Shown: positions 1 to 30,351 of the stretch, piece after piece | How positions within the stretch are numbered: position 1 is the stretch's first letter | Layout: each line of letters starts with the position of its first letter | DNA from: a virus | Lineage: Duplodnaviria; Heunggongvirae; Uroviricota; Caudoviricetes | Direction: 5' to 3' (one strand) | DNA: 30,351 bases | Virus record (IMG/VR): IMGVR_UViG_2663763000_000012 | The notes under the pieces: generated by a model | Seen by the model: the letters and a program-made list of their open reading frames with translations, nothing else | Databases searched by the model: none | What the model was told of the DNA's origin: nothing | Position numbers and translations under genes: made by a program

Positions 1-42
1 TTAGATTTGACTGAAATCGTACAGTAAAAAGCGTACAATAAA

Positions 43-68
43 GGCTCCACGAAAGTGGGGCCTTTTTT
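43..68 (+). terminator. Putative rho-independent terminator (GGCTCCAC-GAAA-GTGGGGCC followed by TTTTTT)
   Basis: GC-rich imperfect hairpin followed directly by a T6 run on the + strand; lies in the noncoding region beyond the 3' end of ogr, where the prophage/host junction is expected. Confidence 0.4.
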
Positions 69-280
69 AGCACGAGAGCCTTTTTTGTCAGCTATCTATA
101 CTTTAAGGTGACTGCCAAAACAGACTCGACGTAGCCTTCGAGCTGCGCACCAACACGGCCTCAGATGGGCCACATCTGGAGAAACACCGCAATGTCAGTT
201 ATTGGTGACATTTTTTGATATCTAATCACATGAAATAAAAGGATTTATTTCTGGTCACGTCCACACATTGACCACATCGA

Positions 281-306
281 CAAAAAAGCCCCTCGACTGA
301 GGGGCT
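281..306 (-). terminator. Rho-independent terminator downstream of ogr
   Basis: Hairpin AGCCCCTC-GACT-GAGGGGCT; on the minus strand it is followed by TTTTTTG (complement of CAAAAAA at 281-287). Lies 13 nt after the ogr stop codon (319-321). Confidence 0.6.
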
Positions 307-318
307 TTCTGTTTGTAA

Positions 319-537
319 TTACATCCACATAATTTGCTGCCCTGACGGCAACGGGTGCGGCCTCACGGCGTGGACTTCTCCCGGCTTCACGATGTATCTC
401 TGTACCGACTCATAAGTGATGAACGTGGCGCTGCAATTCACGTTCTGGCACTGGTGATAACGCTCTTTTGTCGTGTCAGTGATATAGCGGCTTGTACGCG
501 CATGTGCGGCATGCTGGCATAAAGGACAATGAAACAT
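319..537 (-). CDS. ogr: Ogr, zinc-finger late-gene transcription activator
   Basis: Translation MFHCPLCQHAAHARTSRYITDTTKERYHQCQNVNCSATF... (72 aa) with a Cys4 arrangement; ATG at 535-537 preceded by GGAAGAGGTG. The ORF-track start at 600 is an upstream in-frame extension. Last gene of the late tail operon, as in P2. Confidence 0.9.
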   Translation of the reverse strand: MFHCPLCQHAAHARTSRYITDTTKERYHQCQNVNCSATFITYESVQRYIVKPGEVHAVRPHPLPSGQQIMWM

Positions 538-618
538 CGCGAGCACCTCTTCCGGTTTTGTTGATGGTGCCATTTTAGTTAACTTATCCTTATAAAACAA
601 ATAGATAAAATAAAAACA

Positions 619-1782
619 TCACTCATCATCTTCTGTTTCGTACTCCACATCAGAAAGCCTGACCTCAAGCTCCAGGGACGTCGTGAAGCCGCTATTATTC
701 AGAAAATGTGTCACCTTAGTGATTGTCCAGTCCTGCTCGTCTATGACGCGCTTAAAGCCTGACACTTTAACCGGTGTTTCCGTGTAAATATCAGCCCGAC
801 CGGTAGCCAGGATGATGGAGAACTCCGCTACACCCCGTTGCAGCTTATCCCACTTCGCCTGAGCGGCACGCATGGCCTGTGCTTTCGTGGCATATACCGT
901 GGTCAGGGCAAAAACATTGTCAGCCTCACCAGCCATGTATTCACCTTCGCGCGCTTCCGGTACTTTTGGCGCTTTCTTCTGCGTGACTGGTTTCGCTTTC
1001 GGGTGCTCCAGTGCGCGCAGGTGTTTCTCTTTCTTTTTGCGTTTCAGTTTTACCTTCTGCTTTTGCGGTTTCGGGTCTTTGGTGTGTAACCACTTTGCCG
1101 TTACACCGGTATAGGCTCCACGGTCAGCAATCGCAAAATGATGGCGGTCGCCGTCGCTGCGGGTTATGGTAATCTGCGGGATTTTTTTACCGCTGGCCGT
1201 CACCCCCTGCCCCGCTTTGAGAAACAACAGTTTTCCCATTTTTACCGACACCTCACCGCCGTTGCGTTCAGCAAGGCGGGTCAGGAATTTCGCATCAGAC
1301 TCCTGCGACTGGTCGATGTGCGGGATTTTAATTCCGGCCAGTGACGGCGCGACACTGGCTTCCAGCCTGTTACGGGAGGCTATCGCCTCAACAATCGCAC
1401 CGAGCGTGGTGTCATGCCAGGAGCCTTCACGGCGGGAATTGAGCGTCCCGCGAAAATCTGCACTCCGGGCGCGGATGGTGACCACATCCGGTGCGCCCCG
1501 GTGTTCAACCTCATCAACGGTAAATTTCCCTTTGCATACCAGGGCAAAACCTTTCCAGCCGATATACACCGTCAGGACAGCGCCACGAACCGGCAGTCCG
1601 ACCTGCCCGTCGGCATCGTTCAGTTCAATATCAAGCTGGTCAGCCTCAAAGCCCCGGTTATCCGTCAGAGTCATGCTCATCAGACGGTCGCTGATATTGC
1701 CGGTAATATCCCTGCTGTCGAGCATCAGCATGTAATCCGGCGTCAGCGTACTGCCTGCATCAAATGTCAGCGCATCCAGCAT
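619..1782 (-). CDS. D: Tail protein D (late control gene D family)
   Basis: 387 aa ORF, ATG start; the size and the U-D-ogr order match P2 gpD; start overlaps the U stop (ATGA). Confidence 0.9.
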   Translation of the reverse strand: MLDALTFDAGSTLTPDYMLMLDSRDITGNISDRLMSMTLTDNRGFEADQLDIELNDADGQVGLPVRGAVLTVYIGWKGFALVCKGKFTVDEVEHRGAPDVVTIRARSADFRGTLNSRREGSWHDTTLGAIVEAIASRNRLEASVAPSLAGIKIPHIDQSQESDAKFLTRLAERNGGEVSVKMGKLLFLKAGQGVTASGKKIPQITITRSDGDRHHFAIADRGAYTGVTAKWLHTKDPKPQKQKVKLKRKKKEKHLRALEHPKAKPVTQKKAPKVPEAREGEYMAGEADNVFALTTVYATKAQAMRAAQAKWDKLQRGVAEFSIILATGRADIYTETPVKVSGFKRVIDEQDWTITKVTHFLNNSGFTTSLELEVRLSDVEYETEDDE

Positions 1783-2261
1783 TATCCCGCCCCCGTCATA
1801 CCCGTGAATTTAGTCGCCATACTGCCAGCCTTACCGATGAGCGATTCCGCCTGTTTACCGATATCGCCATAAAGCGCGGCCAGTGATTCATCAACGCGGG
1901 TGAGCGACAGCGTAAAATCAATTTTTCGGGGTGTGCCGTCTGCAAAGAAAATACTCCCTGTTTCACTCACCCTGCTGATGACATACATGCCGTAAATCAT
2001 GCCGGTGCCATCCAGCAACGGCCACGCCCGACCTTCCTCTGCCATCAGCCTGAGCGTAGTCATCGTCAGCTTTCCGCCGGTCAGCTCGGGATAAAGCACA
2101 CCGGCAAGCGTGATGTTTTCCTCGCCAACACCGAGAAACTGAAAGGCATCCCGTTTACCGATACGGGAATTTGACGGCCAGCGATAATCTGATTCACGCT
2201 GCATGGTCTGGTGTGGCAGCGTCTGGCGCATAAAAACAAACATACCTAACGCGAGCATCAT
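1782..2261 (-). CDS. U: Tail protein U
   Basis: 159 aa ORF between T and D, matching the size and position of P2 gpU. Confidence 0.88.
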   Translation of the reverse strand: MMLALGMFVFMRQTLPHQTMQRESDYRWPSNSRIGKRDAFQFLGVGEENITLAGVLYPELTGGKLTMTTLRLMAEEGRAWPLLDGTGMIYGMYVISRVSETGSIFFADGTPRKIDFTLSLTRVDESLAALYGDIGKQAESLIGKAGSMATKFTGMTGAG

Positions 2262-2275
2262 TTTTCGTCACCTCC

Positions 2276-4723
2276 TTAACCGTCATGCATCATGCTGGCA
2301 CGGGCGCGCGCACGTTTATCCCGCTCGTATTTTTCGAGCGCAGCCTGTAACTGGCGGTCAAGCTGTGTCCCCGGCGCATTACCACCCGTCAGGCTGATGT
2401 GATATTCGTTTTTACTCTGGTCCACATAAGAGCGGCCAGCCGGTGCCGTGACCGGCTGATAAGCCTGATAGCCTGCATAAGAGCTGGTCGCCGGAATATA
2501 ACCACCGCTGCCATACGTGGCGGCTTGAGTTCTGGCGGCGGTCTGGTCAAGTGTGTCTGACTCTTTGTTGATAACACCGAGTTTTTCCAGTACCCAGTCA
2601 ATACCGCTGCGCAGTTTGTTGAACGCATTAAGCGGCAGCATCAGCGCGTCAGCCAGTGCCTGCCCGAACATGACCCCCGTGTCACGGCAACTGTTCAGGG
2701 TGTCCTGAGTGGCTTTGACCGGGGCAATCAGGTTTTTAAACCACTGCCACGCGGCCTGTAACTTTTCACCCAGCCAGTCAAACACCGGCTTAAGTGGCGT
2801 GAACAGTTCCCCCACCGGCGCAAATGCCGCTTTCAGCCCTTCCACCACACCGCCAAAGAATGCGCTGACAGGCTCCCAGTATTTACGGATAAGCAACGCC
2901 CCGGCGACAATGGCGGCCACCACGGCCACAACCGGCCAGCTAATCGCTCCGATGGCGGTCATAACAGCACTGCCAACCGTCGTGAAGATTGCCCCCATTG
3001 CGCCTGCTGCCGCGATGATGGCATTGATGCCGGTGATAACCGGCCAGGCTACGAGGCCAATGGCACCGATGACACCAATCAGTGCCAGTGCACCACCGAC
3101 AATGATGCCGATGGTTGACGCCAGTGATTTGTTTTTCTGGATCCAGCCGTCGAGTTTTAACACATACTTTGTGGCCGTCTGCGTGAGCTTACGCAGCGCG
3201 CCTTCCTGCTGGTCAAACAGGTCAGTCCCCACTGCCTCATAAGCGGACTGAAACTCTTTAAAGTCACCGCCTAGGTTGTCCTGCATGATATTTACCAGCT
3301 CGGCGGTCTTCCCGTCTGAGGCTTTAAACGCAGCGGTCAGTTTGTCCAGCTTTCCGGTTGAGGCGGCAGTCATCAGCACGGCGGCGGCTGAGCTGGCCTC
3401 CTCCCCGAAAATAGTTTTCATGTATTCAGCCTGCTGGGCAGTACCGAGCCGGTTTTTCTCAAAACTGGCCTGCATTTCTTTCAGAATGGTAAATATTGGC
3501 CGGGTGTTTCCCTTGCTGTCTGAGGTTTTCACTCCAAGCTCTTTGAGTGCATCCCATGCTTTTCCCGTCGGTGCCTGCAGGCGGCTTAACACGGCACGGC
3601 TTCCCGTCCCCGCCATTGAGCCTGTGATTTTTGCATCATGCAGCGCCCCGACCATTGCGGCGGTTTCTTCAATGCTGACACCGGCATTTTTTGCCACAGG
3701 TGCGGCATAGGTCAGCGCATCGCTCATGCCGTCAAAATCGGCGGCGGTTTTGTTCATCGTCATGGAGAGAACATCCCCGATATGAGCGACCTTATCGTTT
3801 GAAAGCTGAAAGGCGGATTTCATCCCCATCAGCAGGGCGGCGTTTTCTTCCATCGTGCGGCGGTTCGCCAGCGCCATATTCAGCGTGACCGGCGTTGCCG
3901 CCTGAATGGCATCAACATCCCCACCCGCTTTCGCGATGATTATCTGTGCACCGGCCGCATCATCCGCCGAGGCGGCGGTATTGTCGCCGAGCTGGCGCGC
4001 CTGTTTGCGTAGTGCGGTCATTTCGGCGGAGTCTTTTGCCACTCCGAGCACGGCCTGCAATTCTGAGTTTTTCTGCGCAAACTCATAACCGGGCATCAGC
4101 AACTTAACTCCGGCCATCGTTCCCGCAGCAGCAATCCCCACACCGGCAGCGCCTACTGAGGCCATATTTCCGGCCAGTTCCTTTCCGGCCTGATAACGCT
4201 GTTTGACTGCGTTAAGTTTTGCCTGTTGCGCACTGACACGCGCCAGCGCGTCGCGCTGCCGGTTAAGCTGTGCGGTGGTTTCACTGATACGGTTTTTCAG
4301 TCCCTGCTCATCATGTGCAAGATTGCGGGTATTAATTCCCACAACGGCCAGTTCCCGCTGCTGGCGTTTAACGGAATCCGTCAGGCGGTTATATTTCGCC
4401 TGTAAGTCCTCCGTCGCACGCTTTGCGGATTCCAGCACTTTCACCTGAGCACGGGTCGGTCGTTCGGTATTTTTAAACTGTGTGGCAAGGGCTTCAGCTT
4501 CCTGCCGTGCCTTTTCAAGTGCATGACCAGTCACGGCAAGCTGTGCACTGGTCTTGCGAAATCCCTCAATACGGGATGCCTGACCGTTCAGCTCGCGCAG
4601 TGATTTTTGTGTTTCCCGGATATCCCCCGACAGCGACTTACTCGCTGTGCGGATGGATTTAAACGGGCGGGATGCCTGGTCAACAGCCCTGAGCAATACC
4701 TGTAATTTTACATTGTTACTCAT
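2276..4723 (-). CDS. T: Tail tape measure protein T
   Basis: 815 aa, coiled-coil-rich N-terminus, Gly/Ala-rich hydrophobic central segment, directly downstream of E/E'; size matches P2 gpT. Confidence 0.9.
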   Translation of the reverse strand: MSNNVKLQVLLRAVDQASRPFKSIRTASKSLSGDIRETQKSLRELNGQASRIEGFRKTSAQLAVTGHALEKARQEAEALATQFKNTERPTRAQVKVLESAKRATEDLQAKYNRLTDSVKRQQRELAVVGINTRNLAHDEQGLKNRISETTAQLNRQRDALARVSAQQAKLNAVKQRYQAGKELAGNMASVGAAGVGIAAAGTMAGVKLLMPGYEFAQKNSELQAVLGVAKDSAEMTALRKQARQLGDNTAASADDAAGAQIIIAKAGGDVDAIQAATPVTLNMALANRRTMEENAALLMGMKSAFQLSNDKVAHIGDVLSMTMNKTAADFDGMSDALTYAAPVAKNAGVSIEETAAMVGALHDAKITGSMAGTGSRAVLSRLQAPTGKAWDALKELGVKTSDSKGNTRPIFTILKEMQASFEKNRLGTAQQAEYMKTIFGEEASSAAAVLMTAASTGKLDKLTAAFKASDGKTAELVNIMQDNLGGDFKEFQSAYEAVGTDLFDQQEGALRKLTQTATKYVLKLDGWIQKNKSLASTIGIIVGGALALIGVIGAIGLVAWPVITGINAIIAAAGAMGAIFTTVGSAVMTAIGAISWPVVAVVAAIVAGALLIRKYWEPVSAFFGGVVEGLKAAFAPVGELFTPLKPVFDWLGEKLQAAWQWFKNLIAPVKATQDTLNSCRDTGVMFGQALADALMLPLNAFNKLRSGIDWVLEKLGVINKESDTLDQTAARTQAATYGSGGYIPATSSYAGYQAYQPVTAPAGRSYVDQSKNEYHISLTGGNAPGTQLDRQLQAALEKYERDKRARARASMMHDG

Positions 4724-5143
4724 TCGTGTTTCCGCTTCGCCGGAGCGCCTTTTCGCGCCATGTGATGAGTTCGGTCAGGCTCATGGGATACAGTTCTGAT
4801 GGCGGCCAGTGAAATATCACTGCCACATCCGCCATCAGGTCATCGACCGAGAGATTTTTCGGAAACGTCACTGCACCGAGTTCGGCGACAAAAAACCGAC
4901 CACCTTACCGGCCAGCGCCACAAGGTCAGGCAGTTCCAGCGCGGCGACTTCCTGCTCGGTCAGCATCGGTGCCGTCATGCGCGGCAGCACCTTAATCAGT
5001 GCATCGACTTCGGAGTTTGCAACCGCAGCCAGACTGACACCGCGTAGCGTCCCGGCATTGGGTTTCATCAGCGTGACCTGTTCGATAACCTGCTCACCAC
5101 GTTTGACCGGATTGTCCAGGGTAATGACATTTTCTTTGTTCAT
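4716..5143 (-). CDS. E+E': Tail assembly chaperone E+E' produced by -1 programmed frameshift
   Basis: Slippery run GGTTTTTTG on the minus strand (plus coordinates about 4889-4897) inside E. Hand translation in the -1 frame from this site stays open to a TAA at 4716-4718, giving about 142 aa in total and overlapping the T start codon (4721-4723). Confidence 0.75.
4868..5143 (-). CDS. E: Tail assembly chaperone E (zero-frame product)
   Basis: 91 aa ORF MNKENVITLDNPVKRGEQ... between FII and T; ATG at 5141-5143; stop TGA at 4868-4870. Confidence 0.85.
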   Translation of the reverse strand: MNKENVITLDNPVKRGEQVIEQVTLMKPNAGTLRGVSLAAVANSEVDALIKVLPRMTAPMLTEQEVAALELPDLVALAGKVVGFLSPNSVQ

Positions 5144-5199
5144 GGTTTTCTCACTTCTGAATCAGGGTTAACCGGCCAGCCAGGCTGACCGGATGAAAA

Positions 5200-5718
5200 T
5201 CACAGGCCGATATTGCGGCGGTGTTGCTCCAGCCGGTCGACGCCGTTCACCTTCTCAATCATGTTGATGGTGTCAATTTCGACCAGCTCCTTACCGTCCA
5301 TCGTCAGCCGGAAATAGGTGCAGACCACTGAGATTTTCGACTCGGTGTCTTCTCCCTGTTTCCCCTCGCCGGTGTCGATTTCTTTCTGACGTCCACGCAT
5401 GACCACTTCGACGGCCACCGTTTCGCCGGTATCGTCGCGCTGGTAAGAGCCTGCAAAACGAATCGGCACGGCATCCACACCGGTTGCGGCGTAAAGCTCC
5501 CAGATAACCGAATCCGGGAAGCCACCGAGCGACCACTCCATTGACAGCGCATCGTCATCAAGGCCGAGGTCTACCGGTGCGCTGCCGTTCATCCCCGCAC
5601 CGCGATAGTTTTCGAGCTTACGGGTCAGTTTTGGTAGCGTGACGGACTTCGCGACGCCCTGATAGCTGTAGCCGTTCAGAAAGACGTTCATTAACTTGAG
5701 TTTGCGCGGCATTGCCAT
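5200..5718 (-). CDS. FII: Tail tube protein FII
   Basis: 172 aa ORF immediately downstream of FI; size and position match P2 gpFII. Confidence 0.9.
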   Translation of the reverse strand: MAMPRKLKLMNVFLNGYSYQGVAKSVTLPKLTRKLENYRGAGMNGSAPVDLGLDDDALSMEWSLGGFPDSVIWELYAATGVDAVPIRFAGSYQRDDTGETVAVEVVMRGRQKEIDTGEGKQGEDTESKISVVCTYFRLTMDGKELVEIDTINMIEKVNGVDRLEQHRRNIGL

Positions 5719-5730
5719 CGGTCAGGCTCC

Positions 5731-6831
5731 TTAATTGCTGTTAACCGAAGTGACCAGACTTGCCAGGTATCTGGAAGTAATACGCTGGCGCAGGGTCAGG
5801 TTTTCAAGAGGAGGCACCGGTGTATAGTCGTAGTCGATATACAGTTTTCCGGCCTTGAGGGTTTCCGCATCGTTGGATTCTTCGCTGAACCAGCAGGTCG
5901 CATCCACGATATAGCCGTTTGTTTTCAGCTCACGGAATTTGGCATTGATGCCGTCAACGATGTCGCGAATCAGCGTTGCGGTGATGGGCTTGTCCACCGC
6001 CCACATGTGCGCCTCAGCCATCGTGTCGGCCAGCACCTGCGCGGTGCGGGTGTAGTTTTCAAAGAGGAACAGCGGGTCATCAGAGCAGGTACGGTTACCC
6101 CAGAAGCGGAAACCGTCACGGCGAATCAGCGTAGTGACGCCTGACTCGTTAAGCAGGTCAGCATCGGTGCCGGACTCCTGCAAATCCCAGAATACAGATG
6201 CGCTGATGCCGGTAACACCGTTTACCCCGACGTTGGACAGCGTTTTATGCCAGCCCTGCTCCTGGTCGATTCTGGCACGCAGACCCAGCGCACGGGCGGT
6301 GGCATACGCGGTGGCGGTGGTACTGGTGACCGTATCCCATGCGCTGATATACCCGAAAGCGCGCAGCTTCTGACAGACTGATGCCAGTGCAACAGCCACC
6401 TCTTTGGTATCCAGCCCCGGCACACCGAGAATACGCGGTTTAACACCAGTTACCGACTCCGCCGCCAGCAGGGCTTTCAGTCCGGTGTACTGACCGTTTT
6501 CGTCGGTGGTGCCGATGATATTGGAAACGGTCTGCGCGAGCTTCGTTTCTTCGTCATCGCCGGTGCCCTCTTCCACGCGCACGACAACGGTGACCGGTTT
6601 TGACTGGTCAGCGATGGCCTGCAACGACGCCGCCAGCGTGCCTTTTTTACCGGCCTTTGCAATTGCACTCTGCACATTGGTAATCAGCACCGGTTTATTG
6701 AGGGGGAAGGTTTCCGCATCCGCATCGCTGGCCGTGCAGACCATGCCGACAATGGCAGTGGATACGGTGGAAATGACGCGGGTGCCGTCGTTAATCTCCA
6801 GCACCTGCACGCCGTGATGATAGTCACTCAT
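5731..6831 (-). CDS. FI: Contractile tail sheath protein FI
   Basis: 366 aa ORF, first gene of the FI-FII-E-T-U-D block; somewhat shorter than the P2 FI I remember (about 396 aa). Confidence 0.85.
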   Translation of the reverse strand: MSDYHHGVQVLEINDGTRVISTVSTAIVGMVCTASDADAETFPLNKPVLITNVQSAIAKAGKKGTLAASLQAIADQSKPVTVVVRVEEGTGDDEETKLAQTVSNIIGTTDENGQYTGLKALLAAESVTGVKPRILGVPGLDTKEVAVALASVCQKLRAFGYISAWDTVTSTTATAYATARALGLRARIDQEQGWHKTLSNVGVNGVTGISASVFWDLQESGTDADLLNESGVTTLIRRDGFRFWGNRTCSDDPLFLFENYTRTAQVLADTMAEAHMWAVDKPITATLIRDIVDGINAKFRELKTNGYIVDATCWFSEESNDAETLKAGKLYIDYDYTPVPPLENLTLRQRITSRYLASLVTSVNSN

Positions 6832-6890
6832 CCGTTTAACTCCGTGGTTAATGGGTGAGTGATATTTTCAGTTGTGCCGGAGATGTCAGG

Positions 6891-7484
6891 CTATTTGTCC
6901 CGGTTGGCTAAGGGATGACACAATTTATTCTTTGTCGCTGATGAGGGAAATTTTTTATAGAGCGTGGACAGACCAATATCAAAAATCAGTGCCACGCGTT
7001 GACGTGACTCCCCTGCAGCCAGCAAACGCCCGGCCTGCTCCCACTCACTCGTGGTGAGTTTAGGACGTCTGCCACCAATACGACCTTTGGCTCTGGCCGC
7101 TTCCAGCCCGGCCCGAGTCCGCTCGACAATGAGTTCTCGTTCCATTTCAGCCAGGGCACCCATCACATGAAAGAAAAAACGCCCCATCGGCGTGCTGGTA
7201 TCAATGGCATCCGTCAGGCTGCGAAAATTAATGCCGCGTTCGCGCAGCTCCTCAACCAGAATGACCAGATGCCGCATACTACGCCCCAGCCGGTCCAGCT
7301 TCCAGACTACCAGTGTATCCCCCTCCGATAATGTCCTGAGCAGTTTTTTCAGCCCCGGCCTGTCGGACTTCGTGCCGCTGATTTTATCCTCAAAAATCAG
7401 CTCACATCCTGCGCACTCCAGCGCGTTACGCTGCAATTCCGTATTCTGGTCATTTGTTGACACGCGGACATAGCCAATAAGCAT
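6891..7484 (-). CDS. Serine-recombinase DNA invertase (Gin/Cin/Pin/Hin family)
   Basis: N-terminus MLIGYVRVSTNDQ with the catalytic Ser motif of resolvase/invertase enzymes; C-terminal HTH region with ...STLYKKFP...; 197 aa; ATG at 7482-7484. Sits next to a tail-fibre region with oppositely oriented cassettes. Confidence 0.9.
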   Translation of the reverse strand: MLIGYVRVSTNDQNTELQRNALECAGCELIFEDKISGTKSDRPGLKKLLRTLSEGDTLVVWKLDRLGRSMRHLVILVEELRERGINFRSLTDAIDTSTPMGRFFFHVMGALAEMERELIVERTRAGLEAARAKGRIGGRRPKLTTSEWEQAGRLLAAGESRQRVALIFDIGLSTLYKKFPSSATKNKLCHPLANRDK

Positions 7485-7539
7485 GATGGATCCCCTGAAT
7501 AAAAACCGGGGATGATGCCAGTTAGCCGTAATCTCTGCA

Positions 7540-7565
7540 TTTTCTTAAACGTTGGTTTGGGGGAA
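7540..7565. other. Left crossover site (gix/cix-like 26-bp dyad) of the invertible tail-fibre segment
   Basis: TTTTCTTAAACGTTGGTTTGGGGGAA, imperfect dyad symmetry with AAAC/GTTT-containing half-sites; 20 of 26 positions match the inverted copy at 9345-9370, including a 10-nt identical core TTGGTTTGGG. Confidence 0.55.
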
Positions 7566-7901
7566 TTGGCTCTGGCTGGCGCAACAACCGGCGCTATGTT
7601 GGTGAATGGGTATGTAGCAATTCCATTAATTATTTCTGGCGTTCGGAGACCACTTATTATCCAGTGGGGAGTGGGGCAGTTTGGGGGAAGTCTGGGGGAT
7701 GATGCGGGATATTTAAACAATTTCCCTTTCGCTTTTCCGTCGGCGTGCTACGTGATGGTTGCCAGCCACGTGGGGCATACACCTTCGGGTGCCGGAATAC
7801 TATCTGCTTCCGCAATCACAAAAAGCGGCTTTCGTGGTTTTTCCAGCGTAGCGACTGCCGCAAATCCTGTATCGGGCTGTTATGTTGCTATAGGAGGGTG
7901 A
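7566..7901 (+). other. Promoterless alternative tail-fibre C-terminal cassette (Sv'-like), currently in the non-expressed orientation
   Basis: Open frame on the + strand running straight through the left crossover site (...NVGLGELALAG...), with no credible start of its own. The GLGE junction motif is shared with tail fibre H (...AYLGLGEG...) at the right crossover site. Stop at 7899-7901. Confidence 0.6.
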
Positions 7902-7902
7902 T

Positions 7903-8337
7903 GTGTTTTTTAGTCCATCTTTAAATATTTTTGTGAATCCTGCGCTTAAGGATGACTACATCAATGTAAATTCATGGCCAGATGATGCTGTTGAAGTTGA
8001 TGAGCAGGTGTATATTGAGTTTTCCGGATTACCGCCGAAAGGAAAAATCCGTATCGCTGGGGAAAATGGTTTTCCTGCATGGTCTGAAATTCCACCACCA
8101 ACGCATGAGGAACAGATTGCCGCAGCCGAATTGAAAAAACAGCAATTGATTAATCAGTCCAACGAATATATGAATACCAAGCAATGGCCTGGTAAAGCGG
8201 CTATTGGTCGTCTGAAAGGTGAGGAACTGGCGCAATATAATTTGTGGCTGGATTATCTGGACGCACTGGAACTGGTTGATACCTCCAGTGCTCCAGATAT
8301 TGAATGGCCTACGCCTCCGGCAGTTCAGGCCAGATGA
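7903..8337 (+). CDS. Alternative tail fibre assembly chaperone (U'-like)
   Basis: 144 aa, GTG start at 7903 preceded by AGGAGG (7892-7897); C-terminus ...DTSSAPDIEWPTPP... parallels the C-terminus of the minus-strand chaperone (8309-8902, ...DTSTAPDVIWPELP...). The two genes converge and overlap at their 3' ends. Confidence 0.7.
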   Translation: MFFSPSLNIFVNPALKDDYINVNSWPDDAVEVDEQVYIEFSGLPPKGKIRIAGENGFPAWSEIPPPTHEEQIAAAELKKQQLINQSNEYMNTKQWPGKAAIGRLKGEELAQYNLWLDYLDALELVDTSSAPDIEWPTPPAVQAR

Positions 8338-8902
8338 CATCCGGCGCGGTGCTCGTATCTGTTGCCGTCACCGCGTCAATGTAATCAAGCACGGCGTTAA
8401 GCCGGGTGGTTTCTGCCTGCGTCAGCTTCCGCCCGGCCTGTAATTTCAGCTGAATCAGACTGATGGAAGCCATTGCAGCATCAATCAGTGACTGGCGCTG
8501 TGCTTCTGCCGCTTCTACTGCGGCACCGTGTTGTGCCTCAGTATCTGTCACCCATTTCTCACCATCCCATTTATCATATGGCGTTAACGGTGAAAGCGTG
8601 ACATAACCGTTTTTGATGGCACCGATATAATCCACTGTAACAGCAGCACCATTTTCGATTGAGTAAACAGTCTCATTGCGATGGTCTTCTTCATGGCTCC
8701 ATCCCTTACCTGTAAATACTGCCACTCTTCCCGGAATGTTTTCGCCAGGGTCAATACCAGTGGAACAGGCGGGCATACTTACGCCAGTATTAATATATTC
8801 ATCAGACCAGCCCGTATACTCAGATGTTTCAGCATCATAATAAAAACAACGCATATCGCCCGGCACTGTAGCCAGCCCATTTTCATCAAAAACAGGTTTC
8901 AT
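8309..8902 (-). CDS. G: Tail fibre assembly chaperone (G/U-like), expressed orientation
   Basis: 197 aa, ATG at 8900-8902 overlapping the H stop; SD-like GGTGAGGG upstream; conserved C-terminal DTS.AP motif shared with the alternative copy. Confidence 0.85.
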   Translation of the reverse strand: MKPVFDENGLATVPGDMRCFYYDAETSEYTGWSDEYINTGVSMPACSTGIDPGENIPGRVAVFTGKGWSHEEDHRNETVYSIENGAAVTVDYIGAIKNGYVTLSPLTPYDKWDGEKWVTDTEAQHGAAVEAAEAQRQSLIDAAMASISLIQLKLQAGRKLTQAETTRLNAVLDYIDAVTATDTSTAPDVIWPELPEA

Positions 8903-10185
8903 TATTTAGCCCTCACCAGAAAGTTAAATGCAATATTTCGCGGTCTGACAGCAACAAAATTCACACCATCACCCACAGAGTTACTGGTGAAATTAAATCG
9001 TGAAAATCCTGGCTGATTTCCGGCGATGCCATCATGAAAGTTAATTGCGTGTCCCGCACCTCCGCCTATATTCCCGGCAAACTGAGAAAAGTTTGTAGCT
9101 TCCTGCCAGCTTAATAATTCGCGACCACCATCGGCACCTCGCCCGTCATCCCAGATACGAATGAAATCACCGCGGGCTTCAGGTAATACCAGTGAAGGAA
9201 ACACTTTCGCCAGCACAGGGTAATCAGAGGCAGAAAATTTCGCCCCGTTGAACTTCAAAAACACCATACTGGACCAGCTGTCGATTACAGTATTTGGCAT
9301 TGCAGCGGACGGCCAGAAGAACGGAACGCCAATAGCTGGAGCACCTTCTCCCAAACCAAGGTATGCGAGAAGACCAGCTACATCCTTTCCACTCAAATGA
9401 GTCAGCGTCTCATCCAGTGGCTGCTTACCTGACAGCGCATTGTTAATGGTGGTACTGAATTTCGGGTCATTGTTGATAGCTGCGGCAATTTCTTTCAGTG
9501 TGTCCAGCGTGTCAGGGGCACCGTTAATCAGAGCGGTAATAGCGGCCTGTACAAACGCAGTGGTCGCAATCCGCGTGGTGTTATTTCCTGCGGCAGGCGT
9601 CGGCGCTTTTGGTTCTCCGGTAAATGTCGGATTATGTTTCTGTGCATACTGGGTATGAGGATCCTGTGCGGCAATATGGTTTCTCATCTGGTCATCCACA
9701 TACAGCCTTAACTCCAGGACTTCATCATCCACGTATTTACGGGTCGCCAGTACCACCGACGGGTCGATTTTCAGCGTGATGGCTTCGGTATTCGTGACAA
9801 CCAGAATCATGCGGATAGTCTGGGTACGACCACTGCCTTCCTGCAACTGCGGTTTGTACGTTTCCGGGCAGTTCGCCACCGCAATGAGTACGCCTTCATC
9901 ATCATAAAGCCCAATCTCACGGATCCAGAATCCGCCCTCGTTCTCAGGGATGATTTGCTCCGCAATAATCTGGCTCTGGTTGTTCGGGTCAACACTCAGA
10001 AGATTCAGCGGCGCGATGCGTTTCTGGTTAATAAGTTTTGTCTGTGCCGGGTCTGGTGTCGGCAAGACACCATTTGCATCACCAACGGCCATTTGCGTCA
10101 GATTCAGCTTACTGCCGAGCATCGTCGCGTTAGCCAGCCGTGCCGCGCCCTGATTAGTCAGAATGGCGTAGTATTTCACTGTCAT
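8902..10185 (-). CDS. H: Tail fibre protein H (constant N-terminus fused to the currently selected variable C-terminus)
   Basis: 427 aa; N-terminus MTVKYYAILTNQGAARLANA...MAVGDANG resembles the conserved P2 H / Mu S N-terminal region; start overlaps the I stop (ATGA). The crossover site lies inside the coding sequence at about codon 265. Confidence 0.85.
   Translation of the reverse strand: MTVKYYAILTNQGAARLANATMLGSKLNLTQMAVGDANGVLPTPDPAQTKLINQKRIAPLNLLSVDPNNQSQIIAEQIIPENEGGFWIREIGLYDDEGVLIAVANCPETYKPQLQEGSGRTQTIRMILVVTNTEAITLKIDPSVVLATRKYVDDEVLELRLYVDDQMRNHIAAQDPHTQYAQKHNPTFTGEPKAPTPAAGNNTTRIATTAFVQAAITALINGAPDTLDTLKEIAAAINNDPKFSTTINNALSGKQPLDETLTHLSGKDVAGLLAYLGLGEGAPAIGVPFFWPSAAMPNTVIDSWSSMVFLKFNGAKFSASDYPVLAKVFPSLVLPEARGDFIRIWDDGRGADGGRELLSWQEATNFSQFAGNIGGGAGHAINFHDGIAGNQPGFSRFNFTSNSVGDGVNFVAVRPRNIAFNFLVRAK
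9345..9370. other. Right crossover site (gix/cix-like), inside tail fibre gene H
   Basis: Minus-strand sequence TTCTCGCATACCTTGGTTTGGGAGAA; inverted relative to the left site; half-sites TTCTCGCATACC and TTCTCCCAAACC show dyad symmetry. Confidence 0.55.
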
Positions 10186-10793
10186 GCGTTTACTCTCAGG
10201 TTATCAATTAAATGAATGGCCGAGGCCGGGAAATAATCCCCTCCGACAATAATGGCCTCCGGGGTGTAGGGATAAACCATCAGGGCGTCGCCGTGATAGC
10301 ATCCCGCACCGGCAAAAATGTTGCCGGTTGTACTTAAACTGATAGCCAGTCCCGTCAGATGGCGGCTTGCAGGTTTTGCATCAGCAACGAGACGCTCCAG
10401 CTCCTGATACATTTCCTCGGTAATACCCTGCTCAAGCACGCCAACAACGATGCGGAACGTCCCCGGCTCCTCGTTGAGCTGCCACCACTCCCTCACCTCA
10501 ATCAGATAGCCGAGCGGCTCCACCACACGGCGAATCGCACCAATAGTGCCCTTATGGCAGTGAATGAAATACGCATCGCGGATAACAGCGCGTTTTGTCG
10601 CTTCCGGCCACTTATCATCCCAGCGGTCAACCGAAAATGACCACGCCAGCCACGGCAGCAGATTTGCCGGACAGGTATCCGGGTTCCATAGCTCACGAAT
10701 ACTGACCGGCGTTTTTTCAATTTCCGCACAGGCTTTTGCGGCGGCGACTTCAAGCGGTGATGAGCCGGTCGGCAGCAGTCGCGAATCACTCAT
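10182..10793 (-). CDS. I: Baseplate assembly protein I
   Basis: 203 aa ORF between J and H, in the position of P2 gpI; ATG start overlapping the J stop. Confidence 0.85.
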   Translation of the reverse strand: MSDSRLLPTGSSPLEVAAAKACAEIEKTPVSIRELWNPDTCPANLLPWLAWSFSVDRWDDKWPEATKRAVIRDAYFIHCHKGTIGAIRRVVEPLGYLIEVREWWQLNEEPGTFRIVVGVLEQGITEEMYQELERLVADAKPASRHLTGLAISLSTTGNIFAGAGCYHGDALMVYPYTPEAIIVGGDYFPASAIHLIDNLRVNA

Positions 10794-11694
10794 CCGAGCC
10801 TCCGGTCACGACGCGGTATTCAGTACAGAAAGACGCCTGCGTACTGTTGAGCACGATGTCAGCCAGAGGTGCAGTCAGTTCGACACGCTGCACGCCTTCC
10901 ACATGCAAAGCGGCATAAATGGCAGACAGACGGATGTCGCGCCCAAGCCGGTGCTGTGCCGTGATGTACGCTTCCAGTTTTTTCACGGCAGCAGCGCGGA
11001 TGGGTTCGCTTTCGGGACCTGGGTAAAGGTAAAGCGTGGCGTTTATCTGATATTCAACAATGGCGGCAGACTGCACGGTCACGCGGTCGGCCACCGGCCT
11101 GACGTCCTCGCCATTAAGGGCGTTACGCACCACGGCCAGCAGGTCTTCGGATGCGACGCCGTTATTTTCACGTGACAGCACGGAGATAGTGACGCAGGCC
11201 GGAGACGGACTGGTGACAGAGATATCCGCGACACGCCCGTCAGCACTGCGACCATGATACTGATAGGCTCCCACCGACCCGGCGACGCTTAAGCCCTCAA
11301 ACGCCTGCTGAATACGCAGACGATAATCGGTGTCAGACTCCATCACTGCCGGTGTCGGCGGGATAGTCGAATCATCTGCCGGGGTGATAATCAGGCGCGT
11401 GGTGTTGTAATTGGCACCAATCACATCAAGGTCATTACCGGCGGCACAAGCCAGCATCACCGCCCGTGCGGCCTCATTCACACGCTGACGCCAGATAAGC
11501 TCACGATAAGCATTTTCCTCCAGCAGTTTGACGAGAGGCTCGGATTCCAGCGTCAGGGTACGGGCGACCGCCTCCTGCTGGTCTTCCGGGTAAAGGGAAA
11601 TCAGTGTCGCCTTGCGTTCGGCAAGAATGGTTTCAAAGTCCAGCTCCTCGACCACATCCGGTACGGGTAGCTGGTTCAGGTCGATAATCGGCAT
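10786..11694 (-). CDS. J: Baseplate protein J
   Basis: 302 aa ORF, size and position match P2 gpJ. Confidence 0.9.
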   Translation of the reverse strand: MPIIDLNQLPVPDVVEELDFETILAERKATLISLYPEDQQEAVARTLTLESEPLVKLLEENAYRELIWRQRVNEAARAVMLACAAGNDLDVIGANYNTTRLIITPADDSTIPPTPAVMESDTDYRLRIQQAFEGLSVAGSVGAYQYHGRSADGRVADISVTSPSPACVTISVLSRENNGVASEDLLAVVRNALNGEDVRPVADRVTVQSAAIVEYQINATLYLYPGPESEPIRAAAVKKLEAYITAQHRLGRDIRLSAIYAALHVEGVQRVELTAPLADIVLNSTQASFCTEYRVVTGGSDE

Positions 11695-11698
11695 GGTT

Positions 11699-12046
11699 TC
11701 AACTCACAGGGATGGTTAACGAAAGTGGCTGGCCGGTGTCGTTGTGCTGACCGGTTAACGTGACCGTCATTCGCCCGTCAAAACTGCGCGCCGTGGTGAC
11801 GGATGACAGGGTGACGCGGGGTTCCCATTTCAGCACGGCCATGTAACAGGCGACCTTAATCTGCAACTCAAGCGCCGGGGTCTGCGGCTGGTCAATCATT
11901 GACGCCAGCAACGAGCCGTAATCACGACGCATCACCCGTGAGCCGACCGGTGTGCGCAGGATATCGCCGATACTCTGGCTGATATGCTCAAGGTCAGTGA
12001 CAGTCAGGCCATCACTGCGATTCATTCCGAGATAACGCGCTGTCAT
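11699..12046 (-). CDS. W: Baseplate protein W
   Basis: 115 aa ORF following V, size and position match P2 gpW. Confidence 0.9.
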   Translation of the reverse strand: MTARYLGMNRSDGLTVTDLEHISQSIGDILRTPVGSRVMRRDYGSLLASMIDQPQTPALELQIKVACYMAVLKWEPRVTLSSVTTARSFDGRMTVTLTGQHNDTGQPLSLTIPVS

Positions 12047-12678
12047 AGAGGACTCCCGGTTGTGCCGCCGCTGTCGCCGGGGTGTTTATGGGTATGCAGT
12101 ACCTTACCGTTTGATGAGAGTTCACCGCCGGTGTGTTCAATGTTGCCGCGCATCGTCCCGCCCATCTGCACTTCCAGCGTGCCGGTAATCAGCCTGTTGG
12201 TGCAGACCACCTCCGGGGTGTCCAGGGTGACGCGGGTTGATGCTTTCACCATGACCACCGGCACCGTGGCAGTAACAGAATCAGAAGCCGTCACGCTGGC
12301 CGTTTTAATTCCGCTTACCGTGAGTGCACTGGTTTCAGGTTCATACTCAATCACCGCCCCGTCAGGGAAACGGATATGCAGGGCATCAGCCGACGCAGAC
12401 GGCGCGGGGTTATCGCCGGAATAAATCCCCGGCAGAACGAACGCCGTGTCGAGTTCACCACCCACGGCCAGAATCAGCACCTGTTCCCCCACGGAAGGTG
12501 CCCACCATGTGCGCGAACACCCGGCACGATGGGTCAGCCACTGAAGCCAGTCGGTGCACATGCCGCCGGTCTGCACACGGCAGCGACCGGCGTTAAGGTC
12601 GGTTTCGACGACAAGGCCGGTACGAATCATGTTGCGCAGTGCGCGCGCGAGTTCCTGAATATTTGCGAGAGTGTTCAT
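12043..12678 (-). CDS. V: Baseplate spike/hub protein V
   Basis: 211 aa ORF, first gene of the V-W-J-I-H-G block; size matches P2 gpV. Confidence 0.9.
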   Translation of the reverse strand: MNTLANIQELARALRNMIRTGLVVETDLNAGRCRVQTGGMCTDWLQWLTHRAGCSRTWWAPSVGEQVLILAVGGELDTAFVLPGIYSGDNPAPSASADALHIRFPDGAVIEYEPETSALTVSGIKTASVTASDSVTATVPVVMVKASTRVTLDTPEVVCTNRLITGTLEVQMGGTMRGNIEHTGGELSSNGKVLHTHKHPGDSGGTTGSPL

Positions 12679-12744
12679 AACGGGAAGGATGCCGCCGGGT
12701 CATACCGGCGGCAATGTGACGATGAGGTGTCGGGAATGGCACAA

Positions 12745-13197
12745 CTAACGGTCGAGGTGCGCCAGAATAATCTCTTCAATCATCTGCACATCCTCACCGG
12801 TAAAGCCGAGCAGGGGACGCGCCGGATAATCAATTTTCTTACCGTCTTTCCGGTTTTCTTCCGACAGACCGAACTGATGCACACTGGCGATTTTCGGTGA
12901 CTTTCCGCCGTAAAACTCCATTGATGCCTGTTCCGGGCTGGCGCGGATATGCAAAAAACGACTGGTGATAAGTTTCGCAAACATTTTTCGCTTAACGCGC
13001 CCGGTCTTTTTTCTGGCGCTCTGCTGCTGGCGTGGTGCGTAGGGTGTGCCGTCCGGGGCTTTCTGTGCCATCACCCGGCGCTGCTGACTCTGCCGCAGAC
13101 GTTTCGCCAGTTCGGCACTCAGTCGCCGACGCCCTGACGGTGACAGCGACTCAATCAGTCCGGCCAGCCGGTCTTCAAAACGCTTAAACTCATTCAT
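12745..13197 (-). CDS. S: Tail completion protein S
   Basis: 150 aa ORF downstream of R, overlapping start/stop; size matches P2 gpS. Confidence 0.85.
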   Translation of the reverse strand: MNEFKRFEDRLAGLIESLSPSGRRRLSAELAKRLRQSQQRRVMAQKAPDGTPYAPRQQQSARKKTGRVKRKMFAKLITSRFLHIRASPEQASMEFYGGKSPKIASVHQFGLSEENRKDGKKIDYPARPLLGFTGEDVQMIEEIILAHLDR

Positions 13198-13657
13198 CCC
13201 ACTTGCTCACCAGTTCGCCATTGATATAAAGCTCCATCGGGCGGGTGACCGGCTCCGGCGGCGGGGGTTCCGGGATATTCTTCACATGCAGTGCGCCATC
13301 CACCTCACTGACCAGCGTGCGCTCGGTCAGCATCAGGCTGATGCTGATATCAAAGCTGCTGTCATTGTTGATGTCTGCATAAAACGTGAAGCCCTTTTTC
13401 TGGCCTTCGTCGGTGGTCATGATGTCGGGCTGATTTTCCCGCAGCCACGCCAGCACCGGCACGATGAGCAGGTCAAAATCACCGGTAAAGTCGGTCACAA
13501 TGACATTGAGCGTGTAACGCTTTTCGAATGACAGCGACGTCGCCAGTGTGGAGGCAATACTCCCGTTATCCACGAATATCCGCAGCATCTCGGGGCTGGT
13601 TTTCAGCACCGTGACGGCATCAGTCAGTGCCCTGCGCAGGCTGTCGGGTTTGAGCAT
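13190..13657 (-). CDS. R: Tail completion protein R
   Basis: 155 aa ORF after the lysis cassette; size matches P2 gpR. Confidence 0.85.
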   Translation of the reverse strand: MLKPDSLRRALTDAVTVLKTSPEMLRIFVDNGSIASTLATSLSFEKRYTLNVIVTDFTGDFDLLIVPVLAWLRENQPDIMTTDEGQKKGFTFYADINNDSSFDISISLMLTERTLVSEVDGALHVKNIPEPPPPEPVTRPMELYINGELVSKWDE

Positions 13658-13910
13658 CGTTTTTGTCCTGACAGTGTTTAATCATTTTTACCTGGCTGGC
13701 ACAGCGTGCCAGCGCGTTCTCAAGCTGCCGGATATCGGCACTTAAATCGCCGTTCTTCTGCGGGTCACTGCCCGGCATCGGGCAAAGGCTCACTTTCGGG
13801 CAGGCGTTGGCGACAATCACTGGCGTCAGTGCAGGCGGGGCGCTGGTGCAACCGGCGCACAGCATCAGGCAGGTCAGCACCATACCAGCGGCGAAAATCT
13901 TCGTTTTCAT
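13620..13910 (-). CDS. lysC: LysC, Rz1-like outer-membrane lipoprotein spanin component
   Basis: MKTKIFAAGMVLTCLMLCAGC... has a lipoprotein signal peptide and lipobox (LCAGC); 96 aa; lies in a different frame overlapping the 3' part of lysB. The ORF-track entry 13620-14027 is an upstream extension. Confidence 0.7.
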   Translation of the reverse strand: MKTKIFAAGMVLTCLMLCAGCTSAPPALTPVIVANACPKVSLCPMPGSDPQKNGDLSADIRQLENALARCASQVKMIKHCQDKNDAQTRQPAQGTD

Positions 13911-14190
13911 TAAGTAACCTCGTGATGGTTTTCTCGCGCTGTGCTTCACGCTTCGCGGCGTTCTCCAGTTCCTGACGCAGTGCCACCTGCGCCAGCTCGT
14001 TTTTGTCTGCCCTGGTGAGGGCAACATGAAGCTGATTTTTCAGCATGGTGATGGTCGCCTGCTGTTCACTGGCGACGTTGTTCGCCCTGTCCAGTGAGGC
14101 GCGCAGTCTGGCGTTTTCATGCTTCGCCAGAAACAGCCCCGCCACCGCCAGCGTTAACAACACGACCAGTGCAATCATCAGCTTTGACAT
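13765..14190 (-). CDS. lysB: LysB, Rz-like inner-membrane spanin component
   Basis: N-terminal TM segment MSKLMIALVVLLTLAVAGLF followed by a coiled-coil-like periplasmic domain; ATG at 14188-14190 (the ORF-track start at 14199 is GTG); about 141 aa. Confidence 0.8.
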   Translation of the reverse strand: MSKLMIALVVLLTLAVAGLFLAKHENARLRASLDRANNVASEQQATITMLKNQLHVALTRADKNELAQVALRQELENAAKREAQREKTITRLLNENEDFRRWYGADLPDAVRRLHQRPACTDASDCRQRLPESEPLPDAGQ

Positions 14191-14603
14191 AGTTCCCACC
14201 CCTCAAGACGCTGACGGCAGGCCGTGCGTATCAGCCGGAAAAACAGCGACGCCACGAGATAAATCAGCGCAGTAAAAATCCACCCGGCGGCAACCAGCGA
14301 GATAAACGTCGCCACCATCACTACCAGAGCCGCCGCCCGTCTGCACCACGGCACCGGCTGCAAAAACAGCGACGTGACAATCTTCACGGCCAGCGATTCC
14401 GGCGGCAGCTCCCGCCCGTAGCGTTCCAGTACATACTCAGTGGCATACACGCCGACACCACCGGCAACCACACAGATAGCCGTCGCCAGAATCGCCCAGG
14501 CAGCGACAAAATTGACGGCCCCGCTCTGCGGGTAAATCAGGGACAGTGCCAGCATCAGCGCCAGCGACACGTTCAGCATCAGTGAAAGGGATAATTTCTT
14601 CAT
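14178..14603 (-). CDS. lysA: LysA, membrane protein affecting lysis timing
   Basis: 141 aa, multiple hydrophobic TM segments; sits between K and lysB as in P2. Confidence 0.8.
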   Translation of the reverse strand: MKKLSLSLMLNVSLALMLALSLIYPQSGAVNFVAAWAILATAICVVAGGVGVYATEYVLERYGRELPPESLAVKIVTSLFLQPVPWCRRAAALVVMVATFISLVAAGWIFTALIYLVASLFFRLIRTACRQRLEGWELCQS

Positions 14604-14617
14604 GGTGTTTACTCCGT

Positions 14618-15115
14618 TTAAGCCGGTACGCCGCCAGCGGTACGCCAGACGGTGACCAGTTTTTCCAGTGAATGCTCACGCTGACCGTAACCGGCACCCG
14701 GCAGGGACGCCCAGATATTGCGACAGCGTGAAATGGCGCGCTCAATGCGTCCCGCCCGGATGTCATCCAGTGCACCGCGTTCGCGGATCAACTGAATGGC
14801 AAGTCTGTCCTGTGACAGCGGACTGAAATCCGGCAGGGCAAGCTGTTTGCGGTAATGCGGCCAGAACAGGTAAAGCTGCTGATAGCGACCGGAGGCCGTG
14901 GATTTTTCACCGCGACGGTTAAACACCTTCGCCGGTCGGCCATGCGCGAACGGGTGGTCACTGTAGTCGGTGAAAATTTCCGGCTTCCCGTCCAGTCCGG
15001 TGACTATCACGTCATAGCCACGGTTTTTCGTCAGCGGATGATTCGCCGTCCCTTCGGATACCGCCAGCATGTCGAGAAAGGCGGCGATATTCTGATGCGT
15101 GTTAATTACCGGCAT
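14618..15115 (-). CDS. K: Endolysin K (lysozyme-like murein hydrolase)
   Basis: 165 aa ORF directly after the holin; size and position match P2 gpK. Confidence 0.88.
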   Translation of the reverse strand: MPVINTHQNIAAFLDMLAVSEGTANHPLTKNRGYDVIVTGLDGKPEIFTDYSDHPFAHGRPAKVFNRRGEKSTASGRYQQLYLFWPHYRKQLALPDFSPLSQDRLAIQLIRERGALDDIRAGRIERAISRCRNIWASLPGAGYGQREHSLEKLVTVWRTAGGVPA

Positions 15116-15396
15116 TACGGTTTCCCCCTGCCCTTAAAGCGGCGCTGAATGGCAATCTCAATCACCTGATAACCGGCGATACCCAGCATGGAGCCGATGC
15201 CGCACACCGCAGGCAGTGACAGGTCAGGAAACTGCACCAGAACAACACCGGCAACCATCGAGACAAAACCACCGAGCAACATGCGCCCGATAAACAGACG
15301 CGGGGTGATGGGTTCACCACCGGCAAGCACCTTGCCGACAACAATCAGCACCCCAATCATGAAAAGCGACAGGACGCTTTTTTCTTCTGCTGTCAT
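15115..15396 (-). CDS. Y: Holin Y
   Basis: 93 aa with hydrophobic TM segments and a charged C-terminus; immediately upstream of the endolysin. Confidence 0.85.
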   Translation of the reverse strand: MTAEEKSVLSLFMIGVLIVVGKVLAGGEPITPRLFIGRMLLGGFVSMVAGVVLVQFPDLSLPAVCGIGSMLGIAGYQVIEIAIQRRFKGRGKP

Positions 15397-15399
15397 GCG

Positions 15400-15603
15400 T
15401 TACTCCCACAGATTGACAGTTTCAGCCACGGGCGCGGTCTGAACGTCGGGCAGTTCGACGGCGGTGCCGTGTGGCAGCACCGCACCCAGTTCAGCCAGTC
15501 CCGGATTTGCGGCGAGCACGGTCTCAACCACGCCCTCAGTGCGCCCGTAATACCGGACACAAATGGCGTCGAGCGTGTCGCCCTGTAGCGCAAAGGTCTT
15601 CAT
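15400..15603 (-). CDS. X: Tail protein X (small LysM-like protein)
   Basis: ATG at 15601-15603 gives the 67-aa MKTFALQGDTLDAICVRYYG...; the longer ORF-track version (to 15672) overlaps L. Lies between L and Y. Confidence 0.8.
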   Translation of the reverse strand: MKTFALQGDTLDAICVRYYGRTEGVVETVLAANPGLAELGAVLPHGTAVELPDVQTAPVAETVNLWE

Positions 15604-16112
15604 CAGATTTGACTCACGATGCAGCGCGGTTTGTCCTGGATGCGCGCCACCGCCCAGCGCATATCCCGCCACAGCTCATCAATGGTGCTGTCAATGCTGT
15701 CGGCCTTCTTGTCGCCTTTCGCACTGGCATCCACGCCGCGATAACGCTCATAAAGCGACGCGGTCGCCATCGCACACACGGCGCGCTCGTAGTAAAAAAC
15801 TTTGATGCTTTCACCGTCGATGTCGTCCGCCGGGACGTCCGCCAGACGCGTAAAACCGGCGGCAATTTTCTGTTCGCGGTACTCGTACAGCTCCGCATTC
15901 GTCTCCGCCATGCCTGACTTGATGGCCTCACGCAGACGGGCGGGGGCGACGGTCTGCTCAAGGCGCATACGTTCCCGGACGCGCTTCGGGTCGATATCGG
16001 GAAAAAAGAACGTGTTTTTAATCACCGGCTCGTCGCCTGCCGGTTGCGGGATGACCACCGTACCCTCACCGGACACGGGAGCCTCCTTTCGCGGAATAAT
16101 CAGCGTCATCAT
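15603..16112 (-). CDS. L: Head completion/stabilisation protein L
   Basis: MMTLIIPRKEAPVSGEG... starting at ATG 16110-16112, 169 aa; the upstream extension in the ORF track starts at a non-ATG codon. Confidence 0.85.
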   Translation of the reverse strand: MMTLIIPRKEAPVSGEGTVVIPQPAGDEPVIKNTFFFPDIDPKRVRERMRLEQTVAPARLREAIKSGMAETNAELYEYREQKIAAGFTRLADVPADDIDGESIKVFYYERAVCAMATASLYERYRGVDASAKGDKKADSIDSTIDELWRDMRWAVARIQDKPRCIVSQI

Positions 16113-16211
16113 GACTACCTCTGAAAAGTCGGGCGGTGGACGCCGGTGCAGTGTCAGGTGATTCACCCTCACTGACCGGCGTGCCGCCCTGGCGCGGGGC
16201 GCATTCGGTTG

Positions 16212-16955
16212 TTAACTGGCTTTCTTTTTCGGGCGTCCACGTTTTGCCGGTGTCACGCTCCGGGTCTTACGCGGGGCGCGGGTGGCCGCTTTGGGCTGCG
16301 GCTCCGGCTTCGGTTTCAGCTCCCGCTCCAGTCGTTCAATCTCTTTTTTGACGCCTGCCTGACAGTCGAGCTGTGTCGCACGTTGCAGGTGTGCCAGCGC
16401 CCCTGCGGCATCACCAGCGTCACGCAGAAACAGACCGGTGATTTTGTGCAGCTTTGCGCGCACTTCATCAGGCATGTCAGCCGTGGCGGTCAGTTCAAGG
16501 GTGTCCGTCAGCAGTCGGGTATCCACAGACTCACCGGCAGCGTGGGCACGCATGGCCGCGAGTGCCACCTCCTCGGTGAACATGTACGGCGGGGTGCGGC
16601 GGTGTTTACCCGGCATGGTCAGACCGTACTTCAGGGCATAACGGGCAATCTCCAGCGCACCGGCAATATCGCCGGTATCCAGACGCCACAGCATGACCGT
16701 CATCAGAATGTCATCCTGTGCACCTTTGCCCTGCTCCAGCACGCCGTTCACCCACGGCAACCAGAACGGCAGCAGTTCGCGCTTTTTCGCGGCCTTAAGC
16801 TCTTTTGAATAAATCGCTTTCAGTGTGCGCTGGTCTGCGGCGAGCTTAACCAGCATCTGCTCATAGACAGTTGCATGTCGCAGCGGGGCGGCTTCCCGCT
16901 GCGCGGTCATCGCTGCCGAGACCCGCATCATGTGGCGCTGTGCGGGACTCGTCAT
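16212..16955 (-). CDS. M: Terminase endonuclease (small) subunit M
   Basis: 247 aa with a basic Lys/Arg-rich C-terminal tail; position after N. Confidence 0.88.
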   Translation of the reverse strand: MTSPAQRHMMRVSAAMTAQREAAPLRHATVYEQMLVKLAADQRTLKAIYSKELKAAKKRELLPFWLPWVNGVLEQGKGAQDDILMTVMLWRLDTGDIAGALEIARYALKYGLTMPGKHRRTPPYMFTEEVALAAMRAHAAGESVDTRLLTDTLELTATADMPDEVRAKLHKITGLFLRDAGDAAGALAHLQRATQLDCQAGVKKEIERLERELKPKPEPQPKAATRAPRKTRSVTPAKRGRPKKKAS

Positions 16956-16958
16956 CGG

Positions 16959-18032
16959 TTACGCTCCCGGCTCTGCGGTCGCTTTAGCCGGTGTGGAGAA
17001 ATCACCGACCTTAATTTTTTCCACCAGACAACCGGCGGCGTAGTCCTCCACCACGTAATCAATGTTCATTGACTCGTAGTTCTCCACGCGGTCGAGTTTC
17101 GGGTTTTCCTCAATCACGCGGCGATGGCTGTCATCCATGTAGTAGATGGACAGGTTTTCCAGCTTCGTGATGAGCATCGCATCCGCCGGGAAGTACGGGA
17201 CGCGTACCGCTGGCAGGTTGCCGATGCGTTTCTGGCTGATGATGACGTCAGCGGCCAGCATTTCGCTGTTGTCCTGCTCCTTGTTGACGATGGGAAAATA
17301 CTTGTCCGCCAGTAGCTGACGCCCCACAATCACCACAAGGTCAGGGTCTTCCTGATACCACGGTTCAATCAGGTTGTTGGTCGCATCCATCACCAGTGCA
17401 TCAAGGCTGGCATAATCACCGCCCTTACCCACGCGGATGACCTCAGAGGTGGTGTGCCCTTCCTCGTCAGTGACCTTGCTCATCACGCGCGCCGGGGCTT
17501 CATTGCGGTATTTCTGCAGCCAGCCGACCGCCACATCCTGCAGCATCGGATTGCTGCTGCGGTCAGAGGTTTCGGCACGCTTCACGCCGTTAAAACCGGC
17601 CATGATGAAATCAAGGGACTGGCGTTTGATAATGGCGTTACGGATACGGAGCTGGAAATCCTGATAACGCGCCCACAGGTCCAGCGTTTTGTAGCGGATA
17701 TAAAAATCGAAGTTAATCTGGTCGCATTCGTACTTGTTTGACGCCAGCTTCGAGAAGTCCTTCGGCTGACGCTCGGTGCCACCGGCGGTGTCGGTGGTGC
17801 TGGCGATGGAGCCGGTGACACCAATACCAATTTTTTCCCCTTTCATTTCGCTGACCGGCACAATGTTGATGCGGGTCAGAAAGTCAGAGGACTCCTGCAT
17901 GGTGTTCATCAGGGTCTGGGTGACCGACGGTTCAACGGTGAATTTTTTCGACACATCACCGGCGTCGATGCCGTTCAGTTCGGCAACACGGGACAGGTAG
18001 GCATTAAATTTAAAGCGGGTTTCCTGGCGCAT
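16959..18032 (-). CDS. N: Major capsid protein N
   Basis: 357 aa ORF between O and M; size matches P2 gpN. Confidence 0.9.
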   Translation of the reverse strand: MRQETRFKFNAYLSRVAELNGIDAGDVSKKFTVEPSVTQTLMNTMQESSDFLTRINIVPVSEMKGEKIGIGVTGSIASTTDTAGGTERQPKDFSKLASNKYECDQINFDFYIRYKTLDLWARYQDFQLRIRNAIIKRQSLDFIMAGFNGVKRAETSDRSSNPMLQDVAVGWLQKYRNEAPARVMSKVTDEEGHTTSEVIRVGKGGDYASLDALVMDATNNLIEPWYQEDPDLVVIVGRQLLADKYFPIVNKEQDNSEMLAADVIISQKRIGNLPAVRVPYFPADAMLITKLENLSIYYMDDSHRRVIEENPKLDRVENYESMNIDYVVEDYAAGCLVEKIKVGDFSTPAKATAEPGA

Positions 18033-18090
18033 AGTTTTTCCTGAAATTAAGGGTTAATCGTGAAGGTTTTCCCGGACTGACTGACGCCGG

Positions 18091-18945
18091 TCAGCAGTTC
18101 GTCATCAGGGCGTCACCGCCACCGCCGGTGGCTTTGCTGCGGCGCTGCTGGGTCAGACTTTCGGTGTGGTCGAGACTGTTTTTCAGGCGGGTGAATGCCT
18201 GACTGGTTTCATCCGCCCTGTCAGTCACATCCTGCTTAAGTGCGGAAAAGGCGGTTTCCATCTCAGCAAGGCGCTGCTCAGTGGCGCTCAGTTTTTCCTG
18301 CACATGCTCAGCGACAGCAGTCACCGCTTCATGCACGTCATTCAGACGGGCGTCATCGCTGGCCTGTTTGCGGCCAAAAATGGATTTCACCTTTTCGGTC
18401 AGGGCTGTGAACACGGTTTCAGGCAGGTCTTCAAATTCCAGCTCAACAGGCGTTGCCACTGAAATCAGGTTTTCAGGGCTTAATTTGAAGCGGTTCAGAG
18501 GGTTGTGTTTTGCCGTGCGGCAGAATTCCAGGTATTCCGTGCCGAGGCTTGCCGGGTCATCGGTGACGGCCAGCCCCACCAGATAACATTTTCCTGTATT
18601 GGCAAAGTTCGGCTGAATTTCCATTGAGGTATAGACCTTCTGCGCGGCCTTGTTCATCGCGATAAGGTCATCGGTCGGGGTGATTTTCGCAAACAGCGCC
18701 CATTTGCCTTTCAGCGCCGAATCATCGTCAATCTTTTCGGCCTTCAGTTCGACCACATCGCCATAACGTTTAAAAATACCGTCAGGCAGGATGCCGCGCA
18801 GATGTTCCAGGTTAATGCGGCAACCATAGACTCGCGGGTCAAAGGTTTCGGCCATTTCCTGAATATCCTGCGCACTGATGACACGCCCGTCACAGGTGTC
18901 ACCCTCAACGCCGATACGAAAGAATTTTGAGACTTTTTTTGCCAT
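18091..18945 (-). CDS. O: Capsid scaffolding protein O
   Basis: MAKKVSKFFRIGVEGDTCDGRV... from ATG 18943-18945, 284 aa; the ORF-track start at 19011 is an upstream extension. Confidence 0.88.
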   Translation of the reverse strand: MAKKVSKFFRIGVEGDTCDGRVISAQDIQEMAETFDPRVYGCRINLEHLRGILPDGIFKRYGDVVELKAEKIDDDSALKGKWALFAKITPTDDLIAMNKAAQKVYTSMEIQPNFANTGKCYLVGLAVTDDPASLGTEYLEFCRTAKHNPLNRFKLSPENLISVATPVELEFEDLPETVFTALTEKVKSIFGRKQASDDARLNDVHEAVTAVAEHVQEKLSATEQRLAEMETAFSALKQDVTDRADETSQAFTRLKNSLDHTESLTQQRRSKATGGGGDALMTNC

Positions 18946-19118
18946 TGTCAGGAGTCCTGAATAGTGATTAGAGGAGTCACATGTCGGCATCAGTTTCCCG
19001 ACGATGCGCATCCTCCGCCATCAGTCCCGGATGGCTTATCACTGACACAACAGCACCTTAGCGAATCGCGGGGCGCGACTCAGTAGCCTTGCCGTGTATT
19101 CATCACGGCGAGGTATTC
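18946..19118. promoter_or_regulatory. Divergent late promoter region between O (minus) and P (plus)
   Basis: 173-bp intergenic region between divergently transcribed capsid and terminase operons, equivalent to the Ogr-dependent PO/PP region of P2. No perfect TGT-N12-ACA element was found by eye, so exact promoter positions are not called. Confidence 0.45.
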
Positions 19119-20891
19119 ATGACCATCACCACAGACACCACTCTTTTACACGACCCGCGTCGTCAGGCGGCGCTGCTGTACTGGCAGGGGTTTTCCGTGC
19201 CGCAGATTGCCGCCATGTTGCAGATGAAACGCCCGACGGTGCAGAGCTGGAAACAGCGCGACGGCTGGGACAGCGTTGCTCCCATCAGCCGTGTCGAAAT
19301 GAGTCTGGAAGCGCGGCTGACCCAGCTCATCATCAAACCGCAGAAAACCGGCGGTGACTTCAAGGAAATTGACCTGCTCGGACGCCAGATTGAACGACTG
19401 GCACGGGTAAACCGCTACAACCAGACCGGCAACGAGGCAGACCTTAATCCGAACATCGCTAACCGCAACAAAGGCGGGCGGCGCAAACCGAAAAAGAATT
19501 TTTTCAGCGACGAGGCTATCGAAAAGCTGGATCAGATTTTCTTTGAGCAGTCTTTCGACTATCAGTTGCACTGGTATCGCGCCGGGCTTGAGCACCGCAT
19601 CCGCGATATCCTGAAATCCCGCCAGATTGGCGCGACGTTTTATTTTTCCCGCGAGGCGCTGCTGCGCGCCCTGAAAACCGGTCATAACCAGATTTTTCTG
19701 TCGGCCAGTAAAACGCAGGCGTATGTGTTCCGCGAATACATCATCGCCTTTGCCCGGCTGGTTGACGTTGACCTGACCGGTGACCCGATTGTCCTGGGCA
19801 ATAACGGCGCAAAACTGATTTTTCTCGGCACCAACTCCAACACCGCGCAGAGTCATAACGGCGACCTGTACGTCGATGAGATTTTCTGGATCCCGAATTT
19901 TCAGGTACTGCGTAAGGTGGCATCAGGTATGGCCTCACAGAGTCACCTGCGCTCGACCTATTTCTCCACCCCGTCCACGCTGGCGCACGACGCCTACCCG
20001 TTCTGGTCGGGTGAACTGTTTAACCGGGGACGCGCCAGCGCCGCCGAACGCGTGGAAATCGACGTCAGTCATAACGCCCTTGCCGGTGGGCTTCTCTGTG
20101 CGGACGGCCAGTGGCGACAGATTGTCACCATTGAGGACGCCCTGAAAGGCGGCTGCACGCTGTTCGACATTGAGCAGCTCAAACGCGAAAACAGCGCCGA
20201 CGATTTTAAAAACCTGTTCATGTGTGAATTTGTTGACGACAAGGCATCGGTGTTCCCGTTCGAGGAGCTGCAACGCTGCATGGTCGACACGCTGGAAGAA
20301 TGGGAAGACTATGCGCCGTTTGCCGCCAATCCGTTCGGCTCCCGCCCGGTATGGATTGGTTACGACCCGTCACACCGTGGCGACAGCGCCGGATGCGTGG
20401 TACTGGCACCGCCGGTGGTGGCCGGTGGCAAATTCAGAATACTTGAGCGTCACCAGTGGAAAGGCATGGACTTTGCCACTCAGGCTGAATCCATCCGCAA
20501 ACTCACCGAGAAATACAACGTCGAATACATCGGTATTGATGCCACCGGCCTCGGTGTCGGCGTGTTCCAGCTCGTGCGCTCGTTCTATCCCGCCGCACGC
20601 GACATCCGCTACACGCCGGAAATGAAAACCGCAATGGTGCTCAAGGCAAAAGACGTTATCCGCCGTGGCTGTCTGGAATATGACGTCAGCGCCACCGACA
20701 TCACCAGCTCGTTTATGGCTATCCGCAAGACCATGACCAGCAGCGGACGCAGCGCCACCTATGAGGCCAGCCGCAGCGAGGAAGCCAGCCACGCCGACCT
20801 CGCCTGGGCGACCATGCACGCCCTGTTAAATGAGCCACTCACCGCCGGTATCAGCACCCCGCTGACATCCACCATTCTGGAGTTTTACTGA
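19119..20891 (+). CDS. P: Terminase ATPase (large) subunit P
   Basis: ATG at 19119-19121 preceded by GAGGTA; MTITTDTTLLHDPRRQAALLYWQGF...; about 590 aa; stop overlaps the Q start (TGATG). Confidence 0.9.
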   Translation: MTITTDTTLLHDPRRQAALLYWQGFSVPQIAAMLQMKRPTVQSWKQRDGWDSVAPISRVEMSLEARLTQLIIKPQKTGGDFKEIDLLGRQIERLARVNRYNQTGNEADLNPNIANRNKGGRRKPKKNFFSDEAIEKLDQIFFEQSFDYQLHWYRAGLEHRIRDILKSRQIGATFYFSREALLRALKTGHNQIFLSASKTQAYVFREYIIAFARLVDVDLTGDPIVLGNNGAKLIFLGTNSNTAQSHNGDLYVDEIFWIPNFQVLRKVASGMASQSHLRSTYFSTPSTLAHDAYPFWSGELFNRGRASAAERVEIDVSHNALAGGLLCADGQWRQIVTIEDALKGGCTLFDIEQLKRENSADDFKNLFMCEFVDDKASVFPFEELQRCMVDTLEEWEDYAPFAANPFGSRPVWIGYDPSHRGDSAGCVVLAPPVVAGGKFRILERHQWKGMDFATQAESIRKLTEKYNVEYIGIDATGLGVGVFQLVRSFYPAARDIRYTPEMKTAMVLKAKDVIRRGCLEYDVSATDITSSFMAIRKTMTSSGRSATYEASRSEEASHADLAWATMHALLNEPLTAGISTPLTSTILEFY

Positions 20892-21925
20892 TGAGCAAGA
20901 AAAAAGGGAAAACACCGCAACCTGCGGCAAAAAAAATGACCGCCAGCGCCCCGAAAATGGAAGCATTCACCTTTGGTGAGCCGGTGCCGGTACTCGACCG
21001 CCGTGACATTCTGGATTACGTCGAGTGCATCAGTAACGGCAGATGGTATGAGCCACCGGTCAGCTTTACTGGTCTGGCAAAAAGCCTGCGTGCTGCCGTG
21101 CATCACAGCTCACCAATTTACGTCAAACGCAATATTCTGGCCTCGACATTTATCCCGCATCCGTGGCTTTCACAGCAGAATTTCAGCCGCTTTGTGCTGG
21201 ACTTTCTGGTGTTCGGTAATGCGTTTCTGGAAAAGCGTTACAGCACCACCGGTAAGGTCATCAGACTGGAAACCTCACCGGCAAAATATACCCGCCGTGG
21301 CGTGGAGGAGGATGTTTACTGGTGGGTGCCGTCCTTCAACGAGCCGACAGCCTTCGCTCCCGGCTCCGTGTTTCACCTGCTGGAGCCGGATATTAATCAG
21401 GAGCTGTACGGCCTGCCGGAATATCTCAGCGCCCTTAACTCTGCCTGGCTGAATGAGTCGGCCACGCTGTTCCGCCGCAAGTATTACGAAAACGGCGCTC
21501 ATGCCGGATACATCATGTACGTCACCGATGCCGTGCAGGATCGCAACGATATCGAAATGCTTCGCGAAAACATGGTTAAGTCGAAAGGCCGCAATAACTT
21601 TAAAAATCTGTTTCTCTATGCCCCACAGGGGAAAGCCGACGGCATTAAAATTATCCCGCTCAGTGAAGTGGCAACGAAGGACGATTTTTTTAATATCAAA
21701 AAAGCCAGCGCCGCTGACCTGCTGGACGCGCATCGCATCCCCTTTCAGTTGATGGGCGGCAAGCCGGAGAACGTCGGGTCACTGGGAGATATTGAGAAAG
21801 TGGCAAAGGTCTTTGTCCGCAATGAGCTTATCCCGTTACAGGACAGGATTCGGGAAATAAACGGCTGGCTCGGTCAGGAGGTCATCCGCTTTAAAAACTA
21901 CTCACTGGACACTGACAACGACTGA
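20891..21925 (+). CDS. Q: Portal (capsid portal vertex) protein Q
   Basis: 344 aa ORF immediately after P and followed by a terminator and cos; size matches P2 gpQ. Confidence 0.9.
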   Translation: MSKKKGKTPQPAAKKMTASAPKMEAFTFGEPVPVLDRRDILDYVECISNGRWYEPPVSFTGLAKSLRAAVHHSSPIYVKRNILASTFIPHPWLSQQNFSRFVLDFLVFGNAFLEKRYSTTGKVIRLETSPAKYTRRGVEEDVYWWVPSFNEPTAFAPGSVFHLLEPDINQELYGLPEYLSALNSAWLNESATLFRRKYYENGAHAGYIMYVTDAVQDRNDIEMLRENMVKSKGRNNFKNLFLYAPQGKADGIKIIPLSEVATKDDFFNIKKASAADLLDAHRIPFQLMGGKPENVGSLGDIEKVAKVFVRNELIPLQDRIREINGWLGQEVIRFKNYSLDTDND

Positions 21926-21930
21926 ACATC

Positions 21931-21952
21931 GCCGCCTGCGGGCGGCTTTTTT
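21931..21952 (+). terminator. Rho-independent terminator after Q
   Basis: GCCGCC-TGCG-GGCGGC hairpin followed by TTTTTTT, 6 nt after the Q stop codon. Confidence 0.65.
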
Positions 21953-22094
21953 ACAACCCGCCATCACGCCCTCACACGCTCACCACCGCACAAAACAGCC
22001 CGCAGACACACCAACGCCCCGGCTAACAATCTAAACGCCATCACGACGCGCTCAGACGCTGAAAAAATAAAATCAGCACCACCGCCAGCGCGCA

Positions 22095-22113
22095 GTGCTT
22101 TCCCCGCCTCGCC
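22095..22113. other. cos: cos cohesive-end site (19 nt)
   Basis: GTGCTTTCCCCGCCTCGCC is the exact reverse complement of the P2 cohesive-end sequence as I recall it (GGCGAGGCGGGGAAAGCAC); it lies just beyond Q, where cos sits in P2. Confidence 0.8.
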
Positions 22114-22268
22114 CGCCCGCCCGCTTCATGGGTCGGTTTGAATGCAGTTGAATTACAACTACCAAACCAAGCAATCCCTACTATTACGCAGAAAATGCAT
22201 ACTGAAATACCTCGTGCAAATTGATGCAGCTAAGTATGCATAGGTTTTATGCCTCAACGTATACGTTA

Positions 22269-24101
22269 TCAAACAGAGCCCTGTTCAAAAACAGTATCAA
22301 AATATGGTAGGAGAGGATAAGCACACAGAAAGAAAATCAGGATGCATGCATATGTCGTTGTTTCATCGTAACAAGCATTAGTATATAAATTACCATGTGC
22401 TAATTTATGTCTTAAGGTTGCCCCACTCTTTCTGTTAAAAAGAACATCGATAGTCAAAACAAGATTTTTAGAAAAGATACTTTCCAAATCATCTCTGCAT
22501 TTATCTAGAAGCTGAGAAATACTTGTTGACTCCTCTAATCCCTTATCCAAATATCTAGTAGCATCCTTTCCGCTAAGCTCATAATAATAACGAACCATAC
22601 CTTCCATTTGTGGTATTAAAAGATAAGCTGCACTGATGTAATCTCCCTGCCATAATTTGTAAAAGCCCAAATTAAAAATCTCCCTAAACTCCGGCTTGAC
22701 AATTGGACTAGTTGTAACCAATTTAACGAATGTTGACAACGTCAAGCCATGTTCTTGAGAAAGTACATAGCGAGCAGGTTCAAAGACACCGTTTACAAAA
22801 ATCTTATGAGTAATCTCGAAATTTCTTAGATATTGATCAATAACAACATCATCACTCATATATTTTTTATTATCCAACGGCGGGATTGTATATATCTTAC
22901 GCCCACTCTCATCATTAATTTCTGTTCCAACAAAACTAGAGAATAAACTTTTTTCTGATAATCTTAAAACTTGTTCCCTCATGCTTTCAATATTTTCAAT
23001 CGGTGTTTCACTCATTAAAACTTTGAATATATCGGGCAAAGAACGCCCCGTCAGTTTTTTTTCACTTTCAGCAACCAAGTCACTAATATCAATAGAATGG
23101 CTTAAAGTGACATATTCACTCCTTACTTCTTCTCTCAAATTAGCAAGTTGTTCCTTTAAATCTTCTATCTGTTGGCTATCACCACCGTACTGTCTTAATT
23201 CAGAGATAGCTGTTCTTAACCAAGAGATCTTACCCATATTATCAGGTCGTTCTGTTGCAACTTTAATAGTAATATTTGCAGATGCCAGTTTACATCTCTT
23301 GGCACGTTCATACTCACCATTTTTTTCATAAATAACTGCACTTGTCATATAAAGTGATTTTACAGCATCATAATATTTTTTATCTTTATGCTGCTCAGCC
23401 ATCTTCTCAGCATTTTCCGCATACTGCAGATTATACCCATCAAAATCACGCACCATAAACCAAGTCAAATTATTGAAACCTTCAAAGATTAATCTTTCAT
23501 TTTGAATACTATAAAGAGAATGAATGGCATTTTTAATCGCCATGTTTCCTTCTGATTTTCTAGGGTAGACCATTTTATTAATGTGCAAAGCCCTAGCAAT
23601 ATAATCACGAGCAAAAATAAAGCAATTTAAATCACTTTCATCCATGCTTTCGTTTTTTATTATTAGCTTTTCAATTGCTATATTTAGCATTTCAGCATAG
23701 GAATCAATTGCTTTAATTGCCACGTCTTTATTTTTCCGATTATTACACCAAACAACATCATATATTCTTGATAACAAAAATGGATTGGTTATTTTTTGAG
23801 AAACATATAAAAGACAGTCATTCACCTGCTCATCAAAATCTTCAGGCAATATTGATCTTTTATTACCCCAAATCATTTGGGGTTCAAATGATGGAGTGTT
23901 GTTAACAACTTGCAAATTGAAACTATATAGCATACCAAAAAGAGATGCTAATTTTTTCTCTTTGGGGTTTTCTGATGACTCAGCAATCCCATCCAGATAT
24001 TTTTTTATTTTATGTGCATGAAATGTAACTGGTATATGCATAAAAACACTATAATCTAGTGTTTCAAGCTCTTCCCTTGTAAGAACAAAGATATCATTCA
24101 T
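22269..24101 (-). CDS. Large AT-rich cargo protein of unknown function; candidate anti-phage defence/abortive-infection effector with a C-terminal HEPN-like R-x4-H motif
   Basis: Continuous ORF (645 codons from a TTG at 24204-24206; 610 aa from the ATG at 24099-24101, which has an AAGGTG Shine-Dalgarno 7 nt upstream). Strongly AT-rich compared with the flanking prophage. Occupies the tin/old accessory locus between cos and gene A. Motif LRHKLAHG at 22395-22412; no Walker A motif seen. Confidence 0.75.
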   Translation of the reverse strand: MNDIFVLTREELETLDYSVFMHIPVTFHAHKIKKYLDGIAESSENPKEKKLASLFGMLYSFNLQVVNNTPSFEPQMIWGNKRSILPEDFDEQVNDCLLYVSQKITNPFLLSRIYDVVWCNNRKNKDVAIKAIDSYAEMLNIAIEKLIIKNESMDESDLNCFIFARDYIARALHINKMVYPRKSEGNMAIKNAIHSLYSIQNERLIFEGFNNLTWFMVRDFDGYNLQYAENAEKMAEQHKDKKYYDAVKSLYMTSAVIYEKNGEYERAKRCKLASANITIKVATERPDNMGKISWLRTAISELRQYGGDSQQIEDLKEQLANLREEVRSEYVTLSHSIDISDLVAESEKKLTGRSLPDIFKVLMSETPIENIESMREQVLRLSEKSLFSSFVGTEINDESGRKIYTIPPLDNKKYMSDDVVIDQYLRNFEITHKIFVNGVFEPARYVLSQEHGLTLSTFVKLVTTSPIVKPEFREIFNLGFYKLWQGDYISAAYLLIPQMEGMVRYYYELSGKDATRYLDKGLEESTSISQLLDKCRDDLESIFSKNLVLTIDVLFNRKSGATLRHKLAHGNLYTNACYDETTTYACILIFFLCAYPLLPYFDTVFEQGSV

Positions 24102-24117
24102 CGTTTTCACCTTTTTC

Positions 24118-24148
24118 AGTATAAATTTGCACACATTATTATTAGCAA
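24118..24148 (-). promoter_or_regulatory. Putative sigma70-like promoter for the cargo gene
   Basis: On the minus strand, TTGCTA then a 19-nt spacer then TATACT, just upstream of the ATG at 24101. The spacer is longer than optimal, so this is weak. Confidence 0.3.
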
Positions 24149-24220
24149 CATAACTATCAATAGTTAACACATGCAGATAAACAGCAATTTTACTATTATG
24201 CAACAAATTAAATCAGATGT

Positions 24221-26503
24221 TTATTGCTCTGAATAACAATAAAACCAACTCCACTCATCAGCGACCGGATACGTAAATTTTTTCCCGTTGTAATTTACGA
24301 TCGCGCCACGCGCCAGCGCCTCAAGCTCCCATCGCTGCGGCCTGATACCGTTCTGAGCAAGGTCAACGCGGATACGGGTAATTTGCATTCTTTCCGACCG
24401 GGTCAGTCTGGCCGATGGCGCTATTTCATGCGGTTTTAACGGTCTTCCGTTTCTTTGCTGACGGTTTGGTCTTCTCAGGCCGTGTTTTAATGCGCCCCTG
24501 AGCGCCCTCACGACCTCCGGGTCATTCCATTCGATAACACCGTCATCAACCAGATTAAGCACTGCTGCGGCGTGCTCAGAAGGCGTGGGAGCCGGTAACG
24601 AAGTATCACCACCGGTGAGCTTTCCACAGTTATTGACAGGACTCCGAGGCGCGGCGATGCCGCTTTTTAAAGTCAAAGGCTCAACGACCGGAACTTTCGG
24701 AACAATGCGCCACTCCGTCGTTCTGGTGATATGAATATGGCGCGCGCCGAGATGCGGCGCGTAAATGCCGACCACTCTCTCGACTTCTTCCTCGTACTCG
24801 TTAACTTCATCCGACGGGCTACGGGCGACCCTGACAGTCTGACAATCGCGCTGGACATTTGCCCCACCCTGCGCGCTGATATACAACGCAAAATCACCAC
24901 TGTCTGCGGCGGCGCGTGCAGCCTCGACGCGCTCGTCAAACTCATCAGCAATGCTGACGCCGCGAGGCAATTTGCGTAGTTCACGGTAAGCCCCCATTGT
25001 CGGCAGGCCAACCGTTTTAAATTGCGGGATGCGCCACGTTGACGCCCATGCGGTAACAGCCGCTGCAGTGTCTTTCAGCGGCCTGCCGGTGTCGTTATCG
25101 AGCTGACCATCCAGTGCATAACCGTCGATGTTTTTTGAAATGTATTTCGCGATATATCCCGCAGCACCGCCCCGGTTAAGGTGTTTTGCCTGAAAACGGT
25201 TTCGCGCGGCTCCTCTTTCGTCGCCATCCTCTTTGAGCGCATAGCGGCGCATGATTTCGATAATCTGGTTACGCTGGCGTGGATTACAAAAAAGCATCAT
25301 ATGCCAGTGCGGCGTTCCGTCGTGGTGTGGCTCGACGACTCGCAAACCGTAGACCTGTAAATCATTATCCTTGAATGCCGTGCGCATCAGGCTCCAGATA
25401 CGGCAGAGATAACGCTGCGCATCCTTTGGATTAAATGCCTCATCGTTCCAGCCGTGATTAAGCTGGACGGTTTTATTTTCGCCTTTTCCGACCTGACGTG
25501 TCGGGTGATACTTTGACGGCGCGGTAAGCGTGATAAACATCCCCACATCACCCTCTGCGGCGGCGTAACGCTCAATACCGGCAATGGTGTTCATCAGCTC
25601 CATCCGGCGAATTTCTGGATTAGAAATACTGCCCATCACCTTACTGATAAGGTCGATGCGCTCGCCGGTTTCCCTGTTTTCAAGGTCACACGATTTAAGA
25701 AATTCCAGATTTGCCTGGCGGCGCGCACGCACATCACGAATGGCATGTTTACTGGCATAAGGAGAACGGTCTTTATTGACCTCCCCGACAGCAATCAGTA
25801 ACGCCTCATGCCAGCGCATACGCTGGCCTTTAAGCTGACTAATCCACCACTCATCGTTAAACAGACGGGCAATGGCAGAATATGCCTGCCTCGTGGTCAT
25901 CTGTCCTTTACGGTATTTTTTCCAGTAGAGCGGGGAAATATTGAAAGCACGTGCAGCGCCAGCAACATGACCATACAGGTGAGCCTGCGCCTCATCCGTA
26001 AACAGCGATTCTTTTTCACCATGCGCATCAACCCATGCATCGCAGAGTTCCTCATACATCATGAAAAGCTGCGATGAGATACGGGCGGCAAACTTTTTCA
26101 GCTCCTTGTCATTCATTCCAGGCAGGCGCGCATAGTGGCCACGCTCTGCCAAAAACAGCAACGACGCGTCGGTGTTCATTTCATGGCGCTGATTCACGCG
26201 CTCAATGCGCGGCCATAAACGACGCTGAAAAGTGGATGTGAGGAAATAAAACCCGTGCACCGGGCTTTTATTGCGCCGGATGTAGTCATAGCGTGAAGTA
26301 AACAGCGAACGCAAAAAGTAAGGCAGGCGGTTAATCGTGGATAAAACACCTTGCACCTGACGCATCTCGTCACGTGTAAGGGGTCTTTCGCGCCCGACGG
26401 CCTCGCGTGGCGCGTTCCATGCATAAGCACCGGTAAACGTCTTACCGGTGCCTGCGGCAAATGCTGACGGAGGGACAAAACGCCCGGAGGCTTTAACGGC
26501 CAT
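24221..26503 (-). CDS. A: Replication initiation protein A (rolling-circle replication endonuclease)
   Basis: ATG at 26501-26503 gives MAVKASGRFVPPSAFAAGTGK...; about 760 aa; the ORF-track start at 26545 is a TTG extension. The largest early gene, in the position of P2 gene A. Confidence 0.9.
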   Translation of the reverse strand: MAVKASGRFVPPSAFAAGTGKTFTGAYAWNAPREAVGRERPLTRDEMRQVQGVLSTINRLPYFLRSLFTSRYDYIRRNKSPVHGFYFLTSTFQRRLWPRIERVNQRHEMNTDASLLFLAERGHYARLPGMNDKELKKFAARISSQLFMMYEELCDAWVDAHGEKESLFTDEAQAHLYGHVAGAARAFNISPLYWKKYRKGQMTTRQAYSAIARLFNDEWWISQLKGQRMRWHEALLIAVGEVNKDRSPYASKHAIRDVRARRQANLEFLKSCDLENRETGERIDLISKVMGSISNPEIRRMELMNTIAGIERYAAAEGDVGMFITLTAPSKYHPTRQVGKGENKTVQLNHGWNDEAFNPKDAQRYLCRIWSLMRTAFKDNDLQVYGLRVVEPHHDGTPHWHMMLFCNPRQRNQIIEIMRRYALKEDGDERGAARNRFQAKHLNRGGAAGYIAKYISKNIDGYALDGQLDNDTGRPLKDTAAAVTAWASTWRIPQFKTVGLPTMGAYRELRKLPRGVSIADEFDERVEAARAAADSGDFALYISAQGGANVQRDCQTVRVARSPSDEVNEYEEEVERVVGIYAPHLGARHIHITRTTEWRIVPKVPVVEPLTLKSGIAAPRSPVNNCGKLTGGDTSLPAPTPSEHAAAVLNLVDDGVIEWNDPEVVRALRGALKHGLRRPNRQQRNGRPLKPHEIAPSARLTRSERMQITRIRVDLAQNGIRPQRWELEALARGAIVNYNGKKFTYPVADEWSWFYCYSEQ

Positions 26504-26768
26504 GTGAGCCAAAAGCCTCTGAACAACGCTTGCTGAGTTGCTCAACCTGCGCGTTTAAATCAGCAAAAGATTTTGCGCTTCCGGTCAGAATATCGTGATG
26601 CATCAGGCCGGAAACGAGCTGGCTTAATTTCGGGTAATAACCAACCACCGCCAGCCATTCCTGACCGGCGTTTTTACCGCTTTCAGCTCTCTTTTTCTCG
26701 TGGAGAATAAACTGAAAGCTGTCACTGGTAACGACATAACGTTCGCCAATTTCAATACGAATACTCAT
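26493..26768 (-). CDS. Small early protein, P2 orf83-like hypothetical
   Basis: 91 aa, ATG start, overlaps the A start by 11 nt; position immediately upstream of A. Confidence 0.65.
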   Translation of the reverse strand: MSIRIEIGERYVVTSDSFQFILHEKKRAESGKNAGQEWLAVVGYYPKLSQLVSGLMHHDILTGSAKSFADLNAQVEQLSKRCSEAFGSHGR

Positions 26769-26989
26769 GCCGTTCTCCGGTAATGTTTGTTTTTTGCTTC
26801 AAAGACTGACTGACAGGAAACACAACGCGTGGCTGACGGGTAAGCCGCACGACGGGCAGCAGGTATTGGCGCGTCACACTCTTCGCAAACCAGCGCAGAA
26901 GCACCGCAATGTTTTACCCTTGCCGCGTTAATCTGGCGCTCCAGTAATTCAGCCTGTTGTTCCTGAATAAAATCTACGTTGTCCGGCAT
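26765..26989 (-). CDS. TraR/DksA-family C4 zinc-finger protein
   Basis: 74 aa with C-x2-C-x17-C-x2-C (CEECDAPIPAARRAAYPSATRCVSC), typical of phage TraR/DksA-like proteins (P2 orf82 position). Confidence 0.8.
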   Translation of the reverse strand: MPDNVDFIQEQQAELLERQINAARVKHCGASALVCEECDAPIPAARRAAYPSATRCVSCQSVFEAKNKHYRRTA

Positions 26990-27279
26990 TACCAGCTCCT
27001 TTTGTCGTTCAGCTTCTTAAATTCATCAGCGCAATAGCTGGCGATTTCTGTCGTTAATTTTGTCAGTTCATCCACGGATGAAATTTGCTTATGAAATACA
27101 GCGCGTTTAACAAGTAAATTGACCACATCAGACAGGAGATTTAATTTATCCGCATAAATGGCTATAGTTGATTCCACCATATCCCCAGTGTTTTTATCGC
27201 GTTTAATGTCAGCTAGCGACAAATCACCATTTTTCATGACTGAAATCTTCAGCCAGTTATTAAACAATATATTTTTCAT
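26989..27279 (-). CDS. Hypothetical small early protein (lower GC)
   Basis: 96 aa ORF, ATG start, tightly coupled to neighbours; visibly AT-richer than neighbouring early genes. Confidence 0.6.
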   Translation of the reverse strand: MKNILFNNWLKISVMKNGDLSLADIKRDKNTGDMVESTIAIYADKLNLLSDVVNLLVKRAVFHKQISSVDELTKLTTEIASYCADEFKKLNDKRSW

Positions 27280-27521
27280 TCGCTATATGCCCTCTCCGCA
27301 GAATCAATCATTTCCCGGCCATTATCGGTAATACAGAAACCTTCTCTTGATTTGGTCACAAGCCCCCATTTCCCCATTGCTATAAATGCTTTTTCCACAC
27401 GACTAGGACAGGAGCGGAAGACATCGCTTGAAGGATGTAGTGGAGTCTTGTCATCTAATTTTTTAAGTAATGAAAGTTGATAATCTGTTAAGCGTTTCCT
27501 GAACCATTTTGTATTTGTCAT
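27276..27521 (-). CDS. Hypothetical small early protein
   Basis: ATG at 27519-27521 with GGAG immediately upstream (MTNTKWFRKRL...); the ORF-track start at 27527 is TTG. Confidence 0.6.
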   Translation of the reverse strand: MTNTKWFRKRLTDYQLSLLKKLDDKTPLHPSSDVFRSCPSRVEKAFIAMGKWGLVTKSREGFCITDNGREMIDSAERAYSE

Positions 27522-27535
27522 CTCCAACTTCCCTG

Positions 27536-27748
27536 TTATTTATTGAGTCCTAGATTATGGAATTTGGCAGACTCCTGACTGAGCAACTCGACTATCTCCA
27601 CGCGGGATAACTCCGCCTTTGTGATGTGGCGAATCATGGCATCAAGATGAGACGAAAAGCGCGTTGCTGCATCGGCCTGTGCTTCGGTTCTGGCCTGTTG
27701 CAGCATTAATGCGTATTTACCGCACTGATTTTCAGAAACTGTATGCAT
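27536..27748 (-). CDS. Hypothetical small early protein (orf80-like position)
   Basis: 70 aa ORF with ATG start downstream of B in the early operon. Confidence 0.6.
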
Positions 27749-27811
27749 GACTTTCTCCGGGCAAAAAGAAGCCCCGCACGATTAAGCGCGTTAAAAACTC
27801 TGGTTAATTAT

Positions 27812-28318
27812 TTAATGCAGATATTGCTCTGGTTTTACCGACGTCAGAATTGTCGGTGCATATTCAAACAGACTGAATAATTCACGTAATGCACGGAATA
27901 AAGCATCACGCCAGTAACATGACTCTTCATTAATTCGCCAGTATGGCTGATTAAATTCTTTTTCTGTCAGTCGTGCGTGCATAAATAAAGTACGGCGCTG
28001 ACTGACAGTTAAAAAGCTAATATATGCATACTCACTTGCACCGACCTGACGGCGTTTTGAGAATGCCCCACGCAATTCATCAATTGCACAAACCAGCCGT
28101 TCACGTTCGACGTCGTTCATTTCTTCAAAACGCATCGTTGCATGACGCTGTTTTAACTGTGCATGGAAGCAAACCGTTAGCCGTTCGCGCTCCATCATCT
28201 GATTATAATAATCACATGTCTCCTGCCAGCGAGGGACGGCAAGATGCTTACCAATTATCCGGCGCATAGTTGCTGGTTGTTTTTCAACGAGATTGAGCGT
28301 CATCACTGTCATTTCCAT
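27812..28318 (-). CDS. B: Replication protein B-like (helicase-loader candidate)
   Basis: 168 aa ORF in the position of P2 gene B (after cox/orf78, before the small ORFs and A); the size is close to the P2 B I remember. Confidence 0.7.
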   Translation of the reverse strand: MEMTVMTLNLVEKQPATMRRIIGKHLAVPRWQETCDYYNQMMERERLTVCFHAQLKQRHATMRFEEMNDVERERLVCAIDELRGAFSKRRQVGASEYAYISFLTVSQRRTLFMHARLTEKEFNQPYWRINEESCYWRDALFRALRELFSLFEYAPTILTSVKPEQYLH

Positions 28319-28566
28319 ACCCTCCGGCTTTTCAGAAAGGTCAGAGCCTTTTTTAACGGACTCTGTTTTTTGGTGCGGATAATGATTCCCTTACGCCCCT
28401 TACCGTGGGTAATGGTGAAGTCAATCGCCCTGGGGCTTTCGTTACGCAATAACTGAGCAATACAACGAGGCTCGTTCATCCTTTCCACCTTAAGCCGCAC
28501 GGCCATGTCTTGATTTGCTGTAACTAATGCGATTTTTCCAGTCATGCCATTCTGTCGGAGCTTCAT
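28309..28566 (-). CDS. Hypothetical small early protein (orf78-like position)
   Basis: ATG at 28564-28566 (the ORF-track start at 28569 is TTG); basic C-terminus; overlaps the 3' end of the cox-like gene, so the true start may be further downstream. Confidence 0.45.
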   Translation of the reverse strand: MKLRQNGMTGKIALVTANQDMAVRLKVERMNEPRCIAQLLRNESPRAIDFTITHGKGRKGIIIRTKKQSPLKKALTFLKSRRVWK

Positions 28567-28846
28567 CAACTAGTTGGGCTGCGTACTTGTCCCACTCACG
28601 GCGATTAATCCATAACTCAGCATGACCGCCCGGCTTTAATGGGTCCGTCATATAAAAGGCTGGTAACTTGCCTGCTTTCGCCATTTCAGCAACAGCACGA
28701 GGCGTCTTACCGATGTAAAGAGCAAATCCCTCTTTCGAGAGCAAATCCGACGGTGCGGCTGCAAGTTTGATGTCACATTTTTTACTTTTTGTGAGATCAG
28801 ATACTTTTTCTCCAACATCGTTATTCATTTCTGATCCAATACTCAT
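28490..28846 (-). CDS. cox: Cox-like excisionase / early-operon regulator
   Basis: Segment ...FALYIGKTPRAVAEMAKAGKLPAFYMTDPLKPGGHAELW... resembles the P2 Cox helix-turn-helix region as I recall it (IGK..AV..M..GKLP....MTDP); first gene of the early operon, divergent from C; ATG at 28844-28846 with GAGGA upstream. The N-terminus is longer than P2 Cox, so the start is uncertain. Confidence 0.65.
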   Translation of the reverse strand: MSIGSEMNNDVGEKVSDLTKSKKCDIKLAAAPSDLLSKEGFALYIGKTPRAVAEMAKAGKLPAFYMTDPLKPGGHAELWINRREWDKYAAQLVDEAPTEWHDWKNRISYSKSRHGRAA

Positions 28847-28950
28847 TTTGATATCCTCAACTTTGGTGCCATTCAACCAGAGCTATTTGAAGCCGCTCTG
28901 CGTTGTTCTGGTGTGTCGCATACAACATAAATTACGAGATACGACAATTC
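28847..28950. promoter_or_regulatory. Immunity switch region (divergent Pe/Pc promoters and operators) between cox and C
   Basis: 104-bp intergenic region between divergent cox-like and C genes; contains direct heptamer repeats ATACAAC (28919-28925) and ATACGAC (28939-28945) spaced 20 bp apart. Confidence 0.45.
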
Positions 28951-29262
28951 ATGTCAAATACACAAATCACATCTCAAGCAGAGAAACTCGCACTTATTCG
29001 GGAGTCAGAAAGAATGACAAGGAAGCAAGTTGCTGAATTAACTGGAATTAACTACAACACCTATGCTGGATATGAGCAGGGAAAAGTAAAGATGTCTTTT
29101 GACGCAGGCATGAAATTTTTCAAGCCTGAAAGATTTCGCAAGTACCGTGACTGGTTCATGTTTGATGAAACTGATCCCGCTGGCGGACAAATAGCCCCGG
29201 CGCTCGCGCACATTGGGCAAGACTCAACAACCTTGCACCACTCAGACCAAAAGACTGGCTGA
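28951..29262 (+). CDS. C: Immunity repressor C
   Basis: ATG at 28951 (the ORF-track start at 28903 is TTG); MSNTQITSQAEKLALIRESERMTRKQVAELTGINYNTYAGYEQGK... has an HTH and the C-terminal GQIAPALAH motif I recall from P2 C; about 103 aa. Confidence 0.85.
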   Translation: MSNTQITSQAEKLALIRESERMTRKQVAELTGINYNTYAGYEQGKVKMSFDAGMKFFKPERFRKYRDWFMFDETDPAGGQIAPALAHIGQDSTTLHHSDQKTG

Positions 29263-29355
29263 CGATTTATTCAGCATATGTATGCAGTAAATGTACGAAA
29301 GAAAATTGCATTAATTTTCAAGTAGTAGAAGTAAACAGCGTCATCGGAGGGCTTT

Positions 29356-30351
29356 ATGTCTATTAAAAAGCTCGATGATGGTCGTTATGAAGTGGACGTC
29401 AGACCGCAGGGTGCAGATGGAAAACGTATCAGGCGGAAATTTAAAACTAAAGGTGAAGCTCAAGCATTCGAACGTCATGTACTGGTTAACTACCACAACA
29501 AAGAGTGGCTGGAGAAGCCAGCCGACCGCCGAACTCTTACAGAGTTGTTAGGCAGATGGTGGATATATCACGGAAAATCACATGAGCGTGGAGATATTGA
29601 ACGGGGGCGTTTGACGACAATAATCGCCAAATTTGCAGAAATGGTAGTGTCCAGAGCTGACCAGCTAACAAAGAAAACGATAACTGATTATCGCGTTGTA
29701 ATGATGAACGATGGTCTAAAACCAGCCAGCGTAAATCGGCATCTGGCAATAATGAGCGGGATGTTCACCAAGTTAATTGACGCCGGTGAATACCATTCTC
29801 ACAACCCGTTCCGTGAGGTTAAGCGATTACGTGAAGCTGTTACAGAAATGGCTTTTTTGTCCAGTGAAGAGATTACACGGCTGTTATCCATGCTCGATGG
29901 TGATGAATTAAATGCGACTCTGGTCTGCCTTTCTACTGGTGGACGCTGGAGTGAAGTGTCTAATTTAAAAGCTGAACACATCATTAACCAGATGGTTACG
30001 TTTATGAAAACTAAAAACGGAAAGCGCAGGACAATTCCCGTTTCGCAGGACCTGATTAAACGGATCAAGACCAAAAATTCAGGCAGGCTTTTTAATGCCA
30101 GTTACTACAAAGTGCGCAACGCTCTCAGGGAAGTAAAACCCGATTTACCTGACGGACAGGCAGTGCATGTTTTGAGGCATACATTTGCCACACATTTTAT
30201 AATGAATGGAGGTAACATAATCACATTGCAGCGCATCCTGGGTCATTCTAACATTCAGCAAACTATGACCTACGCACACTTTGCACCGGATTTCTTACAA
30301 GATGCAGTGACTCTTAACCCGGTGTCAGGAATGTCCATAATGCGTCCATAA
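29356..30351 (+). CDS. int: Tyrosine integrase (P2 Int family)
   Basis: 331 aa, ATG preceded by GGAGG; catalytic-type motifs TGGRWSE, HVLRHTFATH and TMTYAHF (R...HxxR...Y); the stop TAA is the last codon of the window. Confidence 0.92.
   Translation: MSIKKLDDGRYEVDVRPQGADGKRIRRKFKTKGEAQAFERHVLVNYHNKEWLEKPADRRTLTELLGRWWIYHGKSHERGDIERGRLTTIIAKFAEMVVSRADQLTKKTITDYRVVMMNDGLKPASVNRHLAIMSGMFTKLIDAGEYHSHNPFREVKRLREAVTEMAFLSSEEITRLLSMLDGDELNATLVCLSTGGRWSEVSNLKAEHIINQMVTFMKTKNGKRRTIPVSQDLIKRIKTKNSGRLFNASYYKVRNALREVKPDLPDGQAVHVLRHTFATHFIMNGGNIITLQRILGHSNIQQTMTYAHFAPDFLQDAVTLNPVSGMSIMRP

What the first reader, a model, noticed from the sequence alone, without database searches (positions are those of the whole stretch)
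4716..5143. Conserved -1 programmed ribosomal frameshift producing E+E' tail chaperone
Gene E (91 aa) contains the slippery run GGTTTTTTG on the minus strand (plus 4889-4897). Shifting -1 after the Phe codon gives an uninterrupted 58-codon extension ending at TAA 4716-4718, which overlaps the first codons of tape-measure gene T, for a total of about 142 aa. This matches the known E/E' arrangement of P2 and the general tail-assembly-chaperone frameshift rule, and it explains a coding region the ORF track misses.
Basis: partly seen in the sequence, partly recalled or inferred. Interest (0 to 1): 0.4.

Follow-up and report, generated by a model that had tools for sequence, protein, structure and literature searches.

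The report
Phage P2 E/E+E' tail-chaperone frameshift
This is the well-known programmed -1 ribosomal frameshift of phage P2 that makes two tail-assembly chaperones (E and the longer E+E') from one start codon, found here in a P2-type prophage almost identical to P2, so it is real but ordinary.

Summary
On the minus strand, gene E (5143-4868, 91 aa) reads GGT TTT TTG at 4897-4889. The canonical heptamer is T_TTT_TTG (4895-4889). The -1 frame is open from 4904 to TAA 4718-4716, which overlaps the tape-measure gene T (ATG 4723). The product is 142 aa.

The 428-nt E+E' segment differs from phage P2 (AF063097) at one base (S29N). That record annotates 'E+E', -1 frameshift, essential tail protein'.

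Supporting evidence:
- E matches Pfam PF10109 (tail assembly chaperone). The -1 extension matches PF06528 (P2 GpE, E = 1.6e-22).
- In 18 diverse relatives (37-77 % protein identity; hosts from Escherichia to Burkholderia, Vibrio and Acidovorax), an in-register slippery heptamer always lies inside the E/-1 overlap. With the window, the 19 loci show T_TTT_TTG 15 times, and T_TTT_TTT, T_TTT_TTC, A_AAT_TTT and G_GGA_AAG once each.
- The -1 product is conserved in all 19.

I found no supported stimulatory RNA element.

One correction: P2's reference protein has Leu at the junction (GFL|VAE, tandem slip). The length is the same, and I could reach no data that settle residue 85.

Verdict: interpretation supported, already known, low interest.

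The parts
4868..5143 (-). Gene E, zero-frame product (91 aa), a tail assembly chaperone
   Evidence: ORF list and translation. Pfam PF10109 Phage_TAC_7, E = 2.6e-12, 47 bits against a cut-off of 25. PHROG 103 'tail', 2.6e-45. One residue differs from P2 gpE (N29 vs S29).
4889..4895 (-). Slippery heptamer T_TTT_TTG (X_XXY_YYZ in the E frame; E codons 84 Phe and 85 Leu, preceded by the T of GGT)
   Evidence: Sequence read directly. It is the only in-register heptamer within the 37-nt E/-1 overlap. 15 of the 19 loci compared carry the same heptamer in the same register; the other four carry other canonical heptamers. It corresponds to the annotated frameshift site of P2.
4716..4892 (-). E' segment: -1 frame coding extension (58 codons counted from TTT 4892-4890, or 57 from GTC 4889-4887) plus stop TAA 4718-4716
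   Evidence: Translation shows no stop. Pfam PF06528 Phage_P2_GpE, E = 1.6e-22. PHROG 1756 'tail', 2e-29. Identical in sequence to P2 E'. The motif DDLMADIAVIFHWPPSE...WRE.A..RSG is conserved in the -1 frame of all 19 loci.
4716..5143 (-). Composite E+E' coding region (142 aa) read with one -1 shift
   Evidence: The joined protein hits both PF10109 (residues 7-85) and PF06528 (residues 104-139). It differs from P2 AAD03292.1 / O64312 only at S29N. The exact GFF-junction version is in NCBI as RJK13013.1.
4905..4907 (-). TAA in the -1 frame: the upstream limit of the window in which a shift can yield E+E'
   Evidence: The -1 frame is open only from 4904, giving a 37-nt overlap. This matches the '37 nt back into E' quoted from Christie 2002 in PMC3931495.
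2276..4723 (-). Gene T, tape measure protein (815 aa). Its ATG 4723-4721 overlaps the end of E' (ATGAGTAA)
   Evidence: ORF list. Pfam PF10145 PhageMin_Tail, 2.4e-45. P2 annotation gpT.
5200..5718 (-). Gene FII, tail tube protein, immediately upstream of E (synteny: tube - chaperone pair - tape measure)
   Evidence: Pfam PF04985 Phage_tube, 2.3e-60. P2 annotation gpFII.

Best explanation
The region is the E/E+E' tail-assembly-chaperone gene pair of a P2-type (Peduovirus) prophage.

Mechanism:
- Most ribosomes translate E in frame and stop at TGA 4870-4868, giving the 91-aa gpE.
- A minority slip back one base on T_TTT_TTG (4895-4889). The P-site tRNA-Phe re-pairs from UUU to UUU, and the A-site tRNA-Leu from UUG to UUU.
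- Those ribosomes continue in the -1 frame to TAA 4718-4716, giving the 142-aa gpE+E', which shares its first 84-85 residues with gpE.

Function, by analogy with lambda gpG/gpGT: the shared E part binds the tape measure protein T, and the E' domain recruits the tube protein so that the tail tube polymerises around T. The frameshift fixes the E : E+E' ratio.

What is shown and what is inferred:
- Shown here: the sequence anatomy, near-identity to P2, family membership of both parts, and conservation of the heptamer and the -1 product.
- Taken from the P2 record and secondary citations: that the 142-aa protein is made by a -1 frameshift and is essential.
- Inferred: the tandem-slip details, the binding partners, and a low shift efficiency.
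For: - Anatomy: E frame, heptamer register, open -1 frame and overlap with T.
- Identity to P2: 99.5 % over 651 nt and one substitution within E+E'. P2 annotates CDS E+E' (join, -1 frameshift, essential) and the shift site.
- Reference protein: the product matches AAD03292.1 / O64312 'Tail assembly protein E'' apart from S29N.
- Families: Pfam PF10109 on E and PF06528 on the -1 extension, and PHROG 'tail' families for both.
- Synteny: tube gene (PF04985), then E/E', then tape measure (PF10145).
- Distribution: 401 of 418 phage records that match E+E' by tblastn cover at least 80 % of it, and nearly all the records listed do so as two pieces.
- Conservation: all 19 diverse loci have a canonical in-register heptamer inside the overlap and a -1 extension of 32-54 codons past the E stop. 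The residue before Phe changes (Gly, Thr, Leu, Ser, Asp) while the T at its third codon position is kept.
- Non-homopolymer heptamers in two relatives (G_GGA_AAG in PHL101, A_AAT_TTT in P88_4B11) argue for ribosomal rather than polymerase slippage.
- Stability of the run: 80 of 80 near-identical IMG/VR loci keep GGTTTTTTGTC. Of 1583 E. coli records matching the T6 form, 660 match at 99 % or better. None of 1538 records reaches 99 % to a T4-fused form.
- Literature: PMC3091744, PMC3931495 and PMC5009743.
Against: - Nothing in the sequence contradicts this explanation.
- I could not read the primary experimental paper (Christie 2002; not held). The experimental basis therefore rests on the GenBank annotation and two secondary descriptions.
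- No stimulatory element was found. In E. coli reporter assays U_UUU_UUG is not listed among the efficient heptamers, and heptamers without stimulators gave only 2- to 10-fold over a background of about 0.05 % (PMC4066793). How enough E+E' is made is therefore not explained.
- This prophage's sheath gene FI carries a 30-aa in-frame deletion. The tail module may no longer be functional as a whole in this host.
Confidence: 0.93

Rival explanations
1. E' is a separate small gene translated from its own start (GTG 4871-4869, or the conserved ATG 4835-4833 of the ...DDLMAD... motif). It would give a free peptide of about 38-51 aa rather than a fusion with E. This is how many automatic annotations write it.
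For: - The mechanical ORF list contains 4716..4871, 51 aa, GTG start.
- RefSeq E. coli genomes and several phage records annotate a stand-alone 'GpE family phage tail protein' next to 'phage tail assembly protein'.
- The Pfam PF06528 model is only 37 positions long.
Against: - No good Shine-Dalgarno sequence precedes GTG 4871. The literature states that E' lacks a ribosome-binding site (PMC3931495).
- Candidate start codons are not conserved. 186 has no start codon between the heptamer and the Met of LMAD. That Met is replaced by Ala, Ile or Trp codons in the Ralstonia, Acidovorax, PHL101 and Vibrio relatives.
- In all 19 loci the -1 frame stays open back to the heptamer, and the product is similar from its first residues (FFxAE.G).
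- In several loci a -1 stop lies 0-9 nt upstream of the heptamer, so the open frame begins just where the shift site is.
Confidence: 0.04
2. The long product comes from transcriptional slippage. RNA polymerase adds one extra U in the U6 run, so a subset of mRNAs carries E and E' in one frame (junction GFF|VAE). The ribosome does not slip.
For: - The site is a homopolymer run (T6). Smp131 has T7 in the same place.
- Sharma 2014 notes that U7 and A7 runs are avoided in all frames, possibly because of transcriptional slippage. The same work does not list U_UUU_UUG among the efficient ribosomal heptamers in E. coli.
Against: - By my background knowledge, efficient transcriptional slippage in bacteria generally needs runs of about 8-9 or more. 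Here the run is 6, and it does not lengthen across most of the family.
- The run keeps the X_XXY_YYZ register in every relative. Two relatives use non-homopolymeric heptamers at the equivalent place (G_GGA_AAG, A_AAT_TTT), which polymerase slippage cannot explain.
- The literature and the P2 record describe a translational frameshift.
Confidence: 0.03

Closest known systems
Bacteriophage P2 genes E and E+E' (GenBank AF063097 / NC_001895; AAD03291.1, AAD03292.1; UniProt O64312; Christie et al. 2002, J Bacteriol 184:6522)
   Same: This is essentially the same locus.
- 427 of 428 nt are identical across E+E'.
- The heptamer T_TTT_TTG is the same, and so is the 37-nt overlap.
- The product sizes are the same: 91 aa and 142 aa.
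- The 8-nt overlap of the E' stop with the T start is the same.
- The gene order FI-FII-E/E'-T-U-D is the same.
   Different: - One amino-acid change (N29 here, S29 in P2).
- The surrounding prophage differs from P2 in its tail-fibre, immunity, integrase and cargo regions, and has a 30-aa deletion in FI.
- None of these differences touches the frameshift cassette.
Phage lambda gpG / gpGT (-1 frameshift at G_GGA_AAG; Levin, Hendrix & Casjens 1993; Xu, Hendrix & Duda 2004, 2013, 2014)
   Same: - Same logic and position: two chaperone products from one start, encoded between the major tail (tube) gene and the tape measure gene.
[quoted passage not shown]
- Neither product is in the virion (PMC5009743).
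- One P2-family relative, Mannheimia phage PHL101, even uses lambda's heptamer G_GGA_AAG.
   Different: - No detectable sequence similarity; the Pfam families are different.
- The heptamer is different (T_TTT_TTG).
- P2 has a contractile tail, so the E' partner is presumably the tube protein FII rather than lambda gpV. This is an inference.
E. coli dnaX and IS911/IS3 -1 frameshift signals (A_AAA_AAG with an upstream Shine-Dalgarno-like element and a downstream hairpin or pseudoknot)
   Same: - A -1 tandem slip on an X_XXY_YYZ heptamer in E. coli.
- An SD-like AAGGTGG lies just 5' of the P2 heptamer (4906-4900).
   Different: - The SD-like element is 4 nt from the heptamer, not the 10-14 nt known (from background knowledge) to stimulate -1 shifting. 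It also encodes conserved residues (K/E-V-V/I).
- No stable structure begins 5-9 nt downstream.
- There is no Rfam frameshift-element match.
- U_UUU_UUG is not among the efficient E. coli heptamers (PMC4066793).

Membership tests
P2 gpE / gpE+E' tail assembly chaperone pair (Peduoviridae) | The short ORF belongs to the E/41/14 tail-assembly-chaperone family (Pfam PF10109) | tested here: met
   E = 2.6e-12, 47 bits against a cut-off of 25, residues 7-85. PHROG 103, 2.6e-45.
P2 gpE / gpE+E' tail assembly chaperone pair (Peduoviridae) | The -1 frame extension encodes the P2 GpE (E') domain (Pfam PF06528) | tested here: met
   E = 1.6e-22, 79 bits against a cut-off of 23. Identical to P2 E'.
P2 gpE / gpE+E' tail assembly chaperone pair (Peduoviridae) | T6G slippery sequence in X_XXY_YYZ register inside the E/-1 overlap | tested here: met
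   T_TTT_TTG at 4895-4889 is the only in-register heptamer in the 37-nt overlap. The same motif and register occur in 15 of 19 diverse loci.
P2 gpE / gpE+E' tail assembly chaperone pair (Peduoviridae) | E' has no translation initiation signal of its own | tested here: inconclusive
   A GTG exists at 4871 with no clear Shine-Dalgarno sequence. Candidate starts are not conserved among relatives. The literature says there is no ribosome-binding site. Initiation cannot be excluded from sequence alone.
P2 gpE / gpE+E' tail assembly chaperone pair (Peduoviridae) | A 142-aa fusion protein is actually made by the -1 shift, and both E and E+E' are essential for tails | not testable with these tools
   Stated for P2 in the GenBank record ('-1 frameshift; essential tail protein') and in PMC3091744 and PMC3931495. 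The primary paper is not held.
General tail-assembly-chaperone frameshift rule (Xu, Hendrix & Duda 2004) | Two overlapping ORFs lie between the major tail/tube gene and the tape measure gene, with the second in the -1 frame | tested here: met
   FII (PF04985) 5718-5200, E/E' 5143-4716 and T (PF10145) 4723-2276 are all on the minus strand.
Stimulated -1 frameshift signals of the dnaX / IS911 type | Downstream hairpin or pseudoknot starting about 5-9 nt after the heptamer, and/or an SD-like element 10-14 nt upstream | tested here: not met
   - The nearest downstream stem starts 2 nt after the heptamer, and the local fold has z = 0.09.
- The strong hairpin (4838-4796, -25 kcal/mol, z = -4.0) lies 51 nt downstream and shows no compensatory changes.
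- The SD-like AAGGTGG is 4 nt upstream.
- No Rfam match.
Transcriptional-slippage recoding sites | A homopolymer long enough for polymerase slippage, needed irrespective of codon register | tested here: not met
   The run is T6. The register is kept in all relatives, and two relatives use non-homopolymeric heptamers. No RNA data are available to test this directly.

The most novel reading that the evidence does not exclude
The P2/186 clade may carry unrecognised cis elements that tune the shift or the coupled expression of T. There are two candidates.

- An SD-like AAGGTGG lies 4 nt upstream of the heptamer. SD-like GAGGT or GGTGG motifs sit 4-9 nt upstream in about 14 of the 19 loci, but they also encode the conserved K/E-V-V residues.
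- A strongly folding 43-nt hairpin lies inside E' (4838-4796; -25 kcal/mol; no shuffle of 200 folds as well).

This would explain how a heptamer that is weak in E. coli reporter assays yields enough E+E'. A related possibility is that T, whose ATG overlaps the E' stop, is translated mainly by ribosomes that have frameshifted, which would tie tape-measure dosage to E+E'.

My evidence does not exclude either idea. It gives no positive support beyond the folding z-score. The hairpin decays with divergence and shows no compensatory substitutions.
Probability: 0.06. Interest if true: 0.3.

Novelty: already known. Interest (0 to 1): 0.07.

Why it matters
It matters for annotation, not for discovery.

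- The 142-aa E+E' protein is routinely missed or split by gene callers. RefSeq E. coli genomes mostly list 'phage tail assembly protein' plus a separate 'GpE family phage tail protein'.
- The locus is present in about 29 % of complete E. coli genomes (1580 of 5426).
- Recognising it gives the correct proteome of a very common prophage family.
- It is a clean textbook example of the tail-chaperone frameshift rule.
- Nothing here changes what is known about recoding.

Tried and rejected
1. Downstream stimulatory structure.
- The 99 nt after the heptamer fold better than shuffles (z = -3.4).
- The signal comes from a hairpin at 4838-4796, 51 nt downstream (z = -4.0).
- Across relatives its 10-bp outer stem is kept only where the codons are nearly identical (186, Yersinia, Kp4886-2) and falls to 2-8 of 10 pairs elsewhere.
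- The variants seen are one-sided (G to A breaking a pair; A to G giving G-U). No compensatory change was found.
- Rejected as a frameshift stimulator; noted only.

2. Terminator-like hit at 4916-4895 followed by the T run.
- The stem has 4 G-C and 4 G-U pairs and is absent from the minimum-energy fold (z = 0.09).
- It is weaker in the 186 sequence shown (read by eye). Rejected.

3. Rfam scan of 4400-5400 at E <= 1. Only two chance-level hits on the opposite strand.

4. PDB sequence search with E+E'. No solved relative at E <= 1.

5. The search for related loci with E on IMG/VR. This returned 80 near-identical loci, useless for covariation, although all keep GGTTTTTTGTC. I switched to tblastn against the phage collection to obtain divergent loci.

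6. Fused single-ORF E-E' proteins of 141-144 aa in Logan assemblies, with T4 instead of T6.
- I tested whether this is a real natural variant.
- None of 1538 E. coli records carrying the locus reaches 99 % identity to the T4 form.
- These are most likely homopolymer errors or rare defective copies.

7. The primary paper PMC135442 could not be read.

8. The +1 frame is open for only 9 codons after the E stop.

9. Within-window control scan. No other gene has a heptamer plus a long -1 extension.
Full report
**1. The observation**

I read 4500-5400 on the minus strand and listed ORFs.

- Gene E runs from ATG 5143 to TGA 4870-4868 and encodes 91 aa.
- Since 5143 - 4897 = 246 = 82 x 3, position 4897 starts codon 83. 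The E frame therefore reads GGT(4897-95) TTT(4894-92) TTG(4891-89) TCG CCG AAC TCG GTG CAG TGA.
The canonical X_XXY_YYZ heptamer within it is T_TTT_TTG (4895-4889).
- Translating the -1 frame from 4895 gives FFVAELGAVTFPKNLSVDDLMADVAVIFHWPPSELYPMSLTELITWREKALRRSGNTNE*, with the stop at TAA 4718-4716.
- From TTT 4892-4890 this is 58 sense codons, and 84 + 58 = 142 aa.
- T (2276-4723, 815 aa) starts at ATG 4723-4721, so the E' stop lies within T codons 2-3 (ATGAGTAA).
- The -1 frame is closed upstream by TAA 4907-4905. A productive shift must therefore occur in the 37-nt overlap 4904-4868, where T_TTT_TTG is the only in-register heptamer.

All numbers in the finding are confirmed.

**2. Is it more than chance?**

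The heptamer alone is not unusual. There are 16 TTTTTTG in the window against 9.2 +/- 3.0 expected, and 2 of 100 shuffles reach 16. A 50-60 codon open frame is also not improbable by itself.

The decisive points are these:
- The -1 product matches Pfam PF06528 (Phage_P2_GpE) at E = 1.6e-22, and E matches PF10109 (Phage_TAC_7) at E = 2.6e-12. The joined 142-aa protein carries both. PHROGs places both parts in 'tail' families.
- The neighbours are the tail tube gene (PF04985) upstream and the tape measure gene (PF10145) downstream.
- Among 36 other putative genes in the window, none combines an in-register heptamer with a -1 extension of at least 30 codons. E itself was displaced from that greedy gene set by a longer antisense ORF, 4809-5171(+), which I take to be spurious.

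**3. What it is**

The 651 nt around the site are 99.5 % identical to bacteriophage P2, AF063097 / NC_001895. Within the 428-nt E+E' segment a single base differs (AAT vs AGT, giving N29 vs S29), and E' is identical.

The P2 record annotates CDS E (gpE, essential tail protein) and CDS E+E' (a join; 'shares amino terminus with gpE; -1 frameshift; essential tail protein'). It also has a misc_feature 'site of -1 translational frameshift'.

Whole-window comparison shows a P2-type prophage in reverse orientation. The late genes are 95-98 % identical to P2, with replacement modules elsewhere.

**4. Literature**

- The primary paper (Christie, Temple, Bartlett & Goodwin 2002, J Bacteriol 184:6522) is not held.
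- PMC3091744 states that in P2 the -1 shift occurs at TTTTTTG and produces the 91-aa E and the 142-aa E+E' from one start. It also says no downstream hairpin is present.
- PMC3931495 restates that E' overlaps the start of T, lacks a ribosome-binding site, extends 37 nt back into E in the -1 frame, and is reached via a T6G slippery sequence. My measurements match all of this.
- PMC5009743 summarises the lambda G/GT paradigm and cites the P2 case.

**5. Independent comparative test**

tblastn with E+E' found 418 phage records. In 401 of them one place covers at least 80 % of the query, and nearly all the records listed match as two pieces. I fetched 18 divergent loci with 37-77 % protein identity:
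- enterobacterial: 186, Yersinia vB_YenM_06.16-2, SEN5, P88_4B11 and four Klebsiella phages;
- Burkholderia PhiBP82.2 and KS5, and Ralstonia;
- Stenotrophomonas Smp131 and Pseudomonas Sirocco;
- Halomonas, Arsenophonus and Aeromonas;
- Vibrio MAR, Acidovorax and Mannheimia PHL101.

In every one a canonical heptamer lies in register inside the E/-1 overlap, and the -1 frame continues 32-54 codons past the E stop.

Counts over the 19 loci, including the window:

| Heptamer | Loci |
|---|---|
| T_TTT_TTG | 15 |
| T_TTT_TTT | 1 (Smp131) |
| T_TTT_TTC | 1 (Vibrio MAR) |
| A_AAT_TTT | 1 (P88_4B11) |
| G_GGA_AAG | 1 (PHL101; lambda's own heptamer) |

Further points from the same loci:
- The residue before Phe varies (Gly, Thr, Leu, Ser, Asp), yet the third-position T is kept.
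- The distance from the heptamer to the E stop varies from 25 to 73 nt.
- All -1 products share ...(V/I)(D/E)D.(M)AD(I/L)A.(I/V)FHW.P......L.EL..WRE.A..RSG.
- 80 of 80 near-identical IMG/VR loci keep GGTTTTTTGTC.
- In complete E. coli genomes the locus occurs in 1580 of 5426 genomes, and 660 records are at least 99 % identical to the T6 form.

**6. How it works**

The best-supported mechanism is plain tandem -1 slippage on T_TTT_TTG. tRNA-Phe re-pairs UUU to UUU in the P site, and tRNA-Leu re-pairs UUG to UUU in the A site. A minority of ribosomes continue in the -1 frame.

Role of the products, by analogy with lambda G/GT (PMC5009743):
- E and the E part of E+E' coat the tape measure protein.
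- The E' domain recruits the tube protein.
- The shift sets the ratio of the two.

The anatomy and conservation are shown here. Production and essentiality are taken from the P2 record and secondary citations. The binding partners and the efficiency are inferred.

I found no stimulator:
- There is no Rfam match.
- The 56 nt around the site fold no better than shuffles (z = 0.09).
- The SD-like AAGGTGG (4906-4900) is only 4 nt from the heptamer and encodes the conserved K-V-V.
- The strong hairpin at 4838-4796 (-25.2 kcal/mol, z = -4.0) lies 51 nt downstream. It is kept only in close relatives and shows no compensatory substitution.

In E. coli reporter work, U_UUU_UUG is not among the efficient heptamers. 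Unstimulated heptamers gave only 2- to 10-fold over a background of about 0.05 % (PMC4066793). The expected yield is therefore low, as with lambda GT. How much E+E' is needed remains open to me.

**7. Junction detail**

| Source | Junction | Implied event |
|---|---|---|
| P2 reference AAD03292.1 / NP_046780.1 / UniProt O64312; phage Wphi gpE+E' (P0002) | ...KVVGFL\|VAELG... | tandem slip after Leu85 |

Both forms are 142 aa. Residue 85 would discriminate between the events in the last column. I could access no data that settle it.

**8. Rivals**

- Independent initiation of E' (GTG 4871 or ATG 4835). There is no Shine-Dalgarno sequence, and candidate starts are not conserved: 186 has none before the Met, and the Met is Ala, Ile or Trp in four relatives. 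The -1 frame and its similarity also reach back to the heptamer in all loci.
- Transcriptional slippage on T6. The run is short, its register is conserved, and two relatives use non-homopolymeric heptamers.
- Chance ORF. Excluded by the Pfam match and the conservation.

**9. Comparison with known systems and novelty**

This is the P2 E/E+E' cassette itself, with one amino-acid change. It is a member of the general tail-assembly-chaperone frameshift class of Xu, Hendrix & Duda (2004). It works like lambda G/GT without sequence similarity. It lacks the SD-plus-hairpin stimulators of dnaX and IS911.

Novelty: already known. Interest is low. The value lies in correct annotation of a protein that gene callers usually split.

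**10. Things seen in passing**

- Tail sheath gene FI (5731-6831, minus strand) is 366 aa instead of 396. An in-frame 90-nt deletion between 8-bp direct repeats (CGCATGGG) removes P2 residues 163-192. The phage records and the E. coli genomes listed all carry the 90 nt.
- A serine invertase (6891-7484, minus strand) sits next to opposed tail-fibre C-terminus and assembly cassettes. These are bounded by inverted crossover-like sites at about 7540-7565 and 9347-9372. This is an invertible host-range switch that P2 lacks.
- A 645-aa DUF7380/DUF4209 protein matching PADLOC PDC-S39 (2e-83) sits at the old/tin hotspot.
- The immunity region and integrase differ from P2.
- An intergenic hairpin lies between FII and E, where phage 186 annotates a partial terminator.
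- Logan assemblies contain T4-fused E-E' ORFs that have no counterpart in complete genomes.

Noticed in passing
window 5731-6831 (-), junction near 6336-6343: Tail sheath gene FI is 366 aa instead of P2's 396. An in-frame 90-nt deletion between two 8-bp direct repeats (CGCATGGG) removes P2 residues 163-192. The phage records and complete E. coli genomes listed for the junction query all matched it as two pieces spanning 291 nt, so they carry the 90 nt (78 phage records and 1621 genomes matched in all). The prophage may have a defective sheath, or the assembly may be wrong.
   Followed up: partly
window 6891-10185 (invertase 6891-7484 -; cassettes 7512-7901 +, 7903-8337 +, 8309-8902 -; fibre 8902-10185 -; sites about 7540-7565 + and 9372-9347 -): A Hin/Gin/Pin-type serine invertase (PF00239 + HTH_7) lies next to two opposed sets of tail-fibre C-terminus and tail-fibre-assembly genes. 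Inverted crossover-like sites sharing ACnTTGGTTTGGGrGAA lie about 1.8 kb apart, one of them inside the fibre gene. This looks like a Mu G-segment or P1 C-segment style invertible host-range switch. It replaces P2's H C-terminus, G and fun(Z).
   Followed up: partly
window 22269-24206 (-): A 645-aa cargo gene (Pfam DUF7380, weak DUF4209) matches the PADLOC candidate defence family PDC-S39 at 2e-83. It occupies the hotspot next to cos where P2 carries old and tin.
   Followed up: partly
window 28490-30351: The immunity and integration module is not P2's. It has a Cox-like 128-aa protein (PF10743), a 119-aa HTH repressor candidate, and a 331-aa integrase only about 70 % identical in DNA to P2 int. 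The integrase stop codon coincides with the last base of the window.
   Followed up: no
window 4796-4838 (-): A strong hairpin lies inside the E' coding sequence (CUGAUGGCGG...CCGCCAUCAG plus an inner 6-bp stem; -25.2 kcal/mol, z = -4.0, 0 of 200 shuffles). It is 51 nt 3' of the heptamer and overlaps the conserved LMAD...WPPSE codons. It is kept in 186, Yersinia and Kp4886-2 but decays in distant relatives, with no compensatory change.
   Followed up: yes
window about 5165-5192 (-), between FII stop and E start: A 9-bp G+C-rich hairpin (CCGGUCAGC...GCUGGCCGG) sits in the 56-nt FII-E spacer and is not followed by a U run (z = -2.3). Phage 186 annotates a 'partial terminator tI' between the homologous genes. 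It may lower expression of E, T, U and D relative to sheath and tube.
   Followed up: no
L082-L088 (Logan assemblies; e.g. L083 1501-1935, L088 712-1137): Some short-read-archive assemblies carry GGTTTTG (T4) instead of GGTTTTTTG, which gives a single fused E-E' ORF of 141-144 aa (P0007, P0009, P0017, P0020, P0022). All P0022 contigs come from one run series (SRR233845xx-846xx). None of 1538 E. coli records carrying the locus reaches 99 % identity to the T4 form. Homopolymer error or rare defective copies are the likely causes.
   Followed up: partly
window 4809-5171 (+): A 120-aa GTG-start ORF lies antisense to gene E and is longer than E itself. It has no support and is probably spurious. 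It can displace E in length-based gene picking, as it did in my control scan.
   Followed up: no
window 4899-4907 (-): A Shine-Dalgarno-like UAAGGUGGU ends 4 nt 5' of the slippery heptamer. Similar GAGGT or GGTGG motifs sit 4-9 nt upstream in about 14 of the 19 loci, but they also encode the conserved K/E-V-V/I residues. A role in ribosome pausing cannot be separated from protein constraint.
   Followed up: partly

Follow-up and report, generated by a model that had tools for sequence, protein, structure and literature searches.

A probable two-state DNA inversion switch for tail fibre tips in a P2-like prophage of Escherichia coli

Introduction

In a P2-like (Peduovirus) Escherichia coli prophage, a DNA invertase gene adjoins a segment of about 1.8 kb that carries two alternative tail fibre tips on opposite strands. 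This arrangement raises the question of whether the segment is a switch that still inverts, and what its inversion would change. The locus was analysed within a single stretch of 30,351 nucleotides (IMGVR_UViG_2663763000_000012; hereafter, the window). It is very probably a two-state site-specific DNA inversion switch of the Gin/Cin/Pin/Hin (Din) type: its parts are present, inversion joins the silent tip to the fibre gene in frame, and both orientations occur in nature with the exchange inside the site core.

Invertible tail fibre switches of this kind have already been described and are common in E. coli. Inversion in P2-like prophages of EPEC was demonstrated by sequencing and PCR, one of the segments being ~1800 bp long (PMC4272514), and long-read data confirmed inversions of COG5301 tail fibres (PMC9881135). 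The Z/fun hotspot of P2 frequently contains a DNA invertase, together with inversion of the genes beside it (bioRxiv 10.1101/2024.10.15.618418).

Prophage Setting and Invertase Gene

The gene order, V-W-J-I-H-(G)-variable locus-pF-FI-FII-E/E'-T-U-D-ogr, matches the Peduovirus tail module, and the annotation of the nearest genome runs from ogrK to the integrase. The original prediction had placed a serine invertase between FI and the tail fibre genes, at the Z/fun position of P2. Both statements are correct: an ORF with Resolvase and HTH_7 domains occupies 6891-7484 on the minus strand, and the G-FI interval of P2 holds fun(Z), which lies between G and pF/FI in the reference genome. The invertase-FI junction was found in 603 of 5426 complete E. 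coli genomes, and the invertase-pF-FI junction is 97-99% identical in seven phage records (five distinct phages).

The invertase consists of 197 amino acids and begins with MLIGYVRVSTNDQ. The Pfam Resolvase domain covers residues 3-135 (E=3e-52) and HTH_7 covers residues 138-181; the protein matches PHROG 125 'DNA invertase' (E=4e-101) and the Gin structure 3uj3 in the PDB (E=1e-94), while the invertase-specific models of NCBIfam all scored below their own cut-offs. Alignment to Gin (3uj3/4m6f) extends over the full length, with the catalytic serine intact and VRVSTNDQ kept. Identities of 87% to e14 PinE and 81% to Mu Gin mark the protein as a close homologue of Gin and Pin and place it among the small serine recombinases of the Gin/Cin/Pin/Hin type, enzymes of ~190 aa with the active-site Ser9/10 in an N-terminal catalytic domain and a C-terminal HTH domain for DNA binding. 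A promoter for the gene is presumed; nothing resembling a sigma-70 promoter passed a simple scan of the upstream DNA, and the promoter/terminator scan at the gene gave nothing above shuffle expectation except a weak hairpin at 7504-7523 on the minus strand.

Recombination Sites and Candidate Enhancer

The invertase-proximal (left) site is the 26-bp sequence TTTTCTTAAACGTTGGTTTGGGGGAA at 7540-7565, laid out as TTTTCTTAAACG-TT-GGTTTGGGGGAA with the crossover dinucleotide at 7552-7553. The distal (right) site, TTCTCCCAAACCAAGGTATGCGAGAA (26 bp, 9346-9371), lies within codons 272-280 of the fibre gene H (LLAYLGLGE) and is laid out as TTCTCCCAAACC-AA-GGTATGCGAGAA with the crossover dinucleotide at 9358-9359. 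Both sites thus show the 12-2-12 layout of gix and pix sites with matching asymmetric central dinucleotides, AA being TT on the opposite strand. Two dyad-symmetric 26-bp sites in inverted orientation, bracketing ~1.8 kb, had been predicted and are present in the sequence. The predicted coordinates hold for the left site, whereas those of the right site (9345-9370) have to be moved by 1 nt; the predicted identity of 20/26 positions between the inverted sites is obtained in the 9346-9371 register but falls to 12/26 in the earlier one. Dyad symmetry extends to 14/26 positions in the left site and 20/26 in the right site.

A gix/hix-type consensus, allowing up to three mismatches, has two matches in the 30 kb window, namely these two sites, against an expectation of 0.00 from shuffles; the left site has three mismatches to the consensus used. 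The pair is also the top-ranked inverted repeat of the region, and its longest perfect common stretch is 10 nt (TTGGTTTGGG), in a 38-nt repeat of 71% identity. Alignment to known sites, which had been proposed as a check, gave close matches: the left site is identical at 24/26 positions to the pinE-proximal pix site of e14 and the right site at 23/26 to the ycfK-internal one, and Mu gixR aligns colinearly with the left site at an equal spacing from the invertase start. No third or further crossover site was found in the whole window, even at relaxed pattern stringency. A shufflon with additional sites was considered and ruled out, since these relaxed searches returned just the two sites.

Din systems need a supercoiled substrate and a cis enhancer that carries a pair of Fis sites spaced by ~48 bp and usually lies within the 5' end of the invertase gene. 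In the window, position and homology point to a candidate Fis-dependent (sis-like) recombinational enhancer at 7400-7463 on the minus strand, inside the 5' end of the invertase gene. It contains two G-N13-C 15-mers, GTGTCAACAAATGAC and GCGCAGGATGTGAGC, 49 bp apart, and ~97 bp separate the centre of the nearer one from that of the left site. The candidate region is colinear with the gixR-gin 5' region of Mu, and TCAACAAATGACCAGAA is invariant among the five invertase genes compared. Third codon positions do not set the region apart: when the window is compared with Mu and e14, their identity is no higher in codons 8-29 (the 65-bp region; 0.32) than in the gene as a whole (0.27). The Hin enhancer is similarly 65 bp long, with a Fis site at either end, and lies ~100 bp from a hix site (PMC3798978).

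Fibre Gene H and its Two Cassettes

The tail fibre gene H occupies 8902-10185 on the minus strand and encodes 427 amino acids, in agreement with the predicted length. Its constant N-terminal part (residues 1-271; 9372-10185, minus strand) carries the Pfam domain Phage_tail_fib (E=6e-63); it is predicted to be common to both fibre forms and to attach the fibre to the baseplate. This part is 99% identical to H of the E. coli B-766 prophage up to GLGE, where the identity ends. The currently expressed variable C-terminus (residues 281-427; 8902-9345, minus strand) has 41% identity to e14 StfE from the GLGE junction onward, and it is followed by a 197-aa chaperone gene (8309-8902, minus strand; Caudo_TAP, E=4.6e-27; PHROG 105), the product of which is 64% identical to e14 TfaE and nearly identical to it in the C-terminal 80 aa. 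This chaperone gene sits at the position of P2 G.

The silent alternative C-terminus (~111 aa plus stop; 7566-7901, plus strand) contains the Gp53-like_C domain (E=9.6e-13), lacks its own start codon within the segment, and is 39% identical to e14 StfP/YcfK from the common NxGLGE junction onward. Its 144-aa chaperone (7903-8337, plus strand, GTG start; Caudo_TAP, E=2.8e-35; PHROG 188) has 58% identity to e14 TfaP over the C-terminal 102 aa. The two chaperone genes converge and overlap by 29 nt. ORFs and Pfam domains therefore agree with the original prediction of two cassettes, each a fibre C-terminus plus chaperone, on opposite strands within the segment.

The same motif, G-L-G-E, is encoded at both junctions, as had been predicted together with an in-frame fusion. 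In silico inversion at the central dinucleotides yields an in-frame H of 391 aa, in which the silent tip forms residues 281-391. In E. coli ECJXMCRH7, where it has 391 aa, and in B-766, genome annotation lists the fused form as an undisrupted phage tail protein. Because the expressed and silent tips come from different families (StfE-like and Gp53-like_C), the two C-termini are likely to differ in receptor specificity.

Proposed Mechanism

Invertase dimers would bind the two 26-bp sites, one just upstream of their own gene and the other inside H, and the two sites would synapse; a Fis-bound enhancer within the 5' end of that gene would most probably take part in the synapse. Cleavage at the central TT dinucleotides, rotation of the DNA halves by 180 degrees and religation would then flip ~1806 bp. 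In the present orientation, the V-W-J-I-H late operon would give a 427-aa fibre with an StfE-like tip, followed by a TfaE-like chaperone. In the other, the 276 N-terminal residues, with the common GLGE, would be fused to the gp53-like tip as a 391-aa fibre followed by a TfaP-like chaperone. A lysogen population containing both orientations would release phage with two receptor specificities, which would amount to host-range bet-hedging.

Both Orientations in E. coli Genomes

The original prediction turned on whether the inverted form exists, and it was found in other E. coli genomes; the evidence for both orientations is comparative, coming from genomes other than the source strain. The window orientation matches E. 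coli strain 2013C-4974 as a single piece with 99.8% identity, and the in silico inverted sequence gives single-piece matches to ECJXMCRH7 (99.1%), A134_1EC (98.3%) and four ETEC strains (96.9%). When genomes covering at least 80% of the query form were counted, 30 E. coli genomes had the window form and 29 the inverted form. Alignment of the junctions places a reciprocal exchange between positions 12 and 23 of the sites, inside the TTGGTTTGGG core. Every flanking and cassette gene has the same protein accession in the prophage of E. coli W as in that of B-766, and the segment is 100% identical over 1839 nt and oppositely oriented; this identity is claimed for the two prophages and not for the strains themselves.

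These orientation differences might be old events in a switch that was once active and no longer flips in this copy, owing to a weakened left site, an unexpressed invertase or decay of the prophage. Of the two sites, the left one is more degenerate, with its three mismatches and 14/26 dyad symmetry, the scan upstream of the invertase found no promoter-like site, and the tail sheath gene FI of the prophage has a 30-aa in-frame deletion (90 nt). This deletion may prevent virion production, and the switch would then lack any phage phenotype in this prophage. However, the invertase has an intact ORF with 98% identity to its counterpart in pro483, an isolated phage, and ECJXMCRH7, which has the opposite orientation at 99.1% identity, shares the same left site (TTTTCTTAAACGTT...). 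Moreover, the flip is the sole difference between the W and B-766 prophages and the orientations are near 1:1 among near relatives, a pattern of ongoing switching rather than of ancient, fixed events. Loss of switching in this copy is therefore improbable, and a working two-state switch is preferred.

Another proposal is that the invertase mainly serves the host or other elements in trans, such as pix/gix-type segments of other prophages in the same genome, the local segment being secondary. Gin, Cin, Pin and Hin cross-complement one another, the sites in the window are nearly identical to the pix sites of e14, and most E. coli genomes have several matching places (median 2, up to 11-12). Fels-2 Fin is mentioned as acting on the H segment in a passage of PMC4272514 that cites its ref 43. 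Nevertheless, the invertase gene and the pair of sites that belongs to it are direct neighbours, the spacing and the cassette design are canonical, and no feature of the window calls for action in trans. Such action would supplement the local switch and not replace it, so that hardly any weight can be given to this proposal.

Lastly, although inverted repeats can in principle mislead assemblers or allow homologous recombination, it is scarcely credible that the polymorphism reflects RecA-dependent exchange or assembly errors at repeats, since a perfect match of 10 nt, set in a 38-nt repeat of 71% identity, is not long enough to serve RecA or to mislead the assembly of complete genomes. The exchange also maps precisely to the core of a canonical invertase site that adjoins the invertase gene, and PCR-verified inversion in P2-like prophages has been published (PMC4272514).

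A site-specific switch has consequences for annotation. RefSeq relatives list a 129-aa 'gp53-like domain-containing protein' and call H as a split 'pseudogene'; both annotations would be artefacts of the switch, and the orientation of the 1.8-kb segment should be treated as a population variable rather than as a strain difference. Biologically, the locus would be a further case of host-range bet-hedging in a temperate phage and opens no new question; hedging by inversion has been understood since Mu, P1 and e14.

Comparison with Known Inversion Systems

The original prediction described the locus as Mu G-segment logic in a P2 backbone. The logic applies, but by sequence the closest classical relative is the Pin/P-segment of e14 rather than the G-segment, because the S and S' cassettes of Mu are unrelated while the cassettes and sites of e14 are homologous. 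Mu was rejected as the closest relative when neither S nor S' showed significant similarity to either cassette. In e14 of E. coli K-12 (pinE, stfE-tfaE, stfP(ycfK)-tfaP), as in the window, an invertase gene is followed by a site, two convergent cassettes of C-terminus plus chaperone, and a site inside the fibre gene; the sites have central TT, the junction peptide is GLGE, and all four cassette genes have homologs (StfE 41%, TfaE 64%, StfP 39%, TfaP 58%). On the other hand, e14 is a defective lambdoid element whereas the window has the backbone of a complete P2-type myovirus prophage, and the constant fibre part in the window is, unlike that of e14, a P2 H-type N-terminus (Phage_tail_fib).

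In Mu Gin/G-segment and P1 Cin/C-segment, Sc is fused by the same logic to either Sv or Sv', and U or U' accompanies it. Colinearity between Mu and the window runs from the site through the spacer into the 5' end of the invertase gene, including the gin region that holds the sis enhancer, and the sites share the 26-bp, 12-2-12 format. The segment is 1.8 kb in the window compared with 3 kb in Mu, and the central dinucleotide is TT compared with GA/TC. Salmonella Hin is a member of the same group of invertases; its sites are also 26 bp long, and its enhancer lies within the recombinase gene. However, the H-segment carries a promoter controlling flagellin genes, whereas a coding-sequence cassette is flipped in the window, where the invertase gene lies, unlike hin, outside the invertible segment.

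P2-like loci on record, in EPEC E2348/69 prophages (PMC4272514), NC_041848 (the Peduovirus 'Escherichia phage P2' from O157:H43 T22), pro483, 500465-2, S164 and the E. coli W prophage, occupy the same place between the fibre genes and FI and have the same annotated set of a DNA invertase, two fibre assembly proteins and a promoterless C-terminus. The cassette pair is the sole difference; for example, the silent cassette of E. coli W differs and is 33 nt longer. Multi-site, shufflon-like systems, such as p15B Min and the three-site EPEC locus, have at least three crossover sites that allow more than two arrangements, and some EPEC P2-like loci have three sites and four states, whereas the window has just two sites and two states.

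The invertase ORF in the window continues into the pF promoter region of P2 and is therefore 13 aa longer than its e14 counterpart, and its last ~12 codons (6891-6928) overlap the equivalent of the P2 pF activator-binding site (6900-6928). There is a very slim chance that activation of the FI-D tail operon by Ogr is disturbed by transcription or translation of the invertase, or that the influence runs the other way; if so, the overlap would be more than an insertion scar, and fibre switching would be coupled to late gene expression.

Organization of the invertible segment

Two 26-bp recombination sites in inverted orientation bracket a segment of ~1806 bp that contains two convergent cassettes. 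In the minus-strand cassette, the C-terminal 147 residues of the tail fibre H (427 aa; 8902-10185) are followed by a chaperone with a Caudo_TAP domain (8309-8902). In the plus-strand cassette, a Gp53-like_C tail-fibre C-terminus without a start (7566-7901) precedes a second Caudo_TAP chaperone (7903-8337), and the 3' ends of the two chaperone genes share 29 nt (8309-8337). All the components proposed for this ~1.8-kb segment in the original prediction, an expressed H C-terminus and a promoterless alternative, each with its chaperone, were found. The two C-termini belong to different families, from which differing host ranges of the two fibres would be expected.

The left site, proximal to the invertase gene, lies at 7540-7565 with the central dinucleotide TT, and the right, distal site within H lies at 9346-9371 with AA; the cores match once one site is reverse-complemented. 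The sites are identical at 20 of 26 positions, as proposed, although the right one had been placed one base too far left, at 9345-9370, where the register yields 12/26. Scanning of the 30-kb window with a gix/hix-style consensus (at most three mismatches, with shuffled controls) matched these two sites only, where shuffles expect none, and a looser core pattern revealed no further credible site in the window. They also rank first among the inverted repeats of the region. The distal site corresponds to H codons 272-280 (LLAYLGLGE), with the crossover TT in codon 276, and the proximal site, read in the frame of the silent plus-strand cassette, encodes ..NVGLGE, so that the predicted G-L-G-E motif occurs at both junctions. 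Inversion of 7552-9359 in silico yields an unbroken 391-aa H (...LLAYLGLGELALAGATTG...CYVAIGG), in which the alternative C-terminus is fused in frame as anticipated.

Both orientations among genomes

The window orientation matches the nearest relative, the prophage of E. coli 2013C-4974, as one colinear piece (99.8%). The sequence inverted in silico likewise gives one colinear match to E. coli ECJXMCRH7 (99.1%), and matches A134_1EC (98.3%) and four ETEC strains (96.9%). Among genomes at 80% coverage or more, 30 carry the window form and 29 the inverted form. Alignment of the four junctions shows reciprocal products with the exchange point within TTGGTTTGGG: the left junction of ECJXMCRH7 combines the outer left half-site of the window with its inner right half-site, and the other junction is the converse. 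E. coli W (NC_017664) and B-766 (CP118014) share the same protein accessions for the sheath, the invertase, both chaperones, I and J, and over 1839 nt their segments are 100% identical yet lie in opposite orientations. These matches, the reciprocal junctions and the flipped W/B-766 segment demonstrate that the inverted form, looked for across genomes, is present without other sequence change. Apart from the one-base coordinate slip, the observation is confirmed, and its interpretation as a switch is supported.

The switch has left artefacts in RefSeq. One is a separate 129-aa "gp53-like domain-containing protein" annotated for the promoterless cassette (window 7512-7901, plus strand; 20813-21202 in L002, a locus from a RefSeq relative), with an ATG start that falls beyond the segment. 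Where a genome has this orientation, H is cut into two "incomplete" pseudogene pieces (22194-22727 and 23088-23477 in L002; 3736-4269 and 4630-5019 in L004, a second such locus), whereas the window ORF is intact.

The two chaperones are 36% identical over their C-terminal ~70 residues (…DTS.APD+.WP..P), the end of Tfa proteins that is conserved and binds the fibre. Between the stop codon of the silent C-terminus and the GTG that starts its chaperone lies a 9-nt stretch, TGTGTTTTT (7902-7910). The 2013C-4974 prophage, otherwise 99.9% identical, lacks this stretch, and its annotated chaperone starts later (136 aa). ECJXMCRH7 apparently retains it, since a 3601-nt query matched there as one colinear piece of unchanged length.

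Invertase and backbone junction

As predicted, a DNA invertase ORF (6891-7484, minus strand; 197 aa, starting MLIGYVRVSTNDQ...) is situated between the tail sheath gene FI (5731-6831, minus strand) and the tail-fibre genes. It combines a catalytic domain of the Resolvase family with an HTH_7 domain for DNA binding. Its alignment with the Mu Gin structures 3uj3 and 4m6f (E=1e-94) spans the entire protein and shows the catalytic serine motif preserved; identity is 87% to e14 PinE and 81% to Gin.

P2 identity resumes at ~6911, and the TTGTG upstream of that point is also common to both; therefore the ORF, which stops at 6891, runs across the sequence equivalent to the pF activator-binding site (6900-6928), making the protein 13 aa longer than PinE. 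Its last ~12 codons (..KLCHPLANRDK*; 6891-6928, minus strand) are P2 backbone DNA overlapping this counterpart of the annotated site, which places the right-hand boundary of the imported module inside it. In P2 itself, fun(Z) lies between G and the pF promoter/FI, so the module occupies the Z/fun position, as proposed.

Of 5426 complete E. coli genomes, 603 contain the exact invertase-pF-FI junction, as do seven phage records that correspond to five different phages: pro483, S164, a Peduovirus from O157:H43 T22, ECO95 1-6-1 and Salmonella phage MET_P1_103_31. Where these phage records are annotated, the genes are already named DNA invertase, tail fibre assembly protein (twice) and tail protein.

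Relationship to the e14 and Mu systems

The P-region of e14 has the same design as the window module. Its two pix sites are identical to the window sites at 23/26 and 24/26 positions and share the TT core. One e14 cassette encodes StfE and TfaE (41% and 64% identity to the window counterparts), the other StfP/YcfK and TfaP (39% and 58%), and in each the fibre similarity begins at the common GLGE. The original prediction invoked the logic of the Mu G segment in a P2 backbone. The Mu fibre proteins S and S' are unrelated to either window cassette, although site, spacer and invertase 5' end are colinear with Mu gixR-gin. Because sites and cassettes are homologous to those of e14, the system is more precisely described as a module of the Pin/P-segment type set in a P2-like genome.

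Homology suggests that it acts as Din invertases do: invertase dimers would bind the two sites, which would synapse together with a Fis-bound enhancer; the enzyme would then cut the central dinucleotide with a 2-bp stagger, and 180-degree subunit rotation would precede religation. In the Hin system the enhancer spans 65 bp, bears a Fis site at either end and lies ~100 bp from a hix site (PMC3798978). The homologous stretch in the window, 7400-7463, is a candidate enhancer and contains two G-N13-C 15-mers 49 bp apart, the nearer ~97 bp from the left-site centre. Third-codon-position identity is 0.32 in this stretch versus 0.27 overall, a difference that does not set it apart as constrained at the DNA level.

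In EPEC, inversions within P2-like prophages have been detected, quantified and PCR-verified, among them one locus with two states and another with three sites and a ~1800 bp inversion; they were ascribed to Hin-homologous invertases that switch tail fibres (Goldberg et al., 2014; PMC4272514). Long-read-confirmed programmed inversions occur in COG5301 tail-fibre genes of prophages, with tail protein I and tail-fibre assembly protein as enriched neighbours (Milman et al., 2023; PMC9881135), and the P2 Z/fun hotspot often encodes a DNA invertase with adjacent genes inverted alongside (2024 preprint, 10.1101/2024.10.15.618418). Systems of this kind are already known, and the arrangement seen here is itself common; the annotation is correct and tidy, and no discovery.

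Other features of the prophage

The window comprises a complete P2-like prophage that shares 99.9% identity with the one in 2013C-4974. FI encodes 366 aa, compared with 396 aa in P2 and the nearest relative: an in-frame deletion of exactly 90 nt relative to 2013C-4974, flanked by the 8-nt direct repeat CCCATGCG and joined at 6336-6343, removes 30 aa (AWGCKTISEVKAYRQNFSQRELMVIWPDFL). The loss extends to part of the Phage_sheath_1 domain and may render the prophage defective. At the P2 old/tin cargo hotspot lies a large gene (22269-24101, minus strand; the ORF reaches 24206 with a TTG start), annotated as DUF7380 in the nearest genome. Its match in PADLOC is the phage-defence candidate PDC-S39 (E=1.8e-83), and NCBIfam gave no hit. 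Between the portal gene and this PDC-S39 gene, a 4-nt intergenic insertion (CGCC, 22110-22113) distinguishes the window from 2013C-4974.

Follow-up and report, generated by a model that had tools for sequence, protein, structure and literature searches.

The stretch of DNA analysed here (30,351 nucleotides, below called the window) carries genes in the order gpD, tape measure, tube, sheath, fibre, baseplate, lysis, capsid, terminase/portal, gene A, cox and integrase. This is the gene set and the gene order of a P2-type phage, with Pfam matches to Tail_P2_I, Phage_GPD, Phage_GPA, Phage_Cox and integrase, and the best DNA matches of the window are phages of the Peduoviridae. Judged by its genes and its closest matches, the window is a P2-like (Peduoviridae) prophage of E. 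coli.

Two open reading frames, at 7512-7901 and 7903-8337, are read from the plus strand. The original prediction had described them as a coding island opposed to the late genes, and the other long phage-matching ORFs in 619-19011 do all lie on the minus strand. It had also stated that the second ORF converges with the minus-strand chaperone gene at 8309-8902, and that the two products end in parallel motifs; the genes indeed run tail to tail with 29 nt shared, and both motifs (DTSSAPDIEWP and DTSTAPDVIWP) were found. In the alignment of the two chaperones, which had been proposed as a check, only the C-terminal 72 aa align, with 36% identity (E = 1e-11). The coordinates given for the island are right, but its extent was drawn too narrowly, as it represents only half of a mobile unit (7554-9357), which also holds the currently fused fibre C-terminus and the chaperone paired with it. 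The features of the locus are collected in Table 1.

Table 1. Features of the invertible tail-fibre locus, by position in the window (Sc, constant fibre part; Sv and Sv', alternative fibre C-termini; U and U', their chaperones).
Feature	Position	Strand	Description
Serine DNA invertase (Pin/Gin type)	6891..7484	-	197 aa, outside the invertible segment
Spacer, invertase start to proximal site	7485..7539		Invertase 5' region; gives the ATG and first codons of the 7512 ORF
First plus-strand ORF	7512..7901	+	129 aa, ATG
Invertase-proximal crossover site	7540..7565		26 bp; TTTTCTTAAACG TT GGTTTGGGGGAA
Invertible segment	7554..9357		1804 bp between central dinucleotides
Sv', alternative fibre C-terminus	7554..7901	+	115 aa; Pfam Gp53-like_C 1.5e-12
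Second plus-strand ORF; U', chaperone paired with Sv'	7903..8337	+	144 aa, GTG; Pfam Caudo_TAP 2.8e-35; PHROG 188 1.5e-61
U, chaperone paired with Sv	8309..8902	-	197 aa; Pfam Caudo_TAP 4.6e-27
Sv, currently fused fibre C-terminus	8902..9357	-	Residues 276-427; PHROG 3100, tail fibre C-terminal end, 1.9e-52
Distal crossover site, inside the fibre gene	9346..9371		26 bp; TTCTCCCAAACC AA GGTATGCGAGAA; encodes LAYLGLGE
Sc, constant N-terminal part of fibre gene H	9358..10185	-	Residues 1-275, outside the segment; Pfam Phage_tail_fib N-terminal domain 6e-63

The locus has a constant fibre N-terminus outside the segment, and two opposed C-termini inside it, each of which is followed by its own chaperone. 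The present fibre H (10185 to 8902) consists of 427 aa, the distal site being crossed at residue 275 (..LAYLGLGE..), and the ATG of U overlaps the stop codon of H. Sv' also matches the C-terminal ends of tail-fibre PHROGs, Sv is of the tail-collar type of PHROGs, and the ORF at 7512-7901 as a whole matches only the C-terminal tip domain of fibres. U' is preceded by a GGAGG ribosome-binding site with a spacing of 4 to the GTG (SD:anti-SD dG -10.7). Homology between the two fibre tips was considered and rejected (best local E-value 0.05 over 16 aa, no significant similarity).

The invertase contains the Pfam domains Resolvase (3e-52) and HTH_7 (8.6e-13), and it matches PHROG 125, DNA invertase (4e-101), and the crystal structure of Mu Gin, 3uj3 (E = 1.1e-94). 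Over 182 aa, its identity is 87% with PinE of e14 and 80% with Mu Gin; the ORF is intact and the catalytic nucleophile Ser9 is present (..YVRVSTNDQ..). Its C-terminal tail is approx. 13 residues longer than that of PinE, and for its last 15 or so residues there is no counterpart in either Gin or PinE. It is known that this invertase family is marked by sites of 26 bp and by a remote enhancer containing two Fis sites (PMC3798978). In the Gin and Hin systems this enhancer is situated in the 5' part of the invertase gene. In a comparison of synonymous-site conservation across the window invertase, gin and pinE, two 5' coding blocks of the invertase were identical in all three genes, TCAACAAATGACCAGAA (nt 24-40, in a conserved stretch at nt 22-40) and GCAGGATG (within nt 69-84), circa 46-48 bp apart, with no clear excess of synonymous-site identity over other parts of the gene.

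The spacer in front of the invertase aligns colinearly with the stfE-pinE spacer of e14 and the S'-gin spacer of Mu, with the conserved blocks TGGCATCAT and TTTTA..GGGGAT, and the distance from the crossover point to the invertase start is 68-69 bp here vs. 67 bp in Mu (G-segment boundary to gin). On the minus strand, the block TGGCATCAT lies at 7516-7524 and is conserved upstream of e14 pinE and Mu gin. It looks like an extended -10 element (TGnCATCAT), and the consensus promoter scan called no promoter there. Its complement supplies the ATG of what we regard as the spurious 7512 ORF, in the window as well as in e14 and Mu.

The best inverted repeat of the region pairs 7540-7577 with 9334-9371 (71% complementary over 38 nt). 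Within it are the two crossover sites, inverted with respect to each other, each having the form of half-site, 2-bp core and half-site, with complementary cores (TT and AA) and with half-sites that match those of e14 and Mu; the proximal site is identical to the pinE-proximal site of e14 in 24 of 26 positions. When the 19-nt site pattern was searched with at most 3 mismatches, just these two matches were obtained in the 30-kb window, where 0.02 were expected. The proximal site is situated within the ORF at 7512-7901, at 7540-7565, which bears out the earlier claim that the 5' end of this ORF is a crossover site, and codons 1-14 (7512-7553) are outside the invertible segment, in the upstream spacer of the invertase. 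Further sites were sought because one P2-like prophage of EPEC has a three-site, four-variant shufflon (three inverted repeats, compared with two sites and two states in the window). A looser 12-nt core pattern gave 21 matches vs. 14.5 expected, and a single mismatch was seen at the two real sites alone, so additional sites were rejected. Therefore, since there are only two sites in the window, the locus is a simple two-site, two-state switch.

When 7554-9357 is inverted in silico, residues 1-275 of the fibre are joined in frame to 7554-7901, which gives a 391-aa fibre ending in ..YVAIGG, followed by U'. A full-length fibre is read in frame in both orientations, each time from the ATG at 10185 (427 aa vs. 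391 aa). According to the mechanism we propose, in the present state the minus-strand late operon would transcribe H from this ATG, through Sc into Sv, and then U. The invertase (6891-7484) would pair both 26-bp sites in a synapse that, by analogy with Gin and Hin, would depend on Fis and the enhancer, cut at the central TT/AA, with exchange expected at the central TT (7552-7553) of the proximal site, and rotate the 1804-bp segment. After the flip, Sc would be in frame with Sv', an unrelated gp53-like tip, and U' would be the co-translated chaperone. The unrelated sequences of Sv and Sv', together with their different domain families, would fit different receptor specificities, and the inversion would be expected to change the host range.

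The flipped form is found in nature. The predicted Sc-Sv' junction (751 nt) was searched against 5,426 complete E. coli genomes, and it is contiguous in ECJXMCRH7 (99.6% identity) and in four ETEC genomes (99.3%), where it is annotated as a single tail protein. The gene order in ECJXMCRH7 is invertase, Sv fragment, U, U' and full-length H. Positions 7552-9362 of the window match ECJXMCRH7 in the reverse orientation (99.83% identity) and the flanks on either side match it in the direct one, and the inversion breakpoints are therefore in 7552-7565 and 9346-9362. The 391-aa fibre annotated in ECJXMCRH7 is one residue off the in-silico prediction, and its proximal site is the predicted hybrid, with the outer half of the left site of the window and the inner half of the right site. 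E. coli 2013C-4974, with essentially 100% identity, is in the orientation of the window. Across the genomes, the fused junction is present in 26 and the adjacency of invertase and Sv', as here, in 34, which means that the segment occurs in both orientations in nature (between genomes). Since the segment in the opposite orientation is 99.8% identical, the flip is evolutionarily very recent. The view of the plus-strand pair as an alternative fibre tip and chaperone that is switched on by inversion is supported by the adjacent invertase, the inverted sites, the in-frame fusion and the natural flipped allele.

Some particulars of these two relatives are worth recording. In the ECJXMCRH7 prophage (L002, NZ_CP067342.1, 283-1322) a truncated sheath gene is joined to the gpU/gpD region, and the tube, tape-measure and neighbouring genes are missing; owing to this deletion, the prophage in which the flipped state survives is itself defective. 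In 2013C-4974 (L003, NZ_CP027587.1, 3594-4877, corresponding to window 8902-10185) the intact 427-aa fibre ORF is split by NCBI into two 'incomplete' pseudogene pieces, while the flipped 391-aa fibre of ECJXMCRH7 is annotated as intact, i.e., the quality of annotation at invertible fibre genes varies with orientation. The 9 nt at window 7902-7910 (TGTGTTTTT), which hold the GTG of U' just after GGAGG, are missing in the otherwise identical prophage of 2013C-4974, and a shorter U' is therefore called there by NCBI; ECJXMCRH7, the flipped relative, does have these 9 nt.

Several known systems resemble the locus. The P segment of e14 in E. coli K-12 (stfP-tfaP / tfaE-stfE / pinE) has the same gene order, i.e., constant fibre part, Sv-chaperone, convergent chaperone-Sv and invertase, with the invertase outside the segment. 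U is 64% identical to TfaE and U' 58% identical to TfaP, while the identity is 41% between Sv and the stfE fragment and 39% between Sv' and the StfP C-terminus. The e14 genes tfaP and tfaE have a 29-nt convergent overlap, as do U and U', and the segment length is 1804 bp here vs. 1797 nt between the e14 repeat arms. However, e14 is a defective lambdoid prophage, whereas the window is a P2-like myovirus prophage; the constant fibre part here is P2 H-like (Phage_tail_fib N-terminal domain), unlike that of e14, and Sv and Sv' are only approx. 40% identical to their e14 counterparts.

In the G segment of Mu, which is inverted by Gin (S-U / U'-S' / gin; NC_000929), the logic and the layout are those found here. 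The half-site pattern TTnTCnnAAACC of the 26-bp Mu sites is common to the sites of the window, and in Mu, as here, a crossover site is part of the coding sequence of the fibre, where it specifies a conserved ..LGL(G/Q)E.. peptide. Unlike the present segment, the G segment measures approx. 3 kb, with variable parts that are much larger than here, and the central dinucleotide is TC/GA in Mu vs. TT/AA here. The C segment of phage P1, with its invertase Cin, is an analogous system. Hin/hix of Salmonella belongs to the same invertase subfamily, with 26-bp sites and an enhancer-dependent mechanism (PMC3798978), but Hin flips a promoter and the hin gene is inside the segment, whereas here coding cassettes are flipped and the invertase gene is outside.

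Among P2-like phages and prophages, the loci of EPEC E2348/69, of the phages 500465-2 and pro483, and of the 'P2' of O157:H43 T22 are positioned between the H/G genes and the sheath, as here. They are annotated with a DNA invertase and two tail-fibre assembly genes, again as here, and such loci are common in phage and E. coli collections. The prototype phage P2 is not known to have an invertase, and Z/fun occupies this position there. In P2-like prophages of EPEC, sequencing of cultures has shown inversions that provide one protein with alternative carboxyl termini, and the same approach has shown inversion at e14 in K-12 (PMC4272514).

From the anatomy of the locus, the in-frame fusion, the homology to e14 and Mu, and the occurrence of both orientations in nature, we conclude that the two plus-strand ORFs are very probably that half of a Pin/Gin-type invertible tail-fibre segment which is not expressed, in a P2-like prophage of E. 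coli. A different reading would be that of a frozen relic, in which the invertase, the enhancer or the sites are inactive, no flipping takes place here, and the plus-strand cassette is a permanently silent pair of pseudogenes. The outer half-sites have diverged, with the inverted repeat just 71% complementary over 38 nt, as might be seen in a relic, but the inner half-sites have been conserved together with the central dinucleotide, and the e14 sites likewise have diverged outer halves. The synonymous-site conservation at the candidate enhancer blocks, which is not clearly raised, would also be in line with a relic. Against it, the invertase has an intact ORF with Ser9 and is 87% identical to PinE, whose locus flips measurably in K-12 (PMC4272514). 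Decay elsewhere in the prophage (the 90-nt sheath deletion) and the loss of the 9 nt carrying the U' start codon in the near-identical 2013C-4974 prophage point towards a relic; on the other hand, both cassettes are intact ORFs and a 99.8%-identical segment is known in the other orientation. Considering all this, a frozen relic is very unlikely, and the invertase is probably active in the present strain.

The tail sheath gene deserves a separate remark. This gene (5731-6831, minus strand) encodes 366 aa instead of 396, with the junction at 6336-6343, as relative to 2013C-4974 it has a private 90-nt (30-aa) in-frame deletion between two direct copies of CCCATGCG; the 90 nt are present in all best matches among complete E. 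coli genomes, and the Pfam alignment to the sheath domain, which has 168 positions, takes in just 137 residues. The tails made by the prophage may be defective, or the deletion may be an assembly artefact. If no infectious particles are made owing to this deletion, the switch would be without a phenotypic outlet here. A deletion endpoint at 6336 that seemed common to the window and ECJXMCRH7 was rejected, because the 90-nt deletion of the window itself had produced it as an artefact of the alignment.

Even less probable than a relic is the independent expression of both ORFs, as a gp53-like-domain protein and a chaperone, from a promoter of their own in the invertase-proximal spacer and in either orientation. 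It is true that in E. coli 2013C-4974 the identical ORF is a CDS that PGAP names 'gp53-like domain-containing protein', but the domain match spans only the C-terminal tip of full-length fibres, and the first 14 codons are outside the segment, in a block conserved as the upstream region of the invertase. The spacers of e14 and Mu likewise have an ATG that is in frame with the silent tip, as does the spacer of the flipped relative, whose ATG leads into Sv; however, the conservation of this ATG is no argument for coding, because it is part of the complement of TGGCATCAT, which is conserved upstream of all three invertase genes, and the spacer ATG is conserved because that block is kept as the invertase upstream region. 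The original prediction had found no credible start for 7512-7901, and we reached the same result: before the ATGs at 7512 and 7515 the sole SD-like element is GGGG, with a spacing of 0-2 nt (dG -4.5/-5.7, where 18% of random 20-mers reach -4.0). A crude consensus scan, which may miss a weak promoter or one of a non-sigma-70 type, gave no sigma-70-like promoter on the plus strand upstream of 7512, which also argues against stand-alone expression, and over approx. 7 kb no plus-strand gene was found upstream of 7512 from which transcription could read through. The totals of the scan were at chance (3 promoter-like sites vs. 4.4 expected and 6 terminator-like sites vs. 4.3 expected), and the terminator-like sites include a weak minus-strand hairpin at 7523-7504. 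In Mu, the promoterless S'/U' cassette is classically reported to be unexpressed in G(+), which counts against stand-alone expression as well.

As far as can be judged from the sequence, Sv' has neither a promoter nor a real start in the present orientation, and the cassette is probably silent; the 129-aa product called by pipelines is best read as an artefact of the open frame. To speculate, since the spacer ATG is in frame with whichever tip lies next to the invertase (here, in the flipped relative, in e14 and in Mu), it might yield a free, N-terminally truncated receptor-binding tip, made along with the chaperone from a weak promoter that points away from that of the invertase, although we believe the chances of this to be very slim. 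If true, the free tip could be a soluble decoy or a superinfection-exclusion factor, and the cassette would not be fully silent.

As the probably unexpressed half of an invertible tail-fibre segment, the plus-strand pair belongs to an ordinary member of a textbook system, which is already in public genomes, and published work already describes inversion in P2-like prophages of E. coli. The locus thus matters little beyond its correct annotation: the 129-aa 'gp53-like domain-containing protein' is best read as a promoterless C-terminal fibre cassette, and the fibre gene should be described with two alternative 3' ends. For the prediction of host range of P2-like prophages or tailocin-like derivatives, both tips and both chaperones should be considered.

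Two minor observations concern the surroundings of the segment. The invertase stop (6891) and the sheath ATG (6831) are separated by only 59 nt, so that any late promoter of the P2 type serving the sheath operon would necessarily extend into the 3' end of the invertase gene; a search for exact TGT-N12-ACA P2 late promoters gave 2 matches vs. 7.4 expected, neither of them near the locus, and a partial element, TGT-N12-AAC, is present at 6918-6901 on the minus strand. Further away, the minus-strand gene at 22269-24206 encodes a 645-aa protein with DUF7380 and a weak DUF4209 match, which corresponds to the PADLOC candidate defence family PDC-S39 (2e-83). This candidate gene sits between the portal gene and replication gene A, an interval that we take to be an accessory-gene hotspot of P2.

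Follow-up and report, generated by a model that had tools for sequence, protein, structure and literature searches.

In phages P2 and 186, circular monomers of the phage genome are cut by the terminase proteins gpM and gpP together with proheads, through two nicks placed 19 nt apart that leave 5' overhangs. The conserved cos of P2 and P4 is 55 bp long (PMC9594776; PMC9122126), and sequences flanking this core improve transduction (PMC9122126; PMC9594776). P4-like satellites borrow the terminase and the capsid of their helper (PMC9122126). The locus between gpA and gpQ that adjoins cos was described by Rousset et al. (2022) as a hotspot of anti-phage cargo (PMC9122126).

The DNA considered here, a stretch of 30,351 nt that we call the window, carries at 22095-22113 what we take, with a probability of roughly 0.93 and leaving function aside, to be the P2-type cos of an integrated P2-like (Peduovirus) prophage. 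As read from the sequence, the identity of the 19-mer, its flanks, its position and the presence of the cognate genes are the grounds for this assignment, and nothing argues against it. With the cos of P2 (AF063097) the site shares the 19-nt cohesive end, both conserved flanks and the position after Q and its terminator tQ; in both phages it faces a non-essential right-end locus, and the terminase and portal proteins of the two show 99% identity. It departs from P2 in that P2 lacks the extra GGCG/GGGC found here between a conserved 29-nt block and the nick (55 bp against 59 bp), and in that the P2 genes old and tin are transcribed away from cos, whereas the DUF7380/DUF4209 gene of the window is transcribed towards it. 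The cos sites of P4 (NC_001609) and 186 (U32222) have the same core architecture, P4 with the same 19-mer as well, and in both the spacing is canonical, unlike in the window. Unlike the window, P4 has flanks that diverge outside the core and encodes no terminase, and 186 has a different overhang sequence. The hotspot next to cos in P2 (PMC9122126) resembles the locus in the window in holding foreign AT-rich cargo between gpA and gpQ, with nothing notable that differs. What the P2 cos reads, where it lies and which cargo hotspot adjoins it are matters of textbook or published knowledge. We regard the site as a known element in an already-sequenced prophage lineage; cos regions of this kind are common in E. 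coli, with a match in 2,093 of 5,426 complete genomes (~39%; BLAST).

The cohesive end, the core and its flanks

The string GTGCTTTCCCCGCCTCGCC occurs a single time in the window, on the + strand at 22095-22113. Its reverse complement GGCGAGGCGGGGAAAGCAC, which is how the - strand reads across this cohesive end of cos, is identical to the ends of P2 and P4: it makes up nt 1-19 of AF063097, annotated 'cosL; left cohesive end', and again nt 33575-33593 of the same record, annotated 'cosR', and the identical 19-mer stands at nt 1-19 of P4. The cohesive end of 186 differs from it at 2 of the 19 positions (17/19 match). The first-pass annotation had recognised the string as the reverse complement of the P2 cohesive end, and comparison with the AF063097 reference finds the two identical; since both ends of that record exactly match the reverse complement of the window string, this identification was correct, and the idea of a mistaken P2 19-mer is rejected. 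An exact 19-mer is expected by chance about 2e-7 times on either strand of 30 kb. In the linear records fiAA91-ss, P24A7b and S164 the first base is the equivalent of window position 22113, and position 1 of fiAA91-ss carries the annotation cosL. No second cos, whether P2-type or satellite-type, was found at up to 3 mismatches on both strands of the whole window.

A conservation profile built from 160 unique, aligned IMG/VR cos regions places the strongly conserved stretch at about -30 to +26 around the first nick, where TGCATTAAAACCGnCCnnnnAAGCGGGCG is followed by the 19-mer and then by TGCGCGC. This block is common to P2, P4 and 186, and it agrees with the published 55-bp core of P2 and P4. 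On the basis of the profile and of the comparison among these three, the core in the window lies at 22088-22146 and measures 59 bp against 55 bp in P2 and P4. In P2 orientation it consists of TGCATTCAAACCGACCCATGAAGCGGGCG, an extra GGCG, the 19-mer and TGCGCGC, the P2 equivalent being AF063097 nt 33545-33593 joined to nt 1-26. On the right-end side, the 29-nt block TGCATTAAAACC...AAGCGGGCG is present within 22114-22146, with a few substitutions between window and P2 (TGCATTCAAACCGACCCAT against TGCATTAAAACCGCCCCGT, respectively), and on the left-end side the TGCGCGC block is present at 22088-22094.

The left-end flank (22043-22094, - strand) corresponds to nt 20-71 of P2; it is kept in P2-like helpers and absent from P4. 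P2-like helpers share a further ~50 nt on the Q side of the core, whereas P4-type copies do not and depart from the window sequence after TGCGCGC. Thirty nt of this flank are identical in 90 of the 173 cos sites sampled. Matches to P2-like phages extend beyond cos and stop near 22150-22160. Inside the flank, directly after the cohesive end, the - strand has a weak hairpin followed by a T-run (22091-22076), a terminator-like element that points along the direction of transcription of the cargo gene. The flank and hairpin may act either as a terminase-binding flank or as a read-through terminator for the cargo gene.

Packaging genes, cargo locus and integration site

The portal gene Q (20891-21925, +) encodes a protein aligned over 344/344 aa at 99.1% identity to P2 gpQ (Pfam Phage_portal). 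Just beyond it, at 21931-21953 (+), lies tQ, the Rho-independent terminator of the P-Q operon, a hairpin of six GC pairs with a T-run, at a position equivalent to that of the annotated tQ of P2 (nt 160-181). The earlier placement of cos just downstream of Q and its terminator is therefore borne out. Upstream of Q is gene P (19119-20891, +) for the large terminase subunit, the ATPase/nuclease (590/590 aa, 99.5% identity to P2 gpP; Pfam Terminase_5, Terminase_6N and Terminase_6C), and gene M for the small terminase subunit lies at 16212-16955 on the - strand (247/247 aa, 98.8% identity to P2 gpM; Pfam Phage_term_smal). The terminase genes were said to be intact, and at full length and 98.8-99.5% identity to P2 they and the portal gene are. 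The O, N and L products are ~99% identical to those of P2. Beyond the cargo, the replication initiator gene A (24221-26503, -), which with Q forms the conserved borders of the hotspot, aligns with P2 gpA over 759 aa at 96.4% identity (Pfam Phage_GPA).

When all P2 proteins were compared with the window by tblastn, a near-complete P2 gene set was found, collinear and in reverse orientation. The - strand carries ogr, D, U, T, E, FII, FI, J, W, V, S, R, the lysis genes, X, L, M, N and O in this order; then come P and Q on the + strand, cos, the foreign ORF, A, orf83-80, B and a divergent cox/C/int module, the int end coinciding with the end of the window at 30351. The window thus corresponds to the P2 map reversed, in the prophage permutation, running from ogr and D to O, then P and Q, cos, the cargo, and A to int. 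As in P2, cos sits beyond Q and tQ at the junction with the non-essential right-end region, and both where packaging starts and how the map is oriented follow from it, as the first-pass annotation held. The window lacks equivalents of the P2 accessory genes orf30, fun(Z), orf91, tin and old. The tail-fibre gene H encodes 427 aa, against 669 aa in P2, and is divergent past its N-terminal domain.

The cargo gene (22269-24101, -), transcribed towards cos, encodes 610 aa with DUF7380 (5e-39) and a weak match to DUF4209, which is of HEPN type; its stop at 22269 lies 155 nt beyond the 19-mer. The GC content is ~33% across 22160-24220, against ~54% elsewhere in the window. The product matches PADLOC PDC-S39 at 2e-83, and at aa 564-569 it carries RHKLAH, an Rx4H motif of HEPN type. 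DUF4209 has been placed in the HEPN superfamily (PMC3710099). The protein is near-identical to cluster 13, 'DUF4209', of Rousset et al., for which they count 193 occurrences. It is equally close to the 'Putative HEPN' of E. coli S88 that they cloned as pFR103, one of the 'additional tested systems' of their Table S2B (PMC9122126). At the domain level, DUF4209 and RHKLAH make the product a putative HEPN protein and give only a hint of anti-phage function. The variable locus lies between A and cos/Q, as the hotspot requires, and the statement that an AT-rich cargo gene adjoins cos holds, at the published gpA-gpQ hotspot. Because Rousset et al. (2022) describe this same locus, the placement of the cargo beside cos is real yet already published.

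The whole window is 99.9% identical to the prophage of E. coli 2013C-4974 at pflA-pflB (NZ_CP027587.1, ~725.4-755.8 kb), with 8 SNPs and 3 indels between them. They agree in the cargo gene that they carry, in where they are integrated and in the surroundings of cos. Unlike the window, the prophage of 2013C-4974 has the canonical two-unit cos and a full-length FI and is without the 9-bp insertion at 7902-7910; the three indels are accordingly the gain of a cos unit, this 9-bp insertion and the loss of 90 bp, in frame, from the tail-sheath gene FI. Window positions 1-193 are host DNA, made up of the downstream terminator of pflB and the upstream region of pflA; every one of the 5,426 complete E. 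coli genomes had a match to part of the window. A 13-bp att repeat, GTCAGTTATTGGT, follows at 194-206, and its partner in E. coli 2013C-4974 is located 168 bp outside the window, on its right-hand side. Since this repeat is the start of pflA (ATG TCA GTT ATT GGT), the phage was inserted into the first codons of that gene. The cos had been described as lying inside an integrated prophage, and because host DNA from pflB-pflA and the att repeats bracket the phage, it is indeed internal to one. In E. coli 2013C-4974 the second att copy stands 168 bp past the int stop, the phage DNA gives pflA a new 5' end and an N-terminal extension, and pflA is annotated there as 265 aa.

The immunity and integration module (28541-30351) is far from that of P2, with identities of 53% for int, 48% for C and 35% for cox, whereas the structural and replication genes are 92-100% identical to P2. 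Because this module is distant and the other genes are close, we consider the phage a heteroimmune relative of P2 with a different attachment site. At the position of P2 Z/fun there is a Mu G-segment-like invertible tail-fibre module (6891-9371). It contains a serine invertase (6891-7484, -), an alternative fibre tip with Gp53-like_C (7512-7901, +) in the opposite orientation, an alternative assembly chaperone (7903-8337, +) and imperfect inverted repeats at 7540-7577 and 9334-9371, one of which lies inside the fibre gene H (8902-10185). The 9-bp insertion at 7902-7910, TGTGTTTTT, falls in the spacer between the alternative fibre-tip and chaperone genes.

An extra tetranucleotide unit, cleavage and packaging competence

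At 22110-22121 the + strand has the tandem run (CGCC)3, which is (GGCG/GGGC)3 on the - strand, whereas the unit occurs only twice in P2, in P4 and in every other copy. The additional CGCC/GGGC abuts the predicted - strand nick. In P2 orientation, with the cut marked by a slash, the window reads ...GAAGCGGGCGGGCG/GGCGAGG... against ...GAAGCGGGCG/GGCGAGG... in P2 and P4, so that the conserved 29-nt block is pushed 4 bp, or ~0.4 helical turn, from the cut. The GCAT block lies at -32 from the nick in the window only and at -28 in 159 of the 160 unique IMG/VR regions. Measured otherwise, the gap from TGCATTMAAAC to GGGGAAAGCA is 30 nt in the window and 26 nt in all 207 other copies fetched from IMG/VR, GTDB representative genomes, metagenomes and reference records, the gap pattern having been validated on the window and on the fetched loci. 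This 26-nt spacing is an empirical invariant of the present analysis rather than a published definition.

Copies off this spacing, with a gap of 16-25 or 27-36 nt, numbered zero in IMG/VR. Exact scans for the three-unit pattern gave no hit in IMG/VR (at least 120 for the two-unit control), in GTDB representatives (7 for the control) or in metagenome contigs (at least 120 for the control), and by BLAST the three-unit form was absent from the 5,426 complete E. coli genomes, where the 96-nt cos region is matched over its full length at 95.8% identity at best, the 4-nt gap being the sole difference. The three-unit spacing thus appears to be unique among the collections searched. The first-pass annotation had called the cos exact and intact; this is true of the 19-nt overhang, which is exact, and does not extend to the 55-bp core, which has the 4-bp duplication at the nick. 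Because the inserted unit copies the repeat beside it, the sequence from -7 to +19 about the canonical nicks stays the same.

Let us consider how such a site might be cut. After excision and replication, the phage would be present as a circular genome with a single cos, and the terminase, gpM as the small and gpP as the large subunit, would recognise the ~55-bp core together with proheads bearing the gpQ portal. Two nicks 19 nt apart, at 22114/22113 on the - strand and 22094/22095 on the + strand, would then yield a linear chromosome with 5' GGCGAGGCGGGGAAAGCAC overhangs, the virion chromosome having its Q/P end on the left and the cargo gene on the right. These nick positions, and the mechanism with them, are inferred from the annotation of the P2 and 186 records and from what is established for the two phages. 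The start of the linear phage records at the equivalent of 22113 gives indirect support for such a staggered cut. As the duplicated unit shifts the conserved 29-nt flank by 4 bp, normal cutting of this cos is in doubt, and three outcomes are possible, namely normal cutting, inefficient cutting or an overhang of 23 nt. In lambda, the yield falls and the nicks are displaced when the distance from the nicking site to the terminase-binding site is changed (PMC4856287). We found no P2-specific spacing mutagenesis data in the secondary literature on P2 cos requirements, and lambda is for this reason invoked as an analogy only.

The other change that bears on particle production is in FI (5731-6831, -), where an in-frame deletion of 90 bp, with its junction at ~6336-6343, removes 30 codons corresponding to aa 164-193 of P2 FI, within the Phage_sheath_1 domain. 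The deletion is bordered by an 8-bp microhomology. The stretch is represented in 1,521 E. coli genomes, none of which shows the deletion and all of which carry the 90 bp more. It probably inactivates an essential tail gene. The intact cos and terminase genes had been taken to suggest that the prophage, or a satellite using it, is packaging-competent; given the 4-bp insertion in cos and the unique 30-codon deletion in FI, such competence is not assured. Heads might be filled, and the production of infectious particles is doubtful. The part concerning a satellite also has to be given up, as P4-type satellites have their own cos core and use the terminase of the helper, not its cos.

How the extra unit is to be understood depends on which of several readings is adopted, and the evidence is not of equal weight for all of them. 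That the 19-mer came from a P4-like satellite or arose by chance, and is not the prophage's own cos, seems to us extremely improbable. P4 does share the identical 19-mer and the 29-nt block; on the other hand, the flank past TGCGCGC is of the P2-helper type seen in 90 of the 173 sampled copies and not of the P4 type. Next to the site stand the genes Q/P and A, members of a complete P2-like set, and no other P4 genes were seen among the window ORFs. A satellite cos is rejected on this flank and these genes and because satellite neighbours, of the psu/gop side, are missing, and a chance match is rejected because the window has one site within 3 mismatches at an expectation of ~2e-7. A quite different possibility is that the additional 4 bp are an artefact of sequencing or assembly in a GC-rich tetranucleotide repeat and that the true cos is canonical. 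No collection searched holds a second example of the variant, and the length of a (CGCC)n run, such as the one in which it lies, can be miscalled. Against this stand the facts that replication slippage produces the gain of a whole unit, that the other two indels, 90 bp lost between repeats of 8 bp and 9 bp gained, are atypical of read errors, and that all P2-homologous genes compared are full-length and in frame, without the frameshifts of an error-prone assembly. Because these genes are in frame and the other indels are unlike read errors, we hold an artefact to be unlikely, at a level that still deserves attention.

The remaining reading accepts the site as a cos by descent and the 4-bp duplication as real, and supposes that the duplication impairs or shifts cleavage and that the prophage, with its FI deletion, is defective or decaying. 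It is one that we put forward tentatively, at somewhat less than even odds. Under it the site might be cut poorly or not at all, or an overhang of 23 nt might arise if the - strand nick follows the displaced 29-nt block. The invariance of the spacing elsewhere, as seen in the -28 position of GCAT and in the 26-nt gap, argues for it, as do the lack of any off-spacing copy in IMG/VR and the absence of the three-unit form from every collection searched. The balance of 8 SNPs to 3 indels against the closest relative fits slippage in an unselected prophage, and the FI deletion, with its microhomology and its absence from the E. coli genomes compared, points the same way; the lambda precedent for spacing sensitivity adds an analogy. 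Two observations run counter to impaired cleavage: local recognition could still work, as -7 to +19 is unchanged, and the head and packaging genes are all intact. Taken by itself, the pattern of indels agrees with mutations of the slippage type in a prophage on which selection is relaxed. A more specific proposal is that, the gain being real, the prophage is a natural cos-spacing mutant: terminase may no longer cut the site, so that the packaging-site lesion and the sheath deletion would leave the prophage 'locked in', or the - strand nick may follow the displaced block and give 23-nt ends. This we offer as speculation that we consider on balance improbable.

Meaning of the site for the prophage and for P2 terminase

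The identification of this cos adds little new knowledge, and its value is one of annotation, in that it gives the packaging site, the orientation and the boundaries of the cargo locus. The sole unusual point is the singleton 4-bp duplication in a core of otherwise invariant length, found beside a unique deletion in the tail sheath. If both are real, the cos duplication and the FI deletion suggest a prophage that is starting to decay. The duplication, if real, is also a natural spacing mutant with which one may ask how P2 terminase positions its nicks, and 23-nt ends, if they are formed, would reveal which flank positions the nuclease of P2 terminase.

Follow-up and report, generated by a model that had tools for sequence, protein, structure and literature searches.

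A putative HEPN-family cargo gene in the gene A–cos hotspot of a P2-like prophage

The AT-rich island analysed here is the cargo module of a catalogued variable locus of P2-like phages, the gene A–cos/Q interval or 'tin-old region', a P2 defence hotspot. It carries a single gene, read on the minus strand from an ATG at 24101 to a stop at 22269, within the window (the whole 30,351-nt stretch of phage DNA under study). The 610-aa product begins with a DUF7380 domain, continues with a TPR-like middle and ends in a HEPN-like domain that carries an invariant catalytic signature. On balance we favour, with moderate confidence, the view that this single-gene cargo encodes an abortive-infection or exclusion HEPN RNase, expressed from a weak promoter of its own and by read-through from gene A. 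Locus and gene are already known and catalogued, so that the island itself adds nothing new, and the gene's biochemical function is putative. Every sequence element pointed out by an initial annotation of this island is present where it was placed, and only some of them exceed chance.

The cargo slot and its boundaries

In this P2-like prophage the cargo gene is flanked by replication gene A on one side and by cos and portal gene Q on the other. The features that define the slot are as follows.

19089–20891: gpP
20891–21925: gpQ (portal gene Q)
22095–22113: cos, the 19-nt P2-family cohesive-end sequence (GTGCTTTCCCCGCCTCGCC on the plus strand)
22269–24101, minus strand: cargo gene, 610-aa protein with DUF7380, TPR-like middle and HEPN (DUF4209); equivalent to PDC-S39, phrog_5183 and system #13 of Rousset et al.
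24221–24250, minus strand: gene A stop and the ~10 codons before it, AT-rich, past the P2 homology breakpoint (blastn)
24221–26503: gpA (replication gene A)

GC content is 0.328 over 22242–24250, compared with 0.558 in the P/Q flank and 0.538 in gene A; the cargo CDS has a GC of 0.332 and a GC3 of 0.257, and gene A a GC3 of 0.555. Along 50-nt windows, GC drops next to cos from 0.80 and 0.66 (at 22075 and 22100) to 0.40 (at 22125); near gene A it climbs back from 0.28 (at 24200) to 0.70 (at 24300). The abrupt compositional island originally drawn from about 22120 to the gene A stop (24221) agrees with this profile, its edges shifting slightly, to about 22241 and 24251. Homology to P2 (blastn, 94% identity) ends at 24251, ~30 nt inside gene A, and the last ~10 codons of that gene are therefore part of the variable segment. 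Towards cos, the conserved boxes of the probable packaging signal reach to about 22241, where GC is already low.

The flanks are matched in 1897 of 5426 Escherichia coli genomes and the insert in only 55. Phage records match only query positions 1 to 214–261 together with the end of gene A, the insert being replaced among relatives. Orthologues with 48–67% identity occupy the same slot in Klebsiella, Kosakonia and Enterobacter phages, as does a homologue of 26% identity in a GC-rich P2-like phage, and in every case the cargo gene forms an AT-rich island. The reading of the gene as a moron, that is, a horizontally acquired prophage gene in a locus that P2-like phages use for anti-phage genes, is borne out. 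The gpA–gpQ locus is the P2 defence hotspot published by Rousset et al. (2022), and in P2 itself the slot between gene A and cos holds old and tin, exclusion genes that are likewise AT-rich prophage accessory cargo. Their products (the OLD ATPase-nuclease and Tin) are unrelated to the cargo protein, and the two genes, whose mapped starts lie next to cos, are read in the direction of gene A, whereas the cargo gene is co-oriented with gene A.

The same gene has been catalogued in this locus before. In Table S5B of Rousset et al. (2022) it is system #13, 'DUF4209', with 193 loci at the P2 hotspot. The version from E. coli S88, annotated 'Putative HEPN', was cloned with its native upstream DNA (plasmid pFR103) and tested on eight phages. 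It is listed under 'additional tested systems', outside the validated set, and because pFR103 appears only there we take it that no defence was seen against the eight phages. That system and the window share the protein (beginning MNDIFVLTREEL), the gpA–gpQ locus and the upstream DNA, save for a 3-bp spacer difference; in the window allele, 19 nt rather than 16 nt separate the promoter-like hexamers and there is one more CGCC unit by cos, with no substantial difference otherwise.

The cargo gene, its start and its protein

Start codon and domains lie at the following positions.

24204–24206, minus strand: TTG opening the longest ORF, not the real start; its 35-codon extension is found in none of the orthologues
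24099–24113, minus strand: Shine-Dalgarno AAGGTG (24113–24108), 6-nt spacer and ATG (24101–24099), read from the sequence; orthologue starts align here, and PGAP calls the 610-aa CDS
23550–24092, minus strand: N-terminal DUF7380 domain, residues 4–184 (Pfam E = 4e-39), presumed sensor or regulatory
22590–22604, minus strand: E500 and R504 (EGMVR), the remaining two invariant polar C-terminal residues
22395–22412, minus strand: Rx4H motif R564-HKLA-H569, the HEPN catalytic signature, invariant in 72 sequences (translation checked)
22272–22814, minus strand: C-terminal HEPN-like domain, about residues 430–610

Comparison with relatives strongly favours the ATG at 24099–24101 as the start. The initial annotation had already set this codon, with its AAGGTG, beside the TTG at 24204–24206, and the ATG prevails because all orthologues and the Pfam, PHROG, PADLOC and PGAP assignments begin there and the Klebsiella orthologue L019 has a stop codon immediately upstream of its ATG. 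Homology thus rules out the TTG, and it also rules out the GTG start proposed by other gene callers (632 aa).

The DUF7380 assignment (PF24098) is secure, at 134.6 bits for a gathering threshold of 27, and all 72 diverse relatives match it too. The middle of the protein is TPR-like and helical. The C-terminal domain is all-alpha, as in the HEPN fold, and R564 and H569 are conserved without exception across 72 sequences of 20–67% identity, in keeping with the Rx4-6H signature of HEPN domains. Only R564, H569, E500, R504 and G400 are invariant among these diverse members. DUF4209 (PF13910) scores 20.0 bits in the cargo protein (E = 7e-4), below the Pfam gathering threshold of 22.3 bits, and it matches 62 of the 72 relatives at E ≤ 0.01 (best 1e-12). 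A model of the C-terminal domain finds its best structural matches in the HEPN domains of Csm6, AbiA and HEPN-MNT toxins, with which it has the Rx4-6H motif in common. A profile search of PDB sequences for a relative of solved structure gave chance matches only (E ≥ 0.13).

With 3359 clusters at 50% identity, this is a very large family, and its architecture of ~620 aa is constant. The PADLOC HMM for PDC-S39 matches the cargo protein over its full length (residues 7–596 against positions 8–599 of 615, E = 1.8e-83, 279 bits); PDC-S39 is a computational candidate, and we found no experimental validation of it in the literature. Nor did the literature on DUF7380, DUF4209, PDC-S39, HEPN-TPR and ERMARD yield a functional study of the bacterial family. 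NCBIfam has no model for the protein, Rfam gave no meaningful match over 21800–24500, and pattern scans of genome contigs with two family alignments returned pattern matches and zero confirmed relatives.

Several described systems resemble the cargo protein in part. Anantharaman et al. [quoted passage not shown] Eukaryotic ERMARD members are membrane-anchored ER proteins, unlike the cargo protein, and bacterial DUF4209 members have been reported in operons related to restriction–modification, whereas the cargo gene stands alone. HepS (of Gifsy-1) and Tha (of Staphylococcus aureus phages) are single-protein HEPN abortive-infection systems of prophages, triggered by structural proteins of incoming phages; HepS cleaves tRNA anticodon loops. 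Like them, the cargo gene is prophage-encoded and specifies a single polypeptide with a HEPN domain, in this case a predicted RNase. The profile search of PDB sequences detected no homology to HepS or Tha, and the accessory DUF7380 and TPR-like parts differ.

Expression and proposed function

Upstream of the cargo gene lies a single promoter-like element.

24118–24148, minus strand: TTGCTA (24148–24143)-N19-TATACT (24123–24118), promoter-like; most alleles have a 16-nt spacer

The initial annotation had taken this element as one sign of an autonomous transcription unit that may be expressed from the repressed prophage. Both hexamers are present (4/6 and 5/6 matches to the sigma-70 consensus), and in a position-weight scan the pair is the top site of the intergenic region. 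In AT-rich DNA this is no better than chance, since its score with the N19 spacer is equalled or beaten in 52%, and that with N16 in 15%, of the 240-nt control windows taken from the cargo CDS. The 19-nt spacer lies outside the canonical 16–18 nt, which is why a consensus scan missed the element; match spans imply N16 in 39 and N19 in 16 of the 55 E. coli genomes. The -10 hexamer ends 17 nt before the ATG, and transcription would therefore start at about 24111, inside the Shine-Dalgarno AAGGTG. The upstream spacers of orthologous loci are 230–240 nt long, unrelated and AT-rich, which leaves room for a promoter of their own. Between gene A and the cargo gene, a terminator scan and folding found no terminator, so that read-through from the early operon is expected after induction, whatever the promoter does.

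We take the gene's location, its cargo nature, the start codon, the domain architecture and the invariant motif as established, and infer an RNase activity, an anti-phage role, a trigger and a promoter as follows. In the lysogen, the cargo gene would probably be driven by a weak promoter within the AT-rich 119 nt upstream of it; after induction it would very probably also be expressed by read-through of the gene A operon, no terminator separating the two genes. The DUF7380 and TPR-like parts may keep the HEPN nuclease off as long as no component of a superinfecting phage is bound to them. Once one is bound, the HEPN domain, probably dimeric, would cut tRNA, rRNA or mRNA, and phage growth would be halted. 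The listing of DUF4209 as a HEPN family and the precedents of HepS and Tha speak for such a protein; the placement of pFR103 outside the validated set, the sub-threshold DUF4209 score and a promoter indistinguishable from background speak against it.

Two other readings merit consideration. The gene might be solely the distal member of the early (Pe: cox-B-A) operon, expressed only after induction or infection and serving the lytic cycle rather than defence by lysogenic conversion. Its task might then be to break down RNA of the host or of a competitor, or to keep superinfecting phage out during lytic growth. Co-orientation with gene A across 119 nt that hold no terminator-like structure fits this, as does a best promoter candidate that equals background and would truncate the Shine-Dalgarno; the native-promoter clone pFR103, without phenotype, would fit poor expression from that DNA alone. 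We nevertheless judge it unlikely: a promoter would fit in the long AT-rich spacers of the orthologues, 39 of 55 alleles have the canonical 16-nt promoter spacer, and hotspot cargo is generally expressed from the prophage (e.g. P2 old and tin, with their own mapped starts).

It is also rather improbable that the protein is no immune effector at all. On that view it could be selfish cargo of no benefit, or a HEPN/TPR protein, catalytically competent or not, that plays some other accessory part, for instance in counter-defence, regulation, RNA processing or host fitness. The published test was negative, non-defensive HEPN families exist (MtlR, Las1 and ERMARD), and two sampled copies (L008 and L014) are frameshifted. 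Yet the invariance of Rx4H in 72 sequences from a family of thousands of clusters speaks for a nuclease that is active, family members turn up repeatedly in this phage hotspot even in distant hosts, and PADLOC lists PDC-S39 as a defence candidate. Returning to the abortive-infection reading, we note that the size of the family, its constant architecture, invariant HEPN site and hotspot recurrence, together with the putative activity, make it a reasonable target for a screen against a broader phage panel.

The cos-proximal boxes and the inverted repeat

Between the cargo stop and cos lie three further features.

22196–22240, minus strand: inverted repeat TGCATACT / AGTATGCA, arms 22196–22203 and 22233–22240; the right arm is the third cos-flank box
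22214–22241: three ATGCA-type boxes (GTGCA 22214–22218, ATGCA 22224–22228, ATGCAT 22236–22241) at a fixed distance from cos
22110–22146: GC-rich conserved cos flank, up to and including the first ATGCA box (22142–22146); invariant columns in a 12-locus alignment

At the two ends of cos, 22095 corresponds to the right end of P2 (AF063097) and 22113 to the first position of the fiAA91-ss record. From the end of cos, the boxes lie at +115, +125 and about +137 in the satellite P4, in P2 and in all other P2-like loci compared, among them pro483, STYP1 and the loci L009–L019. The window alone among the 12 aligned loci, P2 and P4 included, has one extra CGCC unit beside cos, and this 4-nt insertion accounts for its offsets of +119, +129 and +141. 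The ~60 nt that separate the cos flank from the boxes are unconserved. Judged by this conservation, the boxes at 22214–22241 probably belong to the packaging signal of P2 and P4.

The inverted repeat had been put forward as a stem-loop that might end an autonomous transcription unit. The repeat exists and its stem can form; its role as a terminator does not stand. A 9-bp stem followed by UUUU on the sense strand, beginning 28 nt past the cargo stop codon, would suit an intrinsic terminator closing such a unit, which we nonetheless consider very improbable. The stem is AU-rich, with a loop of ~27 nt and UUUU only, and the terminator scan is silent here. Its fold (-13.2 kcal/mol, z = -1.19) lies within the range of shuffled sequences, 25 of 200 folding at least as well, and the stem does not survive whole when the wider region is folded to minimum free energy. 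Orthologous cargo loci have no equivalent hairpin, box-derived palindromes aside. The right arm is the third ATGCA box, whose offset from cos is fixed in P4 and in phages whose cargo is unrelated or runs the other way, and the repeat is therefore no dedicated terminator. A terminator-like site beyond cos (22091–22076, minus strand, followed by a T-rich run) is weak, with 3 G-U pairs and z = +0.25; that it is a real transcript end is only a suggestion.

Two broader conjectures, taken jointly, we rate slightly short of an even chance. PDC-S39 may be a genuine, widespread single-protein abortive-infection RNase whose trigger was absent from the eight-phage panel of 2022, its HEPN domain corresponding in prokaryotes to ERMARD/C6orf70 of eukaryotes. 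Independently of this, the P2 terminase may recognize the ATGCA boxes as cosB-like sites, copied by the satellite P4, in which case they would fix the start of hotspot cargo. The sequence from the cargo stop to cos is constrained by probable packaging-signal boxes common to P4, and annotation of terminators, promoters and cargo boundaries in P2/P4 hotspots should reckon with them.

Gene layout and the published hotspot

The prophage in the window is P2-like, with its orientation reversed relative to the P2 map. Its cargo gene, the gene under study, occupies the interval between gpA and gpQ, arranged as follows.

Principal features of the cargo region
19089-20891, plus strand: terminase gpP
20891-21925, plus strand: portal gpQ
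22095-22113: cos, a P2-family cohesive end of 19 nt (22095 corresponds to the right end of the P2 record, 22113 to position 1 of the fiAA91-ss record)
22142-22146 and 22214-22241: ATGCA-type boxes, present also in loci L022 (P2), L026 (satellite P4), L009-L019, L024 and L025
22269-24206, minus strand: sole long ORF of the cargo region
24221-26503/26545, minus strand: replication gene A, followed by DUF5405 genes, cox, a C-type repressor and an integrase

This interval is known from the literature as the P2 defence hotspot (Rousset et al. 2022, PMC9122126; also PMC13586616). The cargo protein itself is listed there as system #13, ‘DUF4209’, with 193 occurrences (Table S5B), and the same gene, from E. 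coli S88, is carried by plasmid pFR103 as ‘Putative HEPN’ (Table S2B; Rousset et al. 2022, PMC9122126). What the initial annotation observed is largely correct, and its reading, an acquired prophage cargo or defence-type gene, is reasonable but already in the literature; since gene and locus were known, the finding as stated adds little. The insert occurs in 55 of 5426 complete E. coli genomes, the conserved flanks in 1897. In Klebsiella and other P2-like phages, orthologues lie at the equivalent position, as an AT-rich island every time. A family member of 26% identity (locus L017, 1809-3632) adjoins gpQ-gpP-gpO of a P2-like phage from a GC-rich host. There, the flanks are 0.56-0.69 GC and the gene about 0.36-0.50, and an antirepressor-like gene (P22_AR_N) lies upstream, where gpA would be.

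In the window, the island is sharp and real: GC is 0.328 over 22242-24250, versus 0.558 in the P and Q genes and 0.538 in gene A, and no other stretch of the 30-kb window is comparably low. GC and GC3 of the cargo coding sequence are 0.332 and 0.257 (gene A GC3, 0.555), and GC of the spacer upstream is 0.269. The boundaries first proposed hold roughly, but both shift slightly. On the gene A side, the match to P2 (94% identity) ends at 24251, ~30 nt within the gene, and so the last ten codons belong to the variable segment; the recombination joint is therefore internal to gene A, and the C-terminal end of gpA differs from cargo to cargo. These codons (24221-24250), past the breakpoint, are AT-rich. 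On the cos side, low GC begins at ~22125, yet conserved elements of the phage backbone reach ~22241.

Elsewhere in the window, a serine invertase (Resolvase + HTH_7; 6891-7484, minus strand) adjoins a tail-fibre C-terminal fragment on the opposite strand (7512-7901) and a tail-fibre assembly gene (7903-8337). The arrangement, spanning 6891-8337, resembles the invertible host-range switches of the Mu G / P1 C type.

Start codon and promoter

Short of proteomics, sequence comparison settles the start of the cargo gene as the ATG at 24099-24101, the codon preferred in the initial annotation; AAGGTG precedes this ATG by six nucleotides. Its position is shared, to within one residue, by the starts of twenty orthologues from Klebsiella, Kosakonia, Enterobacter and metagenomes (48-67% identity). 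A stop codon immediately precedes the homologous ATG in Klebsiella locus L019, and the upstream frame is open for just 27-33 nt before it in L009 and L010. Alignments to DUF7380, PDC-S39 (a PADLOC candidate family) and phrog_5183 all begin at residues 1-7 of the ATG-started protein, PGAP annotates the same 610-aa form, and Rousset et al. 2022 (PMC9122126) give the protein as beginning MNDIF. The alternative TTG (24204-24206) only opens the longest ORF; orthologue, profile and annotation starts all fall at the ATG.

The proposal that the gene has its own promoter is unproven, and geometrically awkward. The hexamers are present (TTGCTA, 24148-24143; TATACT, 24123-24118) and form the best-scoring candidate in the spacer, but 52% of 240-nt windows within the cargo coding sequence score as well or better, and the 19-nt separation falls outside the usual 16-18. 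Promoter-like sites number 13 in the region versus 8.0 +/- 2.7 in shuffles. Counted from the ATG, the -10 hexamer ends 17 nt upstream, and the predicted transcription start, ~24111, falls inside AAGGTG (24113-24108), so that a single mRNA could not use both this promoter and the full Shine-Dalgarno. At orthologous loci, the spacers upstream of the gene measure 230-240 nt and are unrelated in sequence, making conservation uninformative on this point. By match spans and fetched loci, 39 of the 55 E. coli alleles are one AAT unit shorter, giving a 16-nt promoter spacer, a form whose score is reached in 15% of control windows. The polymorphism lies in an AAT repeat at 24124-24142; the 19-nt form occurs in the window and, by match spans, in 16 of the 55. 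Strain S88, used by Rousset et al., is among the 39. The pFR103 insert starts ~100 nt within gene A and differs little from the window's upstream DNA, the 3-bp spacer deletion being one of the few differences. In P2, by contrast, transcription of old and tin begins at mapped sites next to cos and runs opposite to that of the cargo gene.

Conserved boxes beside cos

An inverted repeat downstream of the cargo gene had been proposed as a possible terminator, wrongly. Its fold (-13.2 kcal/mol, z = -1.19) is at shuffle level, with 25 of 200 shuffles at least as stable; the loop is ~27 nt, only four U residues follow, and the wider minimum-free-energy fold breaks the stem. Each arm includes the palindrome ATGCAT, and 22233-22240, the right arm, corresponds to the third of the backbone boxes. 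ATGCA stands at +43, +115, +125 and usually +137 from the cos end in P2, whose cargo is old/tin, in STYP1, with Fic-type cargo, in pro483, and in six P2-like loci, metagenomic or genomic, whose cargo has diverged. Satellite P4, described by Rousset et al. as having nothing but the cos packaging signal in common with P2, has it at +43, +115, +125 and +138. Across a 12-sequence alignment the boxes are invariant, and the ~60 nt between them and the cos flank are unconserved. Offsets in the window are +47, +119 (GTGCA), +129 and +141, a 4-nt displacement due to one extra CGCC unit beside cos. This unit, in the GC-rich repeat at 22110-22124, is found in none of the 11 other aligned loci, nor in the closest relative, L001.

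Because the boxes are conserved and common to P4, the simplest reading is that they are likely packaging-signal (terminase-recognition) elements. If so, only ~27 nt of cargo-specific DNA follow the stop codon, and the boxes would restrict where hotspot cargo may start. At about 85-140 nt from cos in L011 and L016, they form a long, near-perfect palindrome (TGCATTAGTTTGCATC-N-GATGCAAACTAATGCA) enclosing a T/A run; hairpins derived from the boxes are thus a recurring feature that can be mistaken for terminators. Immediately past cos, towards gpQ, lies a weak hairpin with TGATTTTATTTTTT after it (22076-22091, minus strand), a candidate stop for transcripts crossing cos from the gene A/cargo side, although it lacks statistical support.

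Protein family and proposed function

The cargo protein matches DUF7380 (Pfam) at residues 4-184 (E = 4e-39), PDC-S39 over its full length (E = 2e-83) and, below the 22.3 cut-off, DUF4209 (Pfam) at residues 524-590 (20.0 bits). DUF4209 has been placed in the HEPN superfamily as the C6orf70 family, with TPR fusion and predicted catalytic activity (Anantharaman et al. 2013, PMC3710099). At E <= 1e-3, an exhaustive profile search yielded 3359 clusters, almost all of them 600-640 aa long and matched along their entire length; among sequence relatives, no solved structure was found. DUF7380 is present in 72/72 aligned members and DUF4209 in 62/72. In this alignment, with identity down to 20%, solely G400, E500, R504, R564 and H569 are invariant, and R564-HKLA-H569 is the Rx4H motif of HEPN proteins.

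By analogy with HepS and Tha, single-protein prophage HEPN systems, the DUF7380 and TPR-like parts would detect a component of an incoming phage; sensing would then free the predicted HEPN RNase, which would cut cellular or phage RNA and abort infection. We lean towards this sensor-released RNase with no more than moderate confidence, because structural scores are modest and the published screen was negative: pFR103 appears among the ‘additional tested systems’ (Table S2B) rather than the validated ones (Table S2A; Rousset et al. 2022, PMC9122126), implying no protection against the eight phages of that screen. A literature search for later functional studies of the family found none. The main rivals are a non-defensive accessory role, and action only in the induced lytic phase, via read-through. 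Nothing resembling a terminator lies between gene A and the cargo gene, so early-operon read-through is expected after induction.

In two viral contigs (L008, about 4001-5828; L014, about 4001-5810), the cargo gene is interrupted by an in-frame stop after ~50-57 codons, a pattern that fits frameshifts; these copies are possibly pseudogenes or assembly errors.

What the first reader, a model, noticed from the sequence alone, without database searches (positions are those of the whole stretch)
22269..24206. AT-rich single-gene cargo in the tin/old hotspot: candidate undescribed anti-phage defence protein
This 610-645 aa ORF is the only gene between cos/Q and replication gene A, the locus that holds tin and old in P2 and is reported to carry diverse anti-phage systems in P2-like prophages. 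Its composition is strikingly different from the rest of the prophage (AT-rich by eye, Asn/Lys/Ile/Tyr-rich protein), which argues for independent horizontal acquisition. It has no Walker A (GxxxxGK[ST]) motif, so it is not an OLD-type ATPase. The C-terminal region carries R599-x4-H604 (LRHKLAHG, 22395-22412) in a hydrophobic, helix-prone context, compatible with a HEPN-type RNase as in many abortive-infection effectors. I do not recognise the protein as any named family.
Basis: partly seen in the sequence, partly recalled or inferred. Interest (0 to 1): 0.85.

Follow-up and report, generated by a model that had tools for sequence, protein, structure and literature searches.

The report
Catalogued HEPN candidate defence gene in P2
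The AT-rich single gene between cos and replication gene A of this P2-like prophage is real and very probably encodes a latent HEPN-type RNase, but it belongs to a family already catalogued as a candidate defence gene, and a ~99% identical copy gave no validated phage resistance in a published eight-phage test.

Summary
One gene fills the P2 tin/old slot at 22269-24101 (-). The true product is 610 aa from the ATG at 24101, not 645 aa. Its GC is 33% against 54% for the rest of the window. It has no Walker A motif, and R-x4-H lies at 22395-22412.

The HEPN guess is well supported:
- Across 135 relatives of 20-37% identity, the only invariant columns are E500, R564 and H569. They form the two HEPN signatures, E-x3-R and R-[HN]-x3-H.

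"Undescribed" is wrong. The protein is RefSeq WP_057728358.1. It matches Pfam DUF7380 and DUF4209 (the C6orf70/ERMARD-type HEPN family of Anantharaman 2013), PHROG 5183, and PADLOC candidate PDC-S39 over its full length (E 2e-83). Rousset et al. 2022 list it as the 13th-ranked P2-hotspot system (193 occurrences). They cloned a ~99% identical copy ("Putative HEPN", pFR103) with its native promoter. It appears only among the tested-but-not-validated systems for their eight-phage panel.

Best reading: a single-protein sensor-effector with a latent RNase. Its function is still unproven. Low novelty, modest interest.

The parts
22269..24101 (-). Coding sequence of the cargo protein (610 aa plus stop). 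It is RefSeq WP_057728358.1 and belongs to the DUF7380/DUF4209 (PADLOC PDC-S39) family.
24102..24220 (-). AT-rich upstream intergenic region. It holds the Shine-Dalgarno AAGGTG (24108-24113) and two sigma-70-like hexamer pairs (24223-24195 and 24167-24138). The promoter-like sites are not more frequent than chance in this AT-rich DNA.
23550..24092 (-). N-terminal DUF7380 domain (residues 4-184). Near-invariant residues are R82, D88, R112, D115, W118, Y135 and R170. Proposed sensor or regulatory domain (inference).
22875..23549 (-). Central all-helical, TPR/SNAP-like region (residues 185-409). This is the least conserved part, with only weak repeat-protein similarities.
22272..22874 (-). C-terminal HEPN-like domain (residues 410-610). 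It contains the sub-threshold DUF4209 match at residues 524-590.
22590..22604 (-). E500-x3-R504, the second HEPN signature (E-x3-[KR]). E is present in 135/135 relatives and R in 134/135.
22395..22412 (-). R564-H565-x3-H569, the HEPN R-x4-H catalytic motif. R and H are each 135/135. The residue after R is H, N or D in 134/135.
22095..22113 (-). P2 cos 19-mer, which bounds the hotspot about 155 bp downstream of the stop codon.

Best explanation
This is a single-gene cargo of the P2 gpA-cos-gpQ hotspot. It encodes a three-part protein: an N-terminal DUF7380 domain, a helical TPR-like middle, and a C-terminal HEPN domain of the DUF4209 (C6orf70/ERMARD) type.

Shown here:
- Family membership.
- An intact and invariant HEPN catalytic signature (E500-x3-R504 and R564-H-x3-H569).
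- A HEPN-like fold for the C-terminal domain.
- Solo-gene status.
- Long-term residence in P2-family prophages.
- Occurrence of relatives inside type I R-M operons.

Inferred:
- The HEPN domain is a metal-independent RNase held latent by the N-terminal two-thirds of the same polypeptide.
- A phage-derived cue relieves that inhibition, probably through HEPN dimerisation.
- RNA cleavage then arrests the cell and blocks a competing phage (abortive-infection logic).
- The prophage expresses the gene from its own promoter in the lysogen.

The trigger and the RNA target are unknown.
For: Family:
- PADLOC PDC-S39, E 2e-83, full length.
- DUF7380, E 4e-39, and DUF4209, E 7e-4, over residues 524-590.
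- All 21 distant relatives tested match both Pfam domains.
- DUF4209 is classified as a catalytically active HEPN family, found in R-M-related operons and fused to TPR (PMC3710099).

Active site:
- In 135 relatives of 20-37% identity, the only invariant columns are E500, R564 and H569.
- R504 is 134/135, and position 565 is H, N or D in 134/135.
- This matches the published HEPN definition.

Fold:
- The C-terminal domain model has pLDDT 95 and pTM 0.91.
- The motif sits at the end of a short helix and the start of the loop before the last long helix, as described for HEPN.
- The effector domain is more conserved than the rest: median identity 31% against 19-20%.

Context:
- The same slot is used in E. 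coli genomes and in Klebsiella, Enterobacter and Kosakonia prophages.
- A second allele of only 32% identity occupies the same slot in P2-EC46.
- A relative is translationally coupled between hsdS and hsdR in L052.
- No neighbour gene is conserved across 58 loci.
- PDC systems were defined by embedding in BREX, DISARM or type I R-M systems.
Against: - Rousset et al. 2022 tested a ~99% identical gene from E. coli S88. [quoted passage not shown] It is listed only among 'additional tested systems', not among the validated ones.
- PDC-S39 is explicitly an untested candidate.
- Foldseek against the PDB gave no significant hit for either model. The best E-value was 0.47, to Csm6.
- The window protein itself scores 20.0 bits on DUF4209, below the 22.3-bit cut-off.
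- No RNase activity, toxicity, trigger or dimer has been shown for any member of the family.
Confidence: 0.55

Rival explanations
1. It is a HEPN RNase that serves the prophage rather than host immunity. Possible roles are an addiction or stabilisation toxin, a regulator of phage or host RNA during induction, or a factor aimed at the P4 satellite that exploits the adjacent cos site.
For: No defence was validated in the published eight-phage test. The whole clade of at least 48% identity sampled here sits in P2/186-like prophages next to cos. The gene has kept its low GC over long divergence, which suggests stable association with the phage.
Against: Distant relatives are overwhelmingly chromosomal and not phage-borne. 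Their neighbours vary and include R-M, IetS-like and PIN genes. Other tested cargo at this slot, including old/tin and three further validated systems, acts in phage exclusion. There is no antitoxin-like partner.
Confidence: 0.2
2. It is a PrrC-like second-line guard that works only together with a restriction-modification or other partner system. The solo phage-borne copy would then be inert or need a host-encoded partner absent from MG1655.
For: A relative lies between hsdS and hsdR with overlapping reading frames (L052). From general knowledge, prrC occupies this position in the prr locus. Another relative lies directly after hsdR (L021). PDC candidates were found by embedding in R-M, BREX or DISARM systems. 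Anantharaman 2013 notes R-M-related operons for this family. This reading would also explain the negative test in a heterologous host.
Against: Only about 4 of 58 sampled loci have type I R-M genes adjacent. In P2-family prophages the gene is always solo. It lacks the ABC-ATPase domain of PrrC and RloC, with no Walker A motif.
Confidence: 0.12
3. The HEPN-like domain is non-catalytic, acting in binding or scaffolding as in MtlR or the nucleotidyltransferase-associated HEPNs. The protein would then have a non-nuclease role.
Against: Non-catalytic HEPNs typically lose the R-x4-6-H motif. Here R, H and the upstream E are the only invariant residues in the whole 610-aa family.
Confidence: 0.06

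Closest known systems
PADLOC phage defence candidate PDC-S39 (Payne et al. 2024, guilt-by-embedding set of 145 untested candidates)
   Same: Full-length match to both PDC-S39 models, E about 2e-83 over residues 7-598. It is a single-gene system. Relatives are embedded in type I R-M operons.
   Different: Nothing structural. This copy is phage-borne in the P2 hotspot rather than embedded in an R-M system. The family itself is unvalidated.
P2-hotspot system #13 'DUF4209' and plasmid pFR103 'Putative HEPN' of Rousset et al. 2022 (PMC9122126)
   Same: Same protein, with an identical N-terminal sequence in Table S5B. The pFR103 copy shows 3 substitutions in the visible ~400 residues. Same locus between gpA and gpQ.
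   Different: A different E. coli strain (S88). That copy was tested and not listed as validated.
C6orf70/ERMARD-type HEPN family (Pfam DUF4209; Anantharaman et al. 2013)
   Same: Conserved R-x4-H with a polar residue after R. Upstream E-x3-[KR]. Fusion to TPR-like helices. Occurrence in R-M-related operons.
   Different: The window protein is a divergent AT-rich branch scoring just under the Pfam cut-off (20.0 against 22.3 bits). According to that paper, eukaryotic members carry a transmembrane segment. None was looked for or noticed here.
HEC-08 (DUF3644 HEPN plus zinc-ribbon single-gene defence, Payne et al. 2024); also ApeA and PD-T7-4 (named from general knowledge, not compared here)
   Same: Single-polypeptide HEPN defence proteins. 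For HEC-08, mutating the R-x4-6-H histidine abolished defence. This is the working model proposed here.
   Different: A different HEPN family and different accessory domains. The window protein has no PADLOC hit to any of them. Those systems have a demonstrated phenotype and this one does not.
PrrC/RloC anticodon nucleases
   Same: HEPN-type RNase domains. Some relatives occupy a slot inside type I R-M operons, as prrC does (the prrC locus layout is from general knowledge).
   Different: There is no N-terminal ABC-ATPase domain and no Walker A motif. The P2 copy has no R-M partner.
P2 Old and Tin (the cargo of reference P2 at this locus)
   Same: Same genomic slot and the same presumed role of excluding other phages.
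   Different: No sequence relationship. There is no Walker A or OLD ATPase-Toprim architecture.

Membership tests
HEPN superfamily (definition of Anantharaman et al. 2013, PMC3710099) | Conserved R-x4-6-H motif | tested here: met
   R564 and H569 are each 135/135 in alignment A2.
HEPN superfamily (definition of Anantharaman et al. 2013, PMC3710099) | Polar residue (N, D or H) immediately after the conserved R | tested here: met
   Position 565 is H in 106, N in 26 and D in 2 of 135 sequences. The criterion is quoted.
HEPN superfamily (definition of Anantharaman et al. 2013, PMC3710099) | Upstream conserved acidic residue, typically in an E-x3-[KR] motif in helix 2 | tested here: met
   E500 is 135/135 and R504 is 134/135. 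Both lie within predicted helix 488-509.
HEPN superfamily (definition of Anantharaman et al. 2013, PMC3710099) | [quoted passage not shown] | tested here: met
HEPN superfamily (definition of Anantharaman et al. 2013, PMC3710099) | Metal-independent RNase activity | not testable with these tools
   This needs biochemistry.
Pfam DUF4209 (PF13910) | Score at or above the gathering cut-off (22.3 bits) | tested here: not met
   The window protein scores 20.0 bits, E 7e-4, over residues 524-590. Only 10 of 20 close homologues match at E <= 0.01.
Pfam DUF4209 (PF13910) | Homology to bona fide DUF4209 proteins through the family profile | tested here: met
   All 21 distant relatives found with the family profile match DUF4209. 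The best E-value is 9e-10, and P0041 scores 27.8 bits, above the cut-off. The 99% identical phage protein is annotated as DUF4209 domain-containing in GenBank ON470601.
Pfam DUF7380 (PF24098) | Score at or above the gathering cut-off (27 bits) | tested here: met
   134.6 bits, E 4e-39, over residues 4-184.
PADLOC PDC-S39 | Full-length match to the PDC-S39 HMMs as a single-gene system | tested here: met
   E 1.8e-83 and 2.1e-83, covering residues 7-598. No conserved partner gene was found.
Validated anti-phage defence system | Reproducible reduction of plaquing that depends on the gene | not testable with these tools
   The only published test found is pFR103 against eight coliphages. It is listed as tested but not validated.
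OLD-family ATPase-nuclease (P2 Old) | Walker A P-loop of the ABC ATPase domain | tested here: not met
   No G-x4-G-K-[ST] or [AG]-x4-G-K-[ST] motif. No OLD or ATPase hit in Pfam or PADLOC.
PrrC/RloC anticodon nucleases | N-terminal ABC-ATPase domain fused to the HEPN RNase | tested here: not met
   No P-loop. The N-terminus is DUF7380.

The most novel reading that the evidence does not exclude
PDC-S39 proteins may be a genuine, widespread family of self-contained sensor-RNases. The family spans more than 3,000 clusters at 50% identity, from Proteobacteria to Cyanobacteria and Bacteroidota. The trigger would simply be absent from the eight-phage panel. It could be, for example, a factor of phages that compete with P2 in nature, an anti-restriction protein (PrrC-like logic), or the P4 satellite. 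Working out the mechanism would also give the first biochemical handle on the homologous HEPN domain of human ERMARD/C6orf70.
Probability: 0.3. Interest if true: 0.6.

Novelty: already known. Interest (0 to 1): 0.3.

Why it matters
The gene is a clean, compact test case for an unvalidated candidate family.
- It is a single gene of 1.8 kb and solo.
- It is present in about 1% of complete E. coli genomes (55 of 5,426) and in 193 P2-hotspot occurrences in Rousset's survey.
- It has three obvious catalytic residues to mutate.

If a trigger were found, PDC-S39 would move from candidate to system. That would also support the 2013 prediction that DUF4209/ERMARD-type HEPN domains are active RNases.

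As it stands, nothing here goes beyond what the databases and Rousset et al. already record.

Tried and rejected
- Foldseek of the full-length model against the PDB gave only weak TPR-like solenoid hits with TM below 0.2.
- Foldseek of the C-terminal domain gave nothing significant. The best hit was Csm6 at E 0.47.
- The AFDB50 library was unavailable.
- A profile search of PDB sequences gave no relative. The best hit was a TPR protein at E 0.035.
- NCBIfam gave no hit.
- A second word-indexed homologue search with the 135-sequence profile returned only the same 20 close proteins.
- The search for related loci failed with the broad alignment. It worked with a 21-sequence subset.
- A search for a conserved partner gene or antitoxin in 58 loci found none.
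- The TTG start at 24206 (645 aa) was rejected in favour of the ATG at 24101.
- The two other R-x4-6-H matches (R426 and R444) were rejected because they are not conserved across the family.
- Literature searches for DUF7380, ERMARD plus HEPN, and the protein accessions found nothing relevant.
- The DefensePredictor supplements are not held, so I could not check whether one of its four validated HEPN systems is this family.
- The supplements of the PDC paper do not mention PDC-S39 or DUF4209 in the held text.

Full report
**Observation**

The ORF is real. The ORF listing gives 22269..24206 (-), 645 aa from a TTG. The functional start is the ATG at 24101, which gives 610 aa:
- Every one of 20 homologues begins there.
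- An AAGGTG Shine-Dalgarno lies 6 nt upstream.
- RefSeq and Rousset et al. use the same start.

The flanks are those of a P2-like prophage:
- Terminase at 19089-20891 (+).
- Portal gene Q at 20891-21925 (+).
- The exact P2 cos 19-mer at 22095-22113.
- Replication gene A at 24221-26545 (-).

No other ORF of at least 40 aa lies in the slot, apart from short ORFs nested inside the gene. GC is 0.332 for the gene against 0.536 for the rest of the window. There is no Walker A motif, and LRHKLAHG sits at 22395-22412. An isolated R-x4-H is expected by chance in 41% of shuffles of this protein. The motif therefore means nothing without conservation data.

**What the protein is**

It is not an orphan:
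- Pfam gives DUF7380 (residues 4-184, E 4e-39). It also gives DUF4209 just under threshold (residues 524-590, 20.0 bits against a 22.3-bit cut-off).
- PADLOC gives a full-length match to the phage defence candidate PDC-S39 (E 2e-83).
- PHROGs gives phrog_5183, function unknown. NCBIfam gives nothing.
- The exact sequence is RefSeq WP_057728358.1, 'DUF7380 domain-containing protein'.
- A 99% identical gene in phage vB_EcoM-569R9 is annotated 'DUF4209 domain-containing protein'.

An exhaustive profile search finds 3,359 clusters at 50% identity with E <= 1e-3. Almost all of the 150 best hits listed are about 600-640 aa and match over their full length. All 21 distant relatives I scanned carry both Pfam domains. 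The architecture DUF7380 - helical middle - DUF4209 therefore defines the family, and the window protein is a divergent AT-rich branch of it.

**HEPN evidence**

Anantharaman et al. 2013 (PMC3710099) assigned DUF4209, typified by human C6orf70 (named ERMARD here from general knowledge), to the HEPN superfamily. They noted fusion to TPR and occurrence in R-M-related operons. They define HEPN active sites by four features:
- An R-x4-6-H motif.
- A polar residue (N, D or H) after the R.
- An upstream acidic residue, usually within E-x3-[KR] in helix 2.

In my alignment of 135 relatives (20-37% identity to the window protein), the only invariant columns in the whole protein are E500, R564 and H569. 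R504 is 134/135, and position 565 is H, N or D in 134/135.

The full-length AlphaFold model is mediocre (pLDDT 75). The C-terminal domain (residues 410-610), modelled with 144 sequences, is confident (pLDDT 95, pTM 0.91). In that model:
- E500 and R504 lie in a long helix.
- R564 lies in a short helix, and H569 lies at the start of the following loop.
- A long terminal helix follows.

**The rest of the protein**

The N-terminal DUF7380 domain has its own near-invariant polar residues: R82, D88, R112, D115, W118, Y135 and R170. The middle region gives only weak TPR/SNAP-like signals. The HEPN domain is more conserved than the other two parts, with median identity 31% against 19-20%. That pattern fits a conserved effector joined to a faster-evolving sensing part. 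This is an inference.

**Distribution and context**

- The gene occurs in 55 of 5,426 complete E. coli genomes. It is always a single chromosomal copy at 99% identity or more.
- In the two genomes inspected it lies between the portal gene and the replication endonuclease gene.
- Relatives of 53-66% identity in Klebsiella, Enterobacter, Kosakonia and a metagenome occupy the same slot of P2/186-like prophages.
- ORF612 of P2-EC46 (AM157366) is only 32% identical, yet it is also PDC-S39.
- All these phage-borne alleles have GC of 0.33-0.36 against 0.50-0.54 in their flanks.

The low GC is therefore an old, maintained property of a phage-resident lineage, not a sign of very recent import.

Distant members come from Alpha- and Gammaproteobacteria, Cyanobacteria, Bacteroidota and other groups. 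Across 58 loci no neighbour gene is conserved. Neighbours are a mix of housekeeping genes and defence or mobile genes:
- Type I HsdR and HsdS.
- C5 methylases.
- IetS-like subtilases.
- PIN_12 proteins.
- Integrases.

In L052 the gene overlaps hsdS upstream and hsdR downstream. This fits how PDC candidates were found, by embedding in BREX, DISARM or type I R-M systems.

**Prior work on this exact gene**

Rousset et al. 2022 (PMC9122126) surveyed the gpA-gpQ hotspot in E. coli. Their Table S5B lists system 13, 'DUF4209', with 193 occurrences and this protein's N-terminal sequence. It also lists system 55, 'DUF4209', with 76 occurrences, whose sequence begins like ORF612 of P2-EC46.

Their Table S2B lists pFR103, 'Putative HEPN', P2 locus, from E. 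coli S88. Its protein differs from the window's at 3 positions in the roughly 400 residues shown. Systems were cloned with native promoters on a pSC101 vector in MG1655. They were challenged with lambda, T4, P1, 186cIts, CLB_P2, LF82_P8, AL505_P2 and T7. The paper states that validated systems are in Table S2A and 'additional tested systems' in S2B. That pFR103 gave no detectable defence is my reading of that sentence. The PADLOC authors describe all 145 PDC systems as untested.

**Mechanism and rivals**

The best-supported model is a single-polypeptide sensor-effector. A latent HEPN RNase is activated by a phage cue and cleaves RNA, which arrests the infected cell. HEC-08 is a validated single-gene precedent, where mutating the motif histidine abolishes defence.

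Confidence that this is a HEPN domain with an intact catalytic signature is about 0.85. Confidence that the biological role is anti-phage defence is only about 0.55, because of the negative test.

Rivals:
- A phage-serving RNase, acting in addiction, regulation or against the satellite (0.2).
- A PrrC-like guard that needs an R-M partner (0.12).
- A non-catalytic HEPN (0.06).

**Verdict**

The claim of an undescribed family was not. The gene is a catalogued, previously predicted, once-tested and still unvalidated candidate. Novelty is low. Interest is modest and rests on the open question of what triggers a family this widespread.

Noticed in passing
window 6891-9371: A serine invertase (Resolvase + HTH_7, 6891-7484, -) sits beside an oppositely oriented tail-fibre C-terminus (7512-7901, +, Gp53-like_C) and a tail-fibre assembly gene (7903-8337, +, Caudo_TAP). 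Imperfect inverted repeats lie at 7540-7577 and 9334-9371. This looks like a Gin/Cin-type invertible host-range segment.
   Followed up: partly
window 22095-22113 (and about 21964-22161): The exact P2 cos 19-mer lies about 155 bp downstream of the cargo's stop codon. GenBank ON470601 annotates a 65-aa hypothetical CDS across the equivalent region. No ORF of at least 40 aa exists there in this window, so that annotation is probably spurious.
   Followed up: partly
L002 (AM157366, P2-EC46 ORF612), compared with window 22269-24101: A second allele of the same family, only 32% identical, occupies the same P2 hotspot. It corresponds to Rousset's system 55, with 76 occurrences. Two deeply diverged alleles at one slot suggest diversifying turnover.
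   Followed up: yes
L052 205-6333: The family gene (1482-3329) overlaps hsdS upstream by 4 nt and hsdR downstream by 35 nt. From general knowledge, this is the slot that prrC occupies in the prr locus.
   Followed up: partly
L010 2636-5155; L039 and L041 3045-5597: A large S8 subtilase (IetS-like in PADLOC) lies directly upstream on the same strand as the family gene in three loci, all scanned in A5. L039 and L041 appear to share the same flanking genes. This may be a recurrent pairing or simply a shared island.
   Followed up: no
window 26989-27748: A second AT-rich stretch (GC about 0.39) lies in the early operon. It holds ordinary P2 small genes (DUF5405, an 83-aa ORF with no hit, and DUF2732), not foreign cargo.
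   Followed up: yes
window 29356-30351: An integrase-like ORF (assigned from its position and sequence, not scanned) runs to the last base of the window. The window therefore holds almost a whole P2-like prophage, cut inside int.
   Followed up: no
protein cluster of P0001: Many members of the 90% identity cluster are partial proteins from Salmonella enterica contigs of about 14-19 kb. The same gene is therefore also common in Salmonella, where assemblies tend to break within it. The genomic context of those Salmonella copies was not examined.
   Followed up: no

Follow-up and report, generated by a model that had tools for sequence, protein, structure and literature searches.

The window analysed here is the whole stretch of 30,351 nucleotides, a nearly complete P2-like (Peduovirus) prophage of E. 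coli whose early operon lies on the minus strand. Two small neighbouring reading frames in this operon are poor in G+C, and the first-pass annotation, which could not match them to a P2 protein, proposed that they may be an acquired accessory insertion. The locus raises the question of whether the two frames form one acquired cassette, and of what they may contribute to the phage. The two open reading frames were called as follows:

26989-27279, minus strand: open reading frame of 96 aa with an ATG start
27276-27527, minus strand: open reading frame of 83 aa from the TTG at 27527, or of 81 aa from the ATG at 27521

Early operon and base composition

Both frames are present on the minus strand where the first-pass annotation had placed them. 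For the second, the 81-aa start is the one annotated by RefSeq, and homologues in Lelliottia also align from ATG 27521; this gene is called X81 below. The two frames were said to be AT-richer than the flanking early genes, and the base composition bears this out. The G+C content of 26989-27527 is 0.386, compared with a mean of 0.524 (sd 0.069) for segments of the same size across the window; equally low values occur in 6.4% of such segments, and all the others lie inside a low-GC gene of 645 aa at 22.1-24.5 kb. By gene, the values are 0.364 for the 96-aa frame and 0.409 for the 83-aa frame, compared with 0.44-0.53 for the flanking early genes (orf82 0.516, orf83 0.467, the orf80-like gene 0.469, B 0.438, A 0.534). 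The features of the region are:

Early operon, minus strand, in order: cox (28490-28846), orf78, B, a terminator-like hairpin, orf80, X81, orf81, orf82, orf83, A
27775..27790, minus strand: terminator-like hairpin between B and orf80, found by the transcription-signal scan and conserved with P2
27536..27748, minus strand: orf80 orthologue (DUF2732, 70 aa), with a Pfam DUF2732 match of 4.2e-09 and 91% identity to P2 Orf80
27276..27521, minus strand: X81, an ORF of 81 codons from ATG 27521 (alternative TTG 27527, 83 aa), RefSeq CDS WP_000185625.1
26989..27279, minus strand: orf81 orthologue (96 aa, DUF5405), assigned by Pfam, phrog_265, alignment to P2 and the two allele classes
26765..26989, minus strand: orf82 orthologue (TraR/DksA-type zinc finger), 100% identical to P2 Orf82, the neighbour downstream of orf81
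26493..26768, minus strand: orf83 orthologue, assigned by its DUF5405 match and the comparison with P2

The C repressor and the integrase are encoded on the plus strand. The immunity/integration module (28490-30351) is heteroimmune to P2: Cox, C and Int are 35%, 46% and 50% identical to the P2 proteins, compared with 98-100% for orf78, B and orf82. The right end of the window is 100% identical to the pflA-adjacent prophage of E. coli 2013C-4974. With a 2-kb query around both reading frames, 75 phage records match at 90-99% identity. The Yersinia-propagated phages vB_YpM_115 and vB_YpM_117 cover 100% of this query, and P2 covers 81% of it, in two segments whose total span is shorter by 233 bp.

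Directly downstream of gene A, the gpA-gpQ hotspot, which holds old/tin in P2 (Rousset et al. 2022, PMC9122126), contains in the window a 645-aa ORF (22269-24206, minus strand, GC 0.27-0.37). It matches the PADLOC candidate defence system PDC-S39 (2e-83) and Pfam DUF7380 (5e-39), and has a shorter start in the RefSeq annotation.

A resident gene and an accessory gene

The 96-aa frame matches Pfam PF17399 (DUF5405) with 94.2 bits against a gathering cut-off of 21.6 (E 6.5e-27, profile positions 2-88 of 88), and is 78.5% identical in amino acids to P2 Orf81 over residues 4-96. The C-terminal ~50 residues are near-identical to P2 Orf81, whereas the N-terminal ~45 residues are a diverged allele that is part of an alternative haplotype, and the protein has 96 aa compared with 100 aa in P2. 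The gene lies between orf80 and orf82 as in P2, and those neighbours are 91-100% identical. Its low G+C content is also that of the P2 gene (0.364 in the window, 0.373 in P2). The flanking orf83-orf82-orf81(3') DNA was found at 1,838 places in 1,603 of 5,426 complete E. coli genomes, and orf81 is carried by all of the about 1,600 E. coli genomes that have this prophage type. Because the 96-aa frame is orthologous to P2 orf81 and has the same low G+C content, it is not an acquired gene; on its sequence and position it is the resident P2 early gene orf81, which is AT-rich in P2 too, and the view that it lacks a P2 match and was acquired has to be dropped. PHROG 265, the Orf81 family, carries the label "replication initiation protein", which is a putative annotation only.

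The Pfam model DUF5405 picks up Orf83 (1.1e-13) as well as Orf81 (6.5e-27). Despite this common model, a pairwise BLASTP comparison found no similarity between them, and they were rejected as recognisable paralogues; they may be very distant paralogues on either side of the TraR-like orf82.

X81, on the other hand, is absent from P2 in a three-way DNA alignment of the window with P2 and vB_YpM_115, and here the first-pass annotation was right, both in finding no P2 match and in suspecting an accessory gene. The protein gives a full-length profile match to phrog_11056 (E 1.1e-59, positions 1-81 of 81) and is 97.5-100% identical to members of PHROG 11056 / WP_000185625.1. That family comes from Escherichia P2-like prophages and the Yersinia phages vB_YpM_115/117, and X81 is a full member without any difference. 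RefSeq annotates WP_000185625.1 as a hypothetical protein. Literature searches with DUF5405, WP_000185625, phrog_11056 and vB_YpM_115 found nothing, and those on orf80/orf81/orf83 found no functional data; the gene is thus already held in databases as a hypothetical protein, without coverage in the literature. The two frames are not one acquired cassette, and the DNA that does differ from P2 has other limits:

about 27141-27569, minus strand: haplotype-specific segment of ~429 bp, GC 0.38, defined by the three-way alignment and by linkage across 101 loci

This segment, which replaces ~196 bp of P2, covers all of X81 together with the 3' end of orf80 and the first third (5') of orf81. Identity to P2 is lost near the end of orf80 (about 27569), where the last ~10 codons of the window's Orf80 are unlike those of the 74-aa P2 protein, and is regained ~45 codons into orf81 (about 27141). 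Among the sampled IMG/VR loci only two forms exist. In the P2 form, Orf80 has 74 aa and Orf81 has 100 aa; in the X81 form, Orf80 has 70 aa and is followed by X81 and by an Orf81 of 96 aa with a different N-terminus, three features that always go together (101 loci). One IMG/VR sample holds 64 P2-form loci and, of the X81 form, 35 with intact X81, two disrupted by IS1 and three frameshifted; in the other, 64 of 80 loci have the P2 form and 16 of 80 the X81 form. The two samples of P2-like loci are not independent, since some contigs are in both. Gene content was also compared across the P2-like prophages of complete E. coli genomes, where X81 is sporadic: it was found at 56 places in 54 of the 5,426 genomes, against the 1,838 places of the flanking DNA, that is, in about 3% of E. 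coli prophages of P2-like type. It is present in two of 50,697 phage records and missing from 73 of the 75 that match the 2-kb query.

The X81 haplotype occurs with at least three immunity/integrase (C/Cox/Int) types and at two attachment sites (pflA and cpxP), and the window's own immunity type occurs also without X81. The association with several immunity types and sites indicates that the segment is shuffled among heteroimmune P2-like phages by recombination in its conserved flanks, the ~429-bp haplotype passing as one unit from prophage to prophage through homologous exchange in the adjoining orf80 and orf81 sequence.

Homologues of X81 with 45-46% full-length identity form a 74-aa branch in Lelliottia P2-like prophages, where they lie directly after orf80 and are followed by orf83 and A, without orf81 or orf82. 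A profile search of 5.8 billion proteins and a phmmer search of 1.84 billion representatives found copies only in Escherichia (E. coli, E. albertii, E. marmotae) and Lelliottia, and neither these searches nor tblastn against the 50,697 phage records and a scan of GTDB species genomes found homologues outside these two genera. This is a very small family: at 90% identity, the 5.8 billion sequences hold three intact clusters of it. Between X81 and the Lelliottia branch the frame is intact and 28 positions are invariant, spread over the predicted core and helix-turn-helix, and close X81 alleles differ by eight synonymous and five non-synonymous distinct changes. The TGA stop of X81 overlaps the ATG of orf81 (ATGA, 27276-27279), and orf80 and orf81 overlap likewise in P2. 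The X81 ATG is preceded, at a distance of 6 nt, by a purine-rich AGGGAAG; a GGAG also abuts this ATG, at an atypical spacing.

Some copies are nevertheless broken. A 1-nt insertion at nucleotide 128 is present in three sampled loci (L024; L027, from E. albertii NBRC 107761; L097) and splits the gene into fragments of 66 aa and 59 aa that are found in protein databases. In two others a copy of IS1 (InsA/InsB ORFs) lies within the first 12 codons (L023, 2816-3644; also L051). On the evidence above X81 is a real gene, and it is dispensable in prophages, as some copies carry the insertion and two are interrupted by IS1. Cys38 (window 27408, codon 38) is invariant between the window allele and the Lelliottia homologues, within an FRSCPS motif; several alleles that are intact in other respects, that of Yersinia phage vB_YpM_115 among them, have Trp in its place.

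X81 is, then, a rare accessory gene in a slot directly after orf80. We hold this account of the anatomy and identity of the two genes with high confidence.

The position after orf80 in P2-like phages

A further 80 more divergent P2-like loci were sampled by way of the Lelliottia-type orf80. In 78 of them the order is orf80-orf83-A, with no orf81, orf82 or X detected; 71 of these have nothing extra and seven have extra DNA. The remaining two loci are one with X and one that is incomplete. Among the seven, two (L140, 270-1217; L147, 2802-3749) carry a 315-aa gene with a PAPS-reductase domain (2e-17) between orf80 and orf83, and five (L119, L131, L162, L169, L170) have ~0.8 kb between orf83 and A. 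The occupants seen in the slot are hence X81, the pair of orf81 and TraR-like orf82, and the PAPS-reductase-domain gene. Optional early genes thus occasionally occupy the site that follows orf80. The P2 genes orf81 and orf82 count among these occupants and are specific to their clade, being fixed in the E. coli P2 clade and missing outside it.

Two X81-bearing IMG/VR prophages (L006 and L008) have ~0.85 kb of extra DNA (about 3841-4704) between orf83 and the start of gene A; the match there lacks the last Orf83 residues and the first ~25 residues of A, and the extra DNA may be an insertion element.

Accessory genes of P2-like phages are known from the gpA-gpQ and Z/fun loci. X81 resembles the morons of P2 (old/tin, in the gpA-gpQ hotspot) in being an optional AT-rich gene found in a minority of P2-like relatives. 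Unlike the cargo of the gpA-gpQ hotspot, it lies between orf80 and orf81, upstream of A and inside the early operon, and in E. coli its locus has two states compared with hundreds of arrangements in the hotspot (PMC9122126); by location and number of states it does not belong to that cargo. Nor did the consensus scan find a promoter and terminator of its own flanking X81, which is not a classical moron with its own signals.

Predicted fold and possible role of X81

The X81 protein has a mass of 9.4 kDa and a pI of 9.3. The Lelliottia homologues are also basic (pI 9.6-9.8), and their genes have a G+C content that is lower still (0.35-0.36). An AlphaFold2 model from a three-sequence alignment (pLDDT 77.5) has an H-H-beta-beta-H topology, with helix 13-25, a strand at 28, a short helix 33-35, helix 39-51, strands 55-58 and 61-64, and helix 66-80; this is the layout of a winged helix with one extra C-terminal helix. 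It replaced a single-sequence model, which had a pLDDT of 65.8 and no meaningful PDB matches. In a Foldseek search of the PDB, the top 20 matches of the three-sequence model are all winged-helix domains (TMq 0.56-0.76). The best of them, among which are the T4 MotA N-terminal domain, SSo2273, the CggR DNA-binding domain and the MarR family, have TM 0.67-0.77, an rmsd of about 2 A (1.7-2.4 A) and a probability of about 1.0; no E-value is below 0.001, so that the result is a fold assignment and not a family assignment. A fold search of BFVD with X81 returned small unnamed viral winged-helix proteins only. X81 probably has a winged-helix fold, and going by this model it belongs among the small phage winged-helix proteins.

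Sequence profiles point the same way below threshold. The Pfam helix-turn-helix matches all fall short of the gathering cut-offs (HTH_45, 14.3 against 25.5 bits; wHTH-PRTase_assc, 15.6 against 27), and these two, a MotA-like PHROG, S19e, SSo2273 and MotA all match on one H3-wing motif. No known family was found for X81 in NCBIfam, and Rfam gave nothing useful for either frame over the whole window. Compared with DNA-binding domains of the MarR/CggR/DtxR type, X81 shares the predicted fold (TM 0.67-0.77), a basic character and conserved polar residues at the start of the presumed recognition helix, but is without their dimerisation or ligand domain, and its Pfam matches stay below gathering. 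Three of these residues, R36, S40 and K44, do not vary within the family; they lie at the turn and where this helix would begin.

As to its expression, a scan for sigma-70 consensus promoters found no such site in 26700-28000, and no terminator was detected after X81. The only transcription signal detected near the gene is the B/orf80 hairpin, which is annotated in P2 as a "putative rho-independent terminator". Since X81 has no promoter-like site of its own, lies downstream of this hairpin and overlaps the start of orf81, it would be made only with the Pe transcript; that is, it would be transcribed from Pe with the early lytic genes, after infection or induction.

We propose that X81 would bind DNA, either sequence-specifically or as an architectural protein, through the face formed by H2, the turn and H3, and would regulate early transcription or replication in an accessory, non-essential role. 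DNA binding is suggested by the basic protein, the invariant R36/S40/K44 and the winged-helix structural matches. Some features speak against it, besides the three-sequence basis of the model, the Foldseek E-values and the sub-threshold Pfam matches given above. The charge of the wing tip, which is basic in X81 (KSRE) and acidic in the Lelliottia homologues (EVDG), is not conserved, unlike what is expected of a DNA-contacting wing; and the best structural match, the T4 MotA N-terminal domain, is a sigma-70 binder. DNA binding, a regulatory role and early expression are the most likely reading of these data, though the full proposal, of X81 as a small accessory regulator that binds DNA and is produced early in the lytic cycle, is a tentative one, with somewhat less than an even chance of being correct. 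The explanation as a whole, with orf81 as a resident gene and X81 as an accessory winged-helix regulator, we consider slightly better than even.

No candidate operator for X81 was found, which also counts against DNA binding. One arm of a 23-nt inverted repeat (27185-27207 / 27781-27803, 20 of 23 positions complementary) lies in the 5' part of orf81 that is specific to the haplotype, and the other overlaps the B/orf80 hairpin. This repeat was rejected as an operator or element end: five of 200 dinucleotide shuffles equal it and it is absent from P2 and from the Lelliottia loci, and the repeat is probably due to chance. Another candidate role, regulation of the downstream defence cargo, was rejected because four other X81-bearing prophages, one of them at a different attachment site, carry different cargo, of three further types. 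The gpA-gpQ cargoes that co-occur with X81 are DUF7380/PDC-S39, DUF3850, RT+HTH and SIR2.

The winged helix of X81 could instead be a protein-binding one, like the N-terminal domain of MotA, and dock on the host RNA polymerase, for example at sigma-70 region 4. Host transcription would then be redirected early in lytic growth, in parallel to the TraR/DksA-like Orf82. T4 MotA is a protein of ~211 aa with two domains, an N-terminal domain that binds sigma-70 and not DNA, and a C-terminal double-wing DNA-binding domain; the TraR family acts on RNA polymerase. Of the PDB structures, the MotA activation domain 1bja_A fits the X81 model best (E 0.017, TMq 0.71, rmsd 2.1 A, 23% identity), and the MotA N-terminal domain (1bja/1i1s) shares with the model the helix-wing-helix arrangement, including a C-terminal helix after the wing, and a weak sequence match on the H3-wing-H4 region. 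The sole PHROG match beyond the protein's own family is the "MotA-like activator" phrog_1345 (E 0.0035, 39 residues), a PDB profile search returns MotA three times (E 0.5-1.4), and the X homologue of Lelliottia sits where P2 has orf81 and the TraR-like orf82. All these scores, however, fall short of significance. The motif that is matched, GLVxKS..G..IT..G, is generic to winged helices and is also matched by ribosomal protein S19e and SSo2273, and the DNA-binding domains of MarR and CggR score about equally. X81, with 81 aa in one domain, also lacks the second domain of MotA, which comes from a different phage family and a different regulatory context. We consider this reading unlikely.

We give a similarly low probability to X81 being a small early anti-defence, anti-satellite or superinfection-exclusion factor that would neutralise a host or competitor system. 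The functions that the first-pass annotation named for such genes, host takeover, anti-defence and superinfection exclusion, find no direct support here. In favour, X81 is a sporadic, AT-rich, small and dispensable gene of narrow lineage that would be expressed early, and in related phages further optional genes, such as the one with the PAPS-reductase domain, are located between orf80 and orf83. Against this, X81 has no link to a particular gpA-gpQ cargo, and Pfam, NCBIfam and the PDB give no known family beyond a generic winged helix. PADLOC-DB, a library of defence and not anti-defence proteins, gave no family at E<=0.01 for X81, orf81 or orf80.

A bolder version of these ideas would make the orf80/orf83 junction a third, undescribed accessory slot holding early-lytic genes that serve the phage, with X81 as a protein like the MotA N-terminal domain that acts on the host RNA polymerase or on a regulator of defence or satellites, and not as a conventional DNA-binding repressor; this too we regard as improbable. 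Finally, that the 81-codon frame is non-functional, either open by chance in diverged sequence or the remnant of a gene in decay, is very improbable: although a number of copies in databases have a truncation, a frameshift or an IS1 insertion, the family is tiny and the GGAG is oddly spaced, the frame is kept at 45-46% identity with its 28 invariant residues, synonymous changes outnumber non-synonymous ones, the overlap with orf81 resembles that of orf80 and orf81 in P2, AGGGAAG precedes the ATG, and the predicted fold is compact and recognisable.

Returning to X81 as a probable winged-helix protein and possible early regulator, the stakes are modest, as the gene is rare and dispensable and its fold very common. 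The analysis removes a false lead, orf81 being resident P2 DNA, and narrows the curiosity to a single gene of 246 bp. If X81 binds DNA or RNA polymerase, it would offer an easily testable natural presence/absence polymorphism in a classic model phage, for which isogenic-like phages exist with X81 (vB_YpM_115/117) and without it (P2). Such binding, if true, would also draw attention to the stretch after orf80 as a small variable slot in the P2 early operon.
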